A stretch of 64,000 nucleotides of DNA from Ophelia neglecta (taxonomy: Eukaryota). The translations under genes and the position numbers were made by a program. The notes under the pieces are model-generated. The model searched no databases. It saw nothing but the letters and a program-made list of their open reading frames with translations, and had not been told where the DNA came from. The stretch covers positions 78,120,001 through 78,184,000 of the forward strand of contig OZ260664.1 in the NCBI GenBank assembly GCA_965285935.1, written 5' to 3'. Positions 1 to 64,000 of the stretch are shown one piece after another. How positions within the stretch are numbered: the first letter of the stretch is position 1; every line of letters starts with the position of its first letter.

Positions 1-529
1 ATCATAAAAAATTTAACGATCTAAATATTTCATAATATTTATTGCTTATTCGAAGTATTGCAATATAATATGTAATAACATACGAGTTAATTATTAAAAT
101 AAAAAGTTACTAAAACAAATAACCGTGACTTGTGATAAAACTGCCTGCATTTTTTTTTCAATAAAACATGATCTTATATTCGTTATGTTATTAAAGTAGG
201 CTTAAAATACTGCTCTGACATTCACAGCTTCCTGTGGTGTCTCACTTGAGAACACGTTTACTTGTATGGCAGGACAAAACGGTGGTAAGACATGACGCAA
301 TATCAAAATACCAATATGTTTGTAATTACCATTGTTATATCTTTTTTTTCAAAGAAGGTCCTTGGCTCACTTTGTGGCTCAATTTGCAACAAATATCAGC
401 CTCACGAAGCACCTTTTACATATTAAGATATTAACAAATATCCAACTAAATGTGTCGGGAGTTCGTCAAAGATTTCCAGTTTTATCTACATATTCTGCTG
501 GGTTGTCAACGAATCTGATGTAAAATGGG

Positions 530-681
530 AGTGAAACCTGTGAATTAAGACCACCCAAGGGACTGGAAAATGCTGGTCTGATTTTTGAGGTGTTCTGTTT
601 AGACAGCATGGTCCCCAAATTAGTGATCTGAATTGACAGTTGGTCTGATTATAGAGGTGGTCTTTAAGGCAGGTTTCACTG
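530..681. mobile_element. Tc1/mariner-pogo-type MITE, family 1
   Basis: TIRs AGTGAAACCTG...CAGGTTTCACT with internal AGACCACC/GGTGGTCT motifs; related copies at about 6132, 21552 and 49322. Confidence 0.75.
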
Positions 682-2676
682 GGTTTTTTTGCAAGTACAG
701 TTGATTCGATGAAGAAAGTGCCACAAGCGCTCCTATCAACATCTACTTATCAGTTATTTGACATTCGATGTGTAGTGTCTCGAGAGTAATATTATCCGTT
801 GTAATTAGGTTTCCTTTACTGGTCCATCAAATCCGACTTCTCAAAAGTGAATATTTTCCTCGAGGCATATGCTTTACTAAAAAGGATGGGTTTGATAGTG
901 TATAAATTCCAAATAGTATCTGACCGTAACACTTAAAAATACCATGGAAAAACACCATGGTGATTTGTGTTATAAGTGCGGATGATATTAATATAGAATT
1001 ACCAGGATTTTTTCTCACCTTTCGTGTAGTATCTGTCAGATCCAGCTAGTCCAACCAGCCCAGTAATGAGTGTCGGATTCCTTATTTACATCATTTAATG
1101 TAGGCTAATGGCCCTCTTAACACACAATCAGGGCACCCGTATACCAACACACTGATGAATGTGCAATTTCAGAAAGATCACATCTTTTGCAGGCAGAAAT
1201 TATATAACCTAAAGTATAGGGGTTCACTTAACTAGTTTCGTAATTATGTCAGATTCTCGTGGGGAGAGGGGGGGAGCTCCATTATGTTGGTATACCCAGA
1301 CCTGCTGCTTACATGGGTGAGATTTTCAGAGTCGGTATATACCGGTATACATGCATGGATCCATTTTGGGCTAACCCTTAAATGGGCAGATGTATTTTCG
1401 GCAAACCTTACGTAAAAGGTTTTACGAAGATTAAATTAACATCTCTTCACATTTCACTCTGGCCGACAATAAATTTGATTACACTATCAATTTTGCCCTA
1501 ATCACAGATAGGGAGCGGTCACTATTTATCAACGGGGAGGAAGTGAGGGGGGGGGGGTGCTGGTTGAGGAAAAGGCATACAGTTTAAGCAATTTACCTTA
1601 ATATATAATTCAAATTACTGATAAACAAATTATCTTGGGAAACCCAATATAAATAAAGGACGGAACTAGCCACTCTCATGCCTATATATCTTTTTTGGAC
1701 GCCTGAAGTGTCTCCTATGTATTCATTTATGTTCCAACCTCCACCTGGATTGTAGTCGTAGTAATATCTGCGCATGCTCACTGACTGCTCGGTGGCGTCT
1801 ACTGTCTGCCCCCTGATTTATATGCCAACTCGTATTTTAACGTAACGTTGATTTTCTTACAATGTTTGTTAATCCTTCGTTTGTTGCAGGTCATTTGATT
1901 GCCTTCATAAACGGCTAGGCTCCCGTATCATGTTAAGTAAAGTTGATATAATCAACAAAAGGCAAAAAGACGAGAGGCCGAGCGTTGGTGATTTAAAAGT
2001 CACATTATATCACGCATAACGCACAGGTAGAAACTAAAGATTTCGTTATTTTATATTATATCTTACAATTGTATAGTAGTTTGAGTTATGTCGTGCTTAG
2101 TAGCGTCATACATATTGAACAAGTATATTTTCTGACGGAGGTTGAGCGTAATTTAACATAGGGGAGTAGTATAATATCAGCTCTGAGTAGGTTACTCTTT
2201 CAGGTTAGTAGTATCACAATATAGCGCCACGGAGTGTGAATTTGTGATAACGTACGAAATATAATGTGACATTCACTCATTGTATAAACAGTTATTTATT
2301 TCCTTCATTGAACATACAAAAATGCTACGTGTAAAATAAAACTTAAGAAATGTTGCCATGAGACATTCGACTTTTCATGATATAATTATATCCGTACTTA
2401 CACTGCATGGTGTTGATATTCCCCTTTTTAGATATGTTTGTACATATTTTGACTGTTTCTATATTGCACACAAAGTTTGGACATTCTGACATGCTGAGTT
2501 TTAATGTTCAACGTACTGAGAGATATCATCCGTATGAGCTGAGTTATTTTGGTCAATTCATCGTTAAATTAAATGTATATACAATAGTTATAAATAAATA
2601 CTTTTACAAAAATATTGGAAAATGACTTTTCCTTCGCGCAGACATACATTCATTTCTAGATATATACAAACATCAT

Positions 2677-5132
2677 TCAATCAAGCTGGGTGAAGAGTTC
2701 CGGCAGTGTGTGTCGGTCCACCTCGTCCATCCTTTGTATCATGTCAATACAATTGGCTACCTGTCGACTGCTTAGCCCGCCAGCCTGCGCGTTGGCAGAG
2801 AACTTCTTTTGGAGGTCGGCATCGCTCAGAGGCAGTCGCCAGTGACCGTATGGTGTCGTGCACTTCGCCGTGTACGAGCTGCCATCGCGTGTCTCTACGC
2901 CAACGCGCACGTACATCCGGTCAAAATTGGGGTCATTATCGGCAGGGGTCACTACTCTGGTGAGATCTAACAAACGACGCAGGGCTGGTCTCTGAATCAT
3001 ATCATCGCTGAATGAACTCGGCTGCACCATACCGTCCAGCAGTGTGACGCATGTGTTGAACTGAAAGCTGTGCCGGGCCGCGTGTTCGTCGACCGGCAGA
3101 GGGCGGTTGACATACTTAGAGTTGGGCGCGTCCACCACAATTTCCCGGATGTCGTCCACGGATAAGGGCCCCTCTCCGCGGACTATATGTCGTCTGACTT
3201 GGGCGGCGGCGTCTGAAGCCCAGTGCATACTGAGATGGGCTGGGATCCGTTTAAAGGCGATGTCCTGTATGTCCAGAGACCAACCACCTCGTGTCTCTTG
3301 TGCATCTTTTACCGAGATTGGATTGTAGTCTCGGAAATAGGCCCCAAAGCCCGCTTGGTTGTCCATGATCTGATCGCTCCCCCTTACTCCTGCGTCAGCG
3401 AGAAGTGCCGCCTCCAGACCGAAACGAGCTGAGTTTCCGGCATGTAGGGGTTTGGCTTTTGTACCAGCGTTGGCCATTGGCGCGCCAGCAAAGGAAGCAG
3501 CAATTGCGAGAGCGTGGCGACATCTCTCGGCATCCAGTCCCAGAAGTTTAGCACAGGCGGCGGCGCTTCCCATCACCCCAACAACGGCGGGAGGGTGGAA
3601 TCTGAATTGAGAAATGGTGTTTAATCAATACACACGACCAGTTCCAATTAACTAACCTCGAACTGTGACTCAAGTTAAGAACTAGTATGATTTATCAATT
3701 AACTTTATTAATAGACCTATCATTTTCACCAATACAAATATACATTCATGTTTTTTCTTATTAGAATATCACGTTTTAATCTAAGAATAAATTATAGTTT
3801 CACAGCACCCTCTGTTAGTAGTATAACATAGTTTGCCTTACCTGTTTGGTATTTGCTGAGCATTCTGAGAGAAACGAAGTAGTAGTCCTTGCACTTCGAT
3901 TCCGATGTTGTAGGCGAGTAGTATATCAGCGCCGGACACCCGGTACTTGCCTGGCATGGCCTCGGCCAGAGCCAGAATGGCGGGCAGCACGGGTCCGCTC
4001 GGGTGGGTCGCTGGGTGCCAGGTGTCGTCGAAATCCATAGCGTGGGTCATTACGCCGTTAGCGAAGGTAGCGCCGATCAGGGAGCTGCGGGGCGGGCTGG
4101 GTTGAGAGCGGCCCCACAGGGTACAGGCCGACCCCAGCTGGGACTGGCCGCCTCCCCCCAGTAGAGCGGCATGCTCCACCGCAGTCCGGGCTATCTCGGT
4201 GGTGCTCCCGATAAGCCCCACACCCAAACTGTCCAGCATCATCCGCTTACTTCGTTTTAACACCGTGCCAGAGATATCAGACAGACTGGCGCCGGCTACG
4301 AAGTCTCCAAAAGAAGTAGTCACATTTTCTTTTAAGACATTCACTGGCTCTGCTGTCCCTGGGAAAAGACGAAGAATATCAGCACGTTCAGCAGTCTGTA
4401 TATATAAGAATCGTTCTAACTAGAAAGTATAATCACTGGACTATGTTTAGTTTAAATCATTATTTTGTTCTTACTTACGTTGTGTAACTCTGGGGTTTCT
4501 TGATACCTCTACCCCCCCCCCCCTCCACACACACACACACCTACCTACAAACCCACCTCTATGGGTCCCCTCTCTTCGGGTTACCCGGTAAAACATTGTC
4601 TATTGAGTCTTACCTTCTGCCGATTGTTGTTGTGCCATAGGAGCCGTACTGTGTTGTCGATGTGACTCAATTTCTGGCGTGGTGACAGTGTGTTTCTCTC
4701 GGGCGGGAGATGCGATCATCTGGGTCCTGTGCCCAGTACATAATGTCGTTTTCTCAGCCAACTACAAAAGGTAAATGGGTCACACTTATATAAATCAATA
4801 ACAACTATGCCTATAGCTATCGCAATTATATTTTGTATAAGGCATTCGGGAACCAAAGGGAGCCTTTAGACATGAATTTCCGCGCGACTGTCTCAGCGAT
4901 CCTTTATTTTGCCACGCAAATTTCATAGTATACAGTTTCGACGTATTATATCCAAATAAAATCAAAAAATAAACAATTCGGCAGGTTTTATCGTCCAACA
5001 ACTGTGATTGCTTTAAAACAGAAAAACTGTTCTCCAATTTAACTTTTCAAAAAAGGACATGACACAGAAAATTACAAAATAGCTAAAATAAGAAATAGAA
5101 ATTTGTTTTACCTTCTTCGCGGAGCGGAGCAT
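2677..5132 (-). CDS. ACOD1: cis-aconitate decarboxylase (IRG1/ACOD1, MmgE/PrpD family), about 536 aa, 4 exons
   Basis: Exons 5132-5112, 4761-4614, 4358-3842 and 3601-2677 have GT-AG introns with consistent phases (1611 nt total). Motifs RSKRMMLDSLGVG, AMDFDDTWHPATHPSG, RFHPPAVVG (across a splice junction), AKPLHAG, FKRIPAHLSMHW, SKYVNRP and ARHSFQF cover the IRG1 active-site residues D93/T97/H103/H159/K207/K272/H277/Y318 (human numbering). Confidence 0.93.
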
Positions 5133-5310
5133 GTTGGTTTTCAATAATATATTTCGCTGCATTCTTTCCCTGGTTGAGCGTCAACTGGCAATATACAAAA
5201 TAACAAATAGATAGCGTGACTGTTTACACTTTCGAAGATCTGTTTAGCAAATCAAATCAGTTGGCAGAATACCGACTAATTTCAGAATGCCTGTGCTCGG
5301 AGAAGCTTGC

Positions 5311-5424
5311 TTATTTATATGAATCTGAGCAGATTACATGCGCATGATTTTTGAGGTATATGTGACGCAAACAATGAGTTCTAAATAATTGTTGATTACA
5401 CTGAACATCCGATAGGGGAAAACC
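5311..5424 (-). promoter_or_regulatory. Putative ACOD1 core promoter: TATA box, bZIP site and kappaB-like site
   Basis: TATAAATA on the minus strand at 5312-5319, about 180 nt upstream of the ATG; TGACGCAA at 5363-5370; GGGGAAAACC at 5415-5424. Motif matches only. Confidence 0.45.
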
Positions 5425-6131
5425 TGCAATTGCTCCGTGGCCAAATTGAGCCTACATCCTGGTTCCAAAAGTGAACCATCTTTGGAGATGTAGGTAAAGC
5501 CAAATTTAGAAGTTAAATTACCTCATGGGTATAATAAAATATCCCGTTCGTAGTCAGGTGTATGGGAACAGGATCCAGAAGCAGCTCTCTGATTGGACAA
5601 CACAAATAATAGACACACCGCCAAGCTGTCAAGGCAATGCGCTGTGACATGTCGCTGTGACATGTCGCTGTGACCATCCACACGCATAAGAGCGAAAATT
5701 GTTCCGATCTATATGTGAAACATTAGTCATGGTTTTAGTCACTATTGTTTTAAGTAGGACTGTTTTAAATCCCACATCACTCTGTCATCACGCTGACTTA
5801 AATTCTCTCTGTAAACATGTACCTAACATCGACGACACGAGCTTAGAAATTATTCCTGTTGTTGAAATTGTAATAAATTACAACTAAGTGGCCCAGTTGA
5901 ATACGGGAATCACTTGTAACTAACATTGCTGTATAGTGTTACTGCTGGTAAGTCCAATTTCGGTGAACGATTAATATAATATATAGAGTATAGAAATTTA
6001 TTCTGCCGATATCAAACAGTAAACATACATGTATTATGATTGTGAATAACCAATATCTATATAAAGAAGAAAATAATCTAAGGTGAAAACAAATGACACA
6101 TTAAACGACATTAAGATAAAGGAAATTAAAA

Positions 6132-6304
6132 TACCGAGAAACCTGCCTTAACGTGGTATATCGAGACCACCTGTGAATTCAAATCACTAAAATTAAGGCA
6201 AAATACATGTGGTCAATGTAAAATAACCTTTGTAGGCAGACCAGCTCTATTATCAGACCAGTATTTTAAGTCCCTTGGGTGGTCTTAATTCACAGGTTGC
6301 ATTG
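6132..6304. mobile_element. Degenerate MITE, family 1
   Basis: GAAACCTGCCTTAA...AGACCACC...GTCCCTTGGGTGGTCTTAATTCACAGGTT, similar to the 49322-49504 copy. Confidence 0.6.
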
Positions 6305-9300
6305 CTTTTCTGTTAAATGGGCTTCTCATCGGCACATTCTGGAGCAAGAAATGTCACAGACCTATTGTAGCACGGCATATGTTGGACTATGTTAGAATAT
6401 GTTAGATTATGTTAGGTCTTCTTTAGACCTTTTTAACTGATGGTCGCTGACTTTGAAAAACCATCGTTCCATAATAATCAAACAAAATAGGAGTCAGTGG
6501 CTGATTTCCAATACCGTTTGAATTTTGCCCACGTATCTTAATAACAGGTTGGTAAATATATGTCCTTGTCCAGAAGGTGGAGAGCCGTTTACACACCAGT
6601 ATGATTTAACCACTGGCGGGCATTTATAACAGCTGTGATATGATACTATATCGCAGTGCATGTTCTAGGGCAAAGAGTTTTCCTCTAATCGACATTTTAT
6701 TCAGCTTTACTCTTCAAATCATAATTGTTAAAGTAGGCCTATAGGCCTATAAGGTCTATGCCTTGAATATTGATACAGCCCAGGAAACATCAAGTTTTTA
6801 GCCACATGCCAAAAGAATGTGGAGGAGAATTGTCCCTCCAGTACTTAGGCCTACGTGCTTGCCAGTGTGTGATGAAAGGCACAGTTTTGATAGCAATGCC
6901 TATAAAACTATCTGAATATTATCTTAACATTCAAATACCTAATAGATACTGGTCAGCCATGTGCATTGACTAGGCTATTTTATTGTTACTATTTTAATGG
7001 ACTACTTGGTGTCAATATGCGTTGAAGCTTCAAGTATTGCTAACTCGAAAACTGCCCACTTCCATTTTGACCAATAAGACGCCATTGTTGCTGTTAAGTC
7101 CGCTATATCATAAAAACATCCGCTTTTGGACACTGATAAGCAGGAATTCCTTTGTTGTGTCTTCAATGGGCGACTGCATCCGGATTTTTATGGTTGTCAA
7201 AAACAAATCGACGACATTTATACACTGTTATAATTAATTCTAGTGAAAAGAAACCATAACCACAAAGTTTGTTTCCTGCTATGGTCGGCTATGACAAATG
7301 AACTAGGCCTAGCACAGATTATAACCAAGACACCACGATACATCGGGGTGGAATCAAAATGGGGTTGCCTCTTTGCCTCCTTGAACGCATGATCGTTTGT
7401 ATATAACGACCACGCGGTCTTGAATCAGTGTGTTTTCTAAAAGTGTCTCCGGGAGGATGTACCTCTGGAAGTTTTGATGATAATCATTTGCCAATGACCG
7501 GAAATGGCAACCGTCCGAAGCAGGTGACAACTGGGAGAGGGTGGGGGTGGAGCAGGGTGGTAGGGGTGAGGGAGGATTGGTGTGGTGATTGAGGGGTAGA
7601 TTGAGGTGGTGGGGGCGTTATTCTTTCGTTTTCTCGATTTATTAACCTACAGTATCGGAGCTTTTGCTAGAAAAAAAAGAACAAAAGTTTCCCTAGTAAG
7701 ACTCAACGTTGGGAAAAAAACCACTTCAGCAAATGAAAAAACCGTTTAGATTTAAGTGTGGTGATTTTTCATGCTGATATCATATTGTACGTATACTTGA
7801 AATAAATACACTGTCTCAATTTAAAGCCTTAAAAAATAACCCGGTAGTTTGATCAATGTTAGTGATATCAAAAGGCTATGAATTAATAGTTTTTCTCGTG
7901 CTTACATAGCTATATTTCCCATGAAAAAATCGATCCTCATTGATCATAAGAAACAATGATTCTTTATAATTCAAATTCTATTTGACTACTCTAGAGTACA
8001 TTTTGAATAAACTGATATTTTTATGGTAAAGCCCTGTTCAATGTGACTATAAATTACTTAGACTTATATGGTCTAGATACCACACATTGAAAATGAACGG
8101 GCAGGAATTGAGTAAGGCTTAAAGTACTTAATTTATAGCCAAAAGCGATAATTGTTTTTTTAGTGACAAGGCAATATATTCGTGTGCACATGAAGGGCAA
8201 CTATACAGTTCAAATTTTAGATTTGGGGGTTATATATATCGTTCATTTCTCAACTATAAAATGTAACAGATATTAGTTGAGACCTGTTTTATAAGCGGTA
8301 TCTCTCAGGGAAAGCTAGATGTTAAAATGTGTTCAGTTATCACTGTCGATCACGTGAAGTTTATATTTAAATCTTAGTTTAAACAACACCAATAGACATA
8401 TAAGATAGCTATACGGCATAGATACAGGCCTGGGCCAAAATTGAACAGGAAATAGTGATTTGCATTTCTGTAGCTACTGCACGGCAGTGAATAAGGCGGG
8501 GAGATTAATACAGGCGTGCATTGTCAGTTCCTTCAAGCGTGATATACAAGGTTATAGTGGACACATTATTCCATTCTGTATTACAAGAACAATCCAGGAT
8601 AAATGAATCTTTTAAAATAAACTAAAGATTATTCTCCTGTTTATCCTAATCCTAGTCTATTATTGGGAATGTTGCAAGGATTTTCAATAAAATCATGCAG
8701 GGTCTAGTCGGTGAATCGTGATTTGTCCGACAATGTTGAATTGAAATTTATGCTAGCAAGTAGCGCTTACCTGCACACCGACCGCAAAATTGACAAAAAT
8801 TAATGACCCCGTACGCCGATCTAAGGTACTGCCACGGTAAGCAGGGTATGATTTAGCCATATTCCTTGTATTACATAAGATGCCCGCAGGGAGAGAGAGA
8901 GAGAGGCTTATATCTTTAGTGTCTATTTATGATGATAGGTCTGGATTTGCCGGTTATTTTGTTATGCATGACTCCACTCTTACAATATATCATTCAGGTC
9001 ATTTGTTCCACTAATGTGGCGATATATAGACAAATTCAAATGAATATAGATCTCAAAAAAGACCTAAATTAAAGTATTGGAGTAATGGGAATTGTTTGAA
9101 GTTACTCAGTGTCATAAAATGTTCTAAAACTATTTATTTAATGGTTTATATCTAAAGAATCTATTAAGATTTTTGTTGAGGCAATACTTGAATTAGAAAC
9201 CACGCAGTTGAACAGAATCCCAGCTTATCGAACTCAGCAATGGTTACTTTCTTTAATATTCCGCCATAAGGACAACTGATGGTTTATACAGAACGGGGGC

Positions 9301-10649
9301 GTTAGAAGTCGCGATGACAACACGGAAGTAAGTGGTAAAGTCTCTGTCCCTACAGTCCAATCATGATGACTTCCCGCATCAAAATATCTACCACCCCCGT
9401 CTTTTTTAGGCGAGTGTCAGTTTTCATGTTGTTTCACAATATCATTATCGGCCTATGTGTATTCTTTTCTCTCAACCCACACAACTTTTTTCTCAAGCTA
9501 AACACAGCTTCTTGCTGAAAATCAGACGCATAACCCTACGTATGGTATGTAATTGTCTCTCAATATAAATGGTATAAGAGAAGGACTTTCTGAGAAATTA
9601 TTAGTGTTTTCTGTGTAGGAATACCGCTGCAGGGTAAAATATTCATGTTCACATTCTCAGCGATAATAATAATAATAATCAGCGTTATTGCTGGTGTCAA
9701 AAGCCGAAGACGATTACGAATGTATTGGCTGTCTTCCTAATATGGGCTTATGAAGTTTTCAAAATGATATGAACTATTACCTCAAGCACATCATAAAATA
9801 AAAAGTGTGTAAAATGTATAATTACCTGACATCCTACCCTCGTGCTAAAAAGCACGATGGATCTAATACACCAATGAGCGTTGAAAACAACTAACCTTTA
9901 TTATAATTTAAATGTGAAGCCTAGTTCGTTATTATATTAAAATAGTTTAAACCAAGTAGCATTTATACTTAACTTCAGAGTATTTTCATTTTATTCAACA
10001 CTGCTAAAAGTAGATTGTTTACTATAGATTTGCAGATTCAATTACAAAATGTCTAGCAAATAAGCATTAAGATTATGGCGTTGCCTTTTTCTTTCTTTGA
10101 ATATATTTTTAGAAATCTTTGGTAGTTTCGATCTGGACATTACAATCTGCCATGCCTGATCTGCCATGCCTAGTCGACCAAAAGTCCCTTTTTTTATGGT
10201 ATATGTTCATCTTAATAGAAGTTAAGAATGAAAAATAATTAAAATTTTGATCGAAATTAAAAACTATCCTTGTTTTTAAGATCAATATGACCTAATCCGC
10301 CAACTGACCTTATTTTTGTGTGGCGCATAAGGATGTTTCTAGCTAATTATGTACTTAATTAACAGAGAAGTCACACGTTGTTAATGATTAACATGAACAT
10401 TTTATTATTTGCACCAGGCAAATTTTCTCTGTCATACAAAATGGGTGATAATAAATACTTTTACGCTTCGCAACAACATAACTATGTAGTAGATTAATGA
10501 TTATTATAAATAACAGGGCTTAATCTTTCGGTGTTATTAGTCCTTATAGCCAGCAACATGTCGTTTTTACTGAATAAACGAGCAAAACTTTCTACTTCAT
10601 ATGAATCAAAATATTTGAATTATAAGAAAGTAATGGGTTTTATTTGGTT

Positions 10650-13600
10650 TCATCTAGAGAGATGCTCTGAGATCTCTGGCAGAGAGAACATTTCGGTGTT
10701 TATGTCATCTAAGTCAATGTCGTCGAAGGCGGGGTTATTGTATCCCTGCTCAGCGTCCCTGACGTCACCAATGACCTTGACATTGGCGAGGGGCGCGCCG
10801 TCATGGCCGACGATGATGTCTGGACTCAGCTGTGATAGCTGGCGTCTAACTGCCTCGGGAACTATTGTAAGTGGCTCCAGTGTTTTCTTGCCCTGGGTAG
10901 TGACTATTCCCTCTTCTTGCTTAGCCTGTTCAAAATGTTCCAAAACCTTGCTCTTTGGCATGATTCCTATACGAAAGAAGCCAATATCGCCACCTGTAGG
11001 CAGTCGTCTACAGTCAACCACTGTGGAAGCGGCATTTTCAGCAGAGGCGCCATCACACAGCACCCCGTCACACTAAAACAGTGAAGATTTTATTAGAATA
11101 TAATTAGAAAGAAATATTTTTTGTTACTGTTATTAATAAATGGATTCATTTGGGCCAATTTTGGAAACTTTTTATTGATTCAATTTATCTGGTTGGCTTC
11201 ATCTTTATAGGCCTAGGCCCAGGTCCATAACAACCGTAATTTATGTGTAAATTACATGATTAAATTAAAAAACAAACTATAATATGGACTACAAAGCTTT
11301 TGTTTTGAACATGTTTAGTGTGTCTAGTTGACTTACATTTTGTTCTTCGAGTCTGGCGAGGACCTGGGAGTGGTGGGTGGTGTCCGCCTCCCCCGAGGGG
11401 TTAGCCGAGGTGACCGCTATGGGGCCCACCTGGTCTATCAGGTGGGTGGTCACCGTGTAGTCGGGCAGGCGTACAGCTATACTGTCTGGCTTTCCTATAT
11501 ACTTCTCCGACTCACCCAGACCTAATTTTTCCAACCATGGCCCTGCCGGACGGAAATAGATGGGGGACATATTACATTAGTTTGTTGGTACATATATGGT
11601 GTAAATGGCAATAATTTTAATGGTGTATTTGGCCAGCATTGAAATCAAAGGGACATGATCTGATATCAAACTATTGTCCAATACTTCGCATGCATATCAC
11701 AGACAGGGTAAACTATTTAATCCTTGTAAAGTTCGTAAAAATTACCTTTTGGCACGACGAGACTGATAGAGGAGGGCCAGACTTTGTTCAGGAACCTCCA
11801 GAGGAGAGGGCCGAATTCCTGTCGGGCGTGTTCCAGCTGGTCCAGACTGGAGATCCACAGCGACATGGGCCTGTCTCCAGCCTGCTTCTTAGTGTTGTAC
11901 GCTCTCTGGAAACACAAAATTCCCTTACTAAAACCGGATTTTAAACAAGTGAAACGGAAACATCTTAAAATAAAATTTCTCTATATAAAGTGAGGCCAAT
12001 GGATTGAGTTAATATTCTATTTTCCTACTGCTATTTTTGCCGATGTGAATTTCAAGGGGACGTCATTTTGATAAGGAGGATGGCAAGTTTTGCTAACAAT
12101 AAGAAGTACACATCGTATGTTATTTACCTCAACGGCTTTAGGAAATTTGCAGGCGGCAACGAGAACGTAGACAGTATCTGTAGGAATCCCTACAATACCT
12201 CCCGAATTCAATATAGCTGAAAAAAGAATCCACAACTTGATTAAAATCGTTATTTCTATTGGTCAGATGAAAATTCGAATTAAATCCCAACGAGACGAGT
12301 CAGGATCATTCAAAAAACGGTTGGGGGTTTTAGGGAATAGAGAACAACTTAGGAACCAATGCGTAAAGTTGTACAGTCGTTTAGCTTTAGCATAAGATAT
12401 ATAAAACCGACGATTATATTTGCATACAAGTAAATACATATGCACAACTACCTACCAGCTATTTCCGAGACTCCTTTTGCTTTCTTGGAAGGCGCCATTA
12501 CGACCTTGCCGCTCTCATTTGCGCCATAGACCACTTTGATGATGGCTTTGCCGAGAGGAACAAGAGCACTGCCCAGCACAGATTTGGTGGCGGAGCCGAA
12601 AAAGGCGTAAAAGCAGACGACACTCAGGATGACTGTTAGGGCAATACTAGCTCCTTGTGGAGTGGAAGCTCCGCTGGAAACGCATATGACCAAAACTGGG
12701 TTGACTAAAAGCGCCACGGAATAGAAAAACCACACCTTTTGGATAACAAGTGACAGCGCGGCGAGCAAAAGACCGCCTAGAAGAAAGGCAGTAGGGCCCG
12801 CAGCAAGCTGGAAAGATCCACTAGAACTGGCCATTATCGGCCTACCCCACAGGAGCCAAAACATGCTATACATGATGAAACTGCAACTCTGCAATGACTT
12901 CCCGCGAGACAAACAGACACAACCGACGATGAACTGAATCACGCCACCTACAGGGAGTGTCCAAAACATACTACTGACCTGACCCTCCGGCGACAACCAG
13001 AGCACAGATACTGCAGCAATGGCATTAGTGAGGAAACCTACCATTTCTATTTCGCTGTATTTGGAAAAACCAAGAATATCAGATTCAAGTGTTGTGCTTT
13101 GAATTTTATCGGCAGCATTGTTATTGTTCTTGCTGCAACATGTCTTCAAACGATTCACGCCACTGACAATTTCCTTTGAAATGCCATCGTATTTACCTAG
13201 AGGCACCTTGGACGTTTTCAAACTAATAAGTAATGCGTAATGTAAGACACCATAAATAGTAATAAGCATTAAAATCCAGCACATGACAAGGAAAAACATA
13301 CTTTGGTAACCTTGAATGGCAAGGGCAATGGTTAATATAGTATAAACACTGCTTTGAATAATATGAAACAGTGATTCTTTTGCTGAAAGGATAGATGCAA
13401 ACACAAAGCAGACGGCCATGACACTGAGACTGGCTACATTGACGGGGTCGCTGACTCCTGAAATCAAACTCAGGCCACTACAGATCCATAATGAACCATT
13501 AAGCATGAAAAACACCGAGTGGAACGGAGCAATGTACCTCAAAATGGCTACCCACCCCACAAGTGTCATGACGCCAGACGCGATAAATGTCAAAGCAAAC

Positions 13601-14695
13601 GCCTCGTAAGATATAAGATCAGAAGTGCTTAGAAAGAGGGCGGGAAACACCGCTAAGAGTTGGCAGCAATATACAAAGAGTAAAAGATGAGCTGCACTTT
13701 TCTGAGACTGGGGTTGCTTTCCTTTAGGTTTATACTCTTTACTGGCAAATTTGACCTTTGTGAATGCACTTCTGACTGCAACAAACAGGGCTACAAGACT
13801 CAACACGGTGTTAACGGCTGCCGTACTCACTTGGTAGCTAGCCGGGGTGTACAGGCTGACTACAGCCAGGCTCCAAGAGGCCGCCCACAAAAACGAGATC
13901 AAGGCCAAGTCAAAAGCTTTTGCCGCCATGCCAAAGATCATGAAAGCAACAGATACAAATACAGAGAAGGCCAGGGTTGGAAGGAGAGCCAGTGAAGAAT
14001 TGGGCACATTGATGTTGGACGATATAGCAATACCACCCACTCCCAACAGGCTGGCACACAGACAAAGATGAAAGCTGACAAACAAACGGTTTCTAGGATC
14101 TTCATTCGTTCTACGTAATCCTGTGAAGAGAAAAACATACAAGTTGATGACAATATAAAAAGATTGTTGAGCATTAACTGTGAGCCTGCAAATGCCTTAG
14201 AACAAAAGCAAATATCCTTTTTTTAACCATGCGGGTAACTAAGACATGCTTTTATTTTACTACTGACACATTATCAAGGTATATGTTTTGGAGTTAAGTG
14301 ATCAAGTACTGGTAATGTGATGGATACATATCTTACGGTCAAGAGGTACAACAATGATATCTAAACTGATCTATATGTCTTAAATGTTTGCTGAAGAGCA
14401 CGTGATAGACTGTAGTTCGTTATTGGTTCTATCGTTTGATAGAGCTATGTATCTATCACCAGTAGGCTATATGTCGATTGCTTTTAATTTCGTATGCAAT
14501 AGTATTGAATGTATTAAATAAATACGTTAAACACTCACCGAAGAGGAGTTGGACGAGAGCGAGCAGTGCGAGAAGGACGCCGGATTCTAGATTGCTCCAC
14601 ACGTCAGCCAAGCTCCACTGCTGTGCTGCTAGAATGGCCGCAGCCCCCGCCCCGAGGGACACCATCGCCGTGTTCTCAACACTAAGCTGGGCCAT
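10650..14695 (-). CDS. Polytopic membrane protein A: three diverged SatP/GPR1-FUN34-YaaH-like repeats, Sua5/YrdC domain and acidic tail; about 899 aa, 6 exons
   Basis: Exons 14695-14539, 14120-12456, 12216-12128, 11905-11746, 11542-11337 and 11072-10650 have GT-AG introns in phase (2700 nt). YrdC motifs: GIPTDTVY, VWPSSISLV, IAVRLP, TSANPSG, ASTVVD, FRIG. Repeat 3 has PVGGVIQFIVG...SFIMYSMFW and ends LVPLG; repeat 2 ends KVPLG. Confidence 0.85.
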
Positions 14696-16146
14696 CTTAG
14701 ATCAAATGTCTCTATGGTGTTGTCTCTTTAATCGTAAGTAATATCTTGACTTCTCAAAGATATGCGGAAAACTGAGCTATGGATCTGGGTAAAGTAATTT
14801 ATATCAACTTAGAACCGGGTGCGGGAATTTCATCGTGGTTATCTTGGTTTCCGGAATTGCGCTTGGTGCTCACAGGCACGCGTCCAATGTTAACGCGCTG
14901 TGTTTAAAATACGGAATTCCCGTGTAGCTGACACACGGTCGCCCTGACATAGCGAGCCGGACTAGTTTATTTCACCTATTCAGGTATCTATACGGACGAG
15001 TAAACATAGTGAATGTCGCGTACCTTCAAATCAACAGGACATGCTTAGGAGTCAGGCGCACATTGGCCAGCGACCAATCAGAGACAGCATACACCTTCAT
15101 TGAGAAATCCCTACCTTTGACAAGTGCGTCAACGCACGACTAAATAAACTGGCCCTGAACAGCAAGGCTATAATTTATTTACGAGTTCATTACATCTGTT
15201 GGCATGCGTGTTTGTATATTTTGGTTGCTTCCTGCTGTTTAGCATTGGAGTGATTGGGAAATTGATGAATAAGACTCCCGCTATAGACCGCCGTGACTGT
15301 AGTAATGTTCAGGGTAATCCCGAGTCTCCCGTCATCCGTGGGCTGGTGACTTGCTCAGACACACAGCACAATAAATAAAAGTCGGTGGGAACAAATCATC
15401 TCATATCTTTGGCAGAAGTCATTGAGACAGGACGAGAGACAGAAACAAGTCAAATAATTATAAGCAGGCTTACTGAAGGAGCTTATATCTCCCTAGTTCG
15501 ATTGTTTAAGCTGCGTGTTTAACTCATTTTACGACCTATTAGAAAATACTGAGGGTCATATCACATAAGGACAGAACATAATTAGGTAAGATTAGCGTAT
15601 GTATTTTTGGTTTTATTTTCAGATTTATGTTGCTAATTTATACTTTTATATAGTCATCGAAATTCAGAATTTGTTCACGATGCTCCTTTGTGTTATTATG
15701 GTTTTCTTCAATCATTTTTTTGTCGAAATTTAAGAGGAGTTTAATCACAGACGCGTGTATTCTAACCACTTTATCGTTTAATGCTTGCTTTCAAATGTAA
15801 AGAACATATTTCCTACATGTTATGTCCATGTAACGAAGAAAGTTTTAAGCACAGCCAATTGTGACTTTTTTACTTGAACCAGCCCTTCGAATTTTATCAG
15901 TAGCCATTCTTATAATGAATTGGAATAAACGAATAATGCTGTGTGTTTTTAGCAAGATGCATTATCGCTTCTTTCTTTTATTTTGTATAGCAACTTATCC
16001 GTGTAGAAGTATGTGTTACTTATATAAAGGCACACCAGGCGTACAATTTAAAGCTACATCTTTGTGCCTATACTTATCAATTTAGTTTATCTTTACCCGT
16101 CTTCTGATTGATTGTTTCAGATTAACTGTCATCGCTATAATTGAAA
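14696..16146. promoter_or_regulatory. Shared bidirectional promoter region of the two channel-YrdC paralogues, including the 5'UTR intron of gene B
   Basis: Head-to-head ATGs 1.45 kb apart. Minus-strand TATAAAT at 14797-14803; kappaB-like 10-mers at 14823, 14912, 15102 and 15312; CCAAT boxes near 15060-15080; UTR splice donor AG|GTAAG near 15585 and acceptor TTTCAG at 16120. Confidence 0.55.
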
Positions 16147-19100
16147 ATGTCCGGTGTAGATTCTGACGGTAATCGGGCGTTTGCCGCCATCTTGTATGCC
16201 GAGCCTGGCTCCCTCGGCTTACTGGCCAATGTCCTCTCAGCCTTCGTGGTGGCCATGCAGAACTTCCTCCCAGGAACTGACATGGAGCCTGCAGCATACC
16301 TCATGGCTGGTAGGTTCATTGTATAGTCGTCATGTGCCCTATCATTTTACTTACAATATACGTCGTATAGATGGGTTGCCGAATTTATCACTTTTCGTGA
16401 GTTTGCATTTGCCGCTTGCAGTAGAACGCTTACGTCACTGCATTGGACGTCATAACGGCAATCCAGCCAATTGGCGCCGCGCGGAGTGACATCCGAACGG
16501 AATCTCCATAACAACAGTATCCAATGCAGTGACGTACGCGTTATACTGCAAGCGGCAAATGCAAACTCATGAAAAGCGATAAATTCGGCGACCCATCTAT
16601 ACGACGTATATTGTAAGTAACGTACACTTGCCGCCTTAACAGACACCGCTTGTCAATGTCTTAACCATTCGGGTATTTTTGTAAATGTACTCCTCTTCCA
16701 AAATAATATTGACTTATATATAATTAACATTTATATTCGAAACTTTTCCGAATTTGTACACGCGCTTTAAAGCTTTGTATTTTGTAATACAGATACTTTA
16801 CAACGTATAAATATAAATAACAATATTATCAAATACTAAGCTTTGAATCTGAACTGTATATATATAGTTATACCTACAAACAATTTGTGTACGTCTGTAT
16901 TGGAGTGTAGACTTGTTTCCGCTTCCAGGGAAATGGTTAGTTTGTCTCCGCTCTGTCTAAAACTGAAATAATTAAACTATTTTGATCTATTTCAGGTTTC
17001 CATTTAATACTGATCGGAGGAGTCGTTCAGCTGATTGCCGGCTTCCTGTCCTTTCGTAGAAACGATCATCTCAGTGGCACCGCTTTCCTCAGCTTTGCCG
17101 CCCTATGGACAGCTCAGGGCATCTTGAAGGTGCTGACGCCCCAGTTTGCCGCCAATCTCTGGTTTCGCCCGTCCGTTCTGACGGGAATGGTGGGGTTCTG
17201 TGTTGTTGCTGTGGTTCTATTCGGAGCGGGACTGACCGTAAACTACCTCATGCCACCTGTTTTGGTCGCCATGTTTATTAGCTTGGTATTCGAGTCTGTT
17301 GGGTTGTATTATCCTTGGGCTTTGTATGTTGCTGGTGCTTTCGAGATGTTAATCGTCATTGCTGGCATTTACGGCGCATGCGCGTCCATGCTGCGCGGTA
17401 TCTCCCAAAGATATGTATGGCCGGGATTTGGCAACGCCCTGGTGAACGTTCTGCTAATTAAAACTAAGACTGCCCCTAGATCAAAGATGGAGGTGAAAAA
17501 GAACACGAAATATGCTGAACCCATGGCTTTGGGATACTTATGTAATCTGATTCCCTCCGCCATTTTGGCTTTTTACAGTTTGGGCTTTGCTTCTGCTTAC
17601 CAGCTGAGTTTTGTCTGGGTACTGGCTGTCCTGCCCTGTCAGATGTTTGCCAGTTTCTACGCCTACCTCCGTGACGACATGTATCACGCTGCGACCTTCA
17701 TGTCCTACCTGGCCGTCTGGCTCGGGAAACTTGGAACGGAATTCATTTTCGCCCCAAACCCTATTTTCACCCCTGCTGTGGAATGGACGCCATCTTTGTT
17801 TGGAGTCTGGGCCATGTTCTTTGTAATGGTTGTCATCACCATTGTCTCCCTTTCGAGAGACGTTGTGTCTTTTGTCGTAAACCTTTCGTTTCTAGTCCTG
17901 CTGGTCCTCGGGTACGAGTCCATTCCTTCCCCTGTGTACGGTTATACGTTTGGTGTGGCTAACGTCATCGTTTTCTGTGTGTCGTCTTACGCAGCTGTCA
18001 GTTCTCTCATCAACTCCATCGCCGAGAAGCCTGTTATCCCAGTGGGCTGGGAAATTGTCTCCCTAGATTCATTAGTCACTGGGCTCCTCAAGCTACGGTG
18101 CATGACTACCGAACAGTAAGTACATTGTCCTGCACCTGTATTTGTGAATCATCAGATCTTTGTTCATCTACTCAGCAACTCAATCCATTGAACTATGATA
18201 AAAAATTATCGTTTCTTTTTATTCCAGGCTAAACAAACATGTGAAAACCAAATCAGAGATACCACAGGTTCTTTCGCTGACCTCTCTTGCGGTTTGCTCG
18301 CTATATGGCGCCACCTGCGATGTCACTTCCGGCTATGCCGCTTTGTCTTGGATACTGGGCAGTGGCGTCATCCTACAATTGTACGCAGCTCGTTGCGCCT
18401 ATGGAAGCGGAAATATGACTCGGACCTACATTTCGTCGGTGTTCGCATTATTCTGGGCAGCATGGGCTTACAAAATCATAACGGGTAAGCGAGAAAGACA
18501 TTACTTTCCGCATTGAACGGTTATCAACTCATGATCTCTTAATCATCATGATTGAAATTGGTACATGTTTAATCGTCCTGCTTTTTTTTGCCTTCCAGGC
18601 GCTGCCACCCCTTTAATGACGTCAGTTATTCTTGTTGTCCTCGGTGCCTTTGTCGTATTTGCCTCCGCGGCGTTCTCTGTCGTCTGGCTTTTGACCTCCC
18701 TCCTCATGGAGTTAAATATCGTCTGTCTTTTGATTATGTCTATTGGCGTGTACCCACAATACCTCGCGCTAGTCTCCATGATGGGTACAAGTAAGTTTAC
18801 CTTACTGTTTCGTATTTCAGCAATAAAATTGAAAGGCTTCTGTTGTACATTTTTCTTGTTGACCACACCTTTTGCCATCTAACCCCATATTAAAATGTTC
18901 CAATCCATATTGCCTCAATTTTAGGGAATTTCTAACACTGTGTTTCCGCTTTGCAGGTTTTGTAGCATTTTATGGAGCCGTTGCACTGTTCCTTAACTCT
19001 ACATGTGACCTTGACATTCTCCCAATCGGATCCCCCATTTTCGCTGTAAGTAGACAATCCCTATAGGCCTACCTTTATACGTCGTCTGACCTGGCTATTT

Positions 19101-20587
19101 TTGTATACGAGCAAAAGGTTCAGCTTTTACCACCCCCAGTCGTAATCTGACTCCAGTAGACTTAATATAAGTAGAATTTTAAGTGAAACACTGCTGCAGG
19201 AAAGGCGGATTATAGTTCGTAAGTAGAATTTTCAACTTTAAACCAATTTTTTATATATATATCTACAGATCAAGAGTAAGATGTTGGCCAGAAAGCAAGA
19301 GGCCGAGACGGCTAGCCCTCCATGCCCCTTGTACTCGTCTAATCTGACCAGCGGTCTGAGGGGCATGGCCGACCTCCTCGACCAGGGAGCAGTCACCGGC
19401 ATACCAACCGACACCGTGTACGCGCTGGCCGCCAGCTGTAAACACCCGGACAGCATCGAGCGTCTGTACAAGATCAAAGAACGTCCGGCCGAGAAACCCA
19501 TCTGTCTCTGTCTCAGCTCCCTAGAGCAGCTCAAGGATACTAACCCCGATTTCAGCCCGCTGCTCTGGCGCTTCATGAGGAACTGTTACCCAGGCGGTAT
19601 CAGCTGTGTGGTACCTAAAGGGGAGTGGCTGAAGAGACTGGGTGTAGGAGAGGCGGCTAGCTATGTAGGCACCCCGGCCAGCGTCTGTATCCGGGTACCA
19701 GACAGCACTGTTGTAAGCCACCTAGTGGCTATGACCGGCCCTATCGCCATCACGTCCGCCAACCCCAGTGGCGAGCCAGATAGCACACACCACGATATGG
19801 TCATTGACCGGCTAGGTAAGCTTTTTATTTCTTTAAAATTTGCACTAAATTGAGAGGCTACTCGGGAGCAGTTTTTTCTTATCCCATATCTTATTGCAAA
19901 TTATCTTGAAAAACAAGATGTTTATACAAGAGAAAGTCCATACGAACGTAAAGAGCATGCAGAGAGGATATTTCGTCAAAGAATACTAGAATATTGTATT
20001 ATTTCACCACCATTAGTACATATATCTTCCAAAATCTTTAAGGTTTAAAAACAATACGTACGATATAATTTCCTATGTATTCATTTGATGTTTGCTTAAC
20101 CAGGACACAAACTTGGAGGTGTTTTATGTGACGGGCCCTCTAACCACAGTGTCGCTTCTACTGTGGTCAGCTGTGCCAAGATAGATGAAGGTACGTGCCC
20201 ACACTTACACAGTTACACACGTATATCAAAAAATCATATCACCCTACATGTAAATTAACTACATGTATAACAGAAGCCTGTTTTTGAACACTTATATTGA
20301 TGAATCTAACTTCATTGAATTCAACCGTAAAAAAGCCTTTCAGAGACCATGGTATATTATTTTAAAACGTGTATACCCTATTTTTAACCTTAGAATAACT
20401 TGAATTTTGCAATCAATGCTTAATGCACTGTCTTGTAACAAGTACATAACTATGGCCCTAGTTGATTGTAAAATTGACTTTTTCAGGGGTGCTGACTTAC
20501 TTCCGCATCGGCTGTGTGCCAAAGGAAGTTGTCGAGGCTGTGTTCGAGAAAACAAAAAGAGAAATGGCAGCCGACGCCGCCGCCTAA
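16147..20587 (+). CDS. Polytopic membrane protein B: three SatP/GPR1-FUN34-YaaH-like repeats and Sua5/YrdC (threonylcarbamoyl-AMP synthase-like) domain; about 851 aa, 8 exons
   Basis: Exons 16147-16309, 16996-18115, 18228-18484, 18599-18790 (alternative donor 18784), 18957-19045, 19269-19815, 20104-20190 and 20487-20587 are in phase (2556 nt). SatP-like motifs: AEPGSLGL, IGGVVQLIAGFLSFRRNDHLSGTAFLSFAALW, AEPMALGY, INSIAEKPVIPVG, FYGAVALFLNSTCDLDILPIG. YrdC motifs: PTDTVYAL, KERPAEKPI, YPGGIS, IRVP, TSANPSG, ASTVV, FRIG. Confidence 0.88.
16347..16620. mobile_element. Foldback MITE with about 100-bp inverted repeats in the first coding intron of gene B
   Basis: TTACTTACAATATACGTCGTATAGATGGG...CACTGCATTGG is mirrored by CCAATGCAGTG...CCCATCTATACGACGTATATTGTAAGTAA. 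Confidence 0.85.
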
Positions 20588-21551
20588 AATATTTGCGACA
20601 AACTTTTACTGACAATTAACCGCATTAAAAACGTTGGTTGAATTATGCAAAAGCAAAGTGAGGCAATCTAATGTGGACTCCACCCTCCCAGACGAAAAGG
20701 CGCAGTGTACAATTTTGATGCCGGCAGTTTACGACGAAAGAATCGCATCAAATGACTTTAATGCTGAATTTGAAGTATTGAATACAGACTTACAGTTGTA
20801 TTTTATCGAGATGTAATATCGTGTGCAAAAGTCTTATAGGCCTATGAAAGCATTTTTACGCTGGTCGTAAAAATATGTTATCAATTTTTGTATTTCATTA
20901 AGTTATTAATTATTAATTCATCCATTCATCACGTATGAGAGCATACTGGAGTAAAAAAATATGTTATGCAGTCCTAATCTTGTTTGCCAATGACGTAAAA
21001 CCATATTTATTATAATATATACATGTGCCAAATGCTTTAAATAGATATTTACCTTAAAACGCATAGCACATTTCTAAAGTTTACTGCAATCTACTGTATT
21101 AAACTTTAATTTTACATTATGTATGAGGAAAAAGACTATGTATTTGGGTACTTAGCGAAAACTGTGAACCAAATAAACAAGTTTATTTATTAAACTTGCC
21201 TTTTTTATGAATAGAAGTACATATTAGGCTGTCGAGAGTCATCCTACCTGAAAGCAAAATGTCTTCAATTTCCTTAAACAGTTAAATCATTAACCCAGCA
21301 CGTAGACGCATACTAGATTTTAATGTTAACTTTCCCTGGCTATGATTTATTTATTACTCAAAACTCCCGTGGGGTATGAATCACAATTTGGATATAAATG
21401 GAAAATAATCAGTGAATATCATAGTAATTTACTAGAAACTAACTAAAACACAAGCAATAAAAAAAATAAGCATACAAAAATCAATCAAAAACATTTTAAT
21501 TGCAATAAAAGAAACGATAATGACCACTATCATTTTAAAATCACCTTAGTA

Positions 21552-21725
21552 TACAGTGAAACCTGCCTTAAAGACCACCTCTATATTCAGACCACCAGGC
21601 AAATCAGACCACTTTTTTGAAGACCACACTTCATATTTTCCATGTACAATAACCTGTCTAAATAGATCACCGCAATAATCAGACCAGTATTTTATAGTGC
21701 CTTGGGTGGTCTTAAATCACCGGTT
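21552..21725. mobile_element. MITE, family 1
   Basis: TACAGTGAAACCTGCCTTAAAGACCACC...CCTTGGGTGGTCTTAAATCACCGGTT. Confidence 0.7.
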
Positions 21726-24700
21726 AGCATGCATTTATTGGGGCCTATGTAGGATCGCGTTTCAGGGGGCCCGTGTAGGAGTTAGGTACTATCAGCTCTG
21801 TGAAAAAAAAAAAAAAAAAACTATAATGAAAAATGGTATGTTGTATTGCAAAATAAATCATTTAAAAGTGATGAAAAAACATCCCTCAAGAAAAAGATTA
21901 CAGTGTTTGAAGAATATTATTAGCCACATGTCACTTATAATTTCCACCAAAGTAACTAGCATGAGATGCACAACAGTAAACTTCTAATCTATAGTGTACG
22001 TTTTTAGTTGCTGCATGGCTGTATCTTCCCTTTTCGCTTATTGAAAAAGGACAAGGAAGATATTTTTGAGCATGAAGCATGGTACCATCGCAAGTGTATT
22101 GCCCCACCAAGTCAAATTTCCGTCGGTTGAGACCATCGACCGATACCAAGGCCATACTCCAGGAAGCTGGGCACATTTGGCATTTCCCGACTGTAGGGGG
22201 ACTTACTTGATATCATATCAATACTGTTATCTCGAAATTACAAATATTTGCCTTTGTTAATTCAATAACATTTATGCCGTTTTGGTGCAGACATATAGCT
22301 ATTATAGGGCCTACGTCCATCTATGGTTTTTTACCGAACGAATGAGCGCTCGCAAATAATGAAAAGCCGCTAAAAGTATCTTTTTGCAAATAGTCAGTGT
22401 TTCTTCGGTCGGCCGGGGAATTTTTTGCCCAATTGATATCTAGATTCTAGCTTCTTTCTCTTTTACCAGTTACGCAACAAAATGTCTAAGTTGATTTTTG
22501 CAAACAGATGTTTTGTGCTTAAAGCGTCAGCTTTGTGCCAAGTCACTGAGCTCAGAGCGATAAGATTTGTACTAAAAAGTCTGGGGTGGATTGTTGGGAT
22601 GACACACTCCTGTTTCAAACTGATAATACAGCAAAAATATGCGTGACTGTGGGAAAATCGTCAAGGAAGCTCATGTTATGAGCAAACAATCCAAGCCCTT
22701 GCTAGTTTTAGAGCAATCTCAAGTGATGTCAGGTCGAGGCTTGCTTCATGGAGCCCTTAGCATTGTATTATCGCTACAAATTCTTGTGTCCAAACGGCGA
22801 ATTGGGTTTGATCAGGAAGGAAATTGGTTTGGTTTTCCCTCTTGTGGATCATCGTATAAAACTATATGACACGAAACTCAATGAAGAGCTTCGGGTCGAT
22901 TCTTTTTCAAACATTTGGGCTACATTATTTAAACTGTAAATCAGTTATAAGCAAGCCCAAAGAGTAAGGCTGGCCTCTTGGTGTTTGTCATGAAAATTAA
23001 ATATATATATAACACAAGAGCGTCTGTGAATACCATTCATGAAAATGGAAATAAATTGCGATTTTACAGTGCGGCCCTCTTGTACTGAATATATACTAGG
23101 CAAAAAAGTGGGTACTTCGCGATGAAATTTGTAAAGACAGATGTTCCGAAAACCCTGTCGAGAAAGCAACCGATATCTAGAGGAAGGCGATAGAAAGAGT
23201 GCTGGTCACATAGCAGACACTCTGGAACACGGCCATGTCGTATGAGCTATATGAACAATACCAAATATAATAAGTCTCTTAGTTTCTTTATATTTTACCG
23301 TTATCCCTGCTTAATCCCTATTTGGTCTAGACTGAAAGACTGAAAGGCCAATACGGTGTAAATCATGACGTCACTCGTCTCAAGAGGACAAACTACAATG
23401 CTTGTTATAAATTTCGCTTTAGTTACCGTACTCTGTTTCTGAGCGAATACATTGCTACGTCGTTGCCTCTATTTTTCGTGAAAATTTAAACTAACACTAT
23501 CAATGTTACCATGTTTTAATTGGTATTAATTTGTGCGTAATATAAAACTTGTTCGTTCGTATGATTATGATAATAATGTTAGGTATTAATGCTTGTTTGT
23601 TTGCTTCTTTACCATTGACATTGATATGATTTCCAAAATTCAAATGATAACATCTTAATCTAAACACAATAAGCACAATTTTTATTATATAGCCTGGATA
23701 TTCTGACATCTAGCTATTACCCTCGGACATCCTTATAATTTATATTGTAGTTCGTAGGTTCAGAAGAATGACAAGGTTCAATAGAGTCACGAAGCAAACT
23801 CTTGATTCCAGAACATTCTGATGAATACTCAAATGTGTTGGTGTAATATATTTTAACTGCGCGTCTAAACGATTGGAAATATTTACCATTCATCTAAACA
23901 CAGTCAAGTGTAAAGGTACTTATACAGACATCACTTGCATTTAAATTAGCTCTGTGAGCACGATTTATATATAAAGTAATAAAGCGACCTCAACTTAATA
24001 ACAGACAGAATCTTAACTTAACCACTCAAACCGAGTAATCTGGACCTATTGCTTATTTGTTCATGTCGCCAGGGTTCACAGCTTACAATATATGCGTTCG
24101 AAGGCTGTTGGGTATGTTTTAAGAGAGGTCCGTTAAAATTACTGCTTCATTTTGTATAGGCCTATGACAGATATAAGAGAACGTTAATAGTGACATTTTT
24201 GCAAAATGAAAAATGCTTGTGACCGACATAGAGTCATGTGTATCAAATGTATCAAATGTATTTACCACTATTAGGAAATCAAATTGACAAGCAGTATAAT
24301 ATTGTGATCTGCATTTAACCTTGGCCTCATTTAAAGGTCAATTGAGATATCTTAAATCTTCGTTGCCTTCAATGGCTAATAGTGCAAGGTGGACATATTC
24401 AAAGCATTATTAAACCACCATTAGCAAATCACATGCTTCCCGAAGTTTGGTGTCCGTATTCATTATCAATGATAACATTTAGATTGTTGACAGGGCGAGG
24501 GGGATATCCTTTTTTTTCCTGACTCAGTGGATGGGAATCAACAATTCATTGTCCAGTAATAGGGGTGGTTAACAAGTGCAATTCAATCGTGTCAAATTAT
24601 GACCCCCCTCCCACTCGGTTATTAGCGAGTGGGCCCTTAGAATTCTAAATGAGGACCACAAGGATCGCTCTTCGTCACCCTCACTATTGCTACCTGGCCC

Positions 24701-25104
24701 AAAGACACTTCATATGAATAATTGCTGATTGTTTGCACTGAATAGCTTAGCTTATTACTAGACACATTGAACAGTTGAAGGAGACAGACAGACAGACAGA
24801 CAGTGTGGAGGCGGGGATTAGCCAGCTTGACGATAAGAGCGGCCCTGCAAAACATCTACAGAATATGCTTAGGCTGATGTAACAGAAAATGGCTTGTGGA
24901 AAGGAGAAAAACGCTGTGTTACGAATTATTAAATAACATTTAGTACTTCCTGAATTGTCATACTGAAATTCTCAATAATATGTCTAAGATTCAAACCCCA
25001 ATAAGGTATAATGAAATTATCATAAGTTAGATATCATTAGCTGAAATGTATTATCTGAATGGATAGACCTCAAAGTGATAATAACATGATACTCGGTTTG
25101 TATA

Positions 25105-25176
25105 TACAGTGGAACCCCTCATGAGAGACCACCAAATTAGTGGTCTTATATGAGGGGTGGTCTCTTATCAGGGGTT
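25105..25176. mobile_element. Short or truncated pogo-like MITE
   Basis: TACAGTGGAACCCCTCATGAGAGACCACC...GGTGGTCTCTTATCAGGGGTT inverted pair. Confidence 0.5.
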
Positions 25177-25689
25177 TAACAGGGCCCGCTGATTTTTAAA
25201 GGTATTAGAATATTGAGTACTTCGGGTTCGGATTGGAACCAAACGATATATCGAAAAACGTATACGTGTCGAGTAAGCGGCCGATACAGGAAGTAGATCA
25301 AAAAAGGACAACAAAAATGAGCTGAGTCATGCCTGCAGCTAATTATTGTTTTTCTAATGAAATAATATTTTTTTTCCATTTTGAACCCCACTAGATTAAA
25401 ATCAGAGGAAATCTAGACGGGTATAATGTCTGGGGAAGGCCAATGACGCAAGACAGATTTTTGTGTTGTTCGAAATCAAATACATTCGTAAAAAAGGTTA
25501 TAGAAATAGTTCGGAGGCGTAAAAAAAAGATTCGTGACATGTTCATTTTTTGCGTGATAATTATATATCAGAAAAAAAATGATTGAACAAAAAAAAAGTG
25601 AAACCAAACTTTTTTGATTTCAACGTTACTGTATGGTCTTTCCCATTTCAATTGGTTAATAATATTTCATGAGCTTCCTGCTTGGATGT

Positions 25690-25918
25690 TGTTGTGATAC
25701 TACTTCAGTATTATAATTACCAGGACTACTTACCTTAGTATGCCTTGATGCAGTATGTTGCATTATATACTACTTACCATCAGAACATCACCTACCTTGT
25801 AATGCGCATGCGTGCATAATAAATAACAGCTCTCGGCATCATCAAGCGTCTTCGTTACGTCTCGAATAACAATCTATAATAGCTACCACAGTGTTTAGAA
25901 CCCATAAACATCACGACA
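25690..25918 (+). repeat. 5' LTR
   Basis: Direct repeat of 30255-30483 with no differences found by eye. Confidence 0.95.
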
Positions 25919-26087
25919 TGGTGTCAGATGCGGAATCAAGACAAGGCTAGTGACAACTTTATTTCGTGGAACAGCCACCCAGGGCTACAATACGGTGAAA
26001 TTCTACGACTAGTACAGTGACGTCATCGTCAGCTCTGACAGCTTGGCTCTACGCATAAATTAACCTACTATTTTGACAACTACAACA

Positions 26088-29000
26088 ATGGCGGAACTTA
26101 CCGGCATTCCCGTGCCTTCTATGGACTGGCAGTCAACCAATTTACCGGAGGTTTTTCGGAGGTTTAAACAGACATGTCAATACATCTTCGACGGACCATT
26201 AGCTGACAAAAACGAGGAAATAAAGGTACAGTACCTTATGTTATGGATAGGCGAAGAAGGCCGTGACATCCGCGAAACATGGAATTTAAATGCTGATGAC
26301 AAGAAAAAACTTAATATCCATTGGGAGAAAATAGAAGCATATGTCAAGCCCAAATCTAACTTTCGTGTAGCACGATTTAGACTTAGAGCTCTAAGACAAG
26401 AGGAAGGGGAGTCAGTAGACGCTTTTATGACGAAGGCACGACTTCTAGCTTCAGAATGTAACTTTACAGACACCGACGAACAGCTCCTAGAAACTCTCAT
26501 TGCTGGCATACACAATGAAGATGTTCAAAGGAAACTCATATCTAAGGATGACACATTGACACTTCACCAAGCATTGACGCTCGTGAGGACATATGAGGCT
26601 ACACAGAACCAAATGAATGACATTCAAGGGACTAAACATGTTCAAGCACTGAACAGAAATTACAGAGGCCGTCAGAAAAATAAGTACTATGTCAAACCCC
26701 CAGTACAAAAGGGCAAATGTTGGAATTGTGGAGGTGAACACCCCCGTGACTCTAAATGTCCAGCAGAGCATGACAGATGTGACTTCTGCACCAAGGTCGG
26801 ACATTGGGCTAAGGTATGTTTAATGAAACAAAATTCACAGAATACCGATAATGACAACAACCCATATAACCATAAGACACGATCCAGGACAGGTGATAAA
26901 CAAAACTACAAGTCACGACAAGGCAAAAAAGTACACACCCTTAACGATGATCAGAGTGACAATGATGATATTTCACAGGCTTCCAATGACATGGGAGAAT
27001 TCACGTTTGACACAATTGAAACTATCTACAAACAAGGCCACAATGATCAGGCATTTGCAAACATAAATATTGTGACAGATAGGGGTGTTTACAGTGTCAA
27101 GTGTAAAATCGATACCGGAGCACAATCAAACGTTATGCCACTCAGAGTATACAAACTCTTATTCCCGCAAAACATTGACAGAGGAAGACCAAACAATTTA
27201 CAATCAAGTAGCGAGAAATTGAGAGCTTATGGTGGAAACGAAATAAAACAATATGGTAAATGTCAATTACCATGTTCACACAAAAACAAGAAATTACTGC
27301 TTGATTTCTACGTAACAGAAGCTACAGGAAACACAATGCTAGGACTTCGGTCAAGCATAGACATAGGACTTGTTACACTGAACTGCGAAAGCAAAGACAG
27401 CTGTGAGCAGTGCCATGACAAAAGCCAAATACATTCAGTAGGACTTGTCTCTGATAAACCGAAACAGGAATTGATTGACAAATATCCAGACTGTTTCAAA
27501 GGGGTTGGATTGTTTCCAGGTAAATATCGAATAGAACTCAGGCCAGATGCAGAATCTGTCATTCACCCACCGAGGCGGGTACCAGAAGCTCTAAAAGACA
27601 AGCTGAAAGTCGAACTTGATAGAATGGAAAACATGGACATAATTGAAAAGGTCGACTGTCCAACCGACTGGGTCAACAATCTTGTTTACATCACAAAACC
27701 TAACGGGGACCTGCGAATTTGTCTCGATCCAAGAGAACTGAACAAATGGGTCAAACGAGAACACCATTACATGCCAACATTGGACGATATACTACCACAA
27801 TTAACAGATGCGAAAGTGTTTAGCATCATCGATGCTCGATCTGGTTACTGGAACGTCATGCTTGACAAAGATTCTAAACATCTAACAACATTCAACACCC
27901 CATACGGGAGATACTGCTTTAGGCGGCTGCCATTCGGAATAAAGTCGGCGCAGGACATTTTTCAAAAAAAGGTAGACCAGACTTATCAAGGGCTGACAGG
28001 CGTTTGTGGCATTGCCGACGACATCATCGTCCATGGACCAAACAATGAGGCCCATGATGAAAATTTACTTCGCATGATGGATAGAACCAGAGAAGTCGGA
28101 CTGGGCCTCAACCCAGAAAAGTGTGTTATCAAAACAGACCGAATCAAGTTCTTTGGAAATTACTTGTCTGCAAAAGGACTTGAACCAGACCCAGATAAAA
28201 TAGCTGCTATTACAGATATGGAGGCACCCGAGAACCTGACACAGTTACAGACATTCCTTGGGATGGCCAACTACTTAAGCAGATTCACAAACAACTTATC
28301 TGCTTTATCAGAGCCTTTACGCAAGCTAGGAAAACAGGACTCAGACTATCAATGGCATCATGAACACCAACAGGCATTCGAAAAAATGAAGGCAACCATA
28401 TCTTCATCACCTGTACTGAGATACTATGATGCACAAAAGCCAATCACTGTTCAAGTGGACGCGTCAAAACGCGGACTTGGATCTATACTACTACAGGACA
28501 AACAACCTGTGGCTTTCGCAAGTAAAGCCCTCAGTGAGGCAGAATCCAACTACTCCAATATTGAACGTGAGATGCTTGGAGTCGTCTTCGGCTTGAAAAG
28601 ATTTCACCACTATGTATATGGACGGAAGGTCACAGTTGAAACGGATCACAAACCACTGGAAAGTATTACGAAGAAAAGCATTTCTAGCGCCCCTCCACGC
28701 CTCATGCGCATGCTCCTTCAAATACAGCAGTATGACTATGACGTGAAATATGTTCCAGGCAGAGATATTCCCGTGGCCGACGCACTCTCTAGATCTCCAA
28801 CCCAGGGGGAAGAAATGCCTGATATGGATATAACAGTTCATGAACTTGTGAATGTAACTCCTAACAGATTACAACAAATAAAAGCCCTCACCCGTCGAGA
28901 CGAAACTCTACAAAAACTAATCGACACTGTCATGACAGGATGGCCCAACCTGTACAGGGATTGCCCAGTTGAAATCCAGAAATATTGGAACTACCGCGAT

Positions 29001-30176
29001 GAGATAAGCATCTATGACGGGGTATTGCTGAAGGGAGATCGGGTAATTATACCAAAGACACTACAGGAAGAAGTCCTTAAACAGATACACACGGGCCATC
29101 AGGGAATTGAGAAATGCCGACTAAGGGCAAGAGCCTCAGTGTTTTGGAGTGGAATCAACTCAGACATCGATCTCATGGTGAAAAGCTGCTCTGCTTGCCA
29201 GCACAATAAACCATCACAACAGAGGGAGCCACTCATTCACATGGATGCTCAACAGCCATGGTCAATAGTTGGATCTGACTTATTTCACTGGAACAAGAAT
29301 GACTATTTGATACTGGTCGACTACTTCAGTACATTTACTATTGTACGAAAACTTGAATCCACCAAGGCCCCACCAGTCATCAATAAGCTGAAAGCTATCA
29401 TGTCTGAGTACGGCATACCACTTACACTCGTAAGCGATAATGGGCCACAGTACAGCTGTAAGGAATTCAAGGACTTTGCAGACCAGTACGGATTCCGACA
29501 CATTACTAGCAGTCCTCACTTCCCACAAGCAAATGGTCGCACAGAAAAACATGTTGGAGACACAAAGAAAACACTACAAAAAGCCCTTGAGGACAAGCAG
29601 GACGCTGCTATGGCATTACTATGTGTCAGAACAACACCTCTGGACCACGGACTACCTTCACCAGCAGAACTGCTATTCTCCCGCAAACTACAATCCAACC
29701 TTCCAGTCGTCAATGTGAGGAAGGAAAGGGATGATATAACTCAAAGAATGCAAACCAGGCAAGCTGACTCCGAAAAACATTACAATTCAGCAGCTATAAT
29801 ACTGCCAAAACTGGAGACTGGCCAATCCGTGAGAATCCAGGACCCAGTAACAAAGAAATGGGAACCAGCTCGCGTACAACAAGAATGCTTTCAACAACCG
29901 AGATCATATATTGTTGAAGGCAAATCAGGAGCCACGTACAGGAGGAACCGGAAACAGATCAGGACCACCGGTGAAACTTTCGACCCCCAGACATGCGGTC
30001 GAAATCCGAACATCAGCGAACCAGACCATGACAATGAAACACCGGATACACCAATCAGTGACGCCCACAATTCATCAAATTCGACCGCCAGTATGATAAA
30101 GACACCCTCCAAAAATAGTGGTCATACTACTAGATCAGGACGCGCCGTCATCGCTCCTCAAAGATTAGATTTGTGA
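26088..30176 (+). CDS. Gag-Pol polyprotein (Gag with two zinc knuckles, protease, RT, RNase H, integrase)
   Basis: Single ORF, first ATG at 26088. Motifs CWNC..H..C and CDFC..GHW..C, DTGA protease, LPFG and IADD RT, DAS...TDHKPL RNase H, H..H..C..C and SDNGPQY integrase, in Gypsy domain order. Confidence 0.95.
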   Translation: MAELTGIPVPSMDWQSTNLPEVFRRFKQTCQYIFDGPLADKNEEIKVQYLMLWIGEEGRDIRETWNLNADDKKKLNIHWEKIEAYVKPKSNFRVARFRLRALRQEEGESVDAFMTKARLLASECNFTDTDEQLLETLIAGIHNEDVQRKLISKDDTLTLHQALTLVRTYEATQNQMNDIQGTKHVQALNRNYRGRQKNKYYVKPPVQKGKCWNCGGEHPRDSKCPAEHDRCDFCTKVGHWAKVCLMKQNSQNTDNDNNPYNHKTRSRTGDKQNYKSRQGKKVHTLNDDQSDNDDISQASNDMGEFTFDTIETIYKQGHNDQAFANINIVTDRGVYSVKCKIDTGAQSNVMPLRVYKLLFPQNIDRGRPNNLQSSSEKLRAYGGNEIKQYGKCQLPCSHKNKKLLLDFYVTEATGNTMLGLRSSIDIGLVTLNCESKDSCEQCHDKSQIHSVGLVSDKPKQELIDKYPDCFKGVGLFPGKYRIELRPDAESVIHPPRRVPEALKDKLKVELDRMENMDIIEKVDCPTDWVNNLVYITKPNGDLRICLDPRELNKWVKREHHYMPTLDDILPQLTDAKVFSIIDARSGYWNVMLDKDSKHLTTFNTPYGRYCFRRLPFGIKSAQDIFQKKVDQTYQGLTGVCGIADDIIVHGPNNEAHDENLLRMMDRTREVGLGLNPEKCVIKTDRIKFFGNYLSAKGLEPDPDKIAAITDMEAPENLTQLQTFLGMANYLSRFTNNLSALSEPLRKLGKQDSDYQWHHEHQQAFEKMKATISSSPVLRYYDAQKPITVQVDASKRGLGSILLQDKQPVAFASKALSEAESNYSNIEREMLGVVFGLKRFHHYVYGRKVTVETDHKPLESITKKSISSAPPRLMRMLLQIQQYDYDVKYVPGRDIPVADALSRSPTQGEEMPDMDITVHELVNVTPNRLQQIKALTRRDETLQKLIDTVMTGWPNLYRDCPVEIQKYWNYRDEISIYDGVLLKGDRVIIPKTLQEEVLKQIHTGHQGIEKCRLRARASVFWSGINSDIDLMVKSCSACQHNKPSQQREPLIHMDAQQPWSIVGSDLFHWNKNDYLILVDYFSTFTIVRKLESTKAPPVINKLKAIMSEYGIPLTLVSDNGPQYSCKEFKDFADQYGFRHITSSPHFPQANGRTEKHVGDTKKTLQKALEDKQDAAMALLCVRTTPLDHGLPSPAELLFSRKLQSNLPVVNVRKERDDITQRMQTRQADSEKHYNSAAIILPKLETGQSVRIQDPVTKKWEPARVQQECFQQPRSYIVEGKSGATYRRNRKQIRTTGETFDPQTCGRNPNISEPDHDNETPDTPISDAHNSSNSTASMIKTPSKNSGHTTRSGRAVIAPQRLDL

Positions 30177-30254
30177 ACTTTATCTTAATCACTTTATTTA
30201 GACTAAGGAACAACATATTAACATTAAATTTAACGTATAACTAAAGAGGAGAGA

Positions 30255-30483
30255 TGTTGTGATACTACTTCAGTATTATAATTACCAGGACTACTTACCT
30301 TAGTATGCCTTGATGCAGTATGTTGCATTATATACTACTTACCATCAGAACATCACCTACCTTGTAATGCGCATGCGTGCATAATAAATAACAGCTCTCG
30401 GCATCATCAAGCGTCTTCGTTACGTCTCGAATAACAATCTATAATAGCTACCACAGTGTTTAGAACCCATAAACATCACGACA
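30255..30483 (+). repeat. 3' LTR
   Basis: Follows the PPT and is followed by the TSD GATGT. Confidence 0.95.
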
Positions 30484-31558
30484 GATGTGAAGATTCCGAA
30501 TAGGAATACTTTGAATAATATATATACGAACAAACCCGGGATAATGCCTTTGGGTGATACAGATATCAAGAATACGTTTTTTTATTCCATTTTCCTTAAA
30601 GTGGCAACTCCAATTCTAACGTCACTCTCAAGAAGTCTTACAATACCTATATGTCCACGTTTTGGTATAGGCCTGCCCCAGTTATCATACATAGCCTACT
30701 CATTGTACATTTATAAAGTTGGAAGTCGGCACATATTAAACATAACTCCTGTTCCCATGATAGCTGTTTGTTGGCAGGGACTTTTTCGTGAGAGATTGAT
30801 TAGATAGTGGTGGATTTGCCTCTCTGTATAAATTAATTAATCAATAAAATAATACAGGGTAGGCCTAATATTGTAAGATCTCAATAACAACTACTGGAAT
30901 CACGTTTTGTGGCCATGAACAAACAATCATACACTTGGCACCTCAATCAGTCATTGAGTATCAGTACTCCACCTGAGCCAAGTGATTACTTCCTTTTCAC
31001 AAGCAACCATCCTATATTCATTAATGAATTTCAAAGTAAATATGTAAATCACTTAGATAACGCTCTCTTCATTGTATCCCAATGGTTGGAATGTCAAACA
31101 GTCGCATTAACTAGAGTCAACAAGTTATTCACCTGCTCAGACCCCCCTGAATTTGGGAACCTCATGCACTCCATGTTTAATATCGATATTTTAATTACCC
31201 TTTATTATAACAGTTTAGTTTAAACGTTTTTAGGTACATCATATTCGTTTATTATGTGAATCTGAGACGCGACTCCGTGCTAGCCGTATAGGCCTATACA
31301 CCTGCTCGATCATAGGAATAGAAAACTTCGAAAATGGCGTCTGATTCCCGCAAAAGGCTTGCTCAATTCCTGTAATTGCTGAAAACTATTTATCATTATC
31401 AAATGACCTGTTCAATCTCGTGAAGGTGTTTCGTAATTGATTTATAGACCTTTAATGTGCAAGCAAAATTGAATAAATATACACATAAAAAACGCCAAAA
31501 GTCCGATGTCCTTTGGAAATAAGTGAGAATTGCAGGGTATAAATTTTGATCGCCTTAC

Positions 31559-32074
31559 TGCGGTGATCATTAGCAACCCCCATCCACCCCCTACCCCCGC
31601 CCCCCCCCCCCAAGACATGGCTGGTATTTTTCCGGAAAATCGGGGAGAACTCTTGCCGGTAACGAGGCGCGGAGCCTTCCGGGTCCTGGAAAATCTCGAA
31701 ATAAGAACAACACAACCTTAGGACTAACACTAATCCTAGTCTTGCCGAGGATTTTTTGCTTCGTGCGTCTCAGAAAATACCCATGAGCTCCACTTCCGCA
31801 TAGCCTCAATACCTCCGCGCTTAATAAATAGGCTAATGATAACATGTGTTTTACAAATTCCTGAAACCAAGCCTTTTTTTTACTGAATGTCAGTCTAGGA
31901 AAACCAGCAAGAGTTTCTGGAAAAATATCGGGAAAATTCGGGTTGTTCTTTGTTCGGAAATCGGCCGAAAATCCCGGGGCAGGGGGAACCCGAAATGGAA
32001 AAAACCACGGGGTAATCCCCAAGATTCCTCCTTGTTCCTGGCTGTGGAGGTGGAGAGTTACAAATGATCCCCAC
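31559..32074. mobile_element. Degenerate non-autonomous TIR element, superfamily unassigned
   Basis: Imperfect inverted ends TGCGGTGATCATTAGCAACCCCCATCCACC and GGTGGAGGTGGAGAGTTACAAATGATCCCCACA-like; internal GGAAAATCGGG-type repeats. Confidence 0.45.
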
Positions 32075-32883
32075 ATCAAAGTTTTGATTCTGGAAAATCA
32101 GCCGTCAATAGTTATCAACGAAACATAATGTTATTTATTACAATGATTAATCGCATTTTATTTCGATCGACCCTAAACCTTTGAACGTATTATAAGTGAG
32201 GGTTATCCCCAGCAGGCAGTCGTCATCTGTCATTTTGTCTCTCATGAAGCACCGCTGCGTGCAGATGAATTAATTCATTGCTTGTTCAAGGGATGAGGGC
32301 TGCAAGTCGGTAGCTAAAGCCTATAGAGTGATTAAGTAAATCAGTGGCTAGGATTAATAACGTTAACTGCATGTACTTTCAATAACACGATTACAGGCAA
32401 TTAAACATTAACTAACTATAAAACGAGAACTCAACTGAGTGTACTCAGAAATTCATACAATGGTGTAAGGCGGACTAAGAAAAAATACTATGAGGCATAT
32501 ATTCGATGATACAAAACGCAATGATGCAATGATACAAACCCCCCGGCGACTGCAAACACGATTCGTCTCGCTATCAATGACATAGAACGCCCACTCTAAG
32601 TTTTTCTATATACGTACGTCCTGAATTTAGAATAGCCCCAGAGGTTGATTTTTCTAAAAAAAGCCATCAAGACTGTCATTGCCTTGAAAACACTCATCGA
32701 TCAATGAACTCCATTTTGTAACACTTAAGAAACGGGCCGTGTCGATCGTGTAAATTTTAACCCATGAATTCACATAAATATGTTTTGTCAAAGCCAAAAT
32801 ATGAAACATTTATTTTATAGATCACTTTCCTTAAATATTGTTATTTTAAGAATAACATATATGTAACTGCATTTACAGACTGG

Positions 32884-33065
32884 TATAGTGGTCCCTGCGA
32901 TGAAGGGACCCTCCAATGAAGGGACTCCCTCTGACCACAGGACATTTTTCAATGCCCATGTCCTATCTTTCTTATGCTAATGTCCCTCTGATAAAGGGAC
33001 ACCTGCTATGTAGGGTCACTTTTACTTGGATTTCGAGGTGTCCCTAAATCGCAGGAACCGCTGTA
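32884..33065. mobile_element. pogo/Tigger-type MITE, family 2
   Basis: TA-TAGTGGTCCCTGCGAT...ATCGCAGGAACCGCTG-TA with internal AAGGGACAC repeats. Confidence 0.65.
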
Positions 33066-34648
33066 TTTGCTACAATTAAGTGAGCAAAAACATATTATCG
33101 ATATTTGTTTTGACATAAATATTAAAAATTTAGTTTATTGAAGATATCTGTTGTTATAGGCTACAGTTTCCACCAGTCAATCACAAACTAAAATCAATTT
33201 TAAGCCGAATTTTCGAATGCGTACCCTAAAAAATATTATGAATAAGCAAATAATTATTACACGAAATTCATTGGAAATAAATAGATATGAATTGATGTCC
33301 GTCTGCATGTTTCAAGTTTGCCGTGACACCAAGTTTTGAAAATATCAAAATAAATGAAAGTGCCAAAAGGACCACAAGTCGAACACTATTGTAGGTTTAT
33401 AATTGAGACGTTTTGAGTCGGACACCTGGTTTTCTACTGAATGGGTGTGTCTAACTTAAAAAGCTATTTTTGTCCATATTGAATGGAATAAGTAACAACT
33501 TTACTTGTTACATTGTCATGGACATAGTTCTTTGCCAACGCATCTTTTGCACAATTGTGCAGGTTTTTCACCTCAACTATCCTTATCACGACGTTAATTT
33601 TGGTTACATATACCTTTATAATGAATTAATTGTTTGAGAATTATCGTACAATTTCAGGGAAGACGGACTTTTTCCCTGAAATTAATCGAGATTGCTATCT
33701 TGCAATACAAAATTAAAAGGTTAGCTAGGAATAATAGAAAAATTCAATAATAACAGTTTTGAATATAAATTAACATGACGAATATGTCTAGGGTAATACA
33801 TTGTTTTATTATGCATGCTAAAGTGCTGGTCACTCCCTGTCTGAATCCATTACGATTTATCGCTCTTCGTAACTAAGGCAATCCATAACACATAACTCGG
33901 TGTATGTGATAAAATACTGGTTAAATTTTATTGATACTGTCACATACATGCAATACAACACCTAAATTAATATAGTGTATTAAAAGCACATTCTTTTGCT
34001 TTCAAAGTATTCGAGATAGAACAAATTCATCACACGTTTTAGAGAACCAGAACGATTTATCATTTTGGTTGCATGTTTCTTGTGCCACATTTACTCAGTA
34101 GGCCCACTGAAATATTGAGTTGTCACAGATATGTTCTTATATCTTTCTTCGTGAATTTCAAACAATGTCTCGTATAATACATAATGCATATTTATTCCTA
34201 TAAATGTGTCAATAAATAACAATTTAGCTCTATATATGTCTTTAGAAATGTAATTAATTTCAACTATAACAATATAAGCGCATAATATTTTATGTAATAT
34301 TTAGCAGCAATTGGTTTGTTTTATGAACATCAAAGATTTAGTACATAGAGCCTTGCTTATACTAGTAACTAATAAGACAGGTATAAGTCTCAAATGTGAT
34401 AATTAAAGAAAGTGCTTGGACAGAGGGCTCTTCTCGTATCCTTTACATTGCCAGAGTGCTGGCACTGCCAGAACCATAAATAAATAAATTATAATGCGCC
34501 CTATTATTAATTAAAAATAAACTGCAATAAACATTATTCATTCCGGAACACTAGCTGGTTGGTTTTTGTCTCGATGCTCTTTTGTACCATTCCGGAGCAT
34601 GATCAAGACGTCACTTCCGGAGAGTAGGACAGTGGCGGAGAACCTTAC

Positions 34649-35428
34649 CTGTTGGGCTCACTTCCGTGAATGAGAAGGCCCTGGTGTAGGGAGCAGTGAC
34701 CTGCTGGAACGAACACAGGGGCTGCCTTGTCGGCCTCAAACAGATCCGAGGGGATCTCCTGGTCATTGGACAGAAGGTTACTGGGTAACTTCGCCTTCTG
34801 GTGATCTTATATTCCACAGGTATGAGTCCCTGGACATACATATTACAATTTATATAACAATGAATTTCCATCAGCAAACATAAGGCATGAACTTAACTTG
34901 AACTTTCAAAATATTACAAAAAATCAGAGATCTAGGCTATATAACTGGGGTTACATAAACCTCCGCTAAAATCGACAAAGACAAAGGATTACTGCCATCG
35001 TGTTGTCTTTACAAGTTGGCCATTTTGCAATGTCGTGCATCGGTCAATGGTACAACATGTGAGGTCGTGATGAAAACCATGTCGCGTTTCCATAGTGTTC
35101 AAACGCTACCTTTCAGCACGAAACCACGGTGACCGTTTCTCGCATAGAACTCGGCACGACATCACTGTTATACTCGCATGGACTGCTCACCGATATATGA
35201 ACTTATATAGCACTTTTTCTTATAACACTTTTCTTAATAGACAGCCAACACTTTAGAGATTTTCTTATTAAATGTTAAATGTTATCAGTCACCACTCGCA
35301 TCAATATTCTGTTTATCTGCTGACTTGAAATCCACCTATCTGGCACGACGCTCATGCAGCCATTTTCTGTGTCAGCGTTGTCCACCGCCAGCCAGGCCGA
35401 TACCACGTGTCCGTCGATACCCCTATAT
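34649..35428 (-). pseudogene. PhyH-family (phytanoyl-CoA dioxygenase-like) 2OG-Fe(II) dioxygenase pseudogene, two surviving exons
   Basis: Exon 35428-35340 encodes YRGIDGHVVSAWLAVDNADTENGCMSVVP(G). Exon 34829-34649 encodes GTHTCGI*DHQKAKLPSNLLSNDQEI...VPAGHCSLHQGLLIHGSEPN. These match the PhyH motifs W.A.D.A..ENGC...PGSH and G....H..L.HGS..N. Lesions: in-frame TAA at 34807-34809 and a donor reading AT instead of GT at 35339-35338. Confidence 0.8.
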
Positions 35429-36429
35429 CTGAAACAGAGAAAATACATTTAAGGTAAGTATAAGTGACAGGTCCCAAGACCCTGCTTTAAGTATCCCATT
35501 ACTTCATTTACTTTGGTATCACCAGTGTAAACGTTTTGGGAGTCCACTGGCTGGAAGCCCCCTCGGGCTACGTTTAAAACTCTTAACCCCAACCGCGGTC
35601 ACGAAACACTAATATTTAAAGTCTACCGGTCTGACGGTCTGCTATGGCGCCGGCGGAGGACATAGCCCGGTGCATGCCCCCCACTTTTTTTCTGACAAGG
35701 GTTGGGCCGTAAAGAAATTATTATCCTGTACGCAAAAACTGATTTTCACGATGGCAATTGCAAAAGGAAAATTCATTTGCTGAGACACAAATGAATTTTA
35801 CTGATAGTCTAACAATACCACCAGCCTGTTTCAACTAAGTCGCCTAATACATTAATTACCTATAATAAGAATTTTCTGGAGTCACCTGTTAGGTAAGTGA
35901 CTAGCCCTGCTGAGGTTTGGCCTAAGATACCCCATATTATACAACAACCGATATAACAAGTATATACATAGGTGTTGTGTCCTTTTGTTAAACCTAGCAT
36001 ATTTTTTGGACGTCCAAATCTGAAATGATAGTATCTCAAACATACATGTATTGTCTTCTTCCGGTTTTTCAAAATCGACAAGTCTTCAAGTAACCGTCAT
36101 TAATCAAATATTCAAATAAACATCAACAAAAGCTATATATAGATATAATTGAGAGTCTGTAATGAAGATAATTCATCCCACTTGACACGCGCACGAATTT
36201 GACCAGATTGTGACCCAGGCTGGAACCATAAAATAACCGATATAGCCTATACTAATCACTTGGTTCGAATTGTCAAACCATTGCTTAATTGGTAAAACTG
36301 TTTAAACTGGGCCACCTAAGGGCAAAGTGTTCCCTTCTAAACCGCCATGGATGTGTGGTGAATGTTTACAGTATAGACAGGAATTCTAGAATATTGAACA
36401 ACAGGTTATCAGTGTGGGCAGAGAATCAG

Positions 36430-38185
36430 GAGGTCTATGTTATAGTTATTTTGTGCATTTTTTGAATTCAAAAAGGCGTTTGATTGGGTAAATCGAGATG
36501 CCTTATGGCATAAATTGATAAAACTTGGTATTACTGGTAACCTGTTGCATGTAGAACAATGTATGTATTCCCATGTTAAATCGGTCGTAAGAGAATTTTT
36601 TGGAAATTGCAGTGACAGTTTTGATTGTTTACTAGGAGTAAGACAAGGCGAGTGCCTTTCTCCCCTTTTGTTTTCCATGTATATATATAATTTTGAAGCA
36701 GAACTGATGAAGTGTGTAGATGTGAACTGTATTAAGTTTGACTAGGCCCCTATATCGAATTATACATTTTATTGTATGCGGACGATGCATCACTGTTGTG
36801 TGTAACATCTGCAGGTTTGCAGAGGAGCCTTGATACTCTGTCTGACTATTGTGACAGGTGGAAGTTGGTACTTAATACGGAGAAGACAAAAGTAGTGGTG
36901 TTCAGCAAAGCTGTTAATCTGCCCAGGTGTAAATTTACCTATAGGGGAATTCATTTAGAAACGGTGAAAACTTTTTGTTATCTTGGCATCGTTTTTCAAG
37001 CAATAGTAATTGGTACATAGCTCAAAAGACGATCGCTAATCAAACAAGAAAGGCTTTATCTAAATTCTATAAGTATACGTACCGTTTTAATTTTCAGTAC
37101 AAGTACTCAGTTCATTGTTTGACAAATTTGTTGCACCGGTCCTACCTTAAGCTATGGCGCTGAGGTATGGGGCTTTCATAAATCTCCAGACATCGAAAAA
37201 GTCCATCTAGGTTTTTGTAAAAAGATACTGCGCCTAAGAAACTGTACAAAGAATGAATTTGTGTACAAAGAATCGGGCCGAGTGCCTTTGTGTATTTTAA
37301 GGTCTGTCCAAATTGTAAAGTTCTGGTTAAAACTACGGTAAAAGGATAAGGCAAGGTTAGGTAAACACGTGTATCTAATAATGAAGGAACAGGTTACTGT
37401 AAACTGGGCAAATAATGGGAAATAATTGTTATTTATCAACGGTTTTGGAAATGTATGGAAAGCACAAGGCCCCGGCGATTATAACAATTTTTACCAAAAT
37501 TTAAACAGAGATTGTAAGACACTGCTCTGCAAATTATGCACGATAATTTGGTTGTCTCAAGTAAAGGACGAATTTTCTCCCGAGATTAATAGTAATCTCT
37601 CCCTTGGCTCAATGCCGAATTAAAAGCATTGTGGACTAGCATACAGTCGGGTTGTAACTCTCTGTATAGATCCAGAACTAGGAACCATTGCCGAAGGGTT
37701 GAAACGGGTGCCTGGGGTAGGGCCCCGATTGAATATGGTTTAAGAAAGTGCATGACCTGTGATGCGATTGAAGATGAATTTCATGTTATTTGTGAATGCT
37801 CTCTGTATGTCGAACTGAGGTCAAAATACACCCCACGCTATTATATAACTAGACCTAGTATGTTAAAATTTGTAAACCTTCTTAATTATATCAATAGAAA
37901 GAAATTGAATATTCTGGCCATTTTTATCCAAACAGCCCTTGCCATACACCAACTTAATCATAATACTGAAGTGTAAGATATTGTAGGCGTATATGCTGAT
38001 GAGAGTACATGTTTATATATTTGATTCATGTTTTGAAAGCTGTCTAGTGTATTGTGAACACCTCGAGTATTTATTCATTATGTTTATGTATTTGTATTCT
38101 TTTCTCTCGATGCCATAATGTATCTGTTCTATAACTGTCCAATGTACAAGTCTATGATGACTTCATTGAATAAATAAATCAATAT
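36430..38185 (+). mobile_element. 5'-truncated, frameshifted non-LTR retrotransposon (LINE, probably CR1/L2-like)
   Basis: RT fragments KKAFDWVNRDALW, GVRQGECLSPLLF, LYADD, LNTEKTKVV and YLGI; C-terminal C..C..EDEFHV.CEC..Y..LR; several stops and frameshifts; AATAAA-type tail near 38170. Confidence 0.85.
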
Positions 38186-38894
38186 ATAGACATGTATATC
38201 ATGTTCTTTGTGAACGCACCAAACGGTTAGATTATTTTCGATGGCGCCCCCTTTCTGTTGGACTGGTACCTATTTCTTCCATGCGTTTGTCTCGTCGTCT
38301 CCATGTTACATGAAATCCAATCATTCTTAACTTCAAATAAGATTATTTTCCTGATATTAAATACAATAGTTCATTTGGTGACAATTCATTTTTTCTAACT
38401 TTTATTGTTCTTGTCTTCCCCCTTATCTTATAATGATGCCTTATAAATCATGTGACTTTTTTTCTTTTCTTTAAAAGATAGCTTCGTCCTTTAAGTATTT
38501 TATTGGCATATAAGCCTTATCAAATAAAACAAAATACGGTAGCCTAGCATGACCTGTGGGTTAATTGACATCTTAAACGTGTGTGTACGGCAATTAAAAA
38601 GTATAGCTAAACCATATTTATATACCTCATAATAACATAAATCGACCTCAAGCAGTCTTCGCCAAGTACAACATAGCACGCACGATCGAGGCCATGAGAT
38701 GAATAATACATGAAAAGCACATTCCATTCTGGGAAACCAAGTCACATGTAACATGCCACGCGGATCTGATTAGCCATGCAGCCAATGACACGCCGTCTTT
38801 GGGACGTTGTGGTTCCGGGTGCGATCCCCGAGTGATATCCGGTATCTATATCCTCGTTAGAATCCTACCTCTACGCGTGTCTGTAATAGGTCTA

Positions 38895-39090
38895 GGGCGG
38901 CTATATAAGGCACGGATACCCCAATAACTCGATCAGAATAGGTGCGAGGCGCAGAAGACAGACACAAGACAGACCAGTGTGAAGGATCTCGTGCTGTTTA
39001 CATTCGACTTATAAAACTCGACTTGATACGCCGTGTAACAGAAAAACCATAAGCATTATCGTCCCATGTACAGAGAGTACTTGGTAGGTA
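38895..39090 (+). promoter_or_regulatory. Putative TATA promoter and non-coding first exon, possibly of the dienelactone hydrolase gene
   Basis: GGGCGG followed by TATATAA at 38902-38908; Inr-like TCAGAA about 30 nt downstream; donor G|GTAGGT at 39083/39084. The hydrolase ATG is preceded by an acceptor at 42478. Confidence 0.35.
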
Positions 39091-40742
39091 TCTTTATTAT
39101 TCTTCCAGTATTGCCATATTCTGTCAGTAGCCTGCCAACCATGTTCGCCTTCACCTTAATATTGCTTGTTCTCAATATAGACCTATAGGCCTGTAAGGTA
39201 AACGGATCTTGACATTTTACACAGGTACGATCTAAGTTATAGCTAGGAATGGGACCAAGTCACCAGATGTGAATGTGGCATTTTTACTTTGGTGCTGGGT
39301 ATTCAGGGGTCTCTGCGCTTTAGTATGTGGCACTGGATGTTTACGAGACAGAGGAGGGGGGGGGGGAGGGGGAGGAAATTGCCTACCTATTATAGGCATA
39401 ACAAGTATAGATTTTGACACGTACTGTATCTATACGTATCATTGCGTAATGATTATTTGATGCTGAAGATGGGGTGAACAATACAAATGGTTTCCTATAA
39501 GCCTAATGGGTAAACCTTGTTCTTTGGCTACTGCGACAACCGCTGCTAATATTCGCAGGTTGTACTGCCGGTCAATGGCACCTTTGTATCTTACAAAGTC
39601 ACATTACATTCTGCGGTTCCTTATGCCTAATAGGCGCCCTCCTGTCCCATTCAGAAGAAGTCACAAGGTGACTCGGGTCCCCTTAATAAACGCGTCTATT
39701 AACAGTACTGTAGCTGATTCAGGTGTAGTATCGGGCCTGATTCATTCCTTTTTCCGGTGTGACCCGTCGGTCTTGAAAGTCGGATGATCCGGTAAATCGG
39801 ATTACCGCGTTACGGATACAAAGGCTGTCTTTGCATGGGTTATGGGTCGCAATATAAATATCTATTTTTTACACCTCCACCCCCAGCCCGGACCCCCCCC
39901 CCCAACCCCCCCCCCCACACACACACACACACCTCCCCCTCAGTAGCTGTTCTCCCAGCATGCCTATGGGCCGTATAGACCTCTCGGTGTCTCAGGTGAT
40001 GACAGTCACTGTGATGATTATAAATAGTATTAATATAGGCCTAATGATTACCAGTGCAGCGTCAATCACTATCACTATAGGCCTACCTCCACGAAAGGTT
40101 GCTCAGCCTTGACCAGGCGCAAGGAGTAGTTTTGGTCAGAGTAGTGGCTGGTGCGGTTATACACTAGATTTGTATGCCAAGTAGCAAACGTTACGCGTTA
40201 TTGTACTTCCAACCAATAAGAACGGTTGATACAAGAGTGCTTGTCTCGTCTGTCCTCTGTACACACTGTGTGTAACTTTGATGTGATAGGACCTACGTTC
40301 CTGAATTCAGGTAGAATGTACCGTTGTTAATATTTTATACATGCATTAGTTTAGTAACATATTAAGACGTAGGCTGTAACCGAATCGCCCATTTCATGCT
40401 TACCGGCCTTAAACCGGTTCTTGTACGATGTCAAGTTATAAATACATTCCTGCTAGTGGGATGACCTGCTAACAGACATCAAAAAGCGGATGAATACCGT
40501 AAGCTTATATTATCGCCCGCCGTGTAGTCTGTTCTAGATGTGCTTGGTCTAGGCCCCTTTCAAATGGGAATATTCAAATTAAGTTGACATGACGTTATGA
40601 ATAGAAACTGTCCTACATTGTATTTTCTTATACATAGTAAGCCCGTAAATTGGGTTACGACAAATATATTATATATATATATATATATTATAGTACTATT
40701 CCATGCAAACCCATCATTTCGTCCGGGCCTAAACAGCTCGTC

Positions 40743-41265
40743 CCCGGGGGGGGGGGGGGGGGGTACTCCCATATATGGCCATAGTAGGTATGCTCCGCGG
40801 TAAAGGGTATCTTTTTCACCAATTTTTCCCTATCAAATTGGGTATCTTTTTCACAACGATGCTATCAAATGGGTCGCTTTTTCACAATTGTTCTATCAAA
40901 TGGGTCATCACATTTGAATGTCTATCAAAAGGGTCTAATTTTCTCTTTAATCTATCATATTGATCAGACGATGAGATCGTAAAAACTTGCCAGACAAGTT
41001 GTGAAATTACGCTGGCATCTGCGGCCCGCTCGTCTTGTGTCATGTGGAGTCAAACTACTTCATCGTTCTTGTTCGAAGTGCGAGTAGTGCTACGGCAGAA
41101 TGCAACGCACGGCACCGGAAGTTCTATCAAATGGGTACCTTTTTCGAGGAATTTCTATCAAATGGGTATCTTTTTCGAGGAATTTCTATCATAATGACCC
41201 CCTTTTTCAAAGCTGCGGGGAGCACCCCCACCCTAAAATATAGGAAGTACCCCCCCCCCCCCGAG
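40743..41265. mobile_element. Non-autonomous DNA transposon with CCCG(n)TAC termini and subterminal repeats (possibly CMC/EnSpm-like)
   Basis: CCCGGGG..GGTACTCCCATAT and ATAGGAAGTACCCC..CCGAG inverted ends; at least 6 copies of a CTATCAAATGGGT-like motif near both ends. Confidence 0.65.
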
Positions 41266-42493
41266 CTCGTCTCGTGAAAGGCTTTTGGAATATTGTTTCC
41301 CTACCCTCCTCTTCATTGCAAAGCTTAATTCTGTCCACAATTTTGTAAAGAAAAATCATTGTGTGTTATCTGTAATTATTATTTGTATTATTAAAGGCAC
41401 TGTACCCCACTCTGCATATGGACAAACTGTTGGCTATCACGTGGTCCAAGCTATCAAATTTGGCCTCATTTGCAAGTTTCCATTCCCTCCTATATTCCCA
41501 GTCAAGGCCAAGTCAAAATGAAGATATTTAAGTCTTTGTCCACATACTGCTCAAACTTTTAGTATAGTACCTCTCTAAGCACATTGGGTGAAAAGAAAAG
41601 TGAAATATATGTTAACCCTTTATAGGTCAATGGGACTGAGCTCTAAGATTGCGGTTATTGCCTATAGGAGTGCTAAGTCTTTGGTAAGTTGTATACAAGA
41701 GTTGTATGTATATATACCAGCTGAGAAAGTATGCACTGTCATTATTTATCTTCCCACCATCGCTACCACCCCCCACCCCCACCCCCCCACCCCCCAACGA
41801 AAACAAACATCCGAAAAGAAAACTGCTTAGATTAAGGTACATATATATGCTAAAATAGTGCAATGGTTATAGGACTAAATTTGCAACTGCTTGTAAAATA
41901 TAGGGAGTCCAGTGTTAACACGTTTTTGGATATTGGCCCACCGGTCTGATAGGCTTATCTCGCTTATATCAATGCACCAATCCGCATTGAATAATTGTTT
42001 CTTCCTTTTCCGTTGTCGTTTTGCATGAATTCGCCTGTTGGTTTTTGCCAGTGTGTCCACATATATCTAAAACAAACAGAATACTAACGTGACCAACACA
42101 CAAGCGTATTTCGTATCTATATATATCAGGTATATGATTTGATGCGATAGAGGTTTCTCTGCTTCTTTTATATTTCTTGAAAAAAGCACAAAGTGAATAA
42201 TTATTAGAAAAAGTGCCCTAGATGTTCAGGTGTCTGTAATTAAATCAATAGGGCTTACAAATCTGATCAAAAGTGACCAGTGATAACATCAATAGACCGA
42301 GTGTAGCACCACAGCCTCGTTCTAACCTAAAGGCCGACAAAGAGCATGTTATATTAAGTGATTATTTGCTTTTAATTTTCTTTGTCTTTTATCCCAAATC
42401 CAACATGCTCTCAATGTTTTTCAATGGATAAAATGAGTTGGTACTTAAGGTACTTAATAAGTTGTATTTTATTTTCAGCACCGATCATCAGTT

Positions 42494-43183
42494 ATGTCTT
42501 TGATAAATTTCAAAAGCGAGAACGCCAAGGGAGACTGTCCTGCTGTGTTGGTCAAGGGAGGGGAGATAGGAGTGATCGTCCTTCAGGAGTGGTGGGGGCT
42601 GAACGATCAGATCAAGGAGGAAGGGGCCGACATCTCTCGCCGGGGAAACTTCACTGTCCTCATCCCTGATCTGTACCGCGGAAAGGTGGCCACCGACCGC
42701 GAGACGGCCGGACATTACATGAATGACCTTGACTGGCCCGGCGCTGTGAAGGATGTCAAGGGGGCAGCGCAGTACCTTCTGGCCAATGGCTGCAAGAACG
42801 TAGGTGTAACCGGCTTTTGTATGGGAGGCGCCCTCTCAATGGCGGCCGCCGCAATGGTACCGGAAGTAAAAGCATCTGTTCCATTTTACGGCATTCCAAG
42901 CGCCGAGCTTTGCGACGTGTGTACCATAAAATGCCCTATGCAGTGTCATTTTGGGGAGAAGGATGAATTAGAGGGGTTTTCTTCACCGAAGGACTATAAT
43001 GCTCTTAAGGAGAAGCTATCCAAGGCCAAAGTCCCCTTCGAGTTGCATACCTACCCCGCTGGTCACGCCTTTACCAACCGGACAGGACCCCTGGAAAACT
43101 ATAATGAGGAGTGTACCGAAAAGGCTTTAGACCGCATGGCCGCTTTCTTCACGGAAAAGTTGGGCGAAAGCAGTAAAATGTAA
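42494..43183 (+). CDS. Dienelactone hydrolase family protein (usf/CMBL-like alpha/beta hydrolase), 229 aa
   Basis: Motifs QEWWG, PDLYRG, GFCMGG nucleophile elbow, FGEKD and AGHAF give a complete Cys-Asp-His triad. Single coding exon with a UTR acceptor TTTTCAG just upstream. Confidence 0.92.
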   Translation: MSLINFKSENAKGDCPAVLVKGGEIGVIVLQEWWGLNDQIKEEGADISRRGNFTVLIPDLYRGKVATDRETAGHYMNDLDWPGAVKDVKGAAQYLLANGCKNVGVTGFCMGGALSMAAAAMVPEVKASVPFYGIPSAELCDVCTIKCPMQCHFGEKDELEGFSSPKDYNALKEKLSKAKVPFELHTYPAGHAFTNRTGPLENYNEECTEKALDRMAAFFTEKLGESSKM

Positions 43184-44120
43184 ACAGTCCATTTGTTTCC
43201 GATTAAAACATTATCAATTATTATTTGATCAAGAGAGATCAACAACAAAGTTTGTTTTGAAAACTTTTGTTTAAGCAAGTATATTTAAGTCTATCGGAAT
43301 CATATTATAGACTTTGGATTCAAAGTACATCTCAAAGAGTTTCGTTCATTATTATATAATATTTTATTTTATGATATTAAGATAATATTGCTGAGCTTAA
43401 AAAATATTGCCAGTACTCAATAGCTAGTCATTGGACATGAAGATCACAGAATAAAAATTAATTAACTTATACTTAGTTTTGTGTTTGTCTTTTATAGTAA
43501 TAATATATACTATATTAATCATTATGAAATAATTTTAGAGCTTTCCTTTGCACCTTTGTAGTTTAAATTTGAACATTGAATACGACTTTCAATTGATTCC
43601 TCTATTGTGTATGTGTATAATTGTGTATAACAAGCCCGGAGCCTTGGGGTATTTTTCTCTTTGATGAGTCTTTTTGATTGGTCAACATTCAATTTGAATA
43701 TATAAGTATCAGTCCACTAGCACTCTACCATGAAACCATGGAAATCAGCAAAGCATGGTTCAAAACAGAAAAATTGTGAAAAATCGTCCGTTGTAATAGA
43801 CTTTCGTACTGTTTTTGAAAGCATGGGGAAAAACAAATAACTTATGTGTTCGGATGTTTAATTTCAAGCATAGGACCAAATAATATTTAATACACACAAT
43901 TATATTCACTGAACAAAGGTACATCGCTCAATAATAAAATATTATAAAATTGTATCCATATTTGGGTTAGGTCTACTTTTCTCATCAAATGATGTATAAG
44001 ATAAGATTTCAATTAGAATGGTATGTGTTTTTAGTTTACATATGCACACGAGACTTAAGTAAAAGGCAAATGTTTCCACAGCATTTAAGTAAATATGCCT
44101 TTAAAACAAAAATATAATCA

Positions 44121-44326
44121 TGTGATGCATAGACAAAAACAATTATTTATTTAGTATATTAAAATATGTAACAGTGTTTTTGAAAACACTATACTAGCCT
44201 CAATAAATGGTGTTTTAAATAATGTGATGCATACGGAAAAATTAATAATTTATTTAGAACATTAACATAAGTAACATTGTTTTTGAAAAATTTATGCTAG
44301 CGTTAATATATGTTGTTAAATAATGT
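44121..44326. repeat. Diverged tandem duplication of about 102 bp
   Basis: TGTGATGCATA...TTTATTTAG...TGTTTTTGAAAA...CTAGC...TAAATAA occurs twice in tandem. Confidence 0.6.
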
Positions 44327-45140
44327 AATAAAAAGTGTCGCTAGACAACGGCGTGAACCGAAGCCTTTCGAAAACGGGTGATTTATCTACAAGACTTAGT
44401 ATAAATGAGGACGTTCACCTGAAAATATTACAAGTACTACATCTTAACAAATGAAAGCATTTGGAAAACATATAGGCCTATAGTAATTTTTTTCAAGAAG
44501 TCATTTTTATCAAGCATGTCATACAAATGACATGATAATAAAATGTCTTATAAATATGGAGTGAAATCTTCTTCCTCGAAATCTGTTCGCCATGTTTTAG
44601 AGCCTGTTTTCTGTATATTTTCGAGATTGTCTACATGTACATAGTCTATCTATGCCACAAACGACAGTTACAAGCCGTTTGAGTTCCTTCACGCTTTTCT
44701 CTAGCTGCCTCTCTCCCTGTTAGCGCCACAAAGAGCTTGTCGAATTTTTACTCACGAGTCACGACCCAGTTTTTCTCTCGCTGGGTTTGGGGGAGGGGGG
44801 GGGGAGGGGGTTAACCCGGCAGGTAGGGGCAATCCATTTTTCCCCACATCCAGTTAAAAACTCACAAACCACACAAACACACCCTAAACATATGATTAAT
44901 TTTTTTTTCAAAATCGCTACTTGGCTCCCTCTGCAGGTGACCACATCATCTATAAGATAAATTCGACATTCCTTTGAGAAGCTCTCTTGTTGCAGTGCAA
45001 CACACTTCTTTCGGGTGGAAGTTAGTAAATACACTCATAGCACGCTGCTTTCATTGCGTATATCCTTGAGTCGACTTTCGGCAGAGCATGCTTCTTTCAG
45101 TGTCTTTTCTCCGGACAACATCTACTTTAGAGCAAGCTGC

Positions 45141-45395
45141 ATTCATAACACTCATATTTCAGAGCGCACTTCCGTCTTAACACGCATACTTCATAACGGG
45201 CGCGCTACCTTCATAACACTTATAATTCATAGCGCGCTTCCTTCATAACACGCATACTTCATAGCGCGCGCGCTTCCTTCTTAACACGCATACTTCATAG
45301 CGATCTTCCTTCCTTCATAACACTCATACTTCATAGCGCGCTTATTTCACAACACGCACTTCATAGCGTGCGCGCTTCTTTCATAATACGCATAC
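45141..45395. repeat. Minisatellite, unit about 32-35 bp, about 8 copies
   Basis: Repeated CTTCATAACACGCATACTTCATAGCGCGCTTC-like unit. Confidence 0.8.
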
Positions 45396-47252
45396 TAAGG
45401 AGTACGCGTAAGTGTTTGCTTAGTAAACCATATTAAAAGTGAATATATATGAATTTCAAGTCACATGTAGGAAATTTGATGTTCAAATTGCATAGGCCCA
45501 TGTGATCAGAAGGCGCAGAGAGCGGACAGAAATTCTCGGACCAATTACTGATGTATTTTTGGTAGTATAGGCCATATGCTTTATTTCCTCGCTTCCACCG
45601 AATGGGCGGAAACTTTTTTCCTCCTCCGCCCCCCCCCCCCCCTCCGCTATATATCGGAGGGGTAAAAACTCGTTTGCCAAAATCGACCTCACCCACTTAT
45701 TTACCCCCCCAGCCCTGCCCGCCGGTTACTGATAATGAACACTTCCTAGATTTGGAAATATAAGCCATGCACAGATAACGTCTTTAACTATAGTAAAATT
45801 AGTTCGATCCTCATTAAATTTGTTCTGTCCTCATGTTTATAGGGCATGGCTCCCGATCGCGTTGGTTACAGTACCTTAGTCAGGTTATACATTAACCGTC
45901 CGTTGACCCTCATTCATGGCGGTTGTTAAGGTCGGTCTACATATACAAGTTAGGCGCGAAAGACATACAAGTGACTGACAATACACCAGGGCTTGTTTAC
46001 ATGGCAAATGAGAGGCGTGTTCTAGACCACACTGACTACATACGTATCAATATTCTACAGGCGGAATGACACACTGCATTTGCTACGTTTCACACTTGAC
46101 ATACTTCTTCCAACGAGGTCTAAAGGGATATCATTGTTTATTTCTAATGTTTTGTTGTAACAAGCGATTTGGTTGGATGCTTAACCAGGATGCACATTCC
46201 GTACCAAACAGTTGCACTTAAAGAAAACAGTCTATGCTATAAAAACGACAGGTAACACGTAGGCCTAGGGCATGATTTAATTGTACGTTACAGTAGAGGC
46301 GACATCTGGCGAGTGTTATAGGCTACAAGACCACGAACATCAGAGTAGTGATGTTCAGTAAATAATGTTCGACTTAGTGTGATAGCAGACAGTTTTAAGC
46401 AAATTCAAATTTGTATAAAAAGTTGCTGAGCTTTGAGTATGCAATTAAATATATTCAATTCTGTACAGAAACAACCATTAGATAAAAGAAAGTTTCTGTT
46501 TATATTTAAGCACAATACAAAACAAGATGGCCACCACAGATAGTTCGCACAGAATTATTGTCAAACTGGTGTAGATGTACATGAACCTATAGTTGCAAAT
46601 TGCATCAGTGAAGCGCATACAAACATGCTTTAACTGCTTAACTTTTGGCATACATCTAAATGATAATAAATTTATTTGTCATCTAAAAACAATAAAAATG
46701 AAACTTTTTACATGTGCGCCTATCTTCTTTACAAAATTGTTTAGGCTTTCAAGATGTATCATCAGGGTGTAGGACAATATATATCACACGCTTCAGACGG
46801 TGAAATGAAATTTGACTACGGCGTACTAGTGTATGGACAAATCGTCTTCCCAAAAATTAAAACTAGATCAAACGATGTTTTCCAGTTATTCCAAGTTAAT
46901 GCCAACCCTATATAAAACTTCATAACATTATGTTGGCCAACAAATACTGGCTAATTTATCTGTAAGTGAAAGCTCGGTTTTTTCTAATCAAAGGTTGTAT
47001 TGTGCACTCTTTCCCTGGCATTGGAATGTTATTTGATATATTTAATCTAATAATGTTTAGAGGTCCTCCCGTACCTTCTCCGGTCCTACGTCCTCTCTAT
47101 AATTCAACTGCGTAGAGTTCATATAGGCCTAAATGTATTGGAGAACCTTTACAGTTTGGTTTTGTGTTACGATGATGGTTTTAGTAATATTTGCACAAAA
47201 AATGCTAATTATTTAGTAATGAGAAAATTGAAGCCTTGAGCGTTGAATGCTG

Positions 47253-47378
47253 CTTATAACAAATCTTATTCCACTTAGTGATATTGGAAAATTGGAAAAC
47301 TATTCCCACTAGATATAAGATTTGTTATAAGAAGCAAGAATAGTTTGCCAATCTTCCAATATCACTAAGTGGAATGAG
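47253..47378. repeat. Overlapping inverted repeats, probably a MITE remnant
   Basis: TTCCACTTAGTGATATTGGAA pairs with TTCCAATATCACTAAGTGGAA; CTTATAACAAATCTTAT pairs with ATAAGATTTGTTATAAG. Confidence 0.6.
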
Positions 47379-47687
47379 TCCTTACAATTGCCAAATAATG
47401 TTATTTAGTTAACCATAATTAGGAGTTAAATTATGTGATGGGTGGAGGCGGGTTTACATATATAATATACCTATGGGTTGTTACTAACTGTGGCCAGGCT
47501 GAACAAGAGCTGGGCGGCGTTTTTCTGTTGCACGACTAAGCTGCAAGCGTCCATATAATACGTCCACTGCGTTGCTGGAGTGCGTGCTTGCTCTTTCTCA
47601 AACAGAGCATGGAGAGTAGCCCAAACCACCATGTCCATTTGCAATGTTCATCACTGTAGAAGATGATCAGCATAAATTGAGCAACTC

Positions 47688-48866
47688 ATGGAAAAACATT
47701 TTCGATTGCCAATCGCCTCGGCATTCCCTTTGTGTTTTATTTGCCTTTTATTTTTCTTTATGATACTGGGCGTTTTTAAAAGAAATGGGAATTTGTGGTT
47801 ATCTGCACCGATATATCGAGCTTCAGATTCTCTGGTGGGAGTTAGAATTAAGACAGCTATACGGCAAAGTCGGCACAAAAGTATTTTTGAAAGAGAAAAG
47901 TGCTCCAATAAACATTTCATAACTTATTATCGCCTCCACGACGGTCTTCCGGGAGAAGGCTACTGGGACGAGAGGGACCATTTTCACCCTTGCCTTTGTC
48001 AACTGGATAACGAGACGATGTCGACAGATGACCTGCATCAATGTCTCCGAGAAAAACAAATCAAACGTATTTTAACCATTGGTAACTCAAACGCCGCTCG
48101 GTTCTATCTATCTCTGATAGATCTTCTCTCGCCAGGATATTCGGAATGTTATCAAACCCGCGCGGAAAACAGGTCAGGAATGGATCTCCCAATACCAGTT
48201 TCATATTACACTCGAGGCAACAAAACTTTGCAGACTGCATTAAAAGCTGGAAAAATACATTGCCGGAAATGCTACAGCCGGACATATCTGTGTAAATCGG
48301 CCAGTGTCTATCTCGAACTAGAACATTTAGGTATGATGTTAATGTGGGACCAAACGCTGCACATTAACACCAACAGTAGCAAGCTCTCCGCACAAACTAC
48401 ACAGGAATTTCTGTTCAAATATTACATACCTAAGGATGTACCAGACATTGTTCTGCTTGCGCCACCTGTAAACCTGATGAAGCAAGCTAGAAATGTCACG
48501 GAGCAAATAAACGGTATTATAAAGGTAAATGATTTAATACAGAAATATATTCCAAACACGCTGGTATATTGGATATCGGGCTTTGCTGAGGTAGATGAGA
48601 AAAAACCGGAATATTATAAAAACAGAACCTACGGTGGACTGTTAGGGACAGAACGTATCGATGAAATAAACAAATCCATGTTTAGGATTTTGAAATCCCA
48701 ATTGATGAATAATGCGAATCGGACCCGGTCATTTTTTGACCTCGTGCCTATATCTAAGCCAAAATCTTACTGGAGCTTGGACGGTGTGCACATGGATGGC
48801 GAAAATAACAAGTGGTATAAAATTATATTCAATTATTGGTTACAAATATTTTGTAATAGTGTTTGA
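47688..48866 (+). CDS. Type II membrane SGNH/PC-esterase-like (NXPE/TBL-like) putative acyl esterase or acyltransferase, 392 aa
   Basis: Intronless 392-aa ORF with an N-terminal hydrophobic anchor, Cys-rich stem, ILTIGNSN (GDS-like block I), C-terminal SLDGVH (DxxH) and multiple N-glycosylation sequons. Confidence 0.7.
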   Translation: MEKHFRLPIASAFPLCFICLLFFFMILGVFKRNGNLWLSAPIYRASDSLVGVRIKTAIRQSRHKSIFEREKCSNKHFITYYRLHDGLPGEGYWDERDHFHPCLCQLDNETMSTDDLHQCLREKQIKRILTIGNSNAARFYLSLIDLLSPGYSECYQTRAENRSGMDLPIPVSYYTRGNKTLQTALKAGKIHCRKCYSRTYLCKSASVYLELEHLGMMLMWDQTLHINTNSSKLSAQTTQEFLFKYYIPKDVPDIVLLAPPVNLMKQARNVTEQINGIIKVNDLIQKYIPNTLVYWISGFAEVDEKKPEYYKNRTYGGLLGTERIDEINKSMFRILKSQLMNNANRTRSFFDLVPISKPKSYWSLDGVHMDGENNKWYKIIFNYWLQIFCNSV

Positions 48867-49321
48867 TAGACATATATTACTCCTGTACGTACGTCATTAA
48901 AGAGAGTTTAGAATCGAACCAGGCATTCTCGACATCATTTCTATATATATACACCAAAGTTTCGGTGCCAGCATTAAAAATCGACCATCGCCCTTTCTAA
49001 CAAGGAAACCAAAACCTCCATAGCCATTTTAAGAACATCCCGTATGAATCAACCACATAACAAAATTAATTTCTGTCAAATTATAGAGTTCACTTTTTCT
49101 CTTCACTGAATAATGATATTGCTTTTTTTGCCGAGTGTCTATTCCGGTTTGCTTTCTTGTACCCTGTGTTCTATAAATCCTTCAGTGTTGCAACACTAGG
49201 GATATAACGTTACATACTTGTTTCAATCAACTTAATACAATTGGACATCTCCCGTTTCATATGTATAACATCGGGCCAAAAGTTCTATCACAGACAAATG
49301 TATGTATAAGATGAATATCAA

Positions 49322-49504
49322 TACAGGTAAACCTGCCTTAAAGACCACCTCTATAATCAGACCACCTGTCAATTCAGACCACTTATATGAGGACCATGCT
49401 GTATACTTTCAATGTAAAAATTAACTGTCTGAACAGACCACCTCTGAAATCAGACCAGCATTATCCAGTCCCTTGGGTGGTCTTAATTCACCGGTTTCAC
49501 TGTA
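49322..49504. mobile_element. MITE, family 1 (best-preserved copy)
   Basis: TA-CAGGTAAACCTG...CCGGTTTCACTG-TA; closely matches the reverse complement of 530-681. Confidence 0.8.
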
Positions 49505-49879
49505 TACTATTATTGCAGGCAAATCGACGTTTCACGTTTTTCAAACGTATTGGGTCCAATCGATCCCTGGTGGGTGACAATGGCGTAGCCCTTTGTTTTG
49601 CACACCTATCAATTCGAAGTCAGGGTATAAGTATAGGGCTAGTGTTCTCATTAGTACATGTAATGCGCCTATGAAGCGCACCATGGGATCTATTCTTTTA
49701 CCACTACTGATTCTTGTTGTCACACTTTCTATTGGCCTTTGAGCAGGTAATATGGTATCCGTCTAACAGAGACACAGACGACACTGCTCGTTTTGGCTGT
49801 GAAATATATCCCCATGTCCGGTTCGTGGTTGTGTAAGGCAAAAAAATGGCAGTGTATACTTGGCAGACAAAGAAAATAA

Positions 49880-51564
49880 GGGCTGTTCCAGAAATTGTCC
49901 TCAGGGGGGGGGGGGGGGGGGGTGGGCGGCAACGACTTTCCTGTCCGGGATAGGGGGGGTAAATTGGAAAGGGCTGTCCGGGATATGGGGGGGGGGTAAA
50001 TAAAAAAGCCTGTCCGGGGGATGGAGGTGTAATTCAAATAGTGTGTCCGGGGGAGGGGGGGGGGGATTTTCAAACTTATGTCCGGGGGATCGAACTTATG
50101 TCCGGGGGATCGGACTCGGGGAAAAGCCGGTATTGAAAGCCTACCTATAAGTTCGTGCAAATTAAGTCACAGTGATATGTCCGAGGGGCCGAATGGTCCC
50201 TAAAGATTATTCCATGTATATACATGTTCTGTTATTCGGGTTCACCGCTGACCGTTTTGGAATCGTACATCCATATATTCTCGCGCAAGACTATATATAT
50301 TTGCGGTTTCTTCCATTGTCGGTCAAACCGTGAACAAATGCGATATGCACCCGGCCACAACTAACCCGGCCACAACCAAAGCGTCAATACGCAGTTTCGG
50401 CAGCGGCAGCACAATTTAAATTACCTTTTCTCAGGACATAGTCAAACCAGGGAAAAAATAAGATCAAAACAGCAAAAGCTATAAGTATAGTTATACCTTG
50501 GAGCTAGTTGATCGATTGACAGCCTGACGGTGCCCAGCCTATTTCAGCTGGACCAGGTTGGCATTTGTCAGGTACGTTTTAGTTCGCGGGCGGTTTGGCT
50601 TGGGCGCAGCTTGCTTCTCCGCCATATTCGATAAATTGTTTCATCATGCACTATATCTTGTTACGATAAATGTCCAAAATAACATAAGAATATTGCATTT
50701 ATATACTAGTAGATACTAAACTAGGTTTTATTATTAAAGCAGAGTACTCCCCTCCATGTTGAACAAATCTTCTTTGCCCATTTCCCATAATTTATTACCT
50801 ATGTTTATTGCATTTAAATGTCATGATTACAACCTTAACTGTGCAGTGATATGTCTTCTGCTTGATAATTATCCACATGTTACACTGATAAAATCTTGTG
50901 TGACCACCACTGAAAATCTCTCGTGGAGTTGCATACACGAGCAGGAGGAATTTTACTTTCATATCTATTGGGAGTATAAATATTACATAGTAAGGTATAG
51001 TAGCTTTGGAGGATAAATTTCTCTATAGTTCAGAAAGGTTTCAAAAAGCTGCCTAAAAAGTAGAACAAAGAGGGGTCAATGTGGTGTCTTAGAAATATAA
51101 GGTGCAGTTTGTGCCCCTATAGGGGGCAAATGCATATGAACATGTAGGATTAGTCCTGTGGGATTGTCCGGAGGGACCTCCCGGGCCTGGGTTCAAATCC
51201 AGCCTGAGGGGGTGTTTTTCAACCTAGCCTTGTGTTGGGGGAGTGATCCATCTGATGGGTGCCTAATCTTTCGAATGGACTCCTTTTTCCCGATGTGACC
51301 TCTCCAGCGTTGAAAGGGACTTTAATAAAAAATTTAACATTTTTTTGTCCGGGGGGGGGGGGCACTTTTTGAAAAACGGTGTCCGGGATAGGGGGGTCTT
51401 TGGAGAAAGCTTGTCCGGGAGGTGGGGGTGTTAACAAAAACATACGTCCGGGGGATGGGGGAACTTTGGAAAAGGTCTGTCCGGGGGAGGAGGGGGGGGG
51501 GGGGGTCTGAAAAAAAAGTTGCCTCCCACCCCCCACCCCCTGAGGACAATTTCTGGAACAGCCC
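49880..51564. mobile_element. Non-autonomous PIF/Harbinger-type DNA transposon, 1.7 kb
   Basis: Perfect TIR GGGCTGTTCCAGAAATTGTCCTCAGGGG and its reverse complement; TAA TSD on both sides (49877-49879 and 51565-51567); TGTCCGGGG subterminal repeats; no transposase ORF. Confidence 0.85.
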
Positions 51565-54500
51565 TAAGGTAAACCGAGGTACGTTTTCTGCACAATGATC
51601 AAGTCATCAAGAGCTATCAAAATCACTGCCGCTATCACCTCAATCACTGGGATGATTGTGGAGGTAAAGGAGAAAGACTGTTAGGCCTAAGGACATTGGG
51701 GACATATTTGACTTGTGATAACAATGGCAGCTCTCGGGCAGTCCGCCAACTGAAGAAGCTGGTAAATGTACCGTGATCACCTCGCATTGACCAATGTCCT
51801 TCTCTGTTGTTTGCATGGTGTTTCGGCAGCTACTGGGCTTCAAAACTTTAAGCGTCGCAGAAGTGTGAAAAATCACTGCTAGATTACTCGAGAGAATTAT
51901 AAGGCAAAATTACACTGCTCATTTCCAATATGCACTGGACTCCCGTGTAGAACCGAATTATCTTTGCCTAAATGGAACCATAAATTTCAGTCCTACAACA
52001 ACAATCTTTACTTCGATAGCAGCAAATTATTTTGTATCTACACGTAAATTAATAAAATCTAATACTAATTTAAAATGGAGAAAGCTGTTGATAGATGTAC
52101 TAGAATCTCCTCGGTTCATATAAGATCAGCTGATTGAGTAGATTCATTCGCAAATAGCTTGATGATCATTGCAGTTGTTCAGGACTTTAAATTGATCAAT
52201 GTATTTATTTGTAATCACATGTGTTTTGGTATTCGATTTTTTGTTATACTTAAGAATTATTTTGAATACTATTACCAAGCCTGGGGTAGTTTTCTTATAG
52301 TATTAGATAAATTATTATAAGGTCAATTTCCTAATATAATCATAATTATTTAAGAAATTCGATTATAAATTCCAGGAGGAGCTAGTATAATTTGGTAGCT
52401 CCATGACAACATGGGGTTTTTGTAATAAATTGTTATATAAGATATAAATCTAAATAACCTTGGCTCTACGGTACTGGACTTACTTGTTTTGTTTTTAAAA
52501 TCATAAGGGGCACATAGCCAGTCAGGGTTTTTGTGTAAGTTAATTATATTAATTAAAGTTACTTCTGAGCTGGACGAAATCAAAGAGTTAGAGCAAATAT
52601 GTTTAAAAGAACACGGTGAGTGTGTCGTAATGTCGATCTTGTTGTACACGAATTGTATCGGCTGGAGGTGACCTCTGAAGCTAGAAGCGATTGGCATGCT
52701 TTCATTGTGGGATAGATCGGAGGACTGCCATGCCCTACTAGTAATAGATTGACGATGGACCAAACATATGACCTTGATTGGTTTAAGTAAAAACAGATTT
52801 TTAGAAATAACAAGCACGCGAATGATTAGTTCACTTCATTAAACATGTATAATGTTCTGGGTGTAGAGTTGGTTTATTGTTACTGGCCTTGACCTTTGAC
52901 GTTTGGGGTTGGTTGTTTTATTCATTATTTATACTGGCTGGCTGCTTGTTGTTTATTGCTGCCCCCACTTGGTTACCTGACATTCAACTATCAATATCAA
53001 CCTGTGTCGTAACGGTCTTGCTGTAGAGTTAATTTTGGAAGGATTCATCGGGTAATGCATTCCCCTTTACCCAAGATCAAATATTGATACCAGAAGCAAT
53101 AGCAAACGTTATATTTACGGCTTTGTTGAAATATCAGAGCTCAGAATCAATTCACGACCTTGACCTTTAAAACTGATTCTCGAACAAATGTGTTCTTGGC
53201 TTCATGCTGGTACAAACAACTTCGCAATAATTATACTTTTAATTATCTATGTGAACATCTTTATACTGGGTAGTCCTTTATGAGTCCTGTTCTACAAAAT
53301 ATGCCAGTGACCAATACATATCTCATTGCATTCAACCTTGAATAACTTTTTTGTCATGATAGTAACAAGGGGCATGTGTTTCCCTCCTTTTCGAAGACAG
53401 TTTTATAAGCTACCTCCTAAACCAAATGTCCACAGCCACAGCCTCTAGCGTCCACCAGGCGGAGCTGTTCAAGCAACCGGAAGCGGCTTTTATTGTTCTC
53501 CTTATTTAATTCAGTTTCAACGTAAAGACATTTCCTGTCCCCGAGATACAAATACAATACAATATTAACAATAAAAAATTAGGGTTAATTGATTGGAATA
53601 TAAATTACAGTAAAATGAACGTATAAATAATTTAAATAACATCGAGCAATGAATGTAAAGGGAGGCAATAAAAGAATATATTAATGGTACTTAATGCTGG
53701 ACAGTTTTAGAGGCTAGAAGCTGAAGCTCATGGGCCCCTGGAAATGACAGTTCGTGAGGAGAAAACAGGGGCTGGCGCAAGCTGAAGGCCCAAATATTAC
53801 CATGATAATTGTACTATATTTATAGTGTGACAAAAAAGTAGAAAAAAAATTATGAAAAACCCTGGTTGCACAATATCGAAAACCTAAATTTAACTACTTG
53901 AAAGTAATAAACTAATGATAGTAACAATCATAAGGAGTAATCAACAGTAGGAGACATTCTCGTTAAATGAAGGAAAAAAACCTTCTTAGGCCGAACAAAG
54001 CAATTTAAAAATGTAACATCGAGCAAAAGACCAAAGAAAATAATTCGTCCAATGCGCTACAAAGAAGTACTTTTACTAACCACTTTAAATTTGGGCCCCA
54101 CCAAGAACGTGATCCCCATATGAAATATTATAAGTGACATTGGTAAAAGTCTCAAGGAAATGCCATAGATCTAATACCTACGAATCGAACAATTATAAGT
54201 AAAAACCTTAGATAGACTGTTGAAAAATAGGGCACCCTGAAAAGTTAAACCACCTTTCAGAATATTTGATTTTGCTACCGGGAGAGCCTGTCGTGTTCTA
54301 TTATTATGAATATTGACGTTAAAACAAAATCACAGAATGATTTTGAGTATTTGGATCTCCATGTGAACATTATGAAAAAGCCCGTGAAAACCTTGACCGA
54401 ATGTATCAAAGTTTGTTTATCTCAATCCCATCCACAATACTCATCTTTTTGTTTAGACTTCTAATAAACGGTGTATGTTCTTTCCATTAATAAATGCATT

Positions 54501-57034
54501 ACTGTCCAACTTTGTGAGGATACTGCTCTGCAAAGGAATCTACGTTTAGGTACAGTGTTTGCAAAATGATGACAAAGCTTGTTTGGGAGGGGGGGGGGGG
54601 GTTCACAATAAATTGTATGGTTTATGGGAGGTTTGTCCGGCAGAGGGGCAGGGTCTGAAAAAGGTGCCCGTTTTTATATATATATATACGACTATAGAAT
54701 ATAACTTTTCCACTCAAAAGTTATTTTTTTGAGTGGAATAAAAATGTTTCCACTCAATACGCAATTCACACCTCTGTTAGTAGTGCAGGGAAAAATCTAA
54801 TCAACTTGGTGGACGACGTGTATGTTTTGATTTCGATGTTCGTTGCTTTGGCTTCATGGTATAGTGAACAGAAACTACTTGGTCAGTTCTTGAACTACTC
54901 ACACAACAAACCTGGAAATAAAACTCAACATAACACTGGATCTATTTGCGTAAAAAATGTTTAAATTACCTTTATTTATACATACTTTTGTAAGTTACAA
55001 ATAAACTTAGGACCTACTTAGAAAACTATAAATTTCCTACCATAAGAGTCACACACAAAATTATACATGGGTGCATGGGCTAGTCAACATTAAACGTGTT
55101 ACAGTCAATCAGCCTTCCACATTTAACTTTACAGGTATTCAACATTGTTCAATATACATGATAATTTTCAAAATATACCACTTGGAATGACATTCTAATC
55201 CAACAAGATACTGTGATATCATGAAAATTGTCTCCATATACATCCAGCACGTATGTACAATATGCTTAATTTAAATAAAGACAAACGTTGTTCGATCCTC
55301 ACATAAAATCATACTAGACGAGAGAAAATAACGTTGCTCACACAAATATATAATTTTATATTAAACATCCAATAGTAACATTTCTTAGGTTTAAATCTGT
55401 TGATAATCATAACTTGCAAGCAGCTTTTGTCCAATATTTTAACTTACTGACGCATTCACAGATTTCATAAAATTCTACAATCAAGTGTACGTATATACAG
55501 TGAAATATGGTATCAATGGGAAACAACTTTCCCGCCTAAAATTGCTCATTTTTCCAAGTTTAATGACTTTTTCTTATCATTTCATTATGTTCATAGATAC
55601 AAATAGAAAAAATCAGCTCAGATCAAATAATTCAAACAGAAAGCACCTGGTCACAAAATTGCAACAGCATCCAACTTCAAACTCCCAATAATGTACTGGA
55701 TTCATTCAATTCTGTCTGGACCCTGAGGCCATTATGTTATGTGCAACAGAGGTATTTTCGCTCCTACACAATAATGCTTCTTATTTACCATACCAGTCTT
55801 ATTGCAATAATATGCCTCATGCAAGTATTAATGGCACTTTCGTATATGCCCACAAAAAAACGGCTGATAGGAAATACATATAGCTTTAAATGGGACAAAC
55901 AAGACGATAACACGACGCTCACATTGCAGTCTTTCTGATCGAGTCTCTTTCTTGCCCAGGATGATCTAGCTCAGAGAGTCTGATGGGTGATCCATGTACA
56001 AATGGTGTGAAGATGCTATGATTGGAGAACTGACTGATGACCCACACTTAAATGCATGCTGAACACAGACATTACCTGCACCAGTAATGCTATCTACTAT
56101 TAGGTCCGGCGGGCGAGAGGTCTTTTATCATGTTTTTTCGGTTTGACCACCTTATTCATGTGATAAGATGATATTGACTACAGTAATCCCTCGGCTGCTG
56201 GGTGTCAAATTCAAAAGCACTATATTCTACAGCAGCAACCCAACTCCAAATCCATTGGTCATCAGCTTTTAGTCTCAATAAATAATGAACACAGTCAGTC
56301 TGGAGTCCATGCTATAATCAAGGGGGAGGCTACTGGCTTCCTGGCTACAATCTAGGGGGGGGAGGGAGGGCGTGGTCCGGTAATATCACTTAGTCCTCTT
56401 TTAACTAGTCTTGAATCTTAGTTCACACATCAGCTTGTCCGACATTAATTTTGGGCACACATCTATGAAATGAGATTCCTGGCACATACAGCAGGCCACG
56501 AGAGACATCCTTCTGGTAGGCTGTGGATACCACCTGATCAAGCACTATGCAACCAGCCATAGCCAGTCTGTCTACCCCAAGGAATGACCTTCAAACTAGG
56601 ACACATTCTGTTCAGACTGAAATCCCAGAGATCCCCTACTTGTACATGTCCTTGAGAGGACAGACTCATGTTCTCATGGGCACACACACATCCAGGGGTG
56701 ATAGGCAGAAAGCTTCTCCCACACACACTTGTCTCCGGGTCTCCTTCAAGGGTCCAGCTTCATGGATGATGTCCACCAGACTGGGGTCTAAATGCATGCT
56801 CAATGAAGAGTGGGTGGGGACCAATCCAGTCAGCCTTCTCAACTCACTCAGCTACAGGATCTCTGAGGACCACAGGACATTGGGAGTCGATGTGTACAGC
56901 TTGTGTAGAGCCTCAGCTGTAGGCGTCTATGTACACATTGTGTACACCCTGGTGTATAGTCCTTGTGTTTGTCAGACTGACCGGCTGCTCACAGCCGCCC
57001 GGTGGTACCGATCGGGATTAGTGAGTGGCGCCCT

Positions 57035-60000
57035 CTACTGAGCGGCATGCAGTTCCCACAGGCAGTTGGCCAGGGCGTTGGAGGACTCCACATTGCTCAG
57101 GGCCACATAGGACAGATGCTCCTCGTGACGTTTTATTTTGCTAAAAACAAAGACAGAATGATTGTTTGAAAAAAAAATTTTGAAACTATATTGAGCTCCA
57201 ACATCAAATAATATAACATAAGTAATTCAAAGTAATAAATGTTAATATAGATTAATAATAGTAGAAATTTCATTTAGCAGGCCATCATTTTCTTATAGAT
57301 TAATTTGCTTAAAATCCACTTGATTTCATTTTTTTGGGAGTTGCGTTACAATACTACTGGATGAACATTTGATTTGGTTACTAATGCTGACACGGTCACT
57401 AATTGTCTTTATTAATTACCTTCTGCCCTGTGCTGAGTAGCGAGCCAAGTTGCGGAGTATCAGCGCCGAGGTTAAACGGATGTGTTTGGTCACAGGCCCC
57501 TCCTTCATCTCCTAGTAACAGACAAAGGAACACAGATTAATATAAGTTTATATGTAAATAGCCTGACGACTGGTATGTGGACAATGTTTTGTATCACAAT
57601 CAAATAACCTGATGATAGTTTGCACATGTTATTTTAATGTTCAGTTTCATTCTCCACCAATGAACTGAACTGGGTCAGGTCAATGTTTTGTATCACATTT
57701 AAACTCAATCTCCACCCCTAATTTGAACTGGGTCAGTTGAATCTGAACATGTGGTTACCACTATAATACAGTCCTACTTTGACCAAATACAATTACAGTA
57801 AAACCTGGCCTAGAGGACACCTGACAATTAGGGACACACTGACTATTAAGGACATTGTTTTTAGTACAGTTGTAATACTTTACATGTAAAGTAACCTGTG
57901 GCTGTCCCTTATTGTCAGGTTTCACTGTAGTCGAGTTTCTCTGGCCGGTATTATGTTATTAATCAATTATGGGTGGATGTGGATTATTTGACTGTCAATC
58001 CATCATTCTCGACTAATCTCAGGAACTCGTTTGCTCAAAGCAGGGAGGCATGTAACTTTTTGTTCTTTTATAAAAATAAGGTTTCTTGAGCAATTCCGGG
58101 CCAAAAGCCCTGAGGGAGTGCAATTTAATTTATTTCCCTAAAAAAACTTTTGGCCAAGTTATATAGGAGAGCATTTCTTTAATAAGAACATAAATAAAAA
58201 TGTTTCTGTGCCCTGGATTAGGTAAGGCAGGGACTAAGAAAATCTTTAGTCATTTTGTATGGCATTACAGTTTCATGTGTACATGTCTATTGAATTTGTA
58301 TACTGGTAATCTTTTCTATAAACAGTTGAAAAAAACCCGAAAAATAGTGACATAAATACTGAAGACGGACCGCAAATTCTGGGTAGGGAGGCCTGGCTGA
58401 GAATCTTCTTATGGCTTGGTAGGCAGCATCATTAGGGTAGACAGGGGGTGCCGAGGGCTGGGGAGGCGGCGCCGGGGCCACCTGGGCGGGGGGCGCCGTG
58501 GGCTGCTGAAGTCTCTTGATGGCCGACGCTCGCAGGGCCGTCTCCGTCAGGTGGCGATCCTACACAGGGAATTCAGTCAATTAGAAACATGTTGTACATT
58601 TTGTAAATGAAATTCGTAGCTAACTACAGGCAATCAGTCATCCACTTATTGTCCAAATGTGTAAACTAATAGAAGGTAATCTTCTACTTTCCACAATATT
58701 TAGCCTGGCGAGCCTAACCTATCATAATATACTTGGCTTGTTGCATGGTGTATATTCACTTTAAAAGGAGTATATATATAGTGTTAAATGAGAAAGAATT
58801 AACTTAAAGATGATCCATGATACTGTCCTAGTTTTAACACAAGTCTTGATCTCTACTTATTACAGCAGGTTCTGTCCAAAGGCAGAATGTTTTCTGGGCA
58901 TCTTGTACATACCACACCTGTAGATGGGTCAATATAAACAGTGCTTACCTGTAGATGGGTCAAGAAGGACCACTTTGCCCTGCGTAGGCCATCACAGCCC
59001 TCCCATTGGCAGATCACAAACGGAATGGTCTTGTGGAAATGTTCAGCTAAAGCATGGAGGCTAACTGCCGACCACGTCTCAAAACACCTGCAAACATACC
59101 CAGTAAATGTGTTAGTCACGCCAGTATCATAGTGTATTAAAGCAGAAGACGAAAAAGGAACACATGCCCCCACCAATGGGAATGAATAGTATATATGTCT
59201 GTTAGACCGTCCACTCCAAACAAAGTATTAATAAAATTCCAACCATATCAAAGTAAAATGTTTATCTTCAAATCCATTTGCAATGCACAATTACAAAGCT
59301 GCACACAAACTTTGATGATTTTGTTTAATACCTTCAGAAGTATTGGTCATTTAATAACCTCATAAGTAATGGTAGTAGTGTCCCAAATTCTACTTGGAAA
59401 AAATTTGCCAGGCCTAAACACGACATGTATGCAATATGAGGCCCATGGCTCAAAGGGTTGAGAAGTTATAGCTAGTTAAATGTGAGGCCACCATGGGCCA
59501 GTCCCACTACATATCCCACAAAATCTTCTCTAAATAAGATGAGGGAAATATGGCATCAACATTTTTAATATACGAGTTTTATAGCCCACAGACACAATTA
59601 TAAATATTATTACCAGCCTGTGAGTTTAAGTATGTTGAGTATATGTTAAATCTGTACCCACCTGTTACAACCTTTCCAATCACACCAGTATTTGAGAGGT
59701 TGCTGAGGTGGCAGCTGGGCGGCAGCCACCGCCTGGGGCTGCGAGGGAGTGGCAGGAGGGTTGGACTCATTGCCAACTTTACGCTGTCCCTTTTTGATTG
59801 GCACCTTTTTCTTCTTGGCTGACTTTGTAGGGGTAGGTGTAGCCGGAGCCTGGCGTTTTGTGTCGGCAGGAGACATTGGACCTGCCAGGTGGGAGCCTGC
59901 CTGGGAGGCCACCGGGTTCCCTGATTTGGGGGGTATCCACGAGGCAGTAGTGGGCAGCTGGAGCTGTTGCTGGAGGATGTTGTTAGGCCCTGTGGTCTGT

Positions 60001-63000
60001 GAGACCACTACCATCTGAGGCCGAGGGGCGATGTGAGTGAGGGCCTGGCTGGCCAGGGCCTGGCTGGCCAGGGTTTGGCTAGCCAGGGCCTGGCTGGTCA
60101 GGGCCTGGCTGGCCAGCGCTGGGGAAGGCTGGGGTAGTTTCTGGGCAGCCACCACCTGCTGTGTGAAGGTCTGGGGGTTGAGAGGAGCCGTGGCCCAGCC
60201 GGCCTGGGACTGACCCGGAGTCACAGACATGACCACCAGGCCCTGGCTGACCAGGCCCTGGCTAAGGAGGCCCTGGCTCACCAACCCTTGGCTGACTACC
60301 GCGGGCTGGCCGATGATCTGCACCTTATTTGGGATGGATGTCTGCGGAATGCTGCTCACCATAACCTGTCCAGATGGAGTTATCTGAGTCTGGGAGGTCT
60401 GGGCCACCTGAGACTGTGAGGTCTGGGCCATCTGAGCCTGTGAGGCCTGACCAATCTGAGCCTGCGAGGGCTGGACTATCTGTCCAGGAGGACCCTGTAG
60501 CAGCTGGCCCTGGGTCATCACCTGGGCAGCCTGTATCACCTGGCTTTGGGAGGTGTGTATCACTTGGCCACCACTGTTTATCACTCCTGCTTGAAGCAGC
60601 TGACCCTGAATTCCTTGTTGTTGTACTACCATTGGAACTTGCTGTCCATTCTGTTGTACAAATACTACTCTTGGCTGTGGCTGACCTACCATCTGTTGGG
60701 AGTGACTGACTGCCTGTTGCTGATGTCCCACTGCTTGTTGTAACTGCCCTACTGCCTGTTCTGAATAATTAACTGCCTGCTGTGGCTGTCCTATGGCTGG
60801 CTGTGGTTGTCCGATGGCCGACTGTGGCTGTCCAATGGCCTGCTGTGGCTGCCCCATGGCCTGCTGTGGCTGTCCATTGGCCTGCTGTGGCTGTCCCATG
60901 GCCTGCTGTGGCTGTCCCATGGCCTGCTGTTGCTGTCCCATGGCTGGCTGTGGCTGTCCTATGGCTGGCTGTGGCTGTCCCATGGCTGGCTGTGGCTGTC
61001 CCATGGCCTGCTGTGGCTGTCCACTGGCCTGCTGCGGCTGTCCCATGGCCTGCTGCGGCTGTCCCATGGCCTGCTGCGGCTGTCCCATGGCCTGCTGTGG
61101 CTGCCCCACGACTAGCTGTGGTTGGGGAGCTGCCTGAAGTGGCTGGTCCACTGCCATCTGAAGCTGTCCTAGTGCCAGTTGTGGTTGGTTTGCTGGCTGT
61201 ACCAGCTGGCTGACCACCTCGGGCGTCACCACTGGCTGTGATGCTAGTGGCTTGCTTTGAAGCTGAGAGACAAGGACACTTTGGGTGGCAGTCGGCTGCT
61301 CGGGGGCAGGGAAGGCCTGCTGAGATCTAGGGATGAGAGTGCTAGCAGCTGGTATATCCAGAGTCTGCTTCATGGCCACGGCCAGGATGTCTTGAGTAGG
61401 TGCTGCTGCTGTAGGCTGAGCCGGTAAGGCTGCTGGAGTATGGGTAGCCGGGGGCTGCTCCGTGCCGGTCTGCCAGCCCTGGTGTCTGTTATGTGTACTC
61501 GCGTGTACCTGGGTTCCAGTGACAGTGGCGGGCAGTAAAGGCAGAGGGGTGGCAGTGTGGGGCTGGACGGCAGAGGGGGGCATGGTCACACATTGGCCAG
61601 AGGCTCTGAGGTCACTAGAGGGGCCTGATTCAGGATGCTGGCTCAGGGACGCCCCTTCGGATTGAGCATCTTGCTGTGCATTGCCTGGTCCTATGGAGTT
61701 GGCTTTCAGTGAGCTTGTCACTCCCCTGGCAGTATCAGTATCAGCCTGAGGCAGGCTATAGTCTATGTGTGGGGTGTCCGGCCCACCGTTAGGCCTGCAG
61801 GGCTGGTCTGAGGAGGAGGAGGCCGGCGAGGGGTAGCCGTTCTCCACAGTGAGAGCCACCTGCTGGTTAGCCTTGGAGGTCTCCTGCTTGTCCCCTGGAG
61901 CCTTGCCATTATTGTCTTTCAGCAGAGCCACATGGCAGTCACCATTACCTAAGTGATTTTTCACCACTCCATTCAGACCAAACAGCTGTTGTTTGATGAC
62001 TTTACTGTTTTCACTAAGCAGGGCAGAGATCTGTTTCTTCCCTGCTATTGAGATCTCCTTTTTCATTTCCTGTATATCCAGCACAGTTTGTGGTATGAGG
62101 TCCTTCCCTACTAAGTCTGGCTCGTCCGAGGGGGCAGGCGAGCAGAGCCCATTGACCAGCGGCTCCTGGGCTTTGCCTCCGTTCACCCCTCTAACCGCCG
62201 GGTGGTGATTAGTCTCCATGGGTCCACTCCGACTCACCGCGTCCTCGAGTCCGTTCATGTGGCCAGGAATCTCCGAGACATGTCCTAGTGAATTGACTTG
62301 CTCACCAGGACAGCTCCCTGCTATAGACACGCTACCTGTTTCACTAGTTTTTGTGACACCACAGTTCGTATTTCCAGGACAATGAGAAGCACTGGTACAG
62401 CTAGTTTTATAAGTGGTGCCTGAAGATTCCAAACTGGTTTCCTCTTTCATCAAAGGGTTCATTTCAATTTTCCCAGCCAACATTTCTTTCTGCTGGTCAA
62501 CATGCTTTGCCTCTTGCTGTTTCATTGTACTATGGTCCACAGTCTCAGCACTGGCAGCTGTCACCTTTTCCCTGGTGAATGAGGTTGTAGAACTGGCGAC
62601 TGCAGTGACTGTGCAGGTGACTGGGGCCTGCGAGTTGGACAGTGGCGCCGCAGTGGTCATGAAGGGTATCGACGAGCTGGAAACTTGGCTCAACGCGCTG
62701 GAGACTGCAGCTGGCATGTTTGAGACTCCTGTACTCACAAGTGGGGTTGGTGAGCTTGACGAGGACACACTCGTGCTGGTGATGTTGATCTGCAAACTGG
62801 CGGTAGGAGCTGTCGAGCTGGTGCCTTGTGGGACCAATACCTCAGGGCCAGTGTTTGCAGTATTCACACAGCTAGACGAGCAGAGTGGGTCTGGTTTGAC
62901 TTGTGTACAATTGTCAGTAGCTGCCACTTTTGGTTCGACAGGTGTTGGTGAGGAGCTGGCTTTCCTCTTCTTAGCACGTTTCTCGGGTGGCTGATGCTGG

Positions 63001-63888
63001 ACTGTAGTGGTATTTGGCGTAGTTGTCAGTGCTGGGTGAAGCTGACCTTGTCCTACGGTGGCAGGAGCAGACGACAGACCCTGCTGTTGTTGCTGGTGTA
63101 ATCTGTGCATGTTTTGAGTGACCTTGTTGGCCAGCAGACTCTTAATGAGGTTTGAGTCGGGTGGCTTGTTGCTGGTGGGCGAGTTAGGCCCCGGTGAGCC
63201 CGGCTGCTGGGGTACTCCGGGCCCGGGCTGGTTTAGCAGGGCTTGTTGGATGGTTGGGTAGCTGGTCGGGCTGATAGGCCCACTGGGCCTCTCCTGGATG
63301 GTCGGTGACATGGGTGGGGAGGCTAGCCGCTGCTGTATGGCTGTGTGGAGCATGCCCCGGGCGTTGGTCTGGGCAGGGACTATGTGACGCTGTGCACCCC
63401 TCCACTGGTCTGAGCTCCGCTGGCCAGTAGAGGAGCCCTGTGCAGGGAGACTAGACACCACAGTAGTACTTATAGGAGGCCTCATCAGGGGCTTCTGCAC
63501 TACCCGACCATCTAAAATGTGTAAAAAGATTGATTAGTAAAAACATTGTTTCATCAGATGGTACTCATAAAGGATATTTAACTACCAGAAAACGATTTCC
63601 TCCCTTCAGTGATCATGCTTGTCTCTATAATGTTAAAATGTAGACACAACATTGTCTTAACTTTATATGTGTTATTGTACAGAATTTTTCCTTTATTTGG
63701 TAAAGCTTAAACATAAATTGTTGCCATATCACTAATCAGATGGCAAGGACAGTGTCTGACCTGAGACTGGTGTGGTGAGAGCAGGGAACGGCAGGGGCAC
63801 ACTGCGTCTCTGGAGCCCCTTGTACTGGATGTCCACTGTACCGTCAGATTTGTCTATTCTTTGGTGCTCGACACGAGGAAATGCTAGC
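57035..63888 (-). CDS. ARID2: ARID2/BAF200 (PBAF subunit), 3' part; the gene continues beyond the window end
   Basis: Exons 63888-63761 (end of the RFX-like domain, AFP...[12 protein letters not shown]), 63511-59662 (Q/P-rich, then YWCDWKGC), 59087-58949 (C2H2 fingers), 58559-58371, 57511-57420 ([19 protein letters not shown]) and 57140-57035 (stop); phases are consistent. The 3'UTR probably extends to the AATAAA near 54971. Confidence 0.9.
57794..57929. mobile_element. pogo-type MITE in an ARID2 intron
   Basis: TA-CAGTAAAACCTG...CAGGTTTCACTG-TA with internal GGACAC repeats. Confidence 0.7.
60775..61110 (-). repeat. Coding 21-bp minisatellite encoding GQPQQAM, about 15-16 copies, in ARID2
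   Basis: CCCATGGCCTGCTGTGGCTGT unit repeated in frame within the large ARID2 exon. Confidence 0.9.
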
Positions 63889-64000
63889 CTGGAATCGATG
63901 AAACTCACAATCAATAAAAAAGCCGTAACAATAAATACTATCTTTAGCTCATACAAAAATAATGAAGTGTACCCAAGATTCTGTACCGCCTACTCCATAA

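Follow-up and report, generated by a model that had tools for sequence, protein, structure and literature searches.

In fungi, genes for membrane transporters are clustered and co-regulated with the gene of the enzyme that forms itaconate, as in cadA-mttA-mfsA of Aspergillus terreus and tad1-adi1-mtt1-itp1-cyp3-rdo1 of Ustilago maydis; the function of these clusters is proven, and that of Ustilago further encodes two itaconate-derivatising enzymes, one an oxygenase and the other a putative ring-cleaving dioxygenase. In mammals itaconate is carried by ABCG2, MCT1/4, SLC13A3 and mitochondrial carriers, the genes of which are unlinked to ACOD1. Animals have few clusters of metabolic genes that are both conserved and co-regulated, and itaconate is a central immunometabolite.

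A study of IRG1 evolution reported that genes for VOC, YrdC, 2OG-Fe(II) oxygenase and GAT proteins are syntenic with paleo-IRG1 (pIRG1) and vertebrate IRG1L, not with IRG1, and detected no obvious functionally related clustering; the carboxylate-channel fusion in these "YrdC" genes went unrecognised and co-expression was unreported (bioRxiv 10.1101/2022.06.17.496652). Ghasemi et al. (iScience 2026) described the Ato/AceTr-YrdC family ("vertebrate ATOs"), with two clades, for which a six-domain ring made of two protomers was proposed; the family is absent from mammals, it is treated as vertebrate with protostome members as possible horizontal transfers, and no link to IRG1 or itaconate is drawn, the word "itaconate" occurring 0 times in the text (PMC13316224). 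Both parts, the fusion family on the one hand and the synteny of "YrdC" genes with pIRG1/IRG1L on the other, had thus been published already, separately; new here are the joining of both observations, the proposal that the two fusion genes, A and B, are ancient paralogues, and the finding that A-type YrdC domains have lost the catalytic Arg. The locus places a newly described orphan family in a functional context and explains a synteny that the IRG1 study left uninterpreted.

The window (the whole stretch of 64,000 nucleotides of Ophelia neglecta DNA that was analysed) contains the following features:

2677-4358, minus strand: ACOD1/paleo-IRG1, two coding exons (3842-4358 and 2677-3601)
2677..3601, minus strand: last coding exon of ACOD1, end of MmgE_PrpD_N plus MmgE_PrpD_C, stop codon 2677-2679
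3842..4358, minus strand: preceding coding exon of ACOD1, MmgE_PrpD_N
10650..14695, minus strand: gene A, A-type triple AceTr repeat plus YrdC, ~899 aa; inferred CDS exons 14695-14539, 14120-12456, 12216-12128, 11905-11746, 11542-11337 and 11072-10650 (sum 2700 nt, 899 aa)
14696..16146, no strand: interval of 1451 bp separating the A and B start codons, presumed bidirectional promoter
16147..20619, plus strand: gene B, B-type triple AceTr repeat plus YrdC, ~870 aa; inferred CDS exons 16147-16309, 16996-18115, 18228-18484, 18599-18790, 18957-19045, 19269-19815, 20104-20190 and about 20462-20619 (sum 2613 nt, 870 aa)
16347..16620, no strand: MITE-like inverted repeat in the first intron of gene B, with arms of 101 nt that are 95% complementary
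34648..35460, minus strand: remnant of a PhyH-type 2OG-Fe(II) oxygenase gene (PF05721, 24.5 bits)

Our results show that the architecture of the genes and their linkage are conserved, and ACOD1, A and B appear intact; judging from the genomes compared, the locus appears to be one instance of a long-standing gene neighbourhood of bilaterians.

Human and mouse cis-aconitate decarboxylase (CAD) are the best solved relatives of the ACOD1 exons. The last exon (acceptor AG at 3603-3602, splice sites being read from the sequence) matched human CAD with an E value of 1e-86 and keeps the KPLH, AFKRxPAH and YVNRP segments, while the preceding exon matched mouse CAD with an E value of 8e-42, MDFDDTWHPATHPSG being identical; Pfam scores were 113.6 and 70.9 bits for PF03972 and 109 bits for PF19305. 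Matches to non-CAD relatives were weaker (IDS-epimerase 1e-18, PrpD 1.6e-4), so that the proven CADs are closer. RFHPP, KPLH, AFKRxPAH and YVNRPxP are all present and MDFDDTWHPATHPSG is unchanged from CAD; by the human CAD structure, we take these conserved segments to be active-site segments. The earliest identified exon opens at an acceptor site and has no in-frame ATG, thus at least one further 5' coding exon should lie upstream, and no convincing candidate for it was seen in 4359-9400. As a test of operon origin, bacterial loci with close ACOD1 relatives were searched for and none was found.

Genes A and B lie head to head, on the minus and then the plus strand. All introns of gene A are GT-AG (junctions read from the sequence); the exons of gene B align with B-type exons of scallop and cyprinid, its last acceptor being uncertain. 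The exons of both genes were searched separately and not joined for searches or folds, and the protein lengths are summed exon lengths. Each gene has three SatP/AceTr-like six-helix repeats and a C-terminal YrdC domain (the 18 helices of gene A come from exon 1, with 2, and exon 2, with 16), an architecture also found in homologues P0004, P0006, P0007, P0011 and P0021 and fitting the Ato-YrdC family, with its ~900 aa, three Gpr1/Fun34/YaaH six-helix domains and C-terminal Sua5/YciO/YrdC. The preliminary description of ACOD1 followed by two genes with SatP/Ato repeats and a YrdC domain is therefore borne out by domain, profile and fold matches, the repeats being weak on single exons, and its claim of no intervening gene agrees with the ORFs and with cross-species tblastx, which detected none.

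On single exons, PF01184, the model of the AceTr/Gpr1_Fun34_YaaH channels (TCDB 2.A.96), gave 21.9 and 13.9 bits for gene B, below the gathering cut-off of 25, and no match for the large exon of gene A; the amphioxus orthologue P0011 passes it with 30.7 bits. NCBIfam AceTr_1 matched a gene B exon (E 0.0016), and 29 of the 30 ESM Atlas neighbours of gene B exon 2 were YaaH clusters. An A-type protein profile found solved SatP (5ZUG, E 9.7e-8; 5YS3, E 2.4e-6), a match that recurs with the membrane-only profile. In the AlphaFold model of the large exon of gene A, repeat 3 superposes on SatP with Z 19.4 (rmsd 2.7 A, 172/182 residues) and repeat 2 on the UreI channel with Z 16.4, the top six Foldseek matches all being SatP; the model of gene B exon 2 drew on 3 sequences and, with a pLDDT of 47, was not reliable enough for comparison. 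Repeats 2 and 3 of gene A are mutually homologous (hhalign probability 97.6%), and the comparison of the truncated repeat 1 with both was not significant by hhalign. The six-helix fold is that of the bacterial SatP/YaaH channel, from which GGxxQxxxG, (S/M)Y(G/S)xFW and a C-terminal RxxLPxG are conserved, and gene A repeat 3 holds F, Y and L/V at the SatP constriction positions. SatP, however, assembles as a homohexamer from 188-aa monomers, whereas A and B fuse three units per chain, have strongly diverged first and second repeats and carry an additional enzyme-like domain.

As for the YrdC domains, PF01300 scored 108 bits on the gene B exon and 37, 24.5 and 24.1 bits on three gene A exons, and the A-type profile also matches solved Sua5. 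The gene B exon keeps the PTDTVY, K-x-R-P (KERP), SANPSG and STVV motifs. K-x-R ... S-x-N is the catalytic motif of TsaC/Sua5/YrdC; both halves are kept only in the B-type, since the A-type retains SAN and has Q or L in place of the Arg (K-K-Q-A in gene A) in 10 of 10 A-type proteins with the motif captured and in three loci.

The fusion family is rare: an exhaustive search yielded 28 representatives among 1.8 billion proteins, a profile search with A1 returned 8 close relatives, and the named representatives come from molluscs, amphioxus and teleosts. Two diagnostic signatures, EADTTHHxQV and EPDSTHHDMV, separate the types, both of which occur in molluscs, amphioxus and fish; A-type and B-type would thus be ancient paralogues forming two orthogroups, classes that rest on per-exon identities and signature motifs rather than on a formal tree, all recovered homologue proteins being A-type.

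The microsynteny check supported a conserved linkage of ACOD1/irg1l with YaaH plus YrdC genes in molluscs and a teleost. In Lottia the order is PhyH(-) ACOD1(+) A(-) B(+); in the oyster Saccostrea, PhyH(-) ACOD1(+), followed after about 9.8 kb by an A-type exon; in the scallop Ylistrum, ACOD1(+), a gap of 25 kb, A(-) B(+) and then a VOC gene; and in an ENA contig, ACOD1(+) A(-) and then B exon 1. With the pair found in a chiton, head-to-head A/B pairs recur in scallop, Lottia and chiton, and in the cyprinid Onychostoma a B-type gene(-) and irg1l(+) are arranged head to head, 1.8 kb apart, with VOC after irg1l; head-to-head spacings range from 0.5 to 3.5 kb. No ACOD1 was seen within 10 kb of the A-type gene in Astyanax and amphioxus, and in Argonauta ACOD1 and the A-type gene are on separate contigs. 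Compared with Lottia, in our window ACOD1 is inverted and PhyH is on the opposite side, with the genes still adjacent. Against reading such a neighbourhood as an itaconate module, microsynteny can persist through shared cis-regulation without a shared pathway.

The presence of both types as a head-to-head pair in molluscs, together with a synteny common with fish, points to vertical descent and argues that the fusion family was inherited from the bilaterian ancestor and not by the horizontal transfer considered for protostomes by Ghasemi et al. The joint loss of IRG1L and Ato-YrdC genes in mammals could stem from one deletion and therefore does not count as separate evidence.

For the zebrafish orthologues, three published data sets show co-induction with irg1l: irg1l and si:ch211-153b23.4 and.5 are adjacent in a heat map of the response to Shigella (PMC6980646), irg1l and si:ch211-153b23.3 and.5 are hubs of a WGCNA module (PMC11140123), and irg1l correlates with the si:ch211-153b23.x genes with r = 0.86-0.90 over 18 conditions (PMC8877790). 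Zebrafish thus has named, infection-responsive orthologues of A and B. In the table of the last study sult5a1 tracks irg1l as well (r = 0.91); unlinked genes follow irg1l equally, and co-induction therefore does not single out the cluster.

The co-regulated module that had been proposed is supported by genomic context, i.e. conserved linkage, and by zebrafish co-induction, whereas the argument from kappaB-like sites in both promoters had to be abandoned. The exact consensus GGGRNNYYCC has no match in 4345-10650 nor in 14696-16147, and across the whole window 11 were seen against 9 expected. One-mismatch places number five between A and B (14823, 14912, 15102, 15312 and 15321), and the single one in the 6.3 kb from the first identified exon of ACOD1 to the end of gene A is at 9618; the one-mismatch density of the A/B interval (6.2/kb vs 2.7/kb window-wide) is not unusual, being matched by 12% of equal-sized windows.

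The account that we regard as rather probable is that of an old bilaterian neighbourhood in which ACOD1 and the A/B channel-YrdC pair are co-induced and handle itaconate, its precursor or a derivative. A and B would be transcribed off a shared divergent promoter and induced with ACOD1; each chain, with its 18 helices, would form a pseudo-trimer, and a pair of chains, perhaps an A with a B, would complete a SatP-like ring of six units. Repeat 3, the best conserved, would keep SatP-like pore residues and conduct a small carboxylate, for which the linkage to ACOD1 makes itaconate, its precursor or a derivative the most likely cargo. The YrdC domain would lie on the ATP side of the membrane, where the B-type, with K-x-R and S-x-N kept, may adenylate the passing carboxylate or carbamate and the A-type may be a regulatory or degenerate partner. 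To our knowledge, YrdC-type domains (TsaC, HypF, TobZ) adenylate carbamates and not C-carboxylates such as itaconate, which counts against itaconate activation by A and B. We infer a role in itaconate handling, by export or activation, and consider A and B good candidates for moving or modifying it. The function of the fungal clusters is proven, that of A and B in itaconate handling being our inference; moreover, the fungal transporters are a mitochondrial carrier and MFS proteins, in contrast to AceTr here, and the fungal clusters contain no YrdC domain. The mammalian itaconate transporters likewise belong to unrelated families, and A and B would meet the same need, to take itaconate from the cell or compartment where it is made.

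A purely regulatory block is possible, although we consider it unlikely: the genes would share inflammation or stress promoters and enhancers, while A and B carry an unrelated solute (acetate, lactate, urea/ammonium or bicarbonate) in an epithelial stress response. The head-to-head arrangements with spacings of 0.5 to 3.5 kb, the same expression profile of unlinked zebrafish genes, and repeat 2, as close to the urea channel UreI as to SatP, fit such a block, as do the acetate, lactate and succinate carried by the AceTr members characterised so far (PMC8379382) and the IRG1 preprint, which detected no functional relation among the syntenic genes. However, the genes are still adjacent although rearrangements have changed their order and orientation from lineage to lineage, which argues against simple inertia. 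The partners, moreover, are metabolic enzymes and a carboxylate channel, resembling the fungal pairing of itaconate synthase and transporter.

The metabolic partners bring us back to the itaconate reading and to its wider, more doubtful form. A PhyH-type oxygenase accompanies ACOD1 in four molluscs, including Lottia, Patella and Saccostrea, and a Lottia PhyH exon has the remnant at 34648..35460 as its sole match in the whole genome, which suggests that it is the orthologue of the PhyH adjoining ACOD1 in those three. The remnant carries an in-frame TAA at 34807-34809, present in contigs of all three DNA runs, and its 5' exons are not detectable; one DNA-run contig has an additional 1-nt insertion behind 34682. 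We take the remnant to be a probable pseudogene. Scallop, cyprinid and Astyanax have VOC and DJ-1/PfpI genes; near the window, an exon-level genome search and tblastx found neither. We tentatively suggest, as a rather doubtful extension, a bilaterian itaconate-defence cluster consisting of paleo-IRG1/IRG1L, an A/B hetero-dimeric, pseudo-hexameric carboxylate channel (B with a catalytic and A with a degenerate YrdC), PhyH, VOC and DJ-1/PfpI, which would make itaconate, modify it (hydroxylate, lactonise or adenylate) and export it or a derived antimicrobial, and which therian mammals would have lost as a unit. If true, it would parallel the Ustilago route to 2-hydroxyparaconate and itatartarate; in any case, Ato-YrdC proteins, PhyH, VOC and DJ-1/PfpI are concrete candidates.

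It is improbable that A and B are membrane-anchored threonylcarbamoyl-AMP synthases, for t6A or a related carbamoyl-adenylate, with the channel supplying bicarbonate/CO2 or threonine and the link to ACOD1 being its CO2 release. Gene B does keep the YrdC motifs, its exon, which holds part of the domain, matches TIGR00057 with an E value of 5e-27, and UniProt automatically names family members "Threonylcarbamoyl-AMP synthase". Yet that match, with 94.3 bits, is under the equivalog cut-off of 123.2, and the motif Arg is lost from the A-type in every species examined. Besides A and B, the genome has one more YrdC gene, a canonical stand-alone YRDC at C7:29.31 Mb, and the t6A pathway is most likely served by it. 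The family is also absent from most animals, though all need t6A (PMC13316224).

Finally, a meaningless chance adjacency, which can arise in any one genome and gains from the failure of the kappaB argument, is very improbable and already contradicted by the synteny results, since the same adjacency recurs in no fewer than five other genomes (a teleost, the ENA contig and three named molluscs) and the partners are single- or two-copy, ACOD1 being single-copy and A and B the only Ato-YrdC fusion genes in a genome of 762 Mb.

The gene content and arrangement set out in the preliminary description, itaconate synthase (ACOD1) beside two genes that fuse SatP/Ato-like repeats to a YrdC domain, were borne out, while the kappaB sites reported with them were not. 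The genes concerned are listed here together with a further element of the block, PhyH.

Features of the ACOD1 neighbourhood in the window
2677-3601, minus strand, ACOD1 exon, MmgE/PrpD domain (domain match)
3842-4358, minus strand, ACOD1 exon, MmgE/PrpD domain (domain match)
10650-14695, minus strand, gene A, six predicted exons with GT-AG introns, exon lengths totalling 899 codons
16147-20619, plus strand, gene B, eight predicted exons, lengths totalling 870 codons
34648-35460, minus strand, PhyH remnant (PF05721)

Between them the two ACOD1 exons carry both MmgE/PrpD domains (N and C), and their closest solved structures were the cis-aconitate decarboxylases of human (E 1e-86) and mouse (E 8e-42), with far weaker scores for IDS-epimerase and PrpD, thus confirming the presence of ACOD1. 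The segments with the known active-site residues, MDFDDTWHPATHPSG, RFHPP, KPLH, AFKRxPAH and YVNRP, are kept. The upstream exon (3842-4358) opens at a splice acceptor and lacks an ATG, so that at least one more 5' coding exon would precede it; a search of 4359-9400 gave no convincing candidate. A whole-genome search found one copy of ACOD1 in the 762-Mb genome.

Genes A and B lie head to head with their start codons 1451 bp apart, an arrangement in which they could share a divergent promoter. Exons were searched singly, full lengths being the sums of exon lengths. A YrdC/Sua5 domain (PF01300) closes the C-terminal end of both, so the two YrdC genes claimed beside ACOD1 are real. Elsewhere the genome has just one more YrdC gene, at 29.31 Mb of the same contig (C7) and presumably the housekeeping copy, YRDC. 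The first intron of gene B holds an inverted repeat (16347-16620) with 101-nt arms, 95% complementary and 72 nt apart, which looks like a MITE.

As for the membrane parts, single-exon support for a channel identity is weak, Pfam PF01184 scoring 21.9 and 13.9 bits on two single B exons NCBIfam AceTr_1 giving E 0.0016 on a single exon, and YaaH clusters making up 29 of the 30 ESM Atlas neighbours of B exon 2, but family-level support is decisive. The A-type protein profile matched SatP structures 5ZUG (E 9.7e-8) and 5YS3 (E 2.4e-6) as well as Sua5 (2EQA, E 2.8e-15). An AlphaFold model of the large A exon (pLDDT 66) contains 16 helices which, together with the two of exon 1, give 18, or three sets of six. 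In this model residues 352-524 (repeat 3) can be laid over SatP with Z 19.4 and rmsd 2.7 A (172/182 residues), and residues 145-300 (repeat 2) over the UreI channel with Z 16.4; the SatP/Ato-like repeats first proposed for these genes are thus upheld. Repeats 2 and 3 are mutually homologous (hhalign probability 97.6%, E 1.2e-11). Repeat 3, by far the best conserved, retains the Gln of GGxxQ, aligns Phe, Tyr and Leu/Val with the residues of the SatP constriction, and may form the carboxylate pore. The YrdC domain would face the cytosol, given that both ends of SatP are cytoplasmic and that the helix count of every repeat is even. The AlphaFold model of B exon 2 (pLDDT 47) was too poor for use; the B motifs AEPGSLGL, GGVVQLIAG, FLSFAALW, KYAEPMALGY and RYVxPGFG are common to the window, scallop and cyprinid.

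The Ato-YrdC family is rare: a search of 1.84 billion proteins yielded 28 representatives, and those with names are from molluscs, amphioxus and teleosts (fish gene name si:ch211-153b23.4). All homologues recovered with the A exon were A-type; B-type is represented by an 855-aa orthologue in scallop, by the first of the amphioxus genes and, in the cyprinid, by the gene adjoining irg1l, the fish counterpart of ACOD1. One conserved exon block cleanly splits the types, reading SANP(T/S)GEADTTHHxQV in A-type and SANPSGE(P/A)DS(T/L)HHD(M/R)V in B-type proteins. S-x-N is present in both, whereas the canonical TsaC/Sua5 K-x-R-P, retained in B-type, is replaced by K-K-(Q/L)-A in every A-type protein examined from molluscs, amphioxus and fish, a position confirmed by ungapped HMMER alignment to Sua5; at the sequence level this shows that the motif Arg was lost in the A-type YrdC. 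The two types were told apart by per-exon identities and signature motifs. The A/B duplication is very probably older than the protostome-deuterostome split.

Linkage to ACOD1, or to irg1l in fish, recurs in Lottia, Saccostrea, Ylistrum, an ENA contig and Onychostoma, which answers the microsynteny check proposed in the preliminary description in favour of linkage.

Gene order at comparison loci (strand in brackets)
Lottia gigantea: PhyH(-), ACOD1(+), A-type(-), B-type(+)
Saccostrea echinata: PhyH(-), ACOD1(+), A-type YrdC exon(-) ~9.8 kb downstream
Patella caerulea: PhyH(-), ACOD1(+)
Ylistrum balloti: ACOD1(+), 25-kb interval (20 kb of it examined, without a called gene), A-type(-), B-type(+), VOC/glyoxalase gene
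ENA contig: ACOD1(+), A-type(-), B exon 1
Liolophura sinensis (chiton): two YrdC genes head to head
Onychostoma macrolepis (cyprinid): 877-aa YaaH+YrdC gene, head to head with irg1l at a distance of 1.8 kb; VOC gene after irg1l

Within 10 kb, irg1l was absent from the Astyanax A-type gene (which adjoins DJ-1/PfpI), ACOD1 was absent from the tandem B-type/A-type pair of amphioxus, and Haliotis ACOD1 had no annotated neighbours; in Argonauta ACOD1 and the Ato-YrdC gene are on separate contigs. Orientation varies by lineage, the window ACOD1 being inverted relative to Lottia with PhyH on the opposite side. The block genes are rearranged between lineages yet not dispersed.

Found beside ACOD1 in Lottia, Patella and Saccostrea, PhyH is decayed in the window. 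The remnant is the sole whole-genome match to the Lottia ACOD1-adjacent PhyH exon (E 2.3e-13) and therefore its orthologue. Its reading frame is interrupted by a TAA (34807-34809) at a site that is Leu or Val in homologues. Three DNA runs of the source sample all gave contigs with this stop, one of which also shows a 1-nt insertion behind 34682, and a search for 5' exons detected none, so that PhyH is probably a pseudogene here. Between gene B and this remnant lies an LTR retrotransposon (25690-30483) with 100% identical LTRs of 229 nt each (25690-25918 and 30255-30483) and a single intact 1367-aa gag-pol ORF (26073-30176, plus strand), which looks like a very recent insertion.

Regarding regulation, the exact consensus GGGRNNYYCC had no match in either promoter region (upstream of ACOD1; A/B intergenic), and occurred 11 times against 9 expected over the whole window. 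One-mismatch sites were seen once upstream of ACOD1, at 9618, and at five distinct places in the intergenic region, a density matched by 12% of equal-sized windows; the kappaB-like sites described for both promoters are accordingly withdrawn. Co-regulation itself finds support in published zebrafish data. In a heat map of the Shigella response irg1l, si:ch211-153b23.4 and.5 stand next to one another, in a list that also includes a PHYHD1-like gene (PMC6980646); irg1l, si:ch211-153b23.3, si:ch211-153b23.5 and noxo1a are hubs of one WGCNA module (PMC11140123); and over 18 exposure conditions irg1l correlated with si:ch211-153b23.4 (r = 0.90),.3 (r = 0.88) and.5 (r = 0.86), some unlinked genes such as sult5a1 (r = 0.91) correlating equally (PMC8877790 data). 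Itaconate production by zebrafish IRG1L has been shown, as has the induction of pIRG1 by immune stimuli in oyster and amphioxus (bioRxiv 10.1101/2022.06.17.496652). The channel substrate may be related to itaconate; the main rival is that shared regulation alone keeps the block together and the channel carries another small solute. With the genes, their architecture, the conserved linkage, two orthogroups and co-regulation of the fish orthologues established, an itaconate-linked module is supported for linkage and co-regulation and unproven for biochemistry.

The separate pieces were already known. 'Vertebrate ATOs', with three Gpr1/Fun34/YaaH domains plus Sua5/YrdC, form two clades and are missing from mammals; a two-protomer ring was proposed, and protostome members were interpreted as possible horizontal transfer, itaconate being unmentioned (PMC13316224, iScience 2026). 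For the genes in the window, a six-unit ring could arise from two chains, perhaps A with B. VOC, YrdC, 2OG-Fe(II) oxygenase and GAT genes were described as syntenic with paleo-IRG1 and IRG1L, obvious functionally related clustering being reported as not seen (bioRxiv 10.1101/2022.06.17.496652). We found no paper in the searchable literature tying IRG1 or itaconate to the AceTr/Fun34 family, and joining these pieces as one conserved, itaconate-linked cluster of animals has no precedent there.

In fish and scallop (loci of Astyanax, Ylistrum and Onychostoma) the Ato-YrdC genes have DJ-1/PfpI and VOC/glyoxalase genes beside them, in agreement with what the IRG1 preprint labels 'GAT' and 'VOC'; near the window neither was found. 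The window also contains an intronless, CMBL-like dienelactone hydrolase gene (42494-43183, plus strand, 229 aa, PF01738 E 3.5e-45), which was not observed beside the cluster at any other locus compared, and a single-exon ORF of 392 aa (47688-48866, plus strand) with a hydrophobic N-terminal stretch and no Pfam match. Finally, a G+C-rich (0.5-0.6) region on the minus strand (58853-63500) carries a 1284-aa Gln/Pro-rich ORF, probably a low-complexity nuclear regulator, with long (Q/A)(M/I)GQPQ repeats and a Cys/His-rich stretch at its end, and an exon-like ORF with a Cys/His pattern is located at 58853-59176.

Follow-up and report, generated by a model that had tools for sequence, protein, structure and literature searches.

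In its solved structure, the Helicobacter pylori urea channel UreI is a hexamer in which every protomer has a pore of its own. The SatP channel is a homo-oligomer that was likewise solved as a hexamer, with a separate pore in every monomer (PMC8379382). An animal "Ato x3 + Sua5/YrdC" family was described by Ghasemi et al. (bioRxiv 10.1101/2025.05.26.656167; iScience 2026, PMC13316224). From an AlphaFold model superposed on the SatP hexamer they hypothesised a six-domain ring of two chains (PMC13316224, Fig. 7C), and they treated the family as essentially vertebrate, and suggested gene transfer for its few protostome members; the terms "heterodimer", "synteny", and "itaconate" are absent from the main text of that paper. 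Ato1, Ato2, and Ato3 of yeast and Candida are paralogous AceTr proteins that have been proposed to interact physically and to form mixed hexamers. They are a precedent for heteromeric rings but, unlike the two proteins described below, they are single-unit, closely related to each other, and without a YrdC domain.

The sequence analysed here, referred to as the window, is a stretch of 64,000 nucleotides from Ophelia neglecta (assembly GCA_965285935.1, contig OZ260664.1, positions 78,120,001 to 78,184,000 of the forward strand). Two genes in divergent orientation, designated A and B, were modelled with canonical GT-AG splice sites, and both are intact and free of internal stops. Gene A, on the minus strand, comprises 899 codons in 6 coding exons; gene B, on the plus strand, comprises 851 codons in 8. 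Searches and folding were performed on single exons, and the joined frame served only for codon, stop, and hydrophobic-segment counts. The features are as follows, with the successive repeats of each chain termed R1, R2, and R3.

Gene A exon 6, 10650..11072, minus strand: end of YrdC, C-terminal tail, and stop codon; an ORF, matched by A-clade orthologues in tblastn/blastp.
Gene A exon 5, 11337..11542, minus strand: YrdC; PF01300 3.1e-9; 68-77% identity with A-clade orthologues.
Gene A exon 4, 11746..11905, minus strand: YrdC; PF01300 2.1e-5; K-K-Q motif at 11893-11876.
Gene A exon 3, 12128..12216, minus strand: linker and start of YrdC; PF01300 2.9e-5; splice sites located.
Gene A exon 2, 12456..14120, minus strand: 564-aa ORF with the rest of R1 (14118-13738), R2 (13698-13183), and R3 (13080-12532).
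Gene A exon 1, 14539..14695, minus strand: start codon (ATG at 14695) and N-terminal part of R1 (about 2 membrane helices); donor GTGAGT; aligns with the N-termini of A-clade orthologues.
Divergent intergenic region, 14696..16146, no strand: 1,451 bp from start codon to start codon.
Gene B exon 1, 16147..16309, plus strand: start codon, N-terminal part of R1, and an NPAPLGL-like motif; aligns with the N-termini of B-clade proteins.
Gene B exon 2, 16996..18115, plus strand: rest of R1 (to 17444) and R2 (17502-18059); 44% identity with Argopecten B.
Gene B exon 3, 18228..18484, plus strand: first half of R3; aligns with R3 of B orthologues; PF01184 E 0.017.
Gene B exon 4, 18599..18790, plus strand: middle helices of R3; donor CAA|GTAAGT.
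Gene B exon 5, 18957..19045, plus strand: last helix of R3.
Gene B exon 6, 19269..19815, plus strand: linker and most of YrdC; PF01300 4e-31; KxR site at 19470-19487.
Gene B exon 7, 20104..20190, plus strand: YrdC; 71-77% identity with catfish B.
Gene B exon 8, 20487..20587, plus strand: end of YrdC and stop codon.

The two proteins resemble the family of Ghasemi et al. in length (~850-900 residues), in three tandem six-helix Gpr1/Fun34/YaaH domains followed by a C-terminal PF01300 domain, and in the presence of two clades. The architecture and the proposal of a two-chain ring are already published, and the heteromeric version alone is new. A and B represent two ancient clades of this family. 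The best overall explanation, to which we assign a probability of roughly 0.4, builds on this and holds that two chains would close a six-pore ring, with A:B slightly favoured, and that the cargo would be a small carboxylate.

Both A and B consist of three six-helix SatP/AceTr-like units, or 18 helices, with a YrdC domain at the C-terminus. The AlphaFold2 model of gene A exon 2 (pLDDT 81.4, pTM 0.84) contained 4+6+6 = 16 membrane helices and, with exon 1 supplying the N-terminal part of R1, we count a predicted 18 for the A chain. When the predicted model was used in a fold search, A R3 matched SatP (5ys3) with Z 20.2 and an rmsd of 2.3 Å over 169/182 residues, and A R2, which was folded confidently on its own, matched SatP with Z 15.8 over 160/182. 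The exons of gene B were collinear with full-length orthologues, and the fold of the B units was supported solely by profile-profile comparison with SatP (95.6-99.3%). Using hhalign, all six repeats matched a profile of single-domain SatP proteins at 89-99%, and the repeats at the same position in A and B paired with each other (R1-R1 95.7%, R2-R2 98.4%, R3-R3 99.8%). Helix count, fold matches, and repeat profiles thus agree with the first-pass annotation, which had proposed three repeats per chain. It had also named the first repeat of A as the most degenerate, as was found from its 89% match to the SatP profile and its weak matches to every other repeat.

Compared with bacterial SatP/AceTr proteins (5YS3, 5YS8, 5ZUG; PF01184; TC 2.A.96), A and B retain the six-helix fold in each repeat and remnants of the TM1 and TM3 motifs, but they place three units in one chain and fuse them to an enzyme-like domain. 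UreI (3UX4, 6NSJ) has a similar six-helix channel fold (Z 14-16), but it transports urea and lacks any fused domain, and no sequence relationship between it and A or B was detected here. The confident model obtained from the A exon alone (pTM 0.84) is a point in favour of a lone chain acting as a three-pore protein outside any six-unit ring, with its repeats self-closed or in an open arc and its YrdC domain working in cis. However, SatP and UreI, the solved structures nearest in fold, are both hexameric channels, and the ring proposed by Ghasemi et al. was built on the SatP hexamer (PMC13316224). We regard the lone chain as improbable.

The best single-exon score with PF01184 was 23.5 bits (4.7e-5; R1 part of B exon 2) against a cut-off of 25, repeats that span introns being incomplete in such a scan, and the remaining exons, also scanned singly, gave 12.8-15.2 bits or no match. 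Pfam returned no match for the whole membrane exons, and no PDB entry was matched when A was searched by sequence. Word-index protein searches also found nothing when the query was the large A exon or five aligned A-clade exons; the family was reached by this route only with the YrdC part of a full-length orthologue as query, and we think that hydrophobic words swamped the index in the A-exon searches. No repeat has the complete NPAPLGL(M/S) signature. In B, R1 and R2 retain x-E-P-x-x-L-G, in which Glu replaces Asn, and only parts of the motif survive in B R3 and in the three repeats of A. The full F17-Y72-L131 triad of the hydrophobic constriction is present in none of the six repeats, the closest being B R1 (N/F/L, with the register of the first position uncertain by ~3 residues).

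The proposed C-terminal YrdC domain common to A and B was confirmed by PF01300 matches in both. B exon 6 scored 108 bits, three of the four YrdC exons of A scored 24-37 bits each (3e-9 to 3e-5), and orthologues gave 1e-21 to 1e-38. Near the start of the domain lies a KxR sequence, which we take to be a conserved motif of YrdC/TsaC/Sua5 threonylcarbamoyl-AMP synthases. B keeps it as K-E-R (19470-19487). A has K-K-Q at this site (11893-11876), and K-K/R-Q is found across the whole A clade, the YrdC domain of which is otherwise ~55-62% conserved between snail and vertebrates. By analogy with SatP topology, we infer that the YrdC/Sua5-like domain would be cytosolic.

A BLASTP comparison of the membrane exons of A with those of B gave no match, and the homology of A and B is visible solely through intermediates and profiles. 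No intron position is common to the two genes, the nearest pair being ~3 codons apart and different in phase. The great difference in sequence and introns noted in the first-pass annotation is therefore real. In the tree, clade A (SH-aLRT 100) and clade B (99) each contained molluscs, amphioxus, and vertebrates, with window A inside the former and window B inside the latter. A is of the si:ch211-153b23.4 type and B of the si:ch211-153b23.3 type, and on the basis of these gene names the two clades probably correspond to those of Ghasemi et al. An already triplicated, YrdC-fused gene was duplicated before the mollusc-chordate split and the copies have been linked since, so the duplication is indeed old, as had been suspected. 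Because molluscan, amphioxus, and vertebrate members occur in both clades and fall within each in a species-like order, the published suggestion of gene transfer for the protostome members is corrected.

The two window genes differ in rate. The terminal branch of window A is 1.8 against a median of 0.46 (~4x), and that of window B is not elongated; this is a poor fit with tight co-evolution of A and B. In R1 and R2, window A is only ~20-22% identical to the mollusc A genes, against 27-34% within that group, and in both repeats it departs from the clade at several otherwise near-invariant motif positions. These features would suit a window gene A under relaxed constraint or with a new role, such as that of a regulatory or scaffold subunit whose pores no longer work, in which case the 3+3 symmetry would be merely formal. 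Against this, the reading frame of 899 codons is unbroken and its splice sites are canonical, R3 (33-35%) and YrdC (~65-79%) are well kept, and R2 still folds confidently in a SatP-like manner; we consider this reading of A very unlikely. Between molluscs and chordates, the identity of R1/R2/R3 was 21/21/34% in A and 45/30/21% in B. The gradients are opposite, with R3 best kept in A and R1 in B, a pattern that would come about with a probability of ~2 in 9 even if A and B did not pair.

The 1.45-kb region from which the first-pass annotation had the pair divergently transcribed measures 1,451 bp between start codons; the criterion for a bidirectional promoter is opposite-strand transcription starts within ~1 kb, and the shared promoter that the annotation proposed is putative. 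No k-mers common to the intergenic regions of the window and four molluscs (n=5) rose above shuffled controls. COL4A1 and COL4A2 are divergent paralogues with a short common upstream region whose products enter one complex; the layout of A and B is alike, but co-assembly is proven for collagen IV and hypothetical for A and B. A search of the Ophelia neglecta genome itself found no further paralogues of A or B, and beyond these two genes detected one canonical YRDC only, elsewhere on the same chromosome. An AT-skew peak at 26-30 kb of the window, suspected to mark a third paralogue, was identified as a Ty3/gypsy-type retrotransposon.

Head-to-head A|B pairs are also present in Argopecten, Saccostrea, Patella, and Haliotis, where 356-1,092 bp separate the called gene ends, and this layout was seen only in the window genome and in these mollusc genomes. 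In amphioxus, A and B are adjacent in tandem (B->A). In catfish, penguin, goose, Paramormyrops, shark, octopus, and Candidula, the partner gene was absent from the surrounding 10 kb. The suggestion that orthologues of A and B would co-occur as adjacent pairs thus held for the four molluscs and amphioxus, but not for these seven genomes. Copy numbers are not 1:1, with at least 4 B genes in Tachysurus and at least 2 A genes in amphioxus species. Both the seven unpaired genomes and the unequal copy numbers count against A:B pairing. An ACOD1-like gene belongs to the neighbourhood in the window and in amphioxus, catfish, and penguin, and in the last three it is the divergent neighbour of B. In goose and Paramormyrops, the divergent neighbour of A is a gene of 224 residues, with a faint DJ-1/PfpI match in Paramormyrops.

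The first-pass annotation had combined one A and one B chain into six units and two YrdC domains. This arithmetic stands, as 3+3 SatP-like units and two YrdC domains were counted. Its description of the pair as "one channel" is wrong in principle, since SatP has a separate pore in every monomer (PMC8379382) and a ring would contain six. In the arrangement that we favour, each unit would carry its own pore, as in the SatP and UreI hexamers, one chain would form half a ring, and two chains would close a six-pore ring with two YrdC domains underneath. An A:B ring would bring the best-kept units, A R3 and B R1, together as neighbours and would set the canonical YrdC domain of B beside the altered one of A. 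A complex prediction with Argopecten A residues 195-610 (R2-R3) and B residues 1-415 (R1-R2), run without supplied alignments, scored 0.01 against a mark of 0.34, which counts neither for nor against binding. The full membrane domains of A and B together amount to ~1,210 residues.

The alternative of separate homodimers, A2 and B2, is a plausible though tentative one. The triple-repeat ancestor would itself have been a homodimer, the paralogues would have specialised in substrate, tissue, or membrane, and their linkage would reflect co-regulation in a conserved ACOD1-centred neighbourhood rather than a physical association. SatP and UreI are both homo-oligomers (PMC8379382), and the same conclusion is favoured by the different divergent neighbours of chordate A and B, by the independent variation of their copy numbers, by the fast evolution of window A but not of B, and by the divergence of their membrane parts beyond BLASTP detection. 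Homodimers account less well for the retention and linkage of both clades since before the mollusc-chordate split, for the head-to-head pair kept in five genomes (the window, Argopecten, Saccostrea, Patella, and Haliotis), for the complementary conservation gradients of A and B, and for the YrdC motif change throughout the A clade. We lean slightly towards co-assembly of A and B where both are expressed.

ACOD1 belongs to the itaconate synthase family, and itaconate is methylene-succinate, a close analogue of succinate, the substrate of SatP. The likely cargo would be a small carboxylate, possibly itaconate from the linked ACOD1-like enzyme. Among zebrafish genes preselected as differentially expressed, the fold changes of si:ch211-153b23.3 and si:ch211-153b23.4 over 18 conditions are correlated with r = 0.79, and both are correlated at ~0.9 with irg1l (PMC8877790). 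A stronger proposal is that A and B have been obligate partners of an asymmetric six-pore ring since the bilaterian ancestor, with A contributing mainly the R3 pore and a non-canonical YrdC domain and B mainly the R1 pore and a canonical one. Such a ring would act with the linked ACOD1 in moving or processing itaconate or a related carboxylate, as a conserved immune-metabolic module of animals that was lost in placental mammals; in this full form the proposal is unlikely.

The window genes themselves are ordinary members of the family, and what is new is comparative, namely the old clade split, the recurring A|B linkage, the ACOD1-like neighbour, and the opposite gradients. The family is widespread in animals, with members in molluscs, amphioxus, fishes, amphibians, reptiles, birds, and platypus. 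It combines the fold of a carboxylate channel with an enzyme fold familiar from tRNA modification. The ancient clades, their linkage to each other and to an ACOD1-like gene, and their complementary conservation make the biology of this family testable.

The two intron-bearing genes that span 10,650-20,587 on opposite strands of this eukaryotic window, which does not contain any N, were modelled by selecting splice junctions according to reading frame, the GT-AG rule, and agreement with orthologues. Exons were searched and folded singly, and the joined frames were used just for counting codons and stops.

Features of the window
14695-14539, 14120-12456, 12216-12128, 11905-11746, 11542-11337, 11072-10650, minus strand: gene A, six coding exons, 899 codons
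16147-16309, 16996-18115, 18228-18484, 18599-18790, 18957-19045, 19269-19815, 20104-20190, 20487-20587, plus strand: gene B, eight coding exons, 851 codons
2677-3576 and 3838-4344, minus strand: ACOD1/IRG1-type MmgE/PrpD gene, downstream of A (Pfam 1e-32 and 3e-31)
26073-30176, plus strand: intact Ty3/gypsy-type retrotransposon polyprotein ORF, 1,367 codons (reverse transcriptase, RNase H, integrase)
42494-43183, plus strand: single-exon dienelactone hydrolase family ORF, 229 codons (PF01738, 3.5e-45)
59646-63500, minus strand: ORF of 1,284 codons in a GC-rich (50-60%) stretch, weak GLTT-repeat match

No internal stops were found in the A or B model. The divergent arrangement across about 1.45 kb described in the first-pass annotation was borne out, with 1,451 bp separating the A start codon from the B start codon, as was the C-terminal YrdC/Sua5 domain (PF01300) assigned there to both paralogues, which matched B exon 6 at 4e-31 and three of the four YrdC exons of A at 3e-9 to 3e-5. 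The genes differ, also as described, in intron positions and strongly in sequence: no intron position is common to both, the nearest pair lies about 3 codons apart in different phases just 5' of the conserved YrdC Gly-Val-Leu-Cys-Asp-Gly, and BLASTP between the A and B membrane exons returned no match. Elsewhere in the window, the AT-skew peak at 26-30 kb is attributable to the retrotransposon, and the 59646-63500 ORF may encode a repetitive protein or be spurious.

The membrane part of each chain was examined by repeat (R1, R2, and R3, from the N-terminus). The Pfam Gpr1/Fun34/YaaH model stayed below cut-off on every exon scanned singly (best 23.5 bits versus 25, for B R1). Queried with B exon 2, an exhaustive HMMER search retrieved full-length relatives of 814-896 residues together with single-domain proteins of the SatP type, about 210-250 residues long; of the latter, P0034 matched PF01184 at 3e-24 and P0043 matched solved SatP structures at 1e-14. 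Family alignments of clades A and B, the clades to which the two genes belong, were split by repeat and compared profile to profile. Same-position repeats paired best or among the best between A and B (R1-R1 95.7%, R2-R2 98.4%, and R3-R3 99.8%, the last with E 1.6e-27), and because each repeat matches its counterpart in the other paralogue, the triplication is older than the A/B duplication. Against the single-domain SatP profile, R1, R2, and R3 scored 89.3, 94.8, and 98.5% in A and 99.3, 97.0, and 95.6% in B. AlphaFold2 modelled A's big exon with pLDDT 81.4, pTM 0.84, and membrane helices in a 4+6+6 pattern, so that 18 are counted in the predicted chain when the N-terminal part of R1 from exon 1 is added. 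The best six PDB matches of this model in Foldseek were all SatP; R3 of A was superposed on SatP 5ys3 by VIA-align with Z 20.2 and rmsd 2.3 A over 169 of 182 residues, and R2 folded alone (pLDDT 86.6) gave Z 15.8 to SatP and an equal Z to the UreI urea channel, which it resembles in fold. The profile comparison (A and B) and the fold matches (A) thus agree with the earlier count of three repeats per chain, and the lowest profile match (89.3%) confirms A R1 as the most degenerate repeat, a trait of the entire A clade and not of window A alone.

The YrdC domains differ at a motif that reads KxR in canonical YrdC proteins: B has K-E-R (19470-19487) and A has K-K-Q (11893-11876). K-K/R-Q is found clade-A-wide, from snails to vertebrates, in a domain otherwise about 55-62% conserved between snail and vertebrates. 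As read from the sequences, the change in A arose early and has been kept, and does not reflect decay in the window genome.

By name, relatives of B are the fish "si:ch211-153b23.3" (.3) proteins and proteins of amphioxus, scallop, oyster, and pearl oyster, and relatives of A are the "si:ch211-153b23.4" (.4) proteins of sharks, lampreys, amphibians, reptiles, birds, coelacanth, basal teleosts, and platypus, with additional members in gastropods, cephalopods, bivalves, and amphioxus. Three protist or metagenome proteins carrying this fusion served as the root of a maximum-likelihood tree of 29 sequences, in which clades A (100) and B (99) were supported. Since each clade holds molluscs, amphioxus, and vertebrates, the duplication preceded the mollusc-chordate split, in agreement with the old age first proposed from sequence and intron divergence. 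Window B is the sister of bivalve B genes (support 99). Window A falls within the mollusc A group (support 100) on a terminal branch of 1.8 compared with a median of 0.46, and identity of its R1 and R2 to other mollusc A genes reaches only about 20-22%; despite the long branch, the frame is intact and R2 still folds SatP-like. These placements put the source of the window among molluscs or their near relatives. Vertical inheritance, rather than transfer, seems to account for the mollusc genes, in contrast to the possible gene transfer to which Ghasemi et al. (PMC13316224) ascribed their few protostome sequences. The layout of a long SatP-like membrane part ahead of YrdC also occurs in three proteins of 861-1,138 residues (P0033, P0039, P0041), derived from metagenomes and from the transcriptome of a marine protist; possibly the fusion predates animals, or it may have moved between lineages.

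Arrangement of clade A and clade B genes in other genomes
Argopecten irradians (519 bp), Saccostrea echinata (356 bp), Patella vulgata (880 bp), and Haliotis rufescens (1,092 bp): head-to-head A/B pair, with the gap between the genes in brackets; locus numbers point to another such pair in Saccostrea
Branchiostoma floridae: ACOD1-like (minus), B (plus), A (plus); B and the MmgE/PrpD (ACOD1-type) gene form the head-to-head pair, and A is B's tandem neighbour
Catfish and penguin: ACOD1-like (minus), B (plus); no A within 10 kb
ACOD1-type gene, head to head with the clade-B gene, in amphioxus, catfish, and penguin: L016 4403-7728; L017 4941-8778; L022 1-1540
Goose and Paramormyrops: 224-residue gene divergent to A, no B within 10 kb; clade-A neighbourhood at loci L021 3487-7182 (minus) and L023 5801-7542 (minus), 1-1462 (plus)
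Shark, octopus, and Candidula: no related gene found within 10 kb of A

The expectation of adjacent A/B pairs in other genomes therefore held in part: pairs are head to head in four mollusc genomes and in tandem in B. floridae, and in the other genomes listed a partner was not found within 10 kb. Among the genomes examined, the head-to-head order with a short spacer occurs in molluscs only, and the putative shared promoter characterises the molluscs rather than the family in general. The names of zebrafish.3 and.4, taken from one BAC clone, suggest that these genes lie near each other. The 224-residue neighbour of A has a faint DJ-1/PfpI match in Paramormyrops, where a PhyH gene lies just past it that may be related to the PhyH-like gene beside.4 in a zebrafish infection study. 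Tachysurus vachellii has at least four clade-B genes of at least 90% identity on one chromosome (P0054, P0061, P0063, P0004; locus tags 013710 to 013727), a local B expansion with no A visible nearby. Bird models named "YRDC protein, partial" (P0029, P0030, 115 cluster members) go straight from repeat 1 into the latter half of repeat 3, yet all three B repeats are encoded at the penguin locus (L022 9361-18401), where one exon of 1.5 kb shares 53% identity with catfish B. The models reflect either incomplete annotation or a genuine short isoform.

The presence of an ACOD1-like gene near the genes in the window, amphioxus, catfish, and penguin indicates that the A/B/ACOD1 linkage is ancient, from molluscs to birds. 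Acetate and succinate are substrates of SatP, and the conserved neighbour is of the itaconate-synthase family, which makes itaconate or a related carboxylate a reasonable candidate cargo.

Window A and B are typical representatives of a family described not long ago. Ghasemi et al. (bioRxiv 10.1101/2025.05.26.656167; iScience June 2026, PMC13316224) reported "vertebrate Atos" of about 900 residues, with three six-helix Gpr1/Fun34/YaaH domains followed by a C-terminal Sua5/YciO/YrdC domain, in two clades across all major vertebrate lineages except mammals; the platypus, however, has a full-length clade-A protein (Ornithorhynchus anatinus LOC100084527, P0126, 878 aa), placed in the tree alongside reptile and bird sequences. 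Their "dimerization hypothesis" has two chains forming a six-domain ring resembling the SatP hexamer. As the architecture and the 3+3 ring are thus already published, what remains of the present finding is the arrangement of the genes and the heteromeric form of the ring; "heterodimer", "synteny", and "itaconate" are absent from the main text of PMC13316224.

The first-pass annotation had proposed that one A and one B chain form a single pseudo-hexameric channel. The single channel does not stand: in SatP every monomer forms a separate pore that holds four substrate sites and is narrowed at its centre by the F17-Y72-L131 constriction (PMC8379382), so two triple-unit chains would close into a ring of six pores. 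The YrdC domains would lie on the cytosolic side, given SatP topology and an even helix number. The full triad was found in none of the six repeats, of which B R1 is nearest to SatP (the mapping register being uncertain in both respects), and the NPAPLGL Asn of SatP is replaced. In width and polarity the A and B pores are probably unlike that of SatP, and some of them may be closed.

A putative A:B heterodimer is plausible, with a probability of about 0.4. In its favour, both clades have been retained and are still linked, and A's otherwise conserved YrdC carries the clade-wide K-K/R-Q. Mollusc-versus-chordate identity for R1/R2/R3 runs in opposite gradients (21/21/34% in A, 45/30/21% in B), and a head-to-tail ring sets A R3 against B R1, so the best-kept units would be neighbours, although chance gives this pattern in about 2/9 of cases. 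Zebrafish fold changes of.3 and.4 correlate at r = 0.79 over 18 conditions (PMC8877790), and those of either gene with irg1l at about 0.9;.4 is also listed, beside the PhyH-like gene, in a zebrafish Shigella-infection transcriptome figure. Against this, the genes in PMC8877790 were pre-selected as differentially expressed. Also against pairing, A and B lie apart in several vertebrates, copy numbers vary independently (at least four B copies in one catfish, several A copies in amphioxus species), and A evolves fast in the window genome while B does not. The score of 0.01 from a complex prediction for the Argopecten pair (R2-R3 of A, R1-R2 of B) weighs neither for nor against binding. To our knowledge, the ancient A/B split, the conserved mollusc head-to-head pair, the conserved ACOD1 linkage, the opposite conservation gradients, and the clade-A-wide YrdC motif change are new, and these comparative results make the question of heterodimer versus homodimer testable.

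Follow-up and report, generated by a model that had tools for sequence, protein, structure and literature searches.

We analysed a window of 64,000 nucleotides from Ophelia neglecta (contig OZ260664.1, positions 78,120,001 to 78,184,000). It carries two genes of the same architecture, here called A and B, which diverge from a common intergenic interval, and 6 kb from this pair an orthologue of the cis-aconitate decarboxylase gene IRG1. The features, in positions of the window, are as follows.

2677..4344, minus strand: cis-aconitate decarboxylase (IRG1/ACOD1) orthologue, open reading frame blocks 4344-3838 and 3576-2677, Pfam MmgE_PrpD N and C domains
10650..14695, minus strand: gene B, same architecture as gene A, 899 codons, read from its open reading frames and junctions; exons 14695-14539, 14120-12456, 12216-12128, 11905-11746, 11542-11337 and 11072-10650
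14696..16146, no strand: 1.45-kb interval between the divergent ATGs of genes B and A, presumed to be their shared promoter region
16147..16309, plus strand: gene A exon 1, ATG, N-terminus and TM1 of unit 1 with the motif E-P-G-S-L-G-L; donor CTG/GTAGGT
16996..18115, plus strand: gene A exon 2, TM2-6 of unit 1, cytosolic linker and all of unit 2 (about 17502-18050)
18228..18484, plus strand: gene A exon 3, linker between the units, then TM1-3 of unit 3; in-frame GT-AG junctions; weak PF01184 match (E 0.043)
18599..18790, plus strand: gene A exon 4, TM4-5 of unit 3, placed by P0002 collinearity, L007 comparison and in-frame GT-AG junctions
18957..19045, plus strand: gene A exon 5, TM6 of unit 3 and the motif ...LNS...LPIG resembling the SatP C-terminus; phase 0 end, consensus donor GCT/GTAAGT
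19269..19815, plus strand: gene A exon 6, bulk of the YrdC domain (PTDTVY, K-E-R, S-A-N), preceded by a conserved linker with a P-C-P motif; PF01300 E 2.5e-30
20104..20190, plus strand: gene A exon 7, strand of the YrdC domain carrying ...ASTVV... (Pa-Sua5 Ser181 site), placed by P0002 and L007 comparison
20487..20587, plus strand: gene A exon 8, YrdC C-terminus, R-I-G (Pa-Sua5 Arg195 site) and TAA stop

Gene A (16147-20587) comprises eight exons totalling 2556 nt (851 codons plus stop) and runs from the ATG at 16147 to the TAA at 20585-20587, with an ATTAAA 37 nt downstream of the stop. All seven introns have GT-AG borders and every exon junction is in frame. Statements on the whole protein rest on a natural orthologue from Argopecten (P0002, XP_069127556) and not on the joined exons of the window, which are collinear with it over residues 13-846 (exon 1 with residues 13-48, exons 3 and 4 with residues 453-570). 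Amino acid identity to the orthologue in the closest relative, L007, was 72 % for exon 1 and 56 % for exon 3. Between these two genes dN/dS was about 0.03-0.14 (~0.06 for exon 6), and the introns could not be aligned. Variants within the sample were synonymous in 21 cases and nonsynonymous in seven; in the YrdC core (exon 6), seven of seven were synonymous.

The initial annotation had read this gene as three SatP-type units followed by a C-terminal YrdC domain in one polypeptide, a reading borne out by the gene model, the collinearity with P0002 and the fused orthologues described below. The motifs it had listed are all present: AEPGSLGL in exon 1, AEPMALGY in exon 2, SEIPQVLSL in exon 3, ...LNS...LPIG in exon 5 and, intact, PTDTVY, K-E-R, S-A-N and R-I-G in exons 6-8. 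Its proposed 'N......P.G' ending holds for the units with the exception of unit 1, where it is loose (...QRYVWPGFG). Profile searches agreed with both domain assignments, exon 6 matching Sua5_yciO_yrdC as listed above and exon 2 matching Gpr1_Fun34_YaaH on residues 4-132 (E 1.4e-4); the PF01184 score of the window exons was 21.9 bits, below the gathering score of 25. Searched by sequence against the whole PDB, exon 2 matched SatP only (5ys3 and 5zug on residues 169-350; 5ys3 full-length at E 1e-3).

The six-helix SatP fold expected by the initial annotation was also found in the structure models. In the AF2 model of exon 2 (pLDDT 83.8), residues 171-351 (unit 2) superimposed on SatP with Z 15.9 and an rmsd of 3.0 Å over 177 of 182 residues, the next unrelated structure matching at Z 8. 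Unit 3, the most diverged unit, taken from the model of the P0002 orthologue, gave Z 20.2 (rmsd 2.2 Å, 169 residues). In hhalign comparisons based on the family alignment, the units matched one another with 96.7-98.3 % probability (E 4e-10 to 2e-14), whereas units compared with the YrdC part stayed below 3 %. The family profile matched SatP at E 4e-12 and Sua5 at E 5e-26. That gene A encodes three units of predicted SatP fold is, on these models, nearly certain.

Within this fold, units 1 and 2 have E-P-x-x-L-G where SatP has NPAPLGL, and unit 3 has lost the motif. The F17-Y72-L131 constriction of SatP is changed in all units: Phe17 is replaced by Asn, Asp or Ser in all three throughout the family, and Leu131 by Ala in unit 1. 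Permeant and gating may therefore differ from those of SatP. The equivalent of W76 is invariant in the three units and that of Q50 is largely kept.

In the YrdC part, exon 6 matched TIGR00057 (E 5.5e-26, under the equivalog cut-off) and, in the PDB, TsaC2 and Sua5 (E 1e-15), and the domain superimposed on the Sua5 structure with Z 27.1 (rmsd 1.9 Å, 205 residues). It agrees with canonical YRDC at nine of nine active-site positions examined, keeping T35, K56, R58, R121, S143, N145 and S147 and carrying, like canonical animal YRDC, a Cys at the H67 site. To judge from these residues, it probably binds ATP and a threonine-like substrate. The identical active site argues against a new enzyme substrate such as itaconate.

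Gene B has a PF01300 match at window 11340-11495, but its KxR motif reads K-K-Q, the arginine being lost. It is 46 % (membrane part) to 93 % (YrdC part) identical in amino acids to its L007 orthologue, which has the same K-K-Q and Trp. The B-type hallmark also occurs at mollusc, amphioxus and fugu loci, and the head-to-head layout of A and B recurs in L007, Lymnaea (L010) and Saccostrea (L015). From its sequence, gene B probably encodes a non-catalytic or altered partner. Neither gene B nor the IRG1 neighbour had been mentioned in the initial annotation.

We weighed whether the membrane and YrdC parts of gene A could belong to two genes, with a membrane protein ending at 19064-19066, a YRDC-like protein of ~240 residues starting at the ATG at 19281 and the fusion an accident of frame. 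This ATG is in frame in exon 6, the stop, 18 nt beyond the exon-5 donor, is reached if that donor is left unused, and a separate YrdC-only product in O. neglecta is therefore conceivable; 240 residues is a normal size for YRDC, and models of 180-290 aa from gene A's clade are listed in databases as 'threonylcarbamoyl-AMP synthase-like'. The three sequencing runs found for the species are of genomic DNA and contain no splice joints. However, these short models start within TM17/TM18 of unit 3 and are therefore truncated. The gap between the two parts is just 215 nt, and a scan of intron 5 detected no poly(A) signal. L007 lacks an ATG upstream of PTDTVY, yet its exon 5/6 junction is also phase 0 and open; gene B likewise has none before PTDTVY, and its first YrdC helix spans the junction. 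The linker has family-conserved residues. Moreover, all nine long relatives that were checked, which are named proteins of molluscs, amphioxus, fishes and amphibians, have PF01300 at the C-terminus, more than 50 collinear orthologues of 800-900 aa are all fused, and fused open reading frames run without interruption through a 3.7-kb protist transcript and a 10-kb metagenome contig. We conclude that gene A very probably yields a single polypeptide, for which we infer one mRNA in O. neglecta, and that two separate genes are very improbable.

Concerning the role of the YrdC domain, the initial annotation had offered two possible mechanisms, adenylation or carbamoylation of a substrate at the pore and gating by a ligand. 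The domain might be a non-catalytic sensor, with binding of ATP, threonine or bicarbonate gating the three pores and no adenylate released. Sensing would conserve the binding residues as catalysis does, and the B-type domain is strongly constrained (77-93 % identity to L007) despite loss of the KxR arginine in every lineage seen, which shows that a fold lacking the canonical tetrad can still be useful. Threonylcarbamoyl-AMP (TC-AMP) is unstable, no membrane-bound acceptor is known for it, and nucleotide-binding domains gate pores in other channels. In annelids, molluscs and chordates alike, however, the A type keeps the complete catalytic tetrad and not the binding residues alone; catalytic activity of the gene A domain thus appears somewhat favoured and a mere sensor rather unlikely. 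The identical active site would equally suit a membrane-tethered housekeeping t6A enzyme that makes TC-AMP for tRNA modification at, for example, mitochondria and uses the membrane part as an anchor, and automatic annotation has given family members such names as 'Threonylcarbamoyl-AMP synthase' or 'YrdC domain-containing protein, mitochondrial'. But the same chromosome carries elsewhere, at C7:29.31 Mb, a canonical YRDC gene that has no membrane exons, which argues that gene A is not the housekeeping enzyme. The fused clade is equally far from animal YRDC (36 % identity, E 8e-14) and bacterial TsaC, the family is reported absent from mammals, the N-terminus is acidic, unlike a mitochondrial presequence, and 18 helices, conserved pore-region residues and low dN/dS exceed the needs of an anchor. 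We consider such a tethered t6A enzyme improbable.

Across the directly observed gene structure, folds, homology, residue conservation and synteny, the best explanation overall, held with good confidence, is that gene A is intact and belongs to the animal 'Ato/AceTr-YrdC' family, encoding a triple SatP-like protein with a YrdC domain beside the IRG1 gene. The first ~610 residues form three tandem, diverged SatP/AceTr six-helix anion-channel protomers with 18 helices and one pore per unit, and two chains could build a six-unit ring like the SatP hexamer, as hypothesized in the literature. The last ~240 residues are a domain of the adenylate-forming TsaC/Sua5/YRDC type, predicted to lie on the cytosolic side because the known SatP topology has its termini inside. 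It probably makes a threonylcarbamoyl-AMP-like adenylate, or at least senses those ligands.

The neighbouring IRG1 gene offers a testable clue to the function of gene A. Its blocks matched the CAD structures of human and mouse at E 1e-86 and 8e-42, compared with E 1e-18 for IDS epimerase, and they are the sole MmgE_PrpD match in the 762-Mb genome; the first block (4344-3838) has no ATG, and the 5' exon that should hold the start codon was not found. IRG1 and Ato-YrdC genes are also neighbours in a second annelid-like contig, catfish, fugu and amphioxus. In molluscs, the A/B pair lies beside a glyoxalase-family gene, and IRG1 was not seen within 10 kb. In zebrafish, irg1l is co-induced with the orthologues si:ch211-153b23.3/.4/.5 (r = 0.86-0.90, 18 contrasts); sult5a1 correlates with irg1l as well (r = 0.91). 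Synteny and co-expression amount to co-regulation and are not proof of a common pathway. Adjacency to the only IRG1 gene and its conservation in chordates nevertheless suggest a role in the IRG1/itaconate branch of innate-immune metabolism, and we put the chances of such a functional tie at about even. The pore would carry a small carboxylate, be it itaconate, succinate or acetate-like, or bicarbonate, and the ATP-dependent YrdC domain would be coupled to this transport or control it. That itaconate itself is the permeant seems doubtful.

Compared with SatP/YaaH (E. coli 5ZUG, Citrobacter koseri 5YS3; AceTr, PF01184), gene A shares the six-helix fold (Z 15.9-20.2); unit 2 aligns over its full length, and the equivalents of Q50, Y72 and W76 and the C-terminal ...N...LP.G are conserved. 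SatP is a 188-residue protomer that forms a homohexamer, whereas in gene A three units are covalently linked and joined to an enzyme domain. With TsaC/Sua5/YRDC (P. abyssi Sua5 6F87, T. maritima TsaC2 9DSQ, E. coli TsaC 1HRU), the YrdC domain has in common the fold, the KxR/SxN tetrad and the Thr-binding residues, but it is tethered to a membrane, has no Sua5 C-terminal domain and belongs to a separate ancient clade. The YrdC-like domains of HypF, TobZ and GdmN are a precedent for a fused YrdC that passes an adenylated carbamate to an adjoining domain. Their structures matched at Z 10-19, weaker than Sua5/TsaC, and they are paired with a Kae1-like transferase domain, in place of which gene A has a channel.

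The IRG1-YrdC adjacency seen here and at the fish and amphioxus loci matches an earlier report (bioRxiv 10.1101/2022.06.17.496652), in which genes for 'YrdC', VOC, 2OG-Fe(II) oxygenase and GAT were syntenic with mollusc and amphioxus pIRG1 and vertebrate IRG1L. Its authors noted 'no obvious functionally related gene clustering'; that the YrdC gene encodes a triple AceTr channel escaped them, and their list included no annelid IRG1.

The architecture itself is not new, contrary to what the initial annotation had implied: it occurs in hundreds of database proteins, and a family with three Ato domains and Sua5/YrdC was described in vertebrates in 2025 (Ghasemi et al., bioRxiv 10.1101/2025.05.26.656167). 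The annotation's background statement that SatP-family proteins are mainly bacterial, archaeal and fungal is likewise outdated. The 'Vertebrate ATO' of that study (section 3.6; zebrafish si:ch211-153b23.3) has three tandem Gpr1/Fun34/YaaH units and a C-terminal Sua5/YciO/YrdC domain, the same units in the same order as gene A, at about 900 aa compared with 851 aa. Exon 2 of gene A is 36-44 % identical to, and by collinear alignment orthologous with, fish, amphioxus and mollusc members; the YrdC exon reaches 55-63 % identity to mollusc and amphioxus and 70 % to catfish. Ghasemi et al. presented the fusion as vertebrate, with few and possibly horizontally transferred protostome sequences in the clade and the domain said to be absent from the protostome clade. 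Unlike in that account, an annelid-like genome is found here to carry the fusion in two forms that diverged long ago, and the fusion also occurs in bivalves, gastropods, cephalopods, amphioxus and unicellular eukaryote data, a spread that fits vertical descent. Our analysis thus adds family members in an apparently annelid genome, the head-to-head paralogue B and the replacement of the constriction Phe in all three pores, together with the active-site split between A and B and the IRG1 neighbourhood, both absent from Ghasemi et al.

The window DNA is eukaryotic in character (GC ~40 %, short GT-AG introns). Gene A was read from the sequence as eight exons, and we list them here with its two neighbours, gene B and an IRG1/ACOD1 orthologue.

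Features of the locus. Gene A exons come from sequence reading, gene B from ORF and junction reading, and the IRG1/ACOD1 orthologue from matches to human and mouse cis-aconitate decarboxylase (CAD).
2677-3576 and 3838-4344, -, ORFs of the IRG1/ACOD1 orthologue
10650-14695, -, gene B, six exons, 899 codons
16147-16309, +, gene A exon 1
16996-18115, +, gene A exon 2 (372 residues)
18228-18484, +, gene A exon 3
18599-18790, +, gene A exon 4
18957-19045, +, gene A exon 5
19269-19815, +, gene A exon 6
20104-20190, +, gene A exon 7
20487-20587, +, gene A exon 8 (ending in the stop codon TAA)

All seven introns of gene A are GT-AG with good consensus, and the frame is kept at each junction. The coding parts sum to 2556 nt, or 851 codons and the TAA stop, with an ATTAAA 37 nt further downstream. 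Searches were done exon by exon or with a natural orthologue from Argopecten (P0002, XP_069127556). The three sequencing runs containing the locus are of genomic DNA, and their contigs continue through the introns with no splice joints. Intron 1 carries a 274-bp MITE-like element (16347-16620) with 101-nt terminal inverted arms that are 95 % complementary. The read depth of this element was >1000x that of its flanks, indicating that it is highly repeated. One read contig links 16349 to 16642 through 26 other letters, which suggests that some allele lacks the insertion.

The initial annotation had claimed three tandem repeats of the bacterial acetate/succinate channel SatP, and profile and fold comparisons bear this out. 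Unit 1 matches PF01184 and the NCBIfam model AceTr_1. The PF01184 match of exon 2 (E 1.4e-4, 21.9 bits; gathering score 25) covers its first 132 residues, with TM1 of unit 1 encoded by exon 1 and thus lying outside the query; two relatives exceed the gathering score (P0010, 28.3 bits; P0007, 33.8 bits). When exon 2 alone was compared with all PDB sequences, SatP was the only match (5ys3, E 1e-3), and residues 169-350 of the exon aligned with the entire 188-residue protomer. An AlphaFold model of exon 2 (pLDDT 83.8, pTM 0.85) placed unit 2 on SatP with Z 15.9 (rmsd 3.0 Å, 177 of 182 residues), the next match being unrelated at Z 8. Unit 3 is the least recognisable by sequence. PF01184 found no match in properly framed exons 3-5, and exon 3, queried together with part of the non-coding sequence before it, produced a single sub-threshold match (E 0.043). 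The identity of this unit comes from hhalign and fold, not from Pfam: in the full-length AlphaFold model of the Argopecten orthologue (pLDDT 81, pTM 0.74, 18 helices), VIA-align placed it on SatP with Z 20.2 (rmsd 2.2 Å, 169 residues).

A 52-sequence family alignment matched SatP with E 4e-12. Within this alignment, hhalign related the three units to one another with probabilities of 98.3 %, 96.7 % and 98.2 % (E 2e-14, 4e-10 and 5e-14), and the membrane units to the YrdC block with <3 %. Because the SatP matches and superpositions agree with the unit-to-unit profile comparison, the prediction of three SatP-fold units in gene A holds, with per-unit fold evidence from the exon 2 and Argopecten models. 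A PF01184 search of the O. neglecta genome itself returned no match, which does not imply absence, as sequence divergence in the family is too great for matching by single exons.

We mapped SatP residues through the exon 2-SatP alignment and the unit-to-unit hhalign alignments. The SatP signature NPAPLGL is absent; units 1 and 2 have E-P-x-x-L-G-[LY], with an invariant Glu for Asn, and no signature of this type was recognisable in unit 3. In the family alignment, the hydrophobic constriction Phe17-Tyr72-Leu131 of SatP is not kept. At the Phe17 site, unit 1 has Asn in 44 of 46 animal sequences, unit 2 has Asp or Asn, and unit 3 has Asn or Ser; the residues at the Tyr72 site are F/Y, H/Y and Y/L for units 1, 2 and 3, and those at the Leu131 site are Ala, mixed and V/L. 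In gene A itself, unit 2 carries N, Y and L at these three positions. The Trp76 equivalent is invariant across the three units and that of Gln50 is mostly retained. From these alignments, the pores look conserved, with a narrow point that is polar instead of hydrophobic, and this may affect selectivity.

Downstream of the membrane part, exon 6 matched the Pfam family Sua5_yciO_yrdC (PF01300) above cut-off, with E 2.5e-30. With NCBIfam TIGR00057 it scored 91 bits (E 5.5e-26) and the full-length Argopecten protein 110 bits, both under the equivalog cut-off of 123.2. Solved TsaC2 and Sua5 chains were matched with E ~1e-15, Foldseek recovered the YrdC alpha/beta fold with E 3e-10, and the domain of the Argopecten model superposed on Pyrococcus abyssi Sua5 with Z 27.1 (rmsd 1.9 Å, 205 residues). 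In that enzyme, Thr35, His67, Arg121, Ser181 and Arg195 bind threonine, and KxR/SxN form the tetrad (PMC6004061). The corresponding active-site positions of gene A are occupied by T, K, R, R, S, N and S, with Cys for His67; the tetrad is K-E-R plus S-A-N, and exons 7 and 8 carry the Ser181 (ASTVV) and Arg195 (R-I-G) motifs. A C-terminal YrdC fold with catalytic motifs, as initially annotated, is therefore present. The pattern is identical at nine sites to that of the canonical insect YRDC of Periplaneta, and the Cys at the His67 site recurs in that protein and in the canonical YRDC fragment of the O. neglecta genome.

A canonical YRDC-like gene with PTDTIY, K-C-R and S-A-N lies elsewhere, at C7:29312122-29313513 (-) (loci L002, L004 and L006), and no membrane exons were found within 10 kb around it. 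One match to this gene in the first search contained one TAA. Since the canonical YRDC gene sits at C7:29.31 Mb, gene A is not the housekeeping enzyme.

That gene A encodes a single fused polypeptide is predicted on comparative support. In line with the fusion initially annotated, the membrane and YrdC exons share one frame: the GT-AG junction 19045|19269 is in frame, and orthologues are collinear. One could instead read two genes here, a membrane protein ending after exon 5 and a separate YrdC protein starting at 19281, where there is an in-frame ATG; a stop codon directly past the exon-5 donor would suit such an ending. We consider this very improbable. Intron 5 is just 223 nt long, its donor is perfect and it holds no poly(A) signal, and the gene A exons are collinear with residues 13-846 of the Argopecten orthologue by tblastn. 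PF01300 is C-terminal in nine of nine relatives of 814-1138 aa examined, and the fused ORF runs uninterrupted on a 3.7-kb MMETSP transcript and a 10-kb metagenome contig. The contig of the closest relative found (L007, from ENA) has all eight exons, with an exon 5/6 junction that is open and in phase 0, and no ATG upstream of PTDTVY. Short database proteins of this clade named 'threonylcarbamoyl-AMP synthase-like' (180-290 aa) were considered as independent soluble paralogues and rejected; they start inside TM17/18 and are thus truncated models. A Pfam search of the genes next to the uninterrupted ENA gene (L009) gave no match.

Selection acts on the membrane and YrdC halves of the fused gene alike. 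Between gene A and its counterpart in L007, exon DNA is 68-84 % identical and introns are unalignable; dN/dS is ~0.03-0.14, with dS saturated. Variants within the sample comprised 21 synonymous and 7 nonsynonymous changes in gene A. All seven in the YrdC core were synonymous, and the three nonsynonymous ones of exon 6 fall in the linker.

Genes A and B form a head-to-head pair with start codons 1.45 kb apart; gene B shares the architecture of gene A, but its membrane part is very diverged. No ATG occurs in the YrdC exon of gene B, and the domain's first helix is split over an exon junction. The KxR motif reads K-K-Q and the His67 site is Trp, leaving the tetrad incomplete; fusion sequences of protists combine an intact KxR with Trp. 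The C-terminal tail of gene B is acidic and ~100 residues long. A homologous-protein search with the large exon of gene B, using a word prefilter, returned no match. The orthologue in L007 keeps the K-K-Q and Trp features, with identities of 77-93 % in the YrdC exons and 46 % in the membrane exon.

We define the B type by ...RPMS.WIS... and replacement of the KxR arginine by Q, L or A. Motifs at five loci and in one Candidula protein (P0051) show this type in Candidula, and beside or near an A-type gene in Lymnaea, Saccostrea, amphioxus and Takifugu. The A/B duplication is thus older than the protostome-deuterostome split, as the B type is shared by molluscs, amphioxus and Takifugu. The A/B split probably corresponds to the two clades that vertebrate members form according to Ghasemi et al. 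(bioRxiv 10.1101/2025.05.26.656167).

The gene neighbourhood suggests a link between this family and itaconate synthesis. The ORFs at 2677-4344 matched human and mouse CAD with E 1e-86 and 8e-42, and IDS epimerase with 1e-18, and are the sole MmgE/PrpD match in the 762-Mb genome. This IRG1 orthologue is separated from gene B by 6.3 kb and from gene A by 11.8 kb. No ATG is present in its first coding block; the missing 5' exon possibly encodes a targeting peptide. A survey of animal IRG1 named molluscs, amphioxus and vertebrates and no annelid (bioRxiv 10.1101/2022.06.17.496652). The order IRG1-B-A is repeated in a second annelid-like contig. Downstream of gene A there is also a single-exon gene of the dienelactone hydrolase (DLH) family (PF01738, E 3.5e-45; 42494-43183, +). 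L007 likewise has one after gene A, at 19020-19697, so that the neighbourhood IRG1-B-A-DLH is common to both species.

In the catfish Tachysurus, in Takifugu and in Branchiostoma floridae, an IRG1-like gene and an Ato-YrdC gene form a head-to-head pair. Tachysurus has two tandem copies of the pair in identical layout (loci L011 and L012), which in T. vachellii lie at 17.61 and 17.68 Mb of CM065154.1; this species has at least four identical 877-aa proteins, whose locus tags are spaced at intervals of five to six genes. In two mollusc loci, Lymnaea and Saccostrea, no IRG1 was seen within 10 kb of the A/B pair. A glyoxalase/VOC-family gene follows the pair in both (Lymnaea locus L010, 23971-28789; Saccostrea locus L015, 21689-23636), and searches of our window with PF00903 and PF05721 found no VOC or PhyH gene. 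For genes syntenic with pIRG1 of molluscs and amphioxus and with vertebrate IRG1L, the IRG1 preprint included both 'YrdC' and VOC in its list of domains; it saw no functional clustering and reported that IRG1L is lost in therian mammals (bioRxiv 10.1101/2022.06.17.496652). Neither that preprint nor Ghasemi et al. connected the Ato family with IRG1 synteny.

The zebrafish orthologues si:ch211-153b23.3,.4 and.5 correlated with irg1l at r = 0.86-0.90 over 18 contrasts of one table. In the same contrasts, four unrelated genes gave -0.40 to 0.50, but sult5a1 gave 0.91. Copies.3 and.5 have been listed as hub genes alongside irg1l and noxo1a. Three papers mention si:ch211-153b23.3, solely as an un-annotated differentially expressed gene, and the zebrafish orthologues figure only as unnamed genes induced by infection and stress. 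Our results show that the IRG1 neighbourhood is conserved in annelid-like, amphioxus and teleost genomes and that in zebrafish the orthologues are induced along with irg1l.

In the interval that separates gene A from the DLH gene, a 1367-codon open frame (26073-30176, +) has the reverse transcriptase, RNase H, integrase zinc-binding and integrase core domains of a Ty3/gypsy-type retrotransposon pol. Another open frame of 1284 codons (59646-63500, -) has a GC content of 50-60 %, compared with ~40 % elsewhere in the window. Its single match was a weak GLTT-repeat hit, so the frame probably represents a repeat array or a repeat protein of low complexity.

On the basis of its sequence, gene A is plausibly a channel-enzyme, an odd design in which a channel is covalently joined to the domain of a universal tRNA-modification enzyme. 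Judging from the topology of SatP and the even number of helices, the enzyme domain would be cytosolic. The YrdC domain of gene A may still form a threonylcarbamoyl-AMP-like adenylate, or sense ATP, threonine or bicarbonate; gene B would be a non-catalytic partner, and the A/B system may handle a small carboxylate in the itaconate response. The intermediate of TsaC is N-carboxy-threonine, which has a succinate-like skeleton, and we therefore considered a YrdC domain retuned to adenylate itaconate directly. This is less likely, given the nine sites identical to canonical YRDC.

We tentatively propose, as an idea with the balance of probability still against it, that A- and B-type Ato-YrdC proteins are dedicated membrane partners of an ancient IRG1/IRG1L itaconate module. 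Catalytic A and KxR-less B chains would form a six-pore heterodimer resembling the SatP hexamer, which would carry itaconate, or else bicarbonate or a closely related C4/C2 carboxylate, across a membrane, with flux coupled to ATP-dependent adenylation or sensing. The module would predate the protostome-deuterostome split, and therian mammals would have lost it along with IRG1L. If this is true, non-mammalian animals have an itaconate channel-enzyme unlike any known transporter of that metabolite, and should the IRG1 link hold, it would supply a component that has been missing from itaconate biology in animals other than mammals. The leads opened concern itaconate/carboxylate transport and the product of a membrane-bound YRDC paralogue.

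Gene A fits the family of Ghasemi et al., with three six-helix units, an in-frame C-terminal PF01300 domain and 851 codons in a class of ~800-900 aa. These authors presented an AlphaFold-SatP superposition and a dimer-equals-hexamer hypothesis, and found the family in every vertebrate lineage except mammals. They regarded protostome members of the clade as few and possibly transferred. Named fusion members occur in bivalves, gastropods, cephalopods, amphioxus, fishes and amphibians, and the chordate members grouped in Atlas clusters number in the hundreds. Because members span Mollusca, an annelid-like genome (two paralogues, two species) and amphioxus, we argue for vertical inheritance of the protostome members rather than transfer. 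The fusion design is older and wider than published, extending beyond vertebrates to an annelid-like genome, molluscs, amphioxus and protists, and comprising two ancient types, one with a complete YRDC active site and the other consistently without the ATP-site arginine. Proteins with a triple channel and a YrdC domain have thus been described already, and the present locus is a protostome member of this kind; what it adds, as leads that can be tested, are the division into A and B types, the changed pore constriction and the linkage to IRG1.
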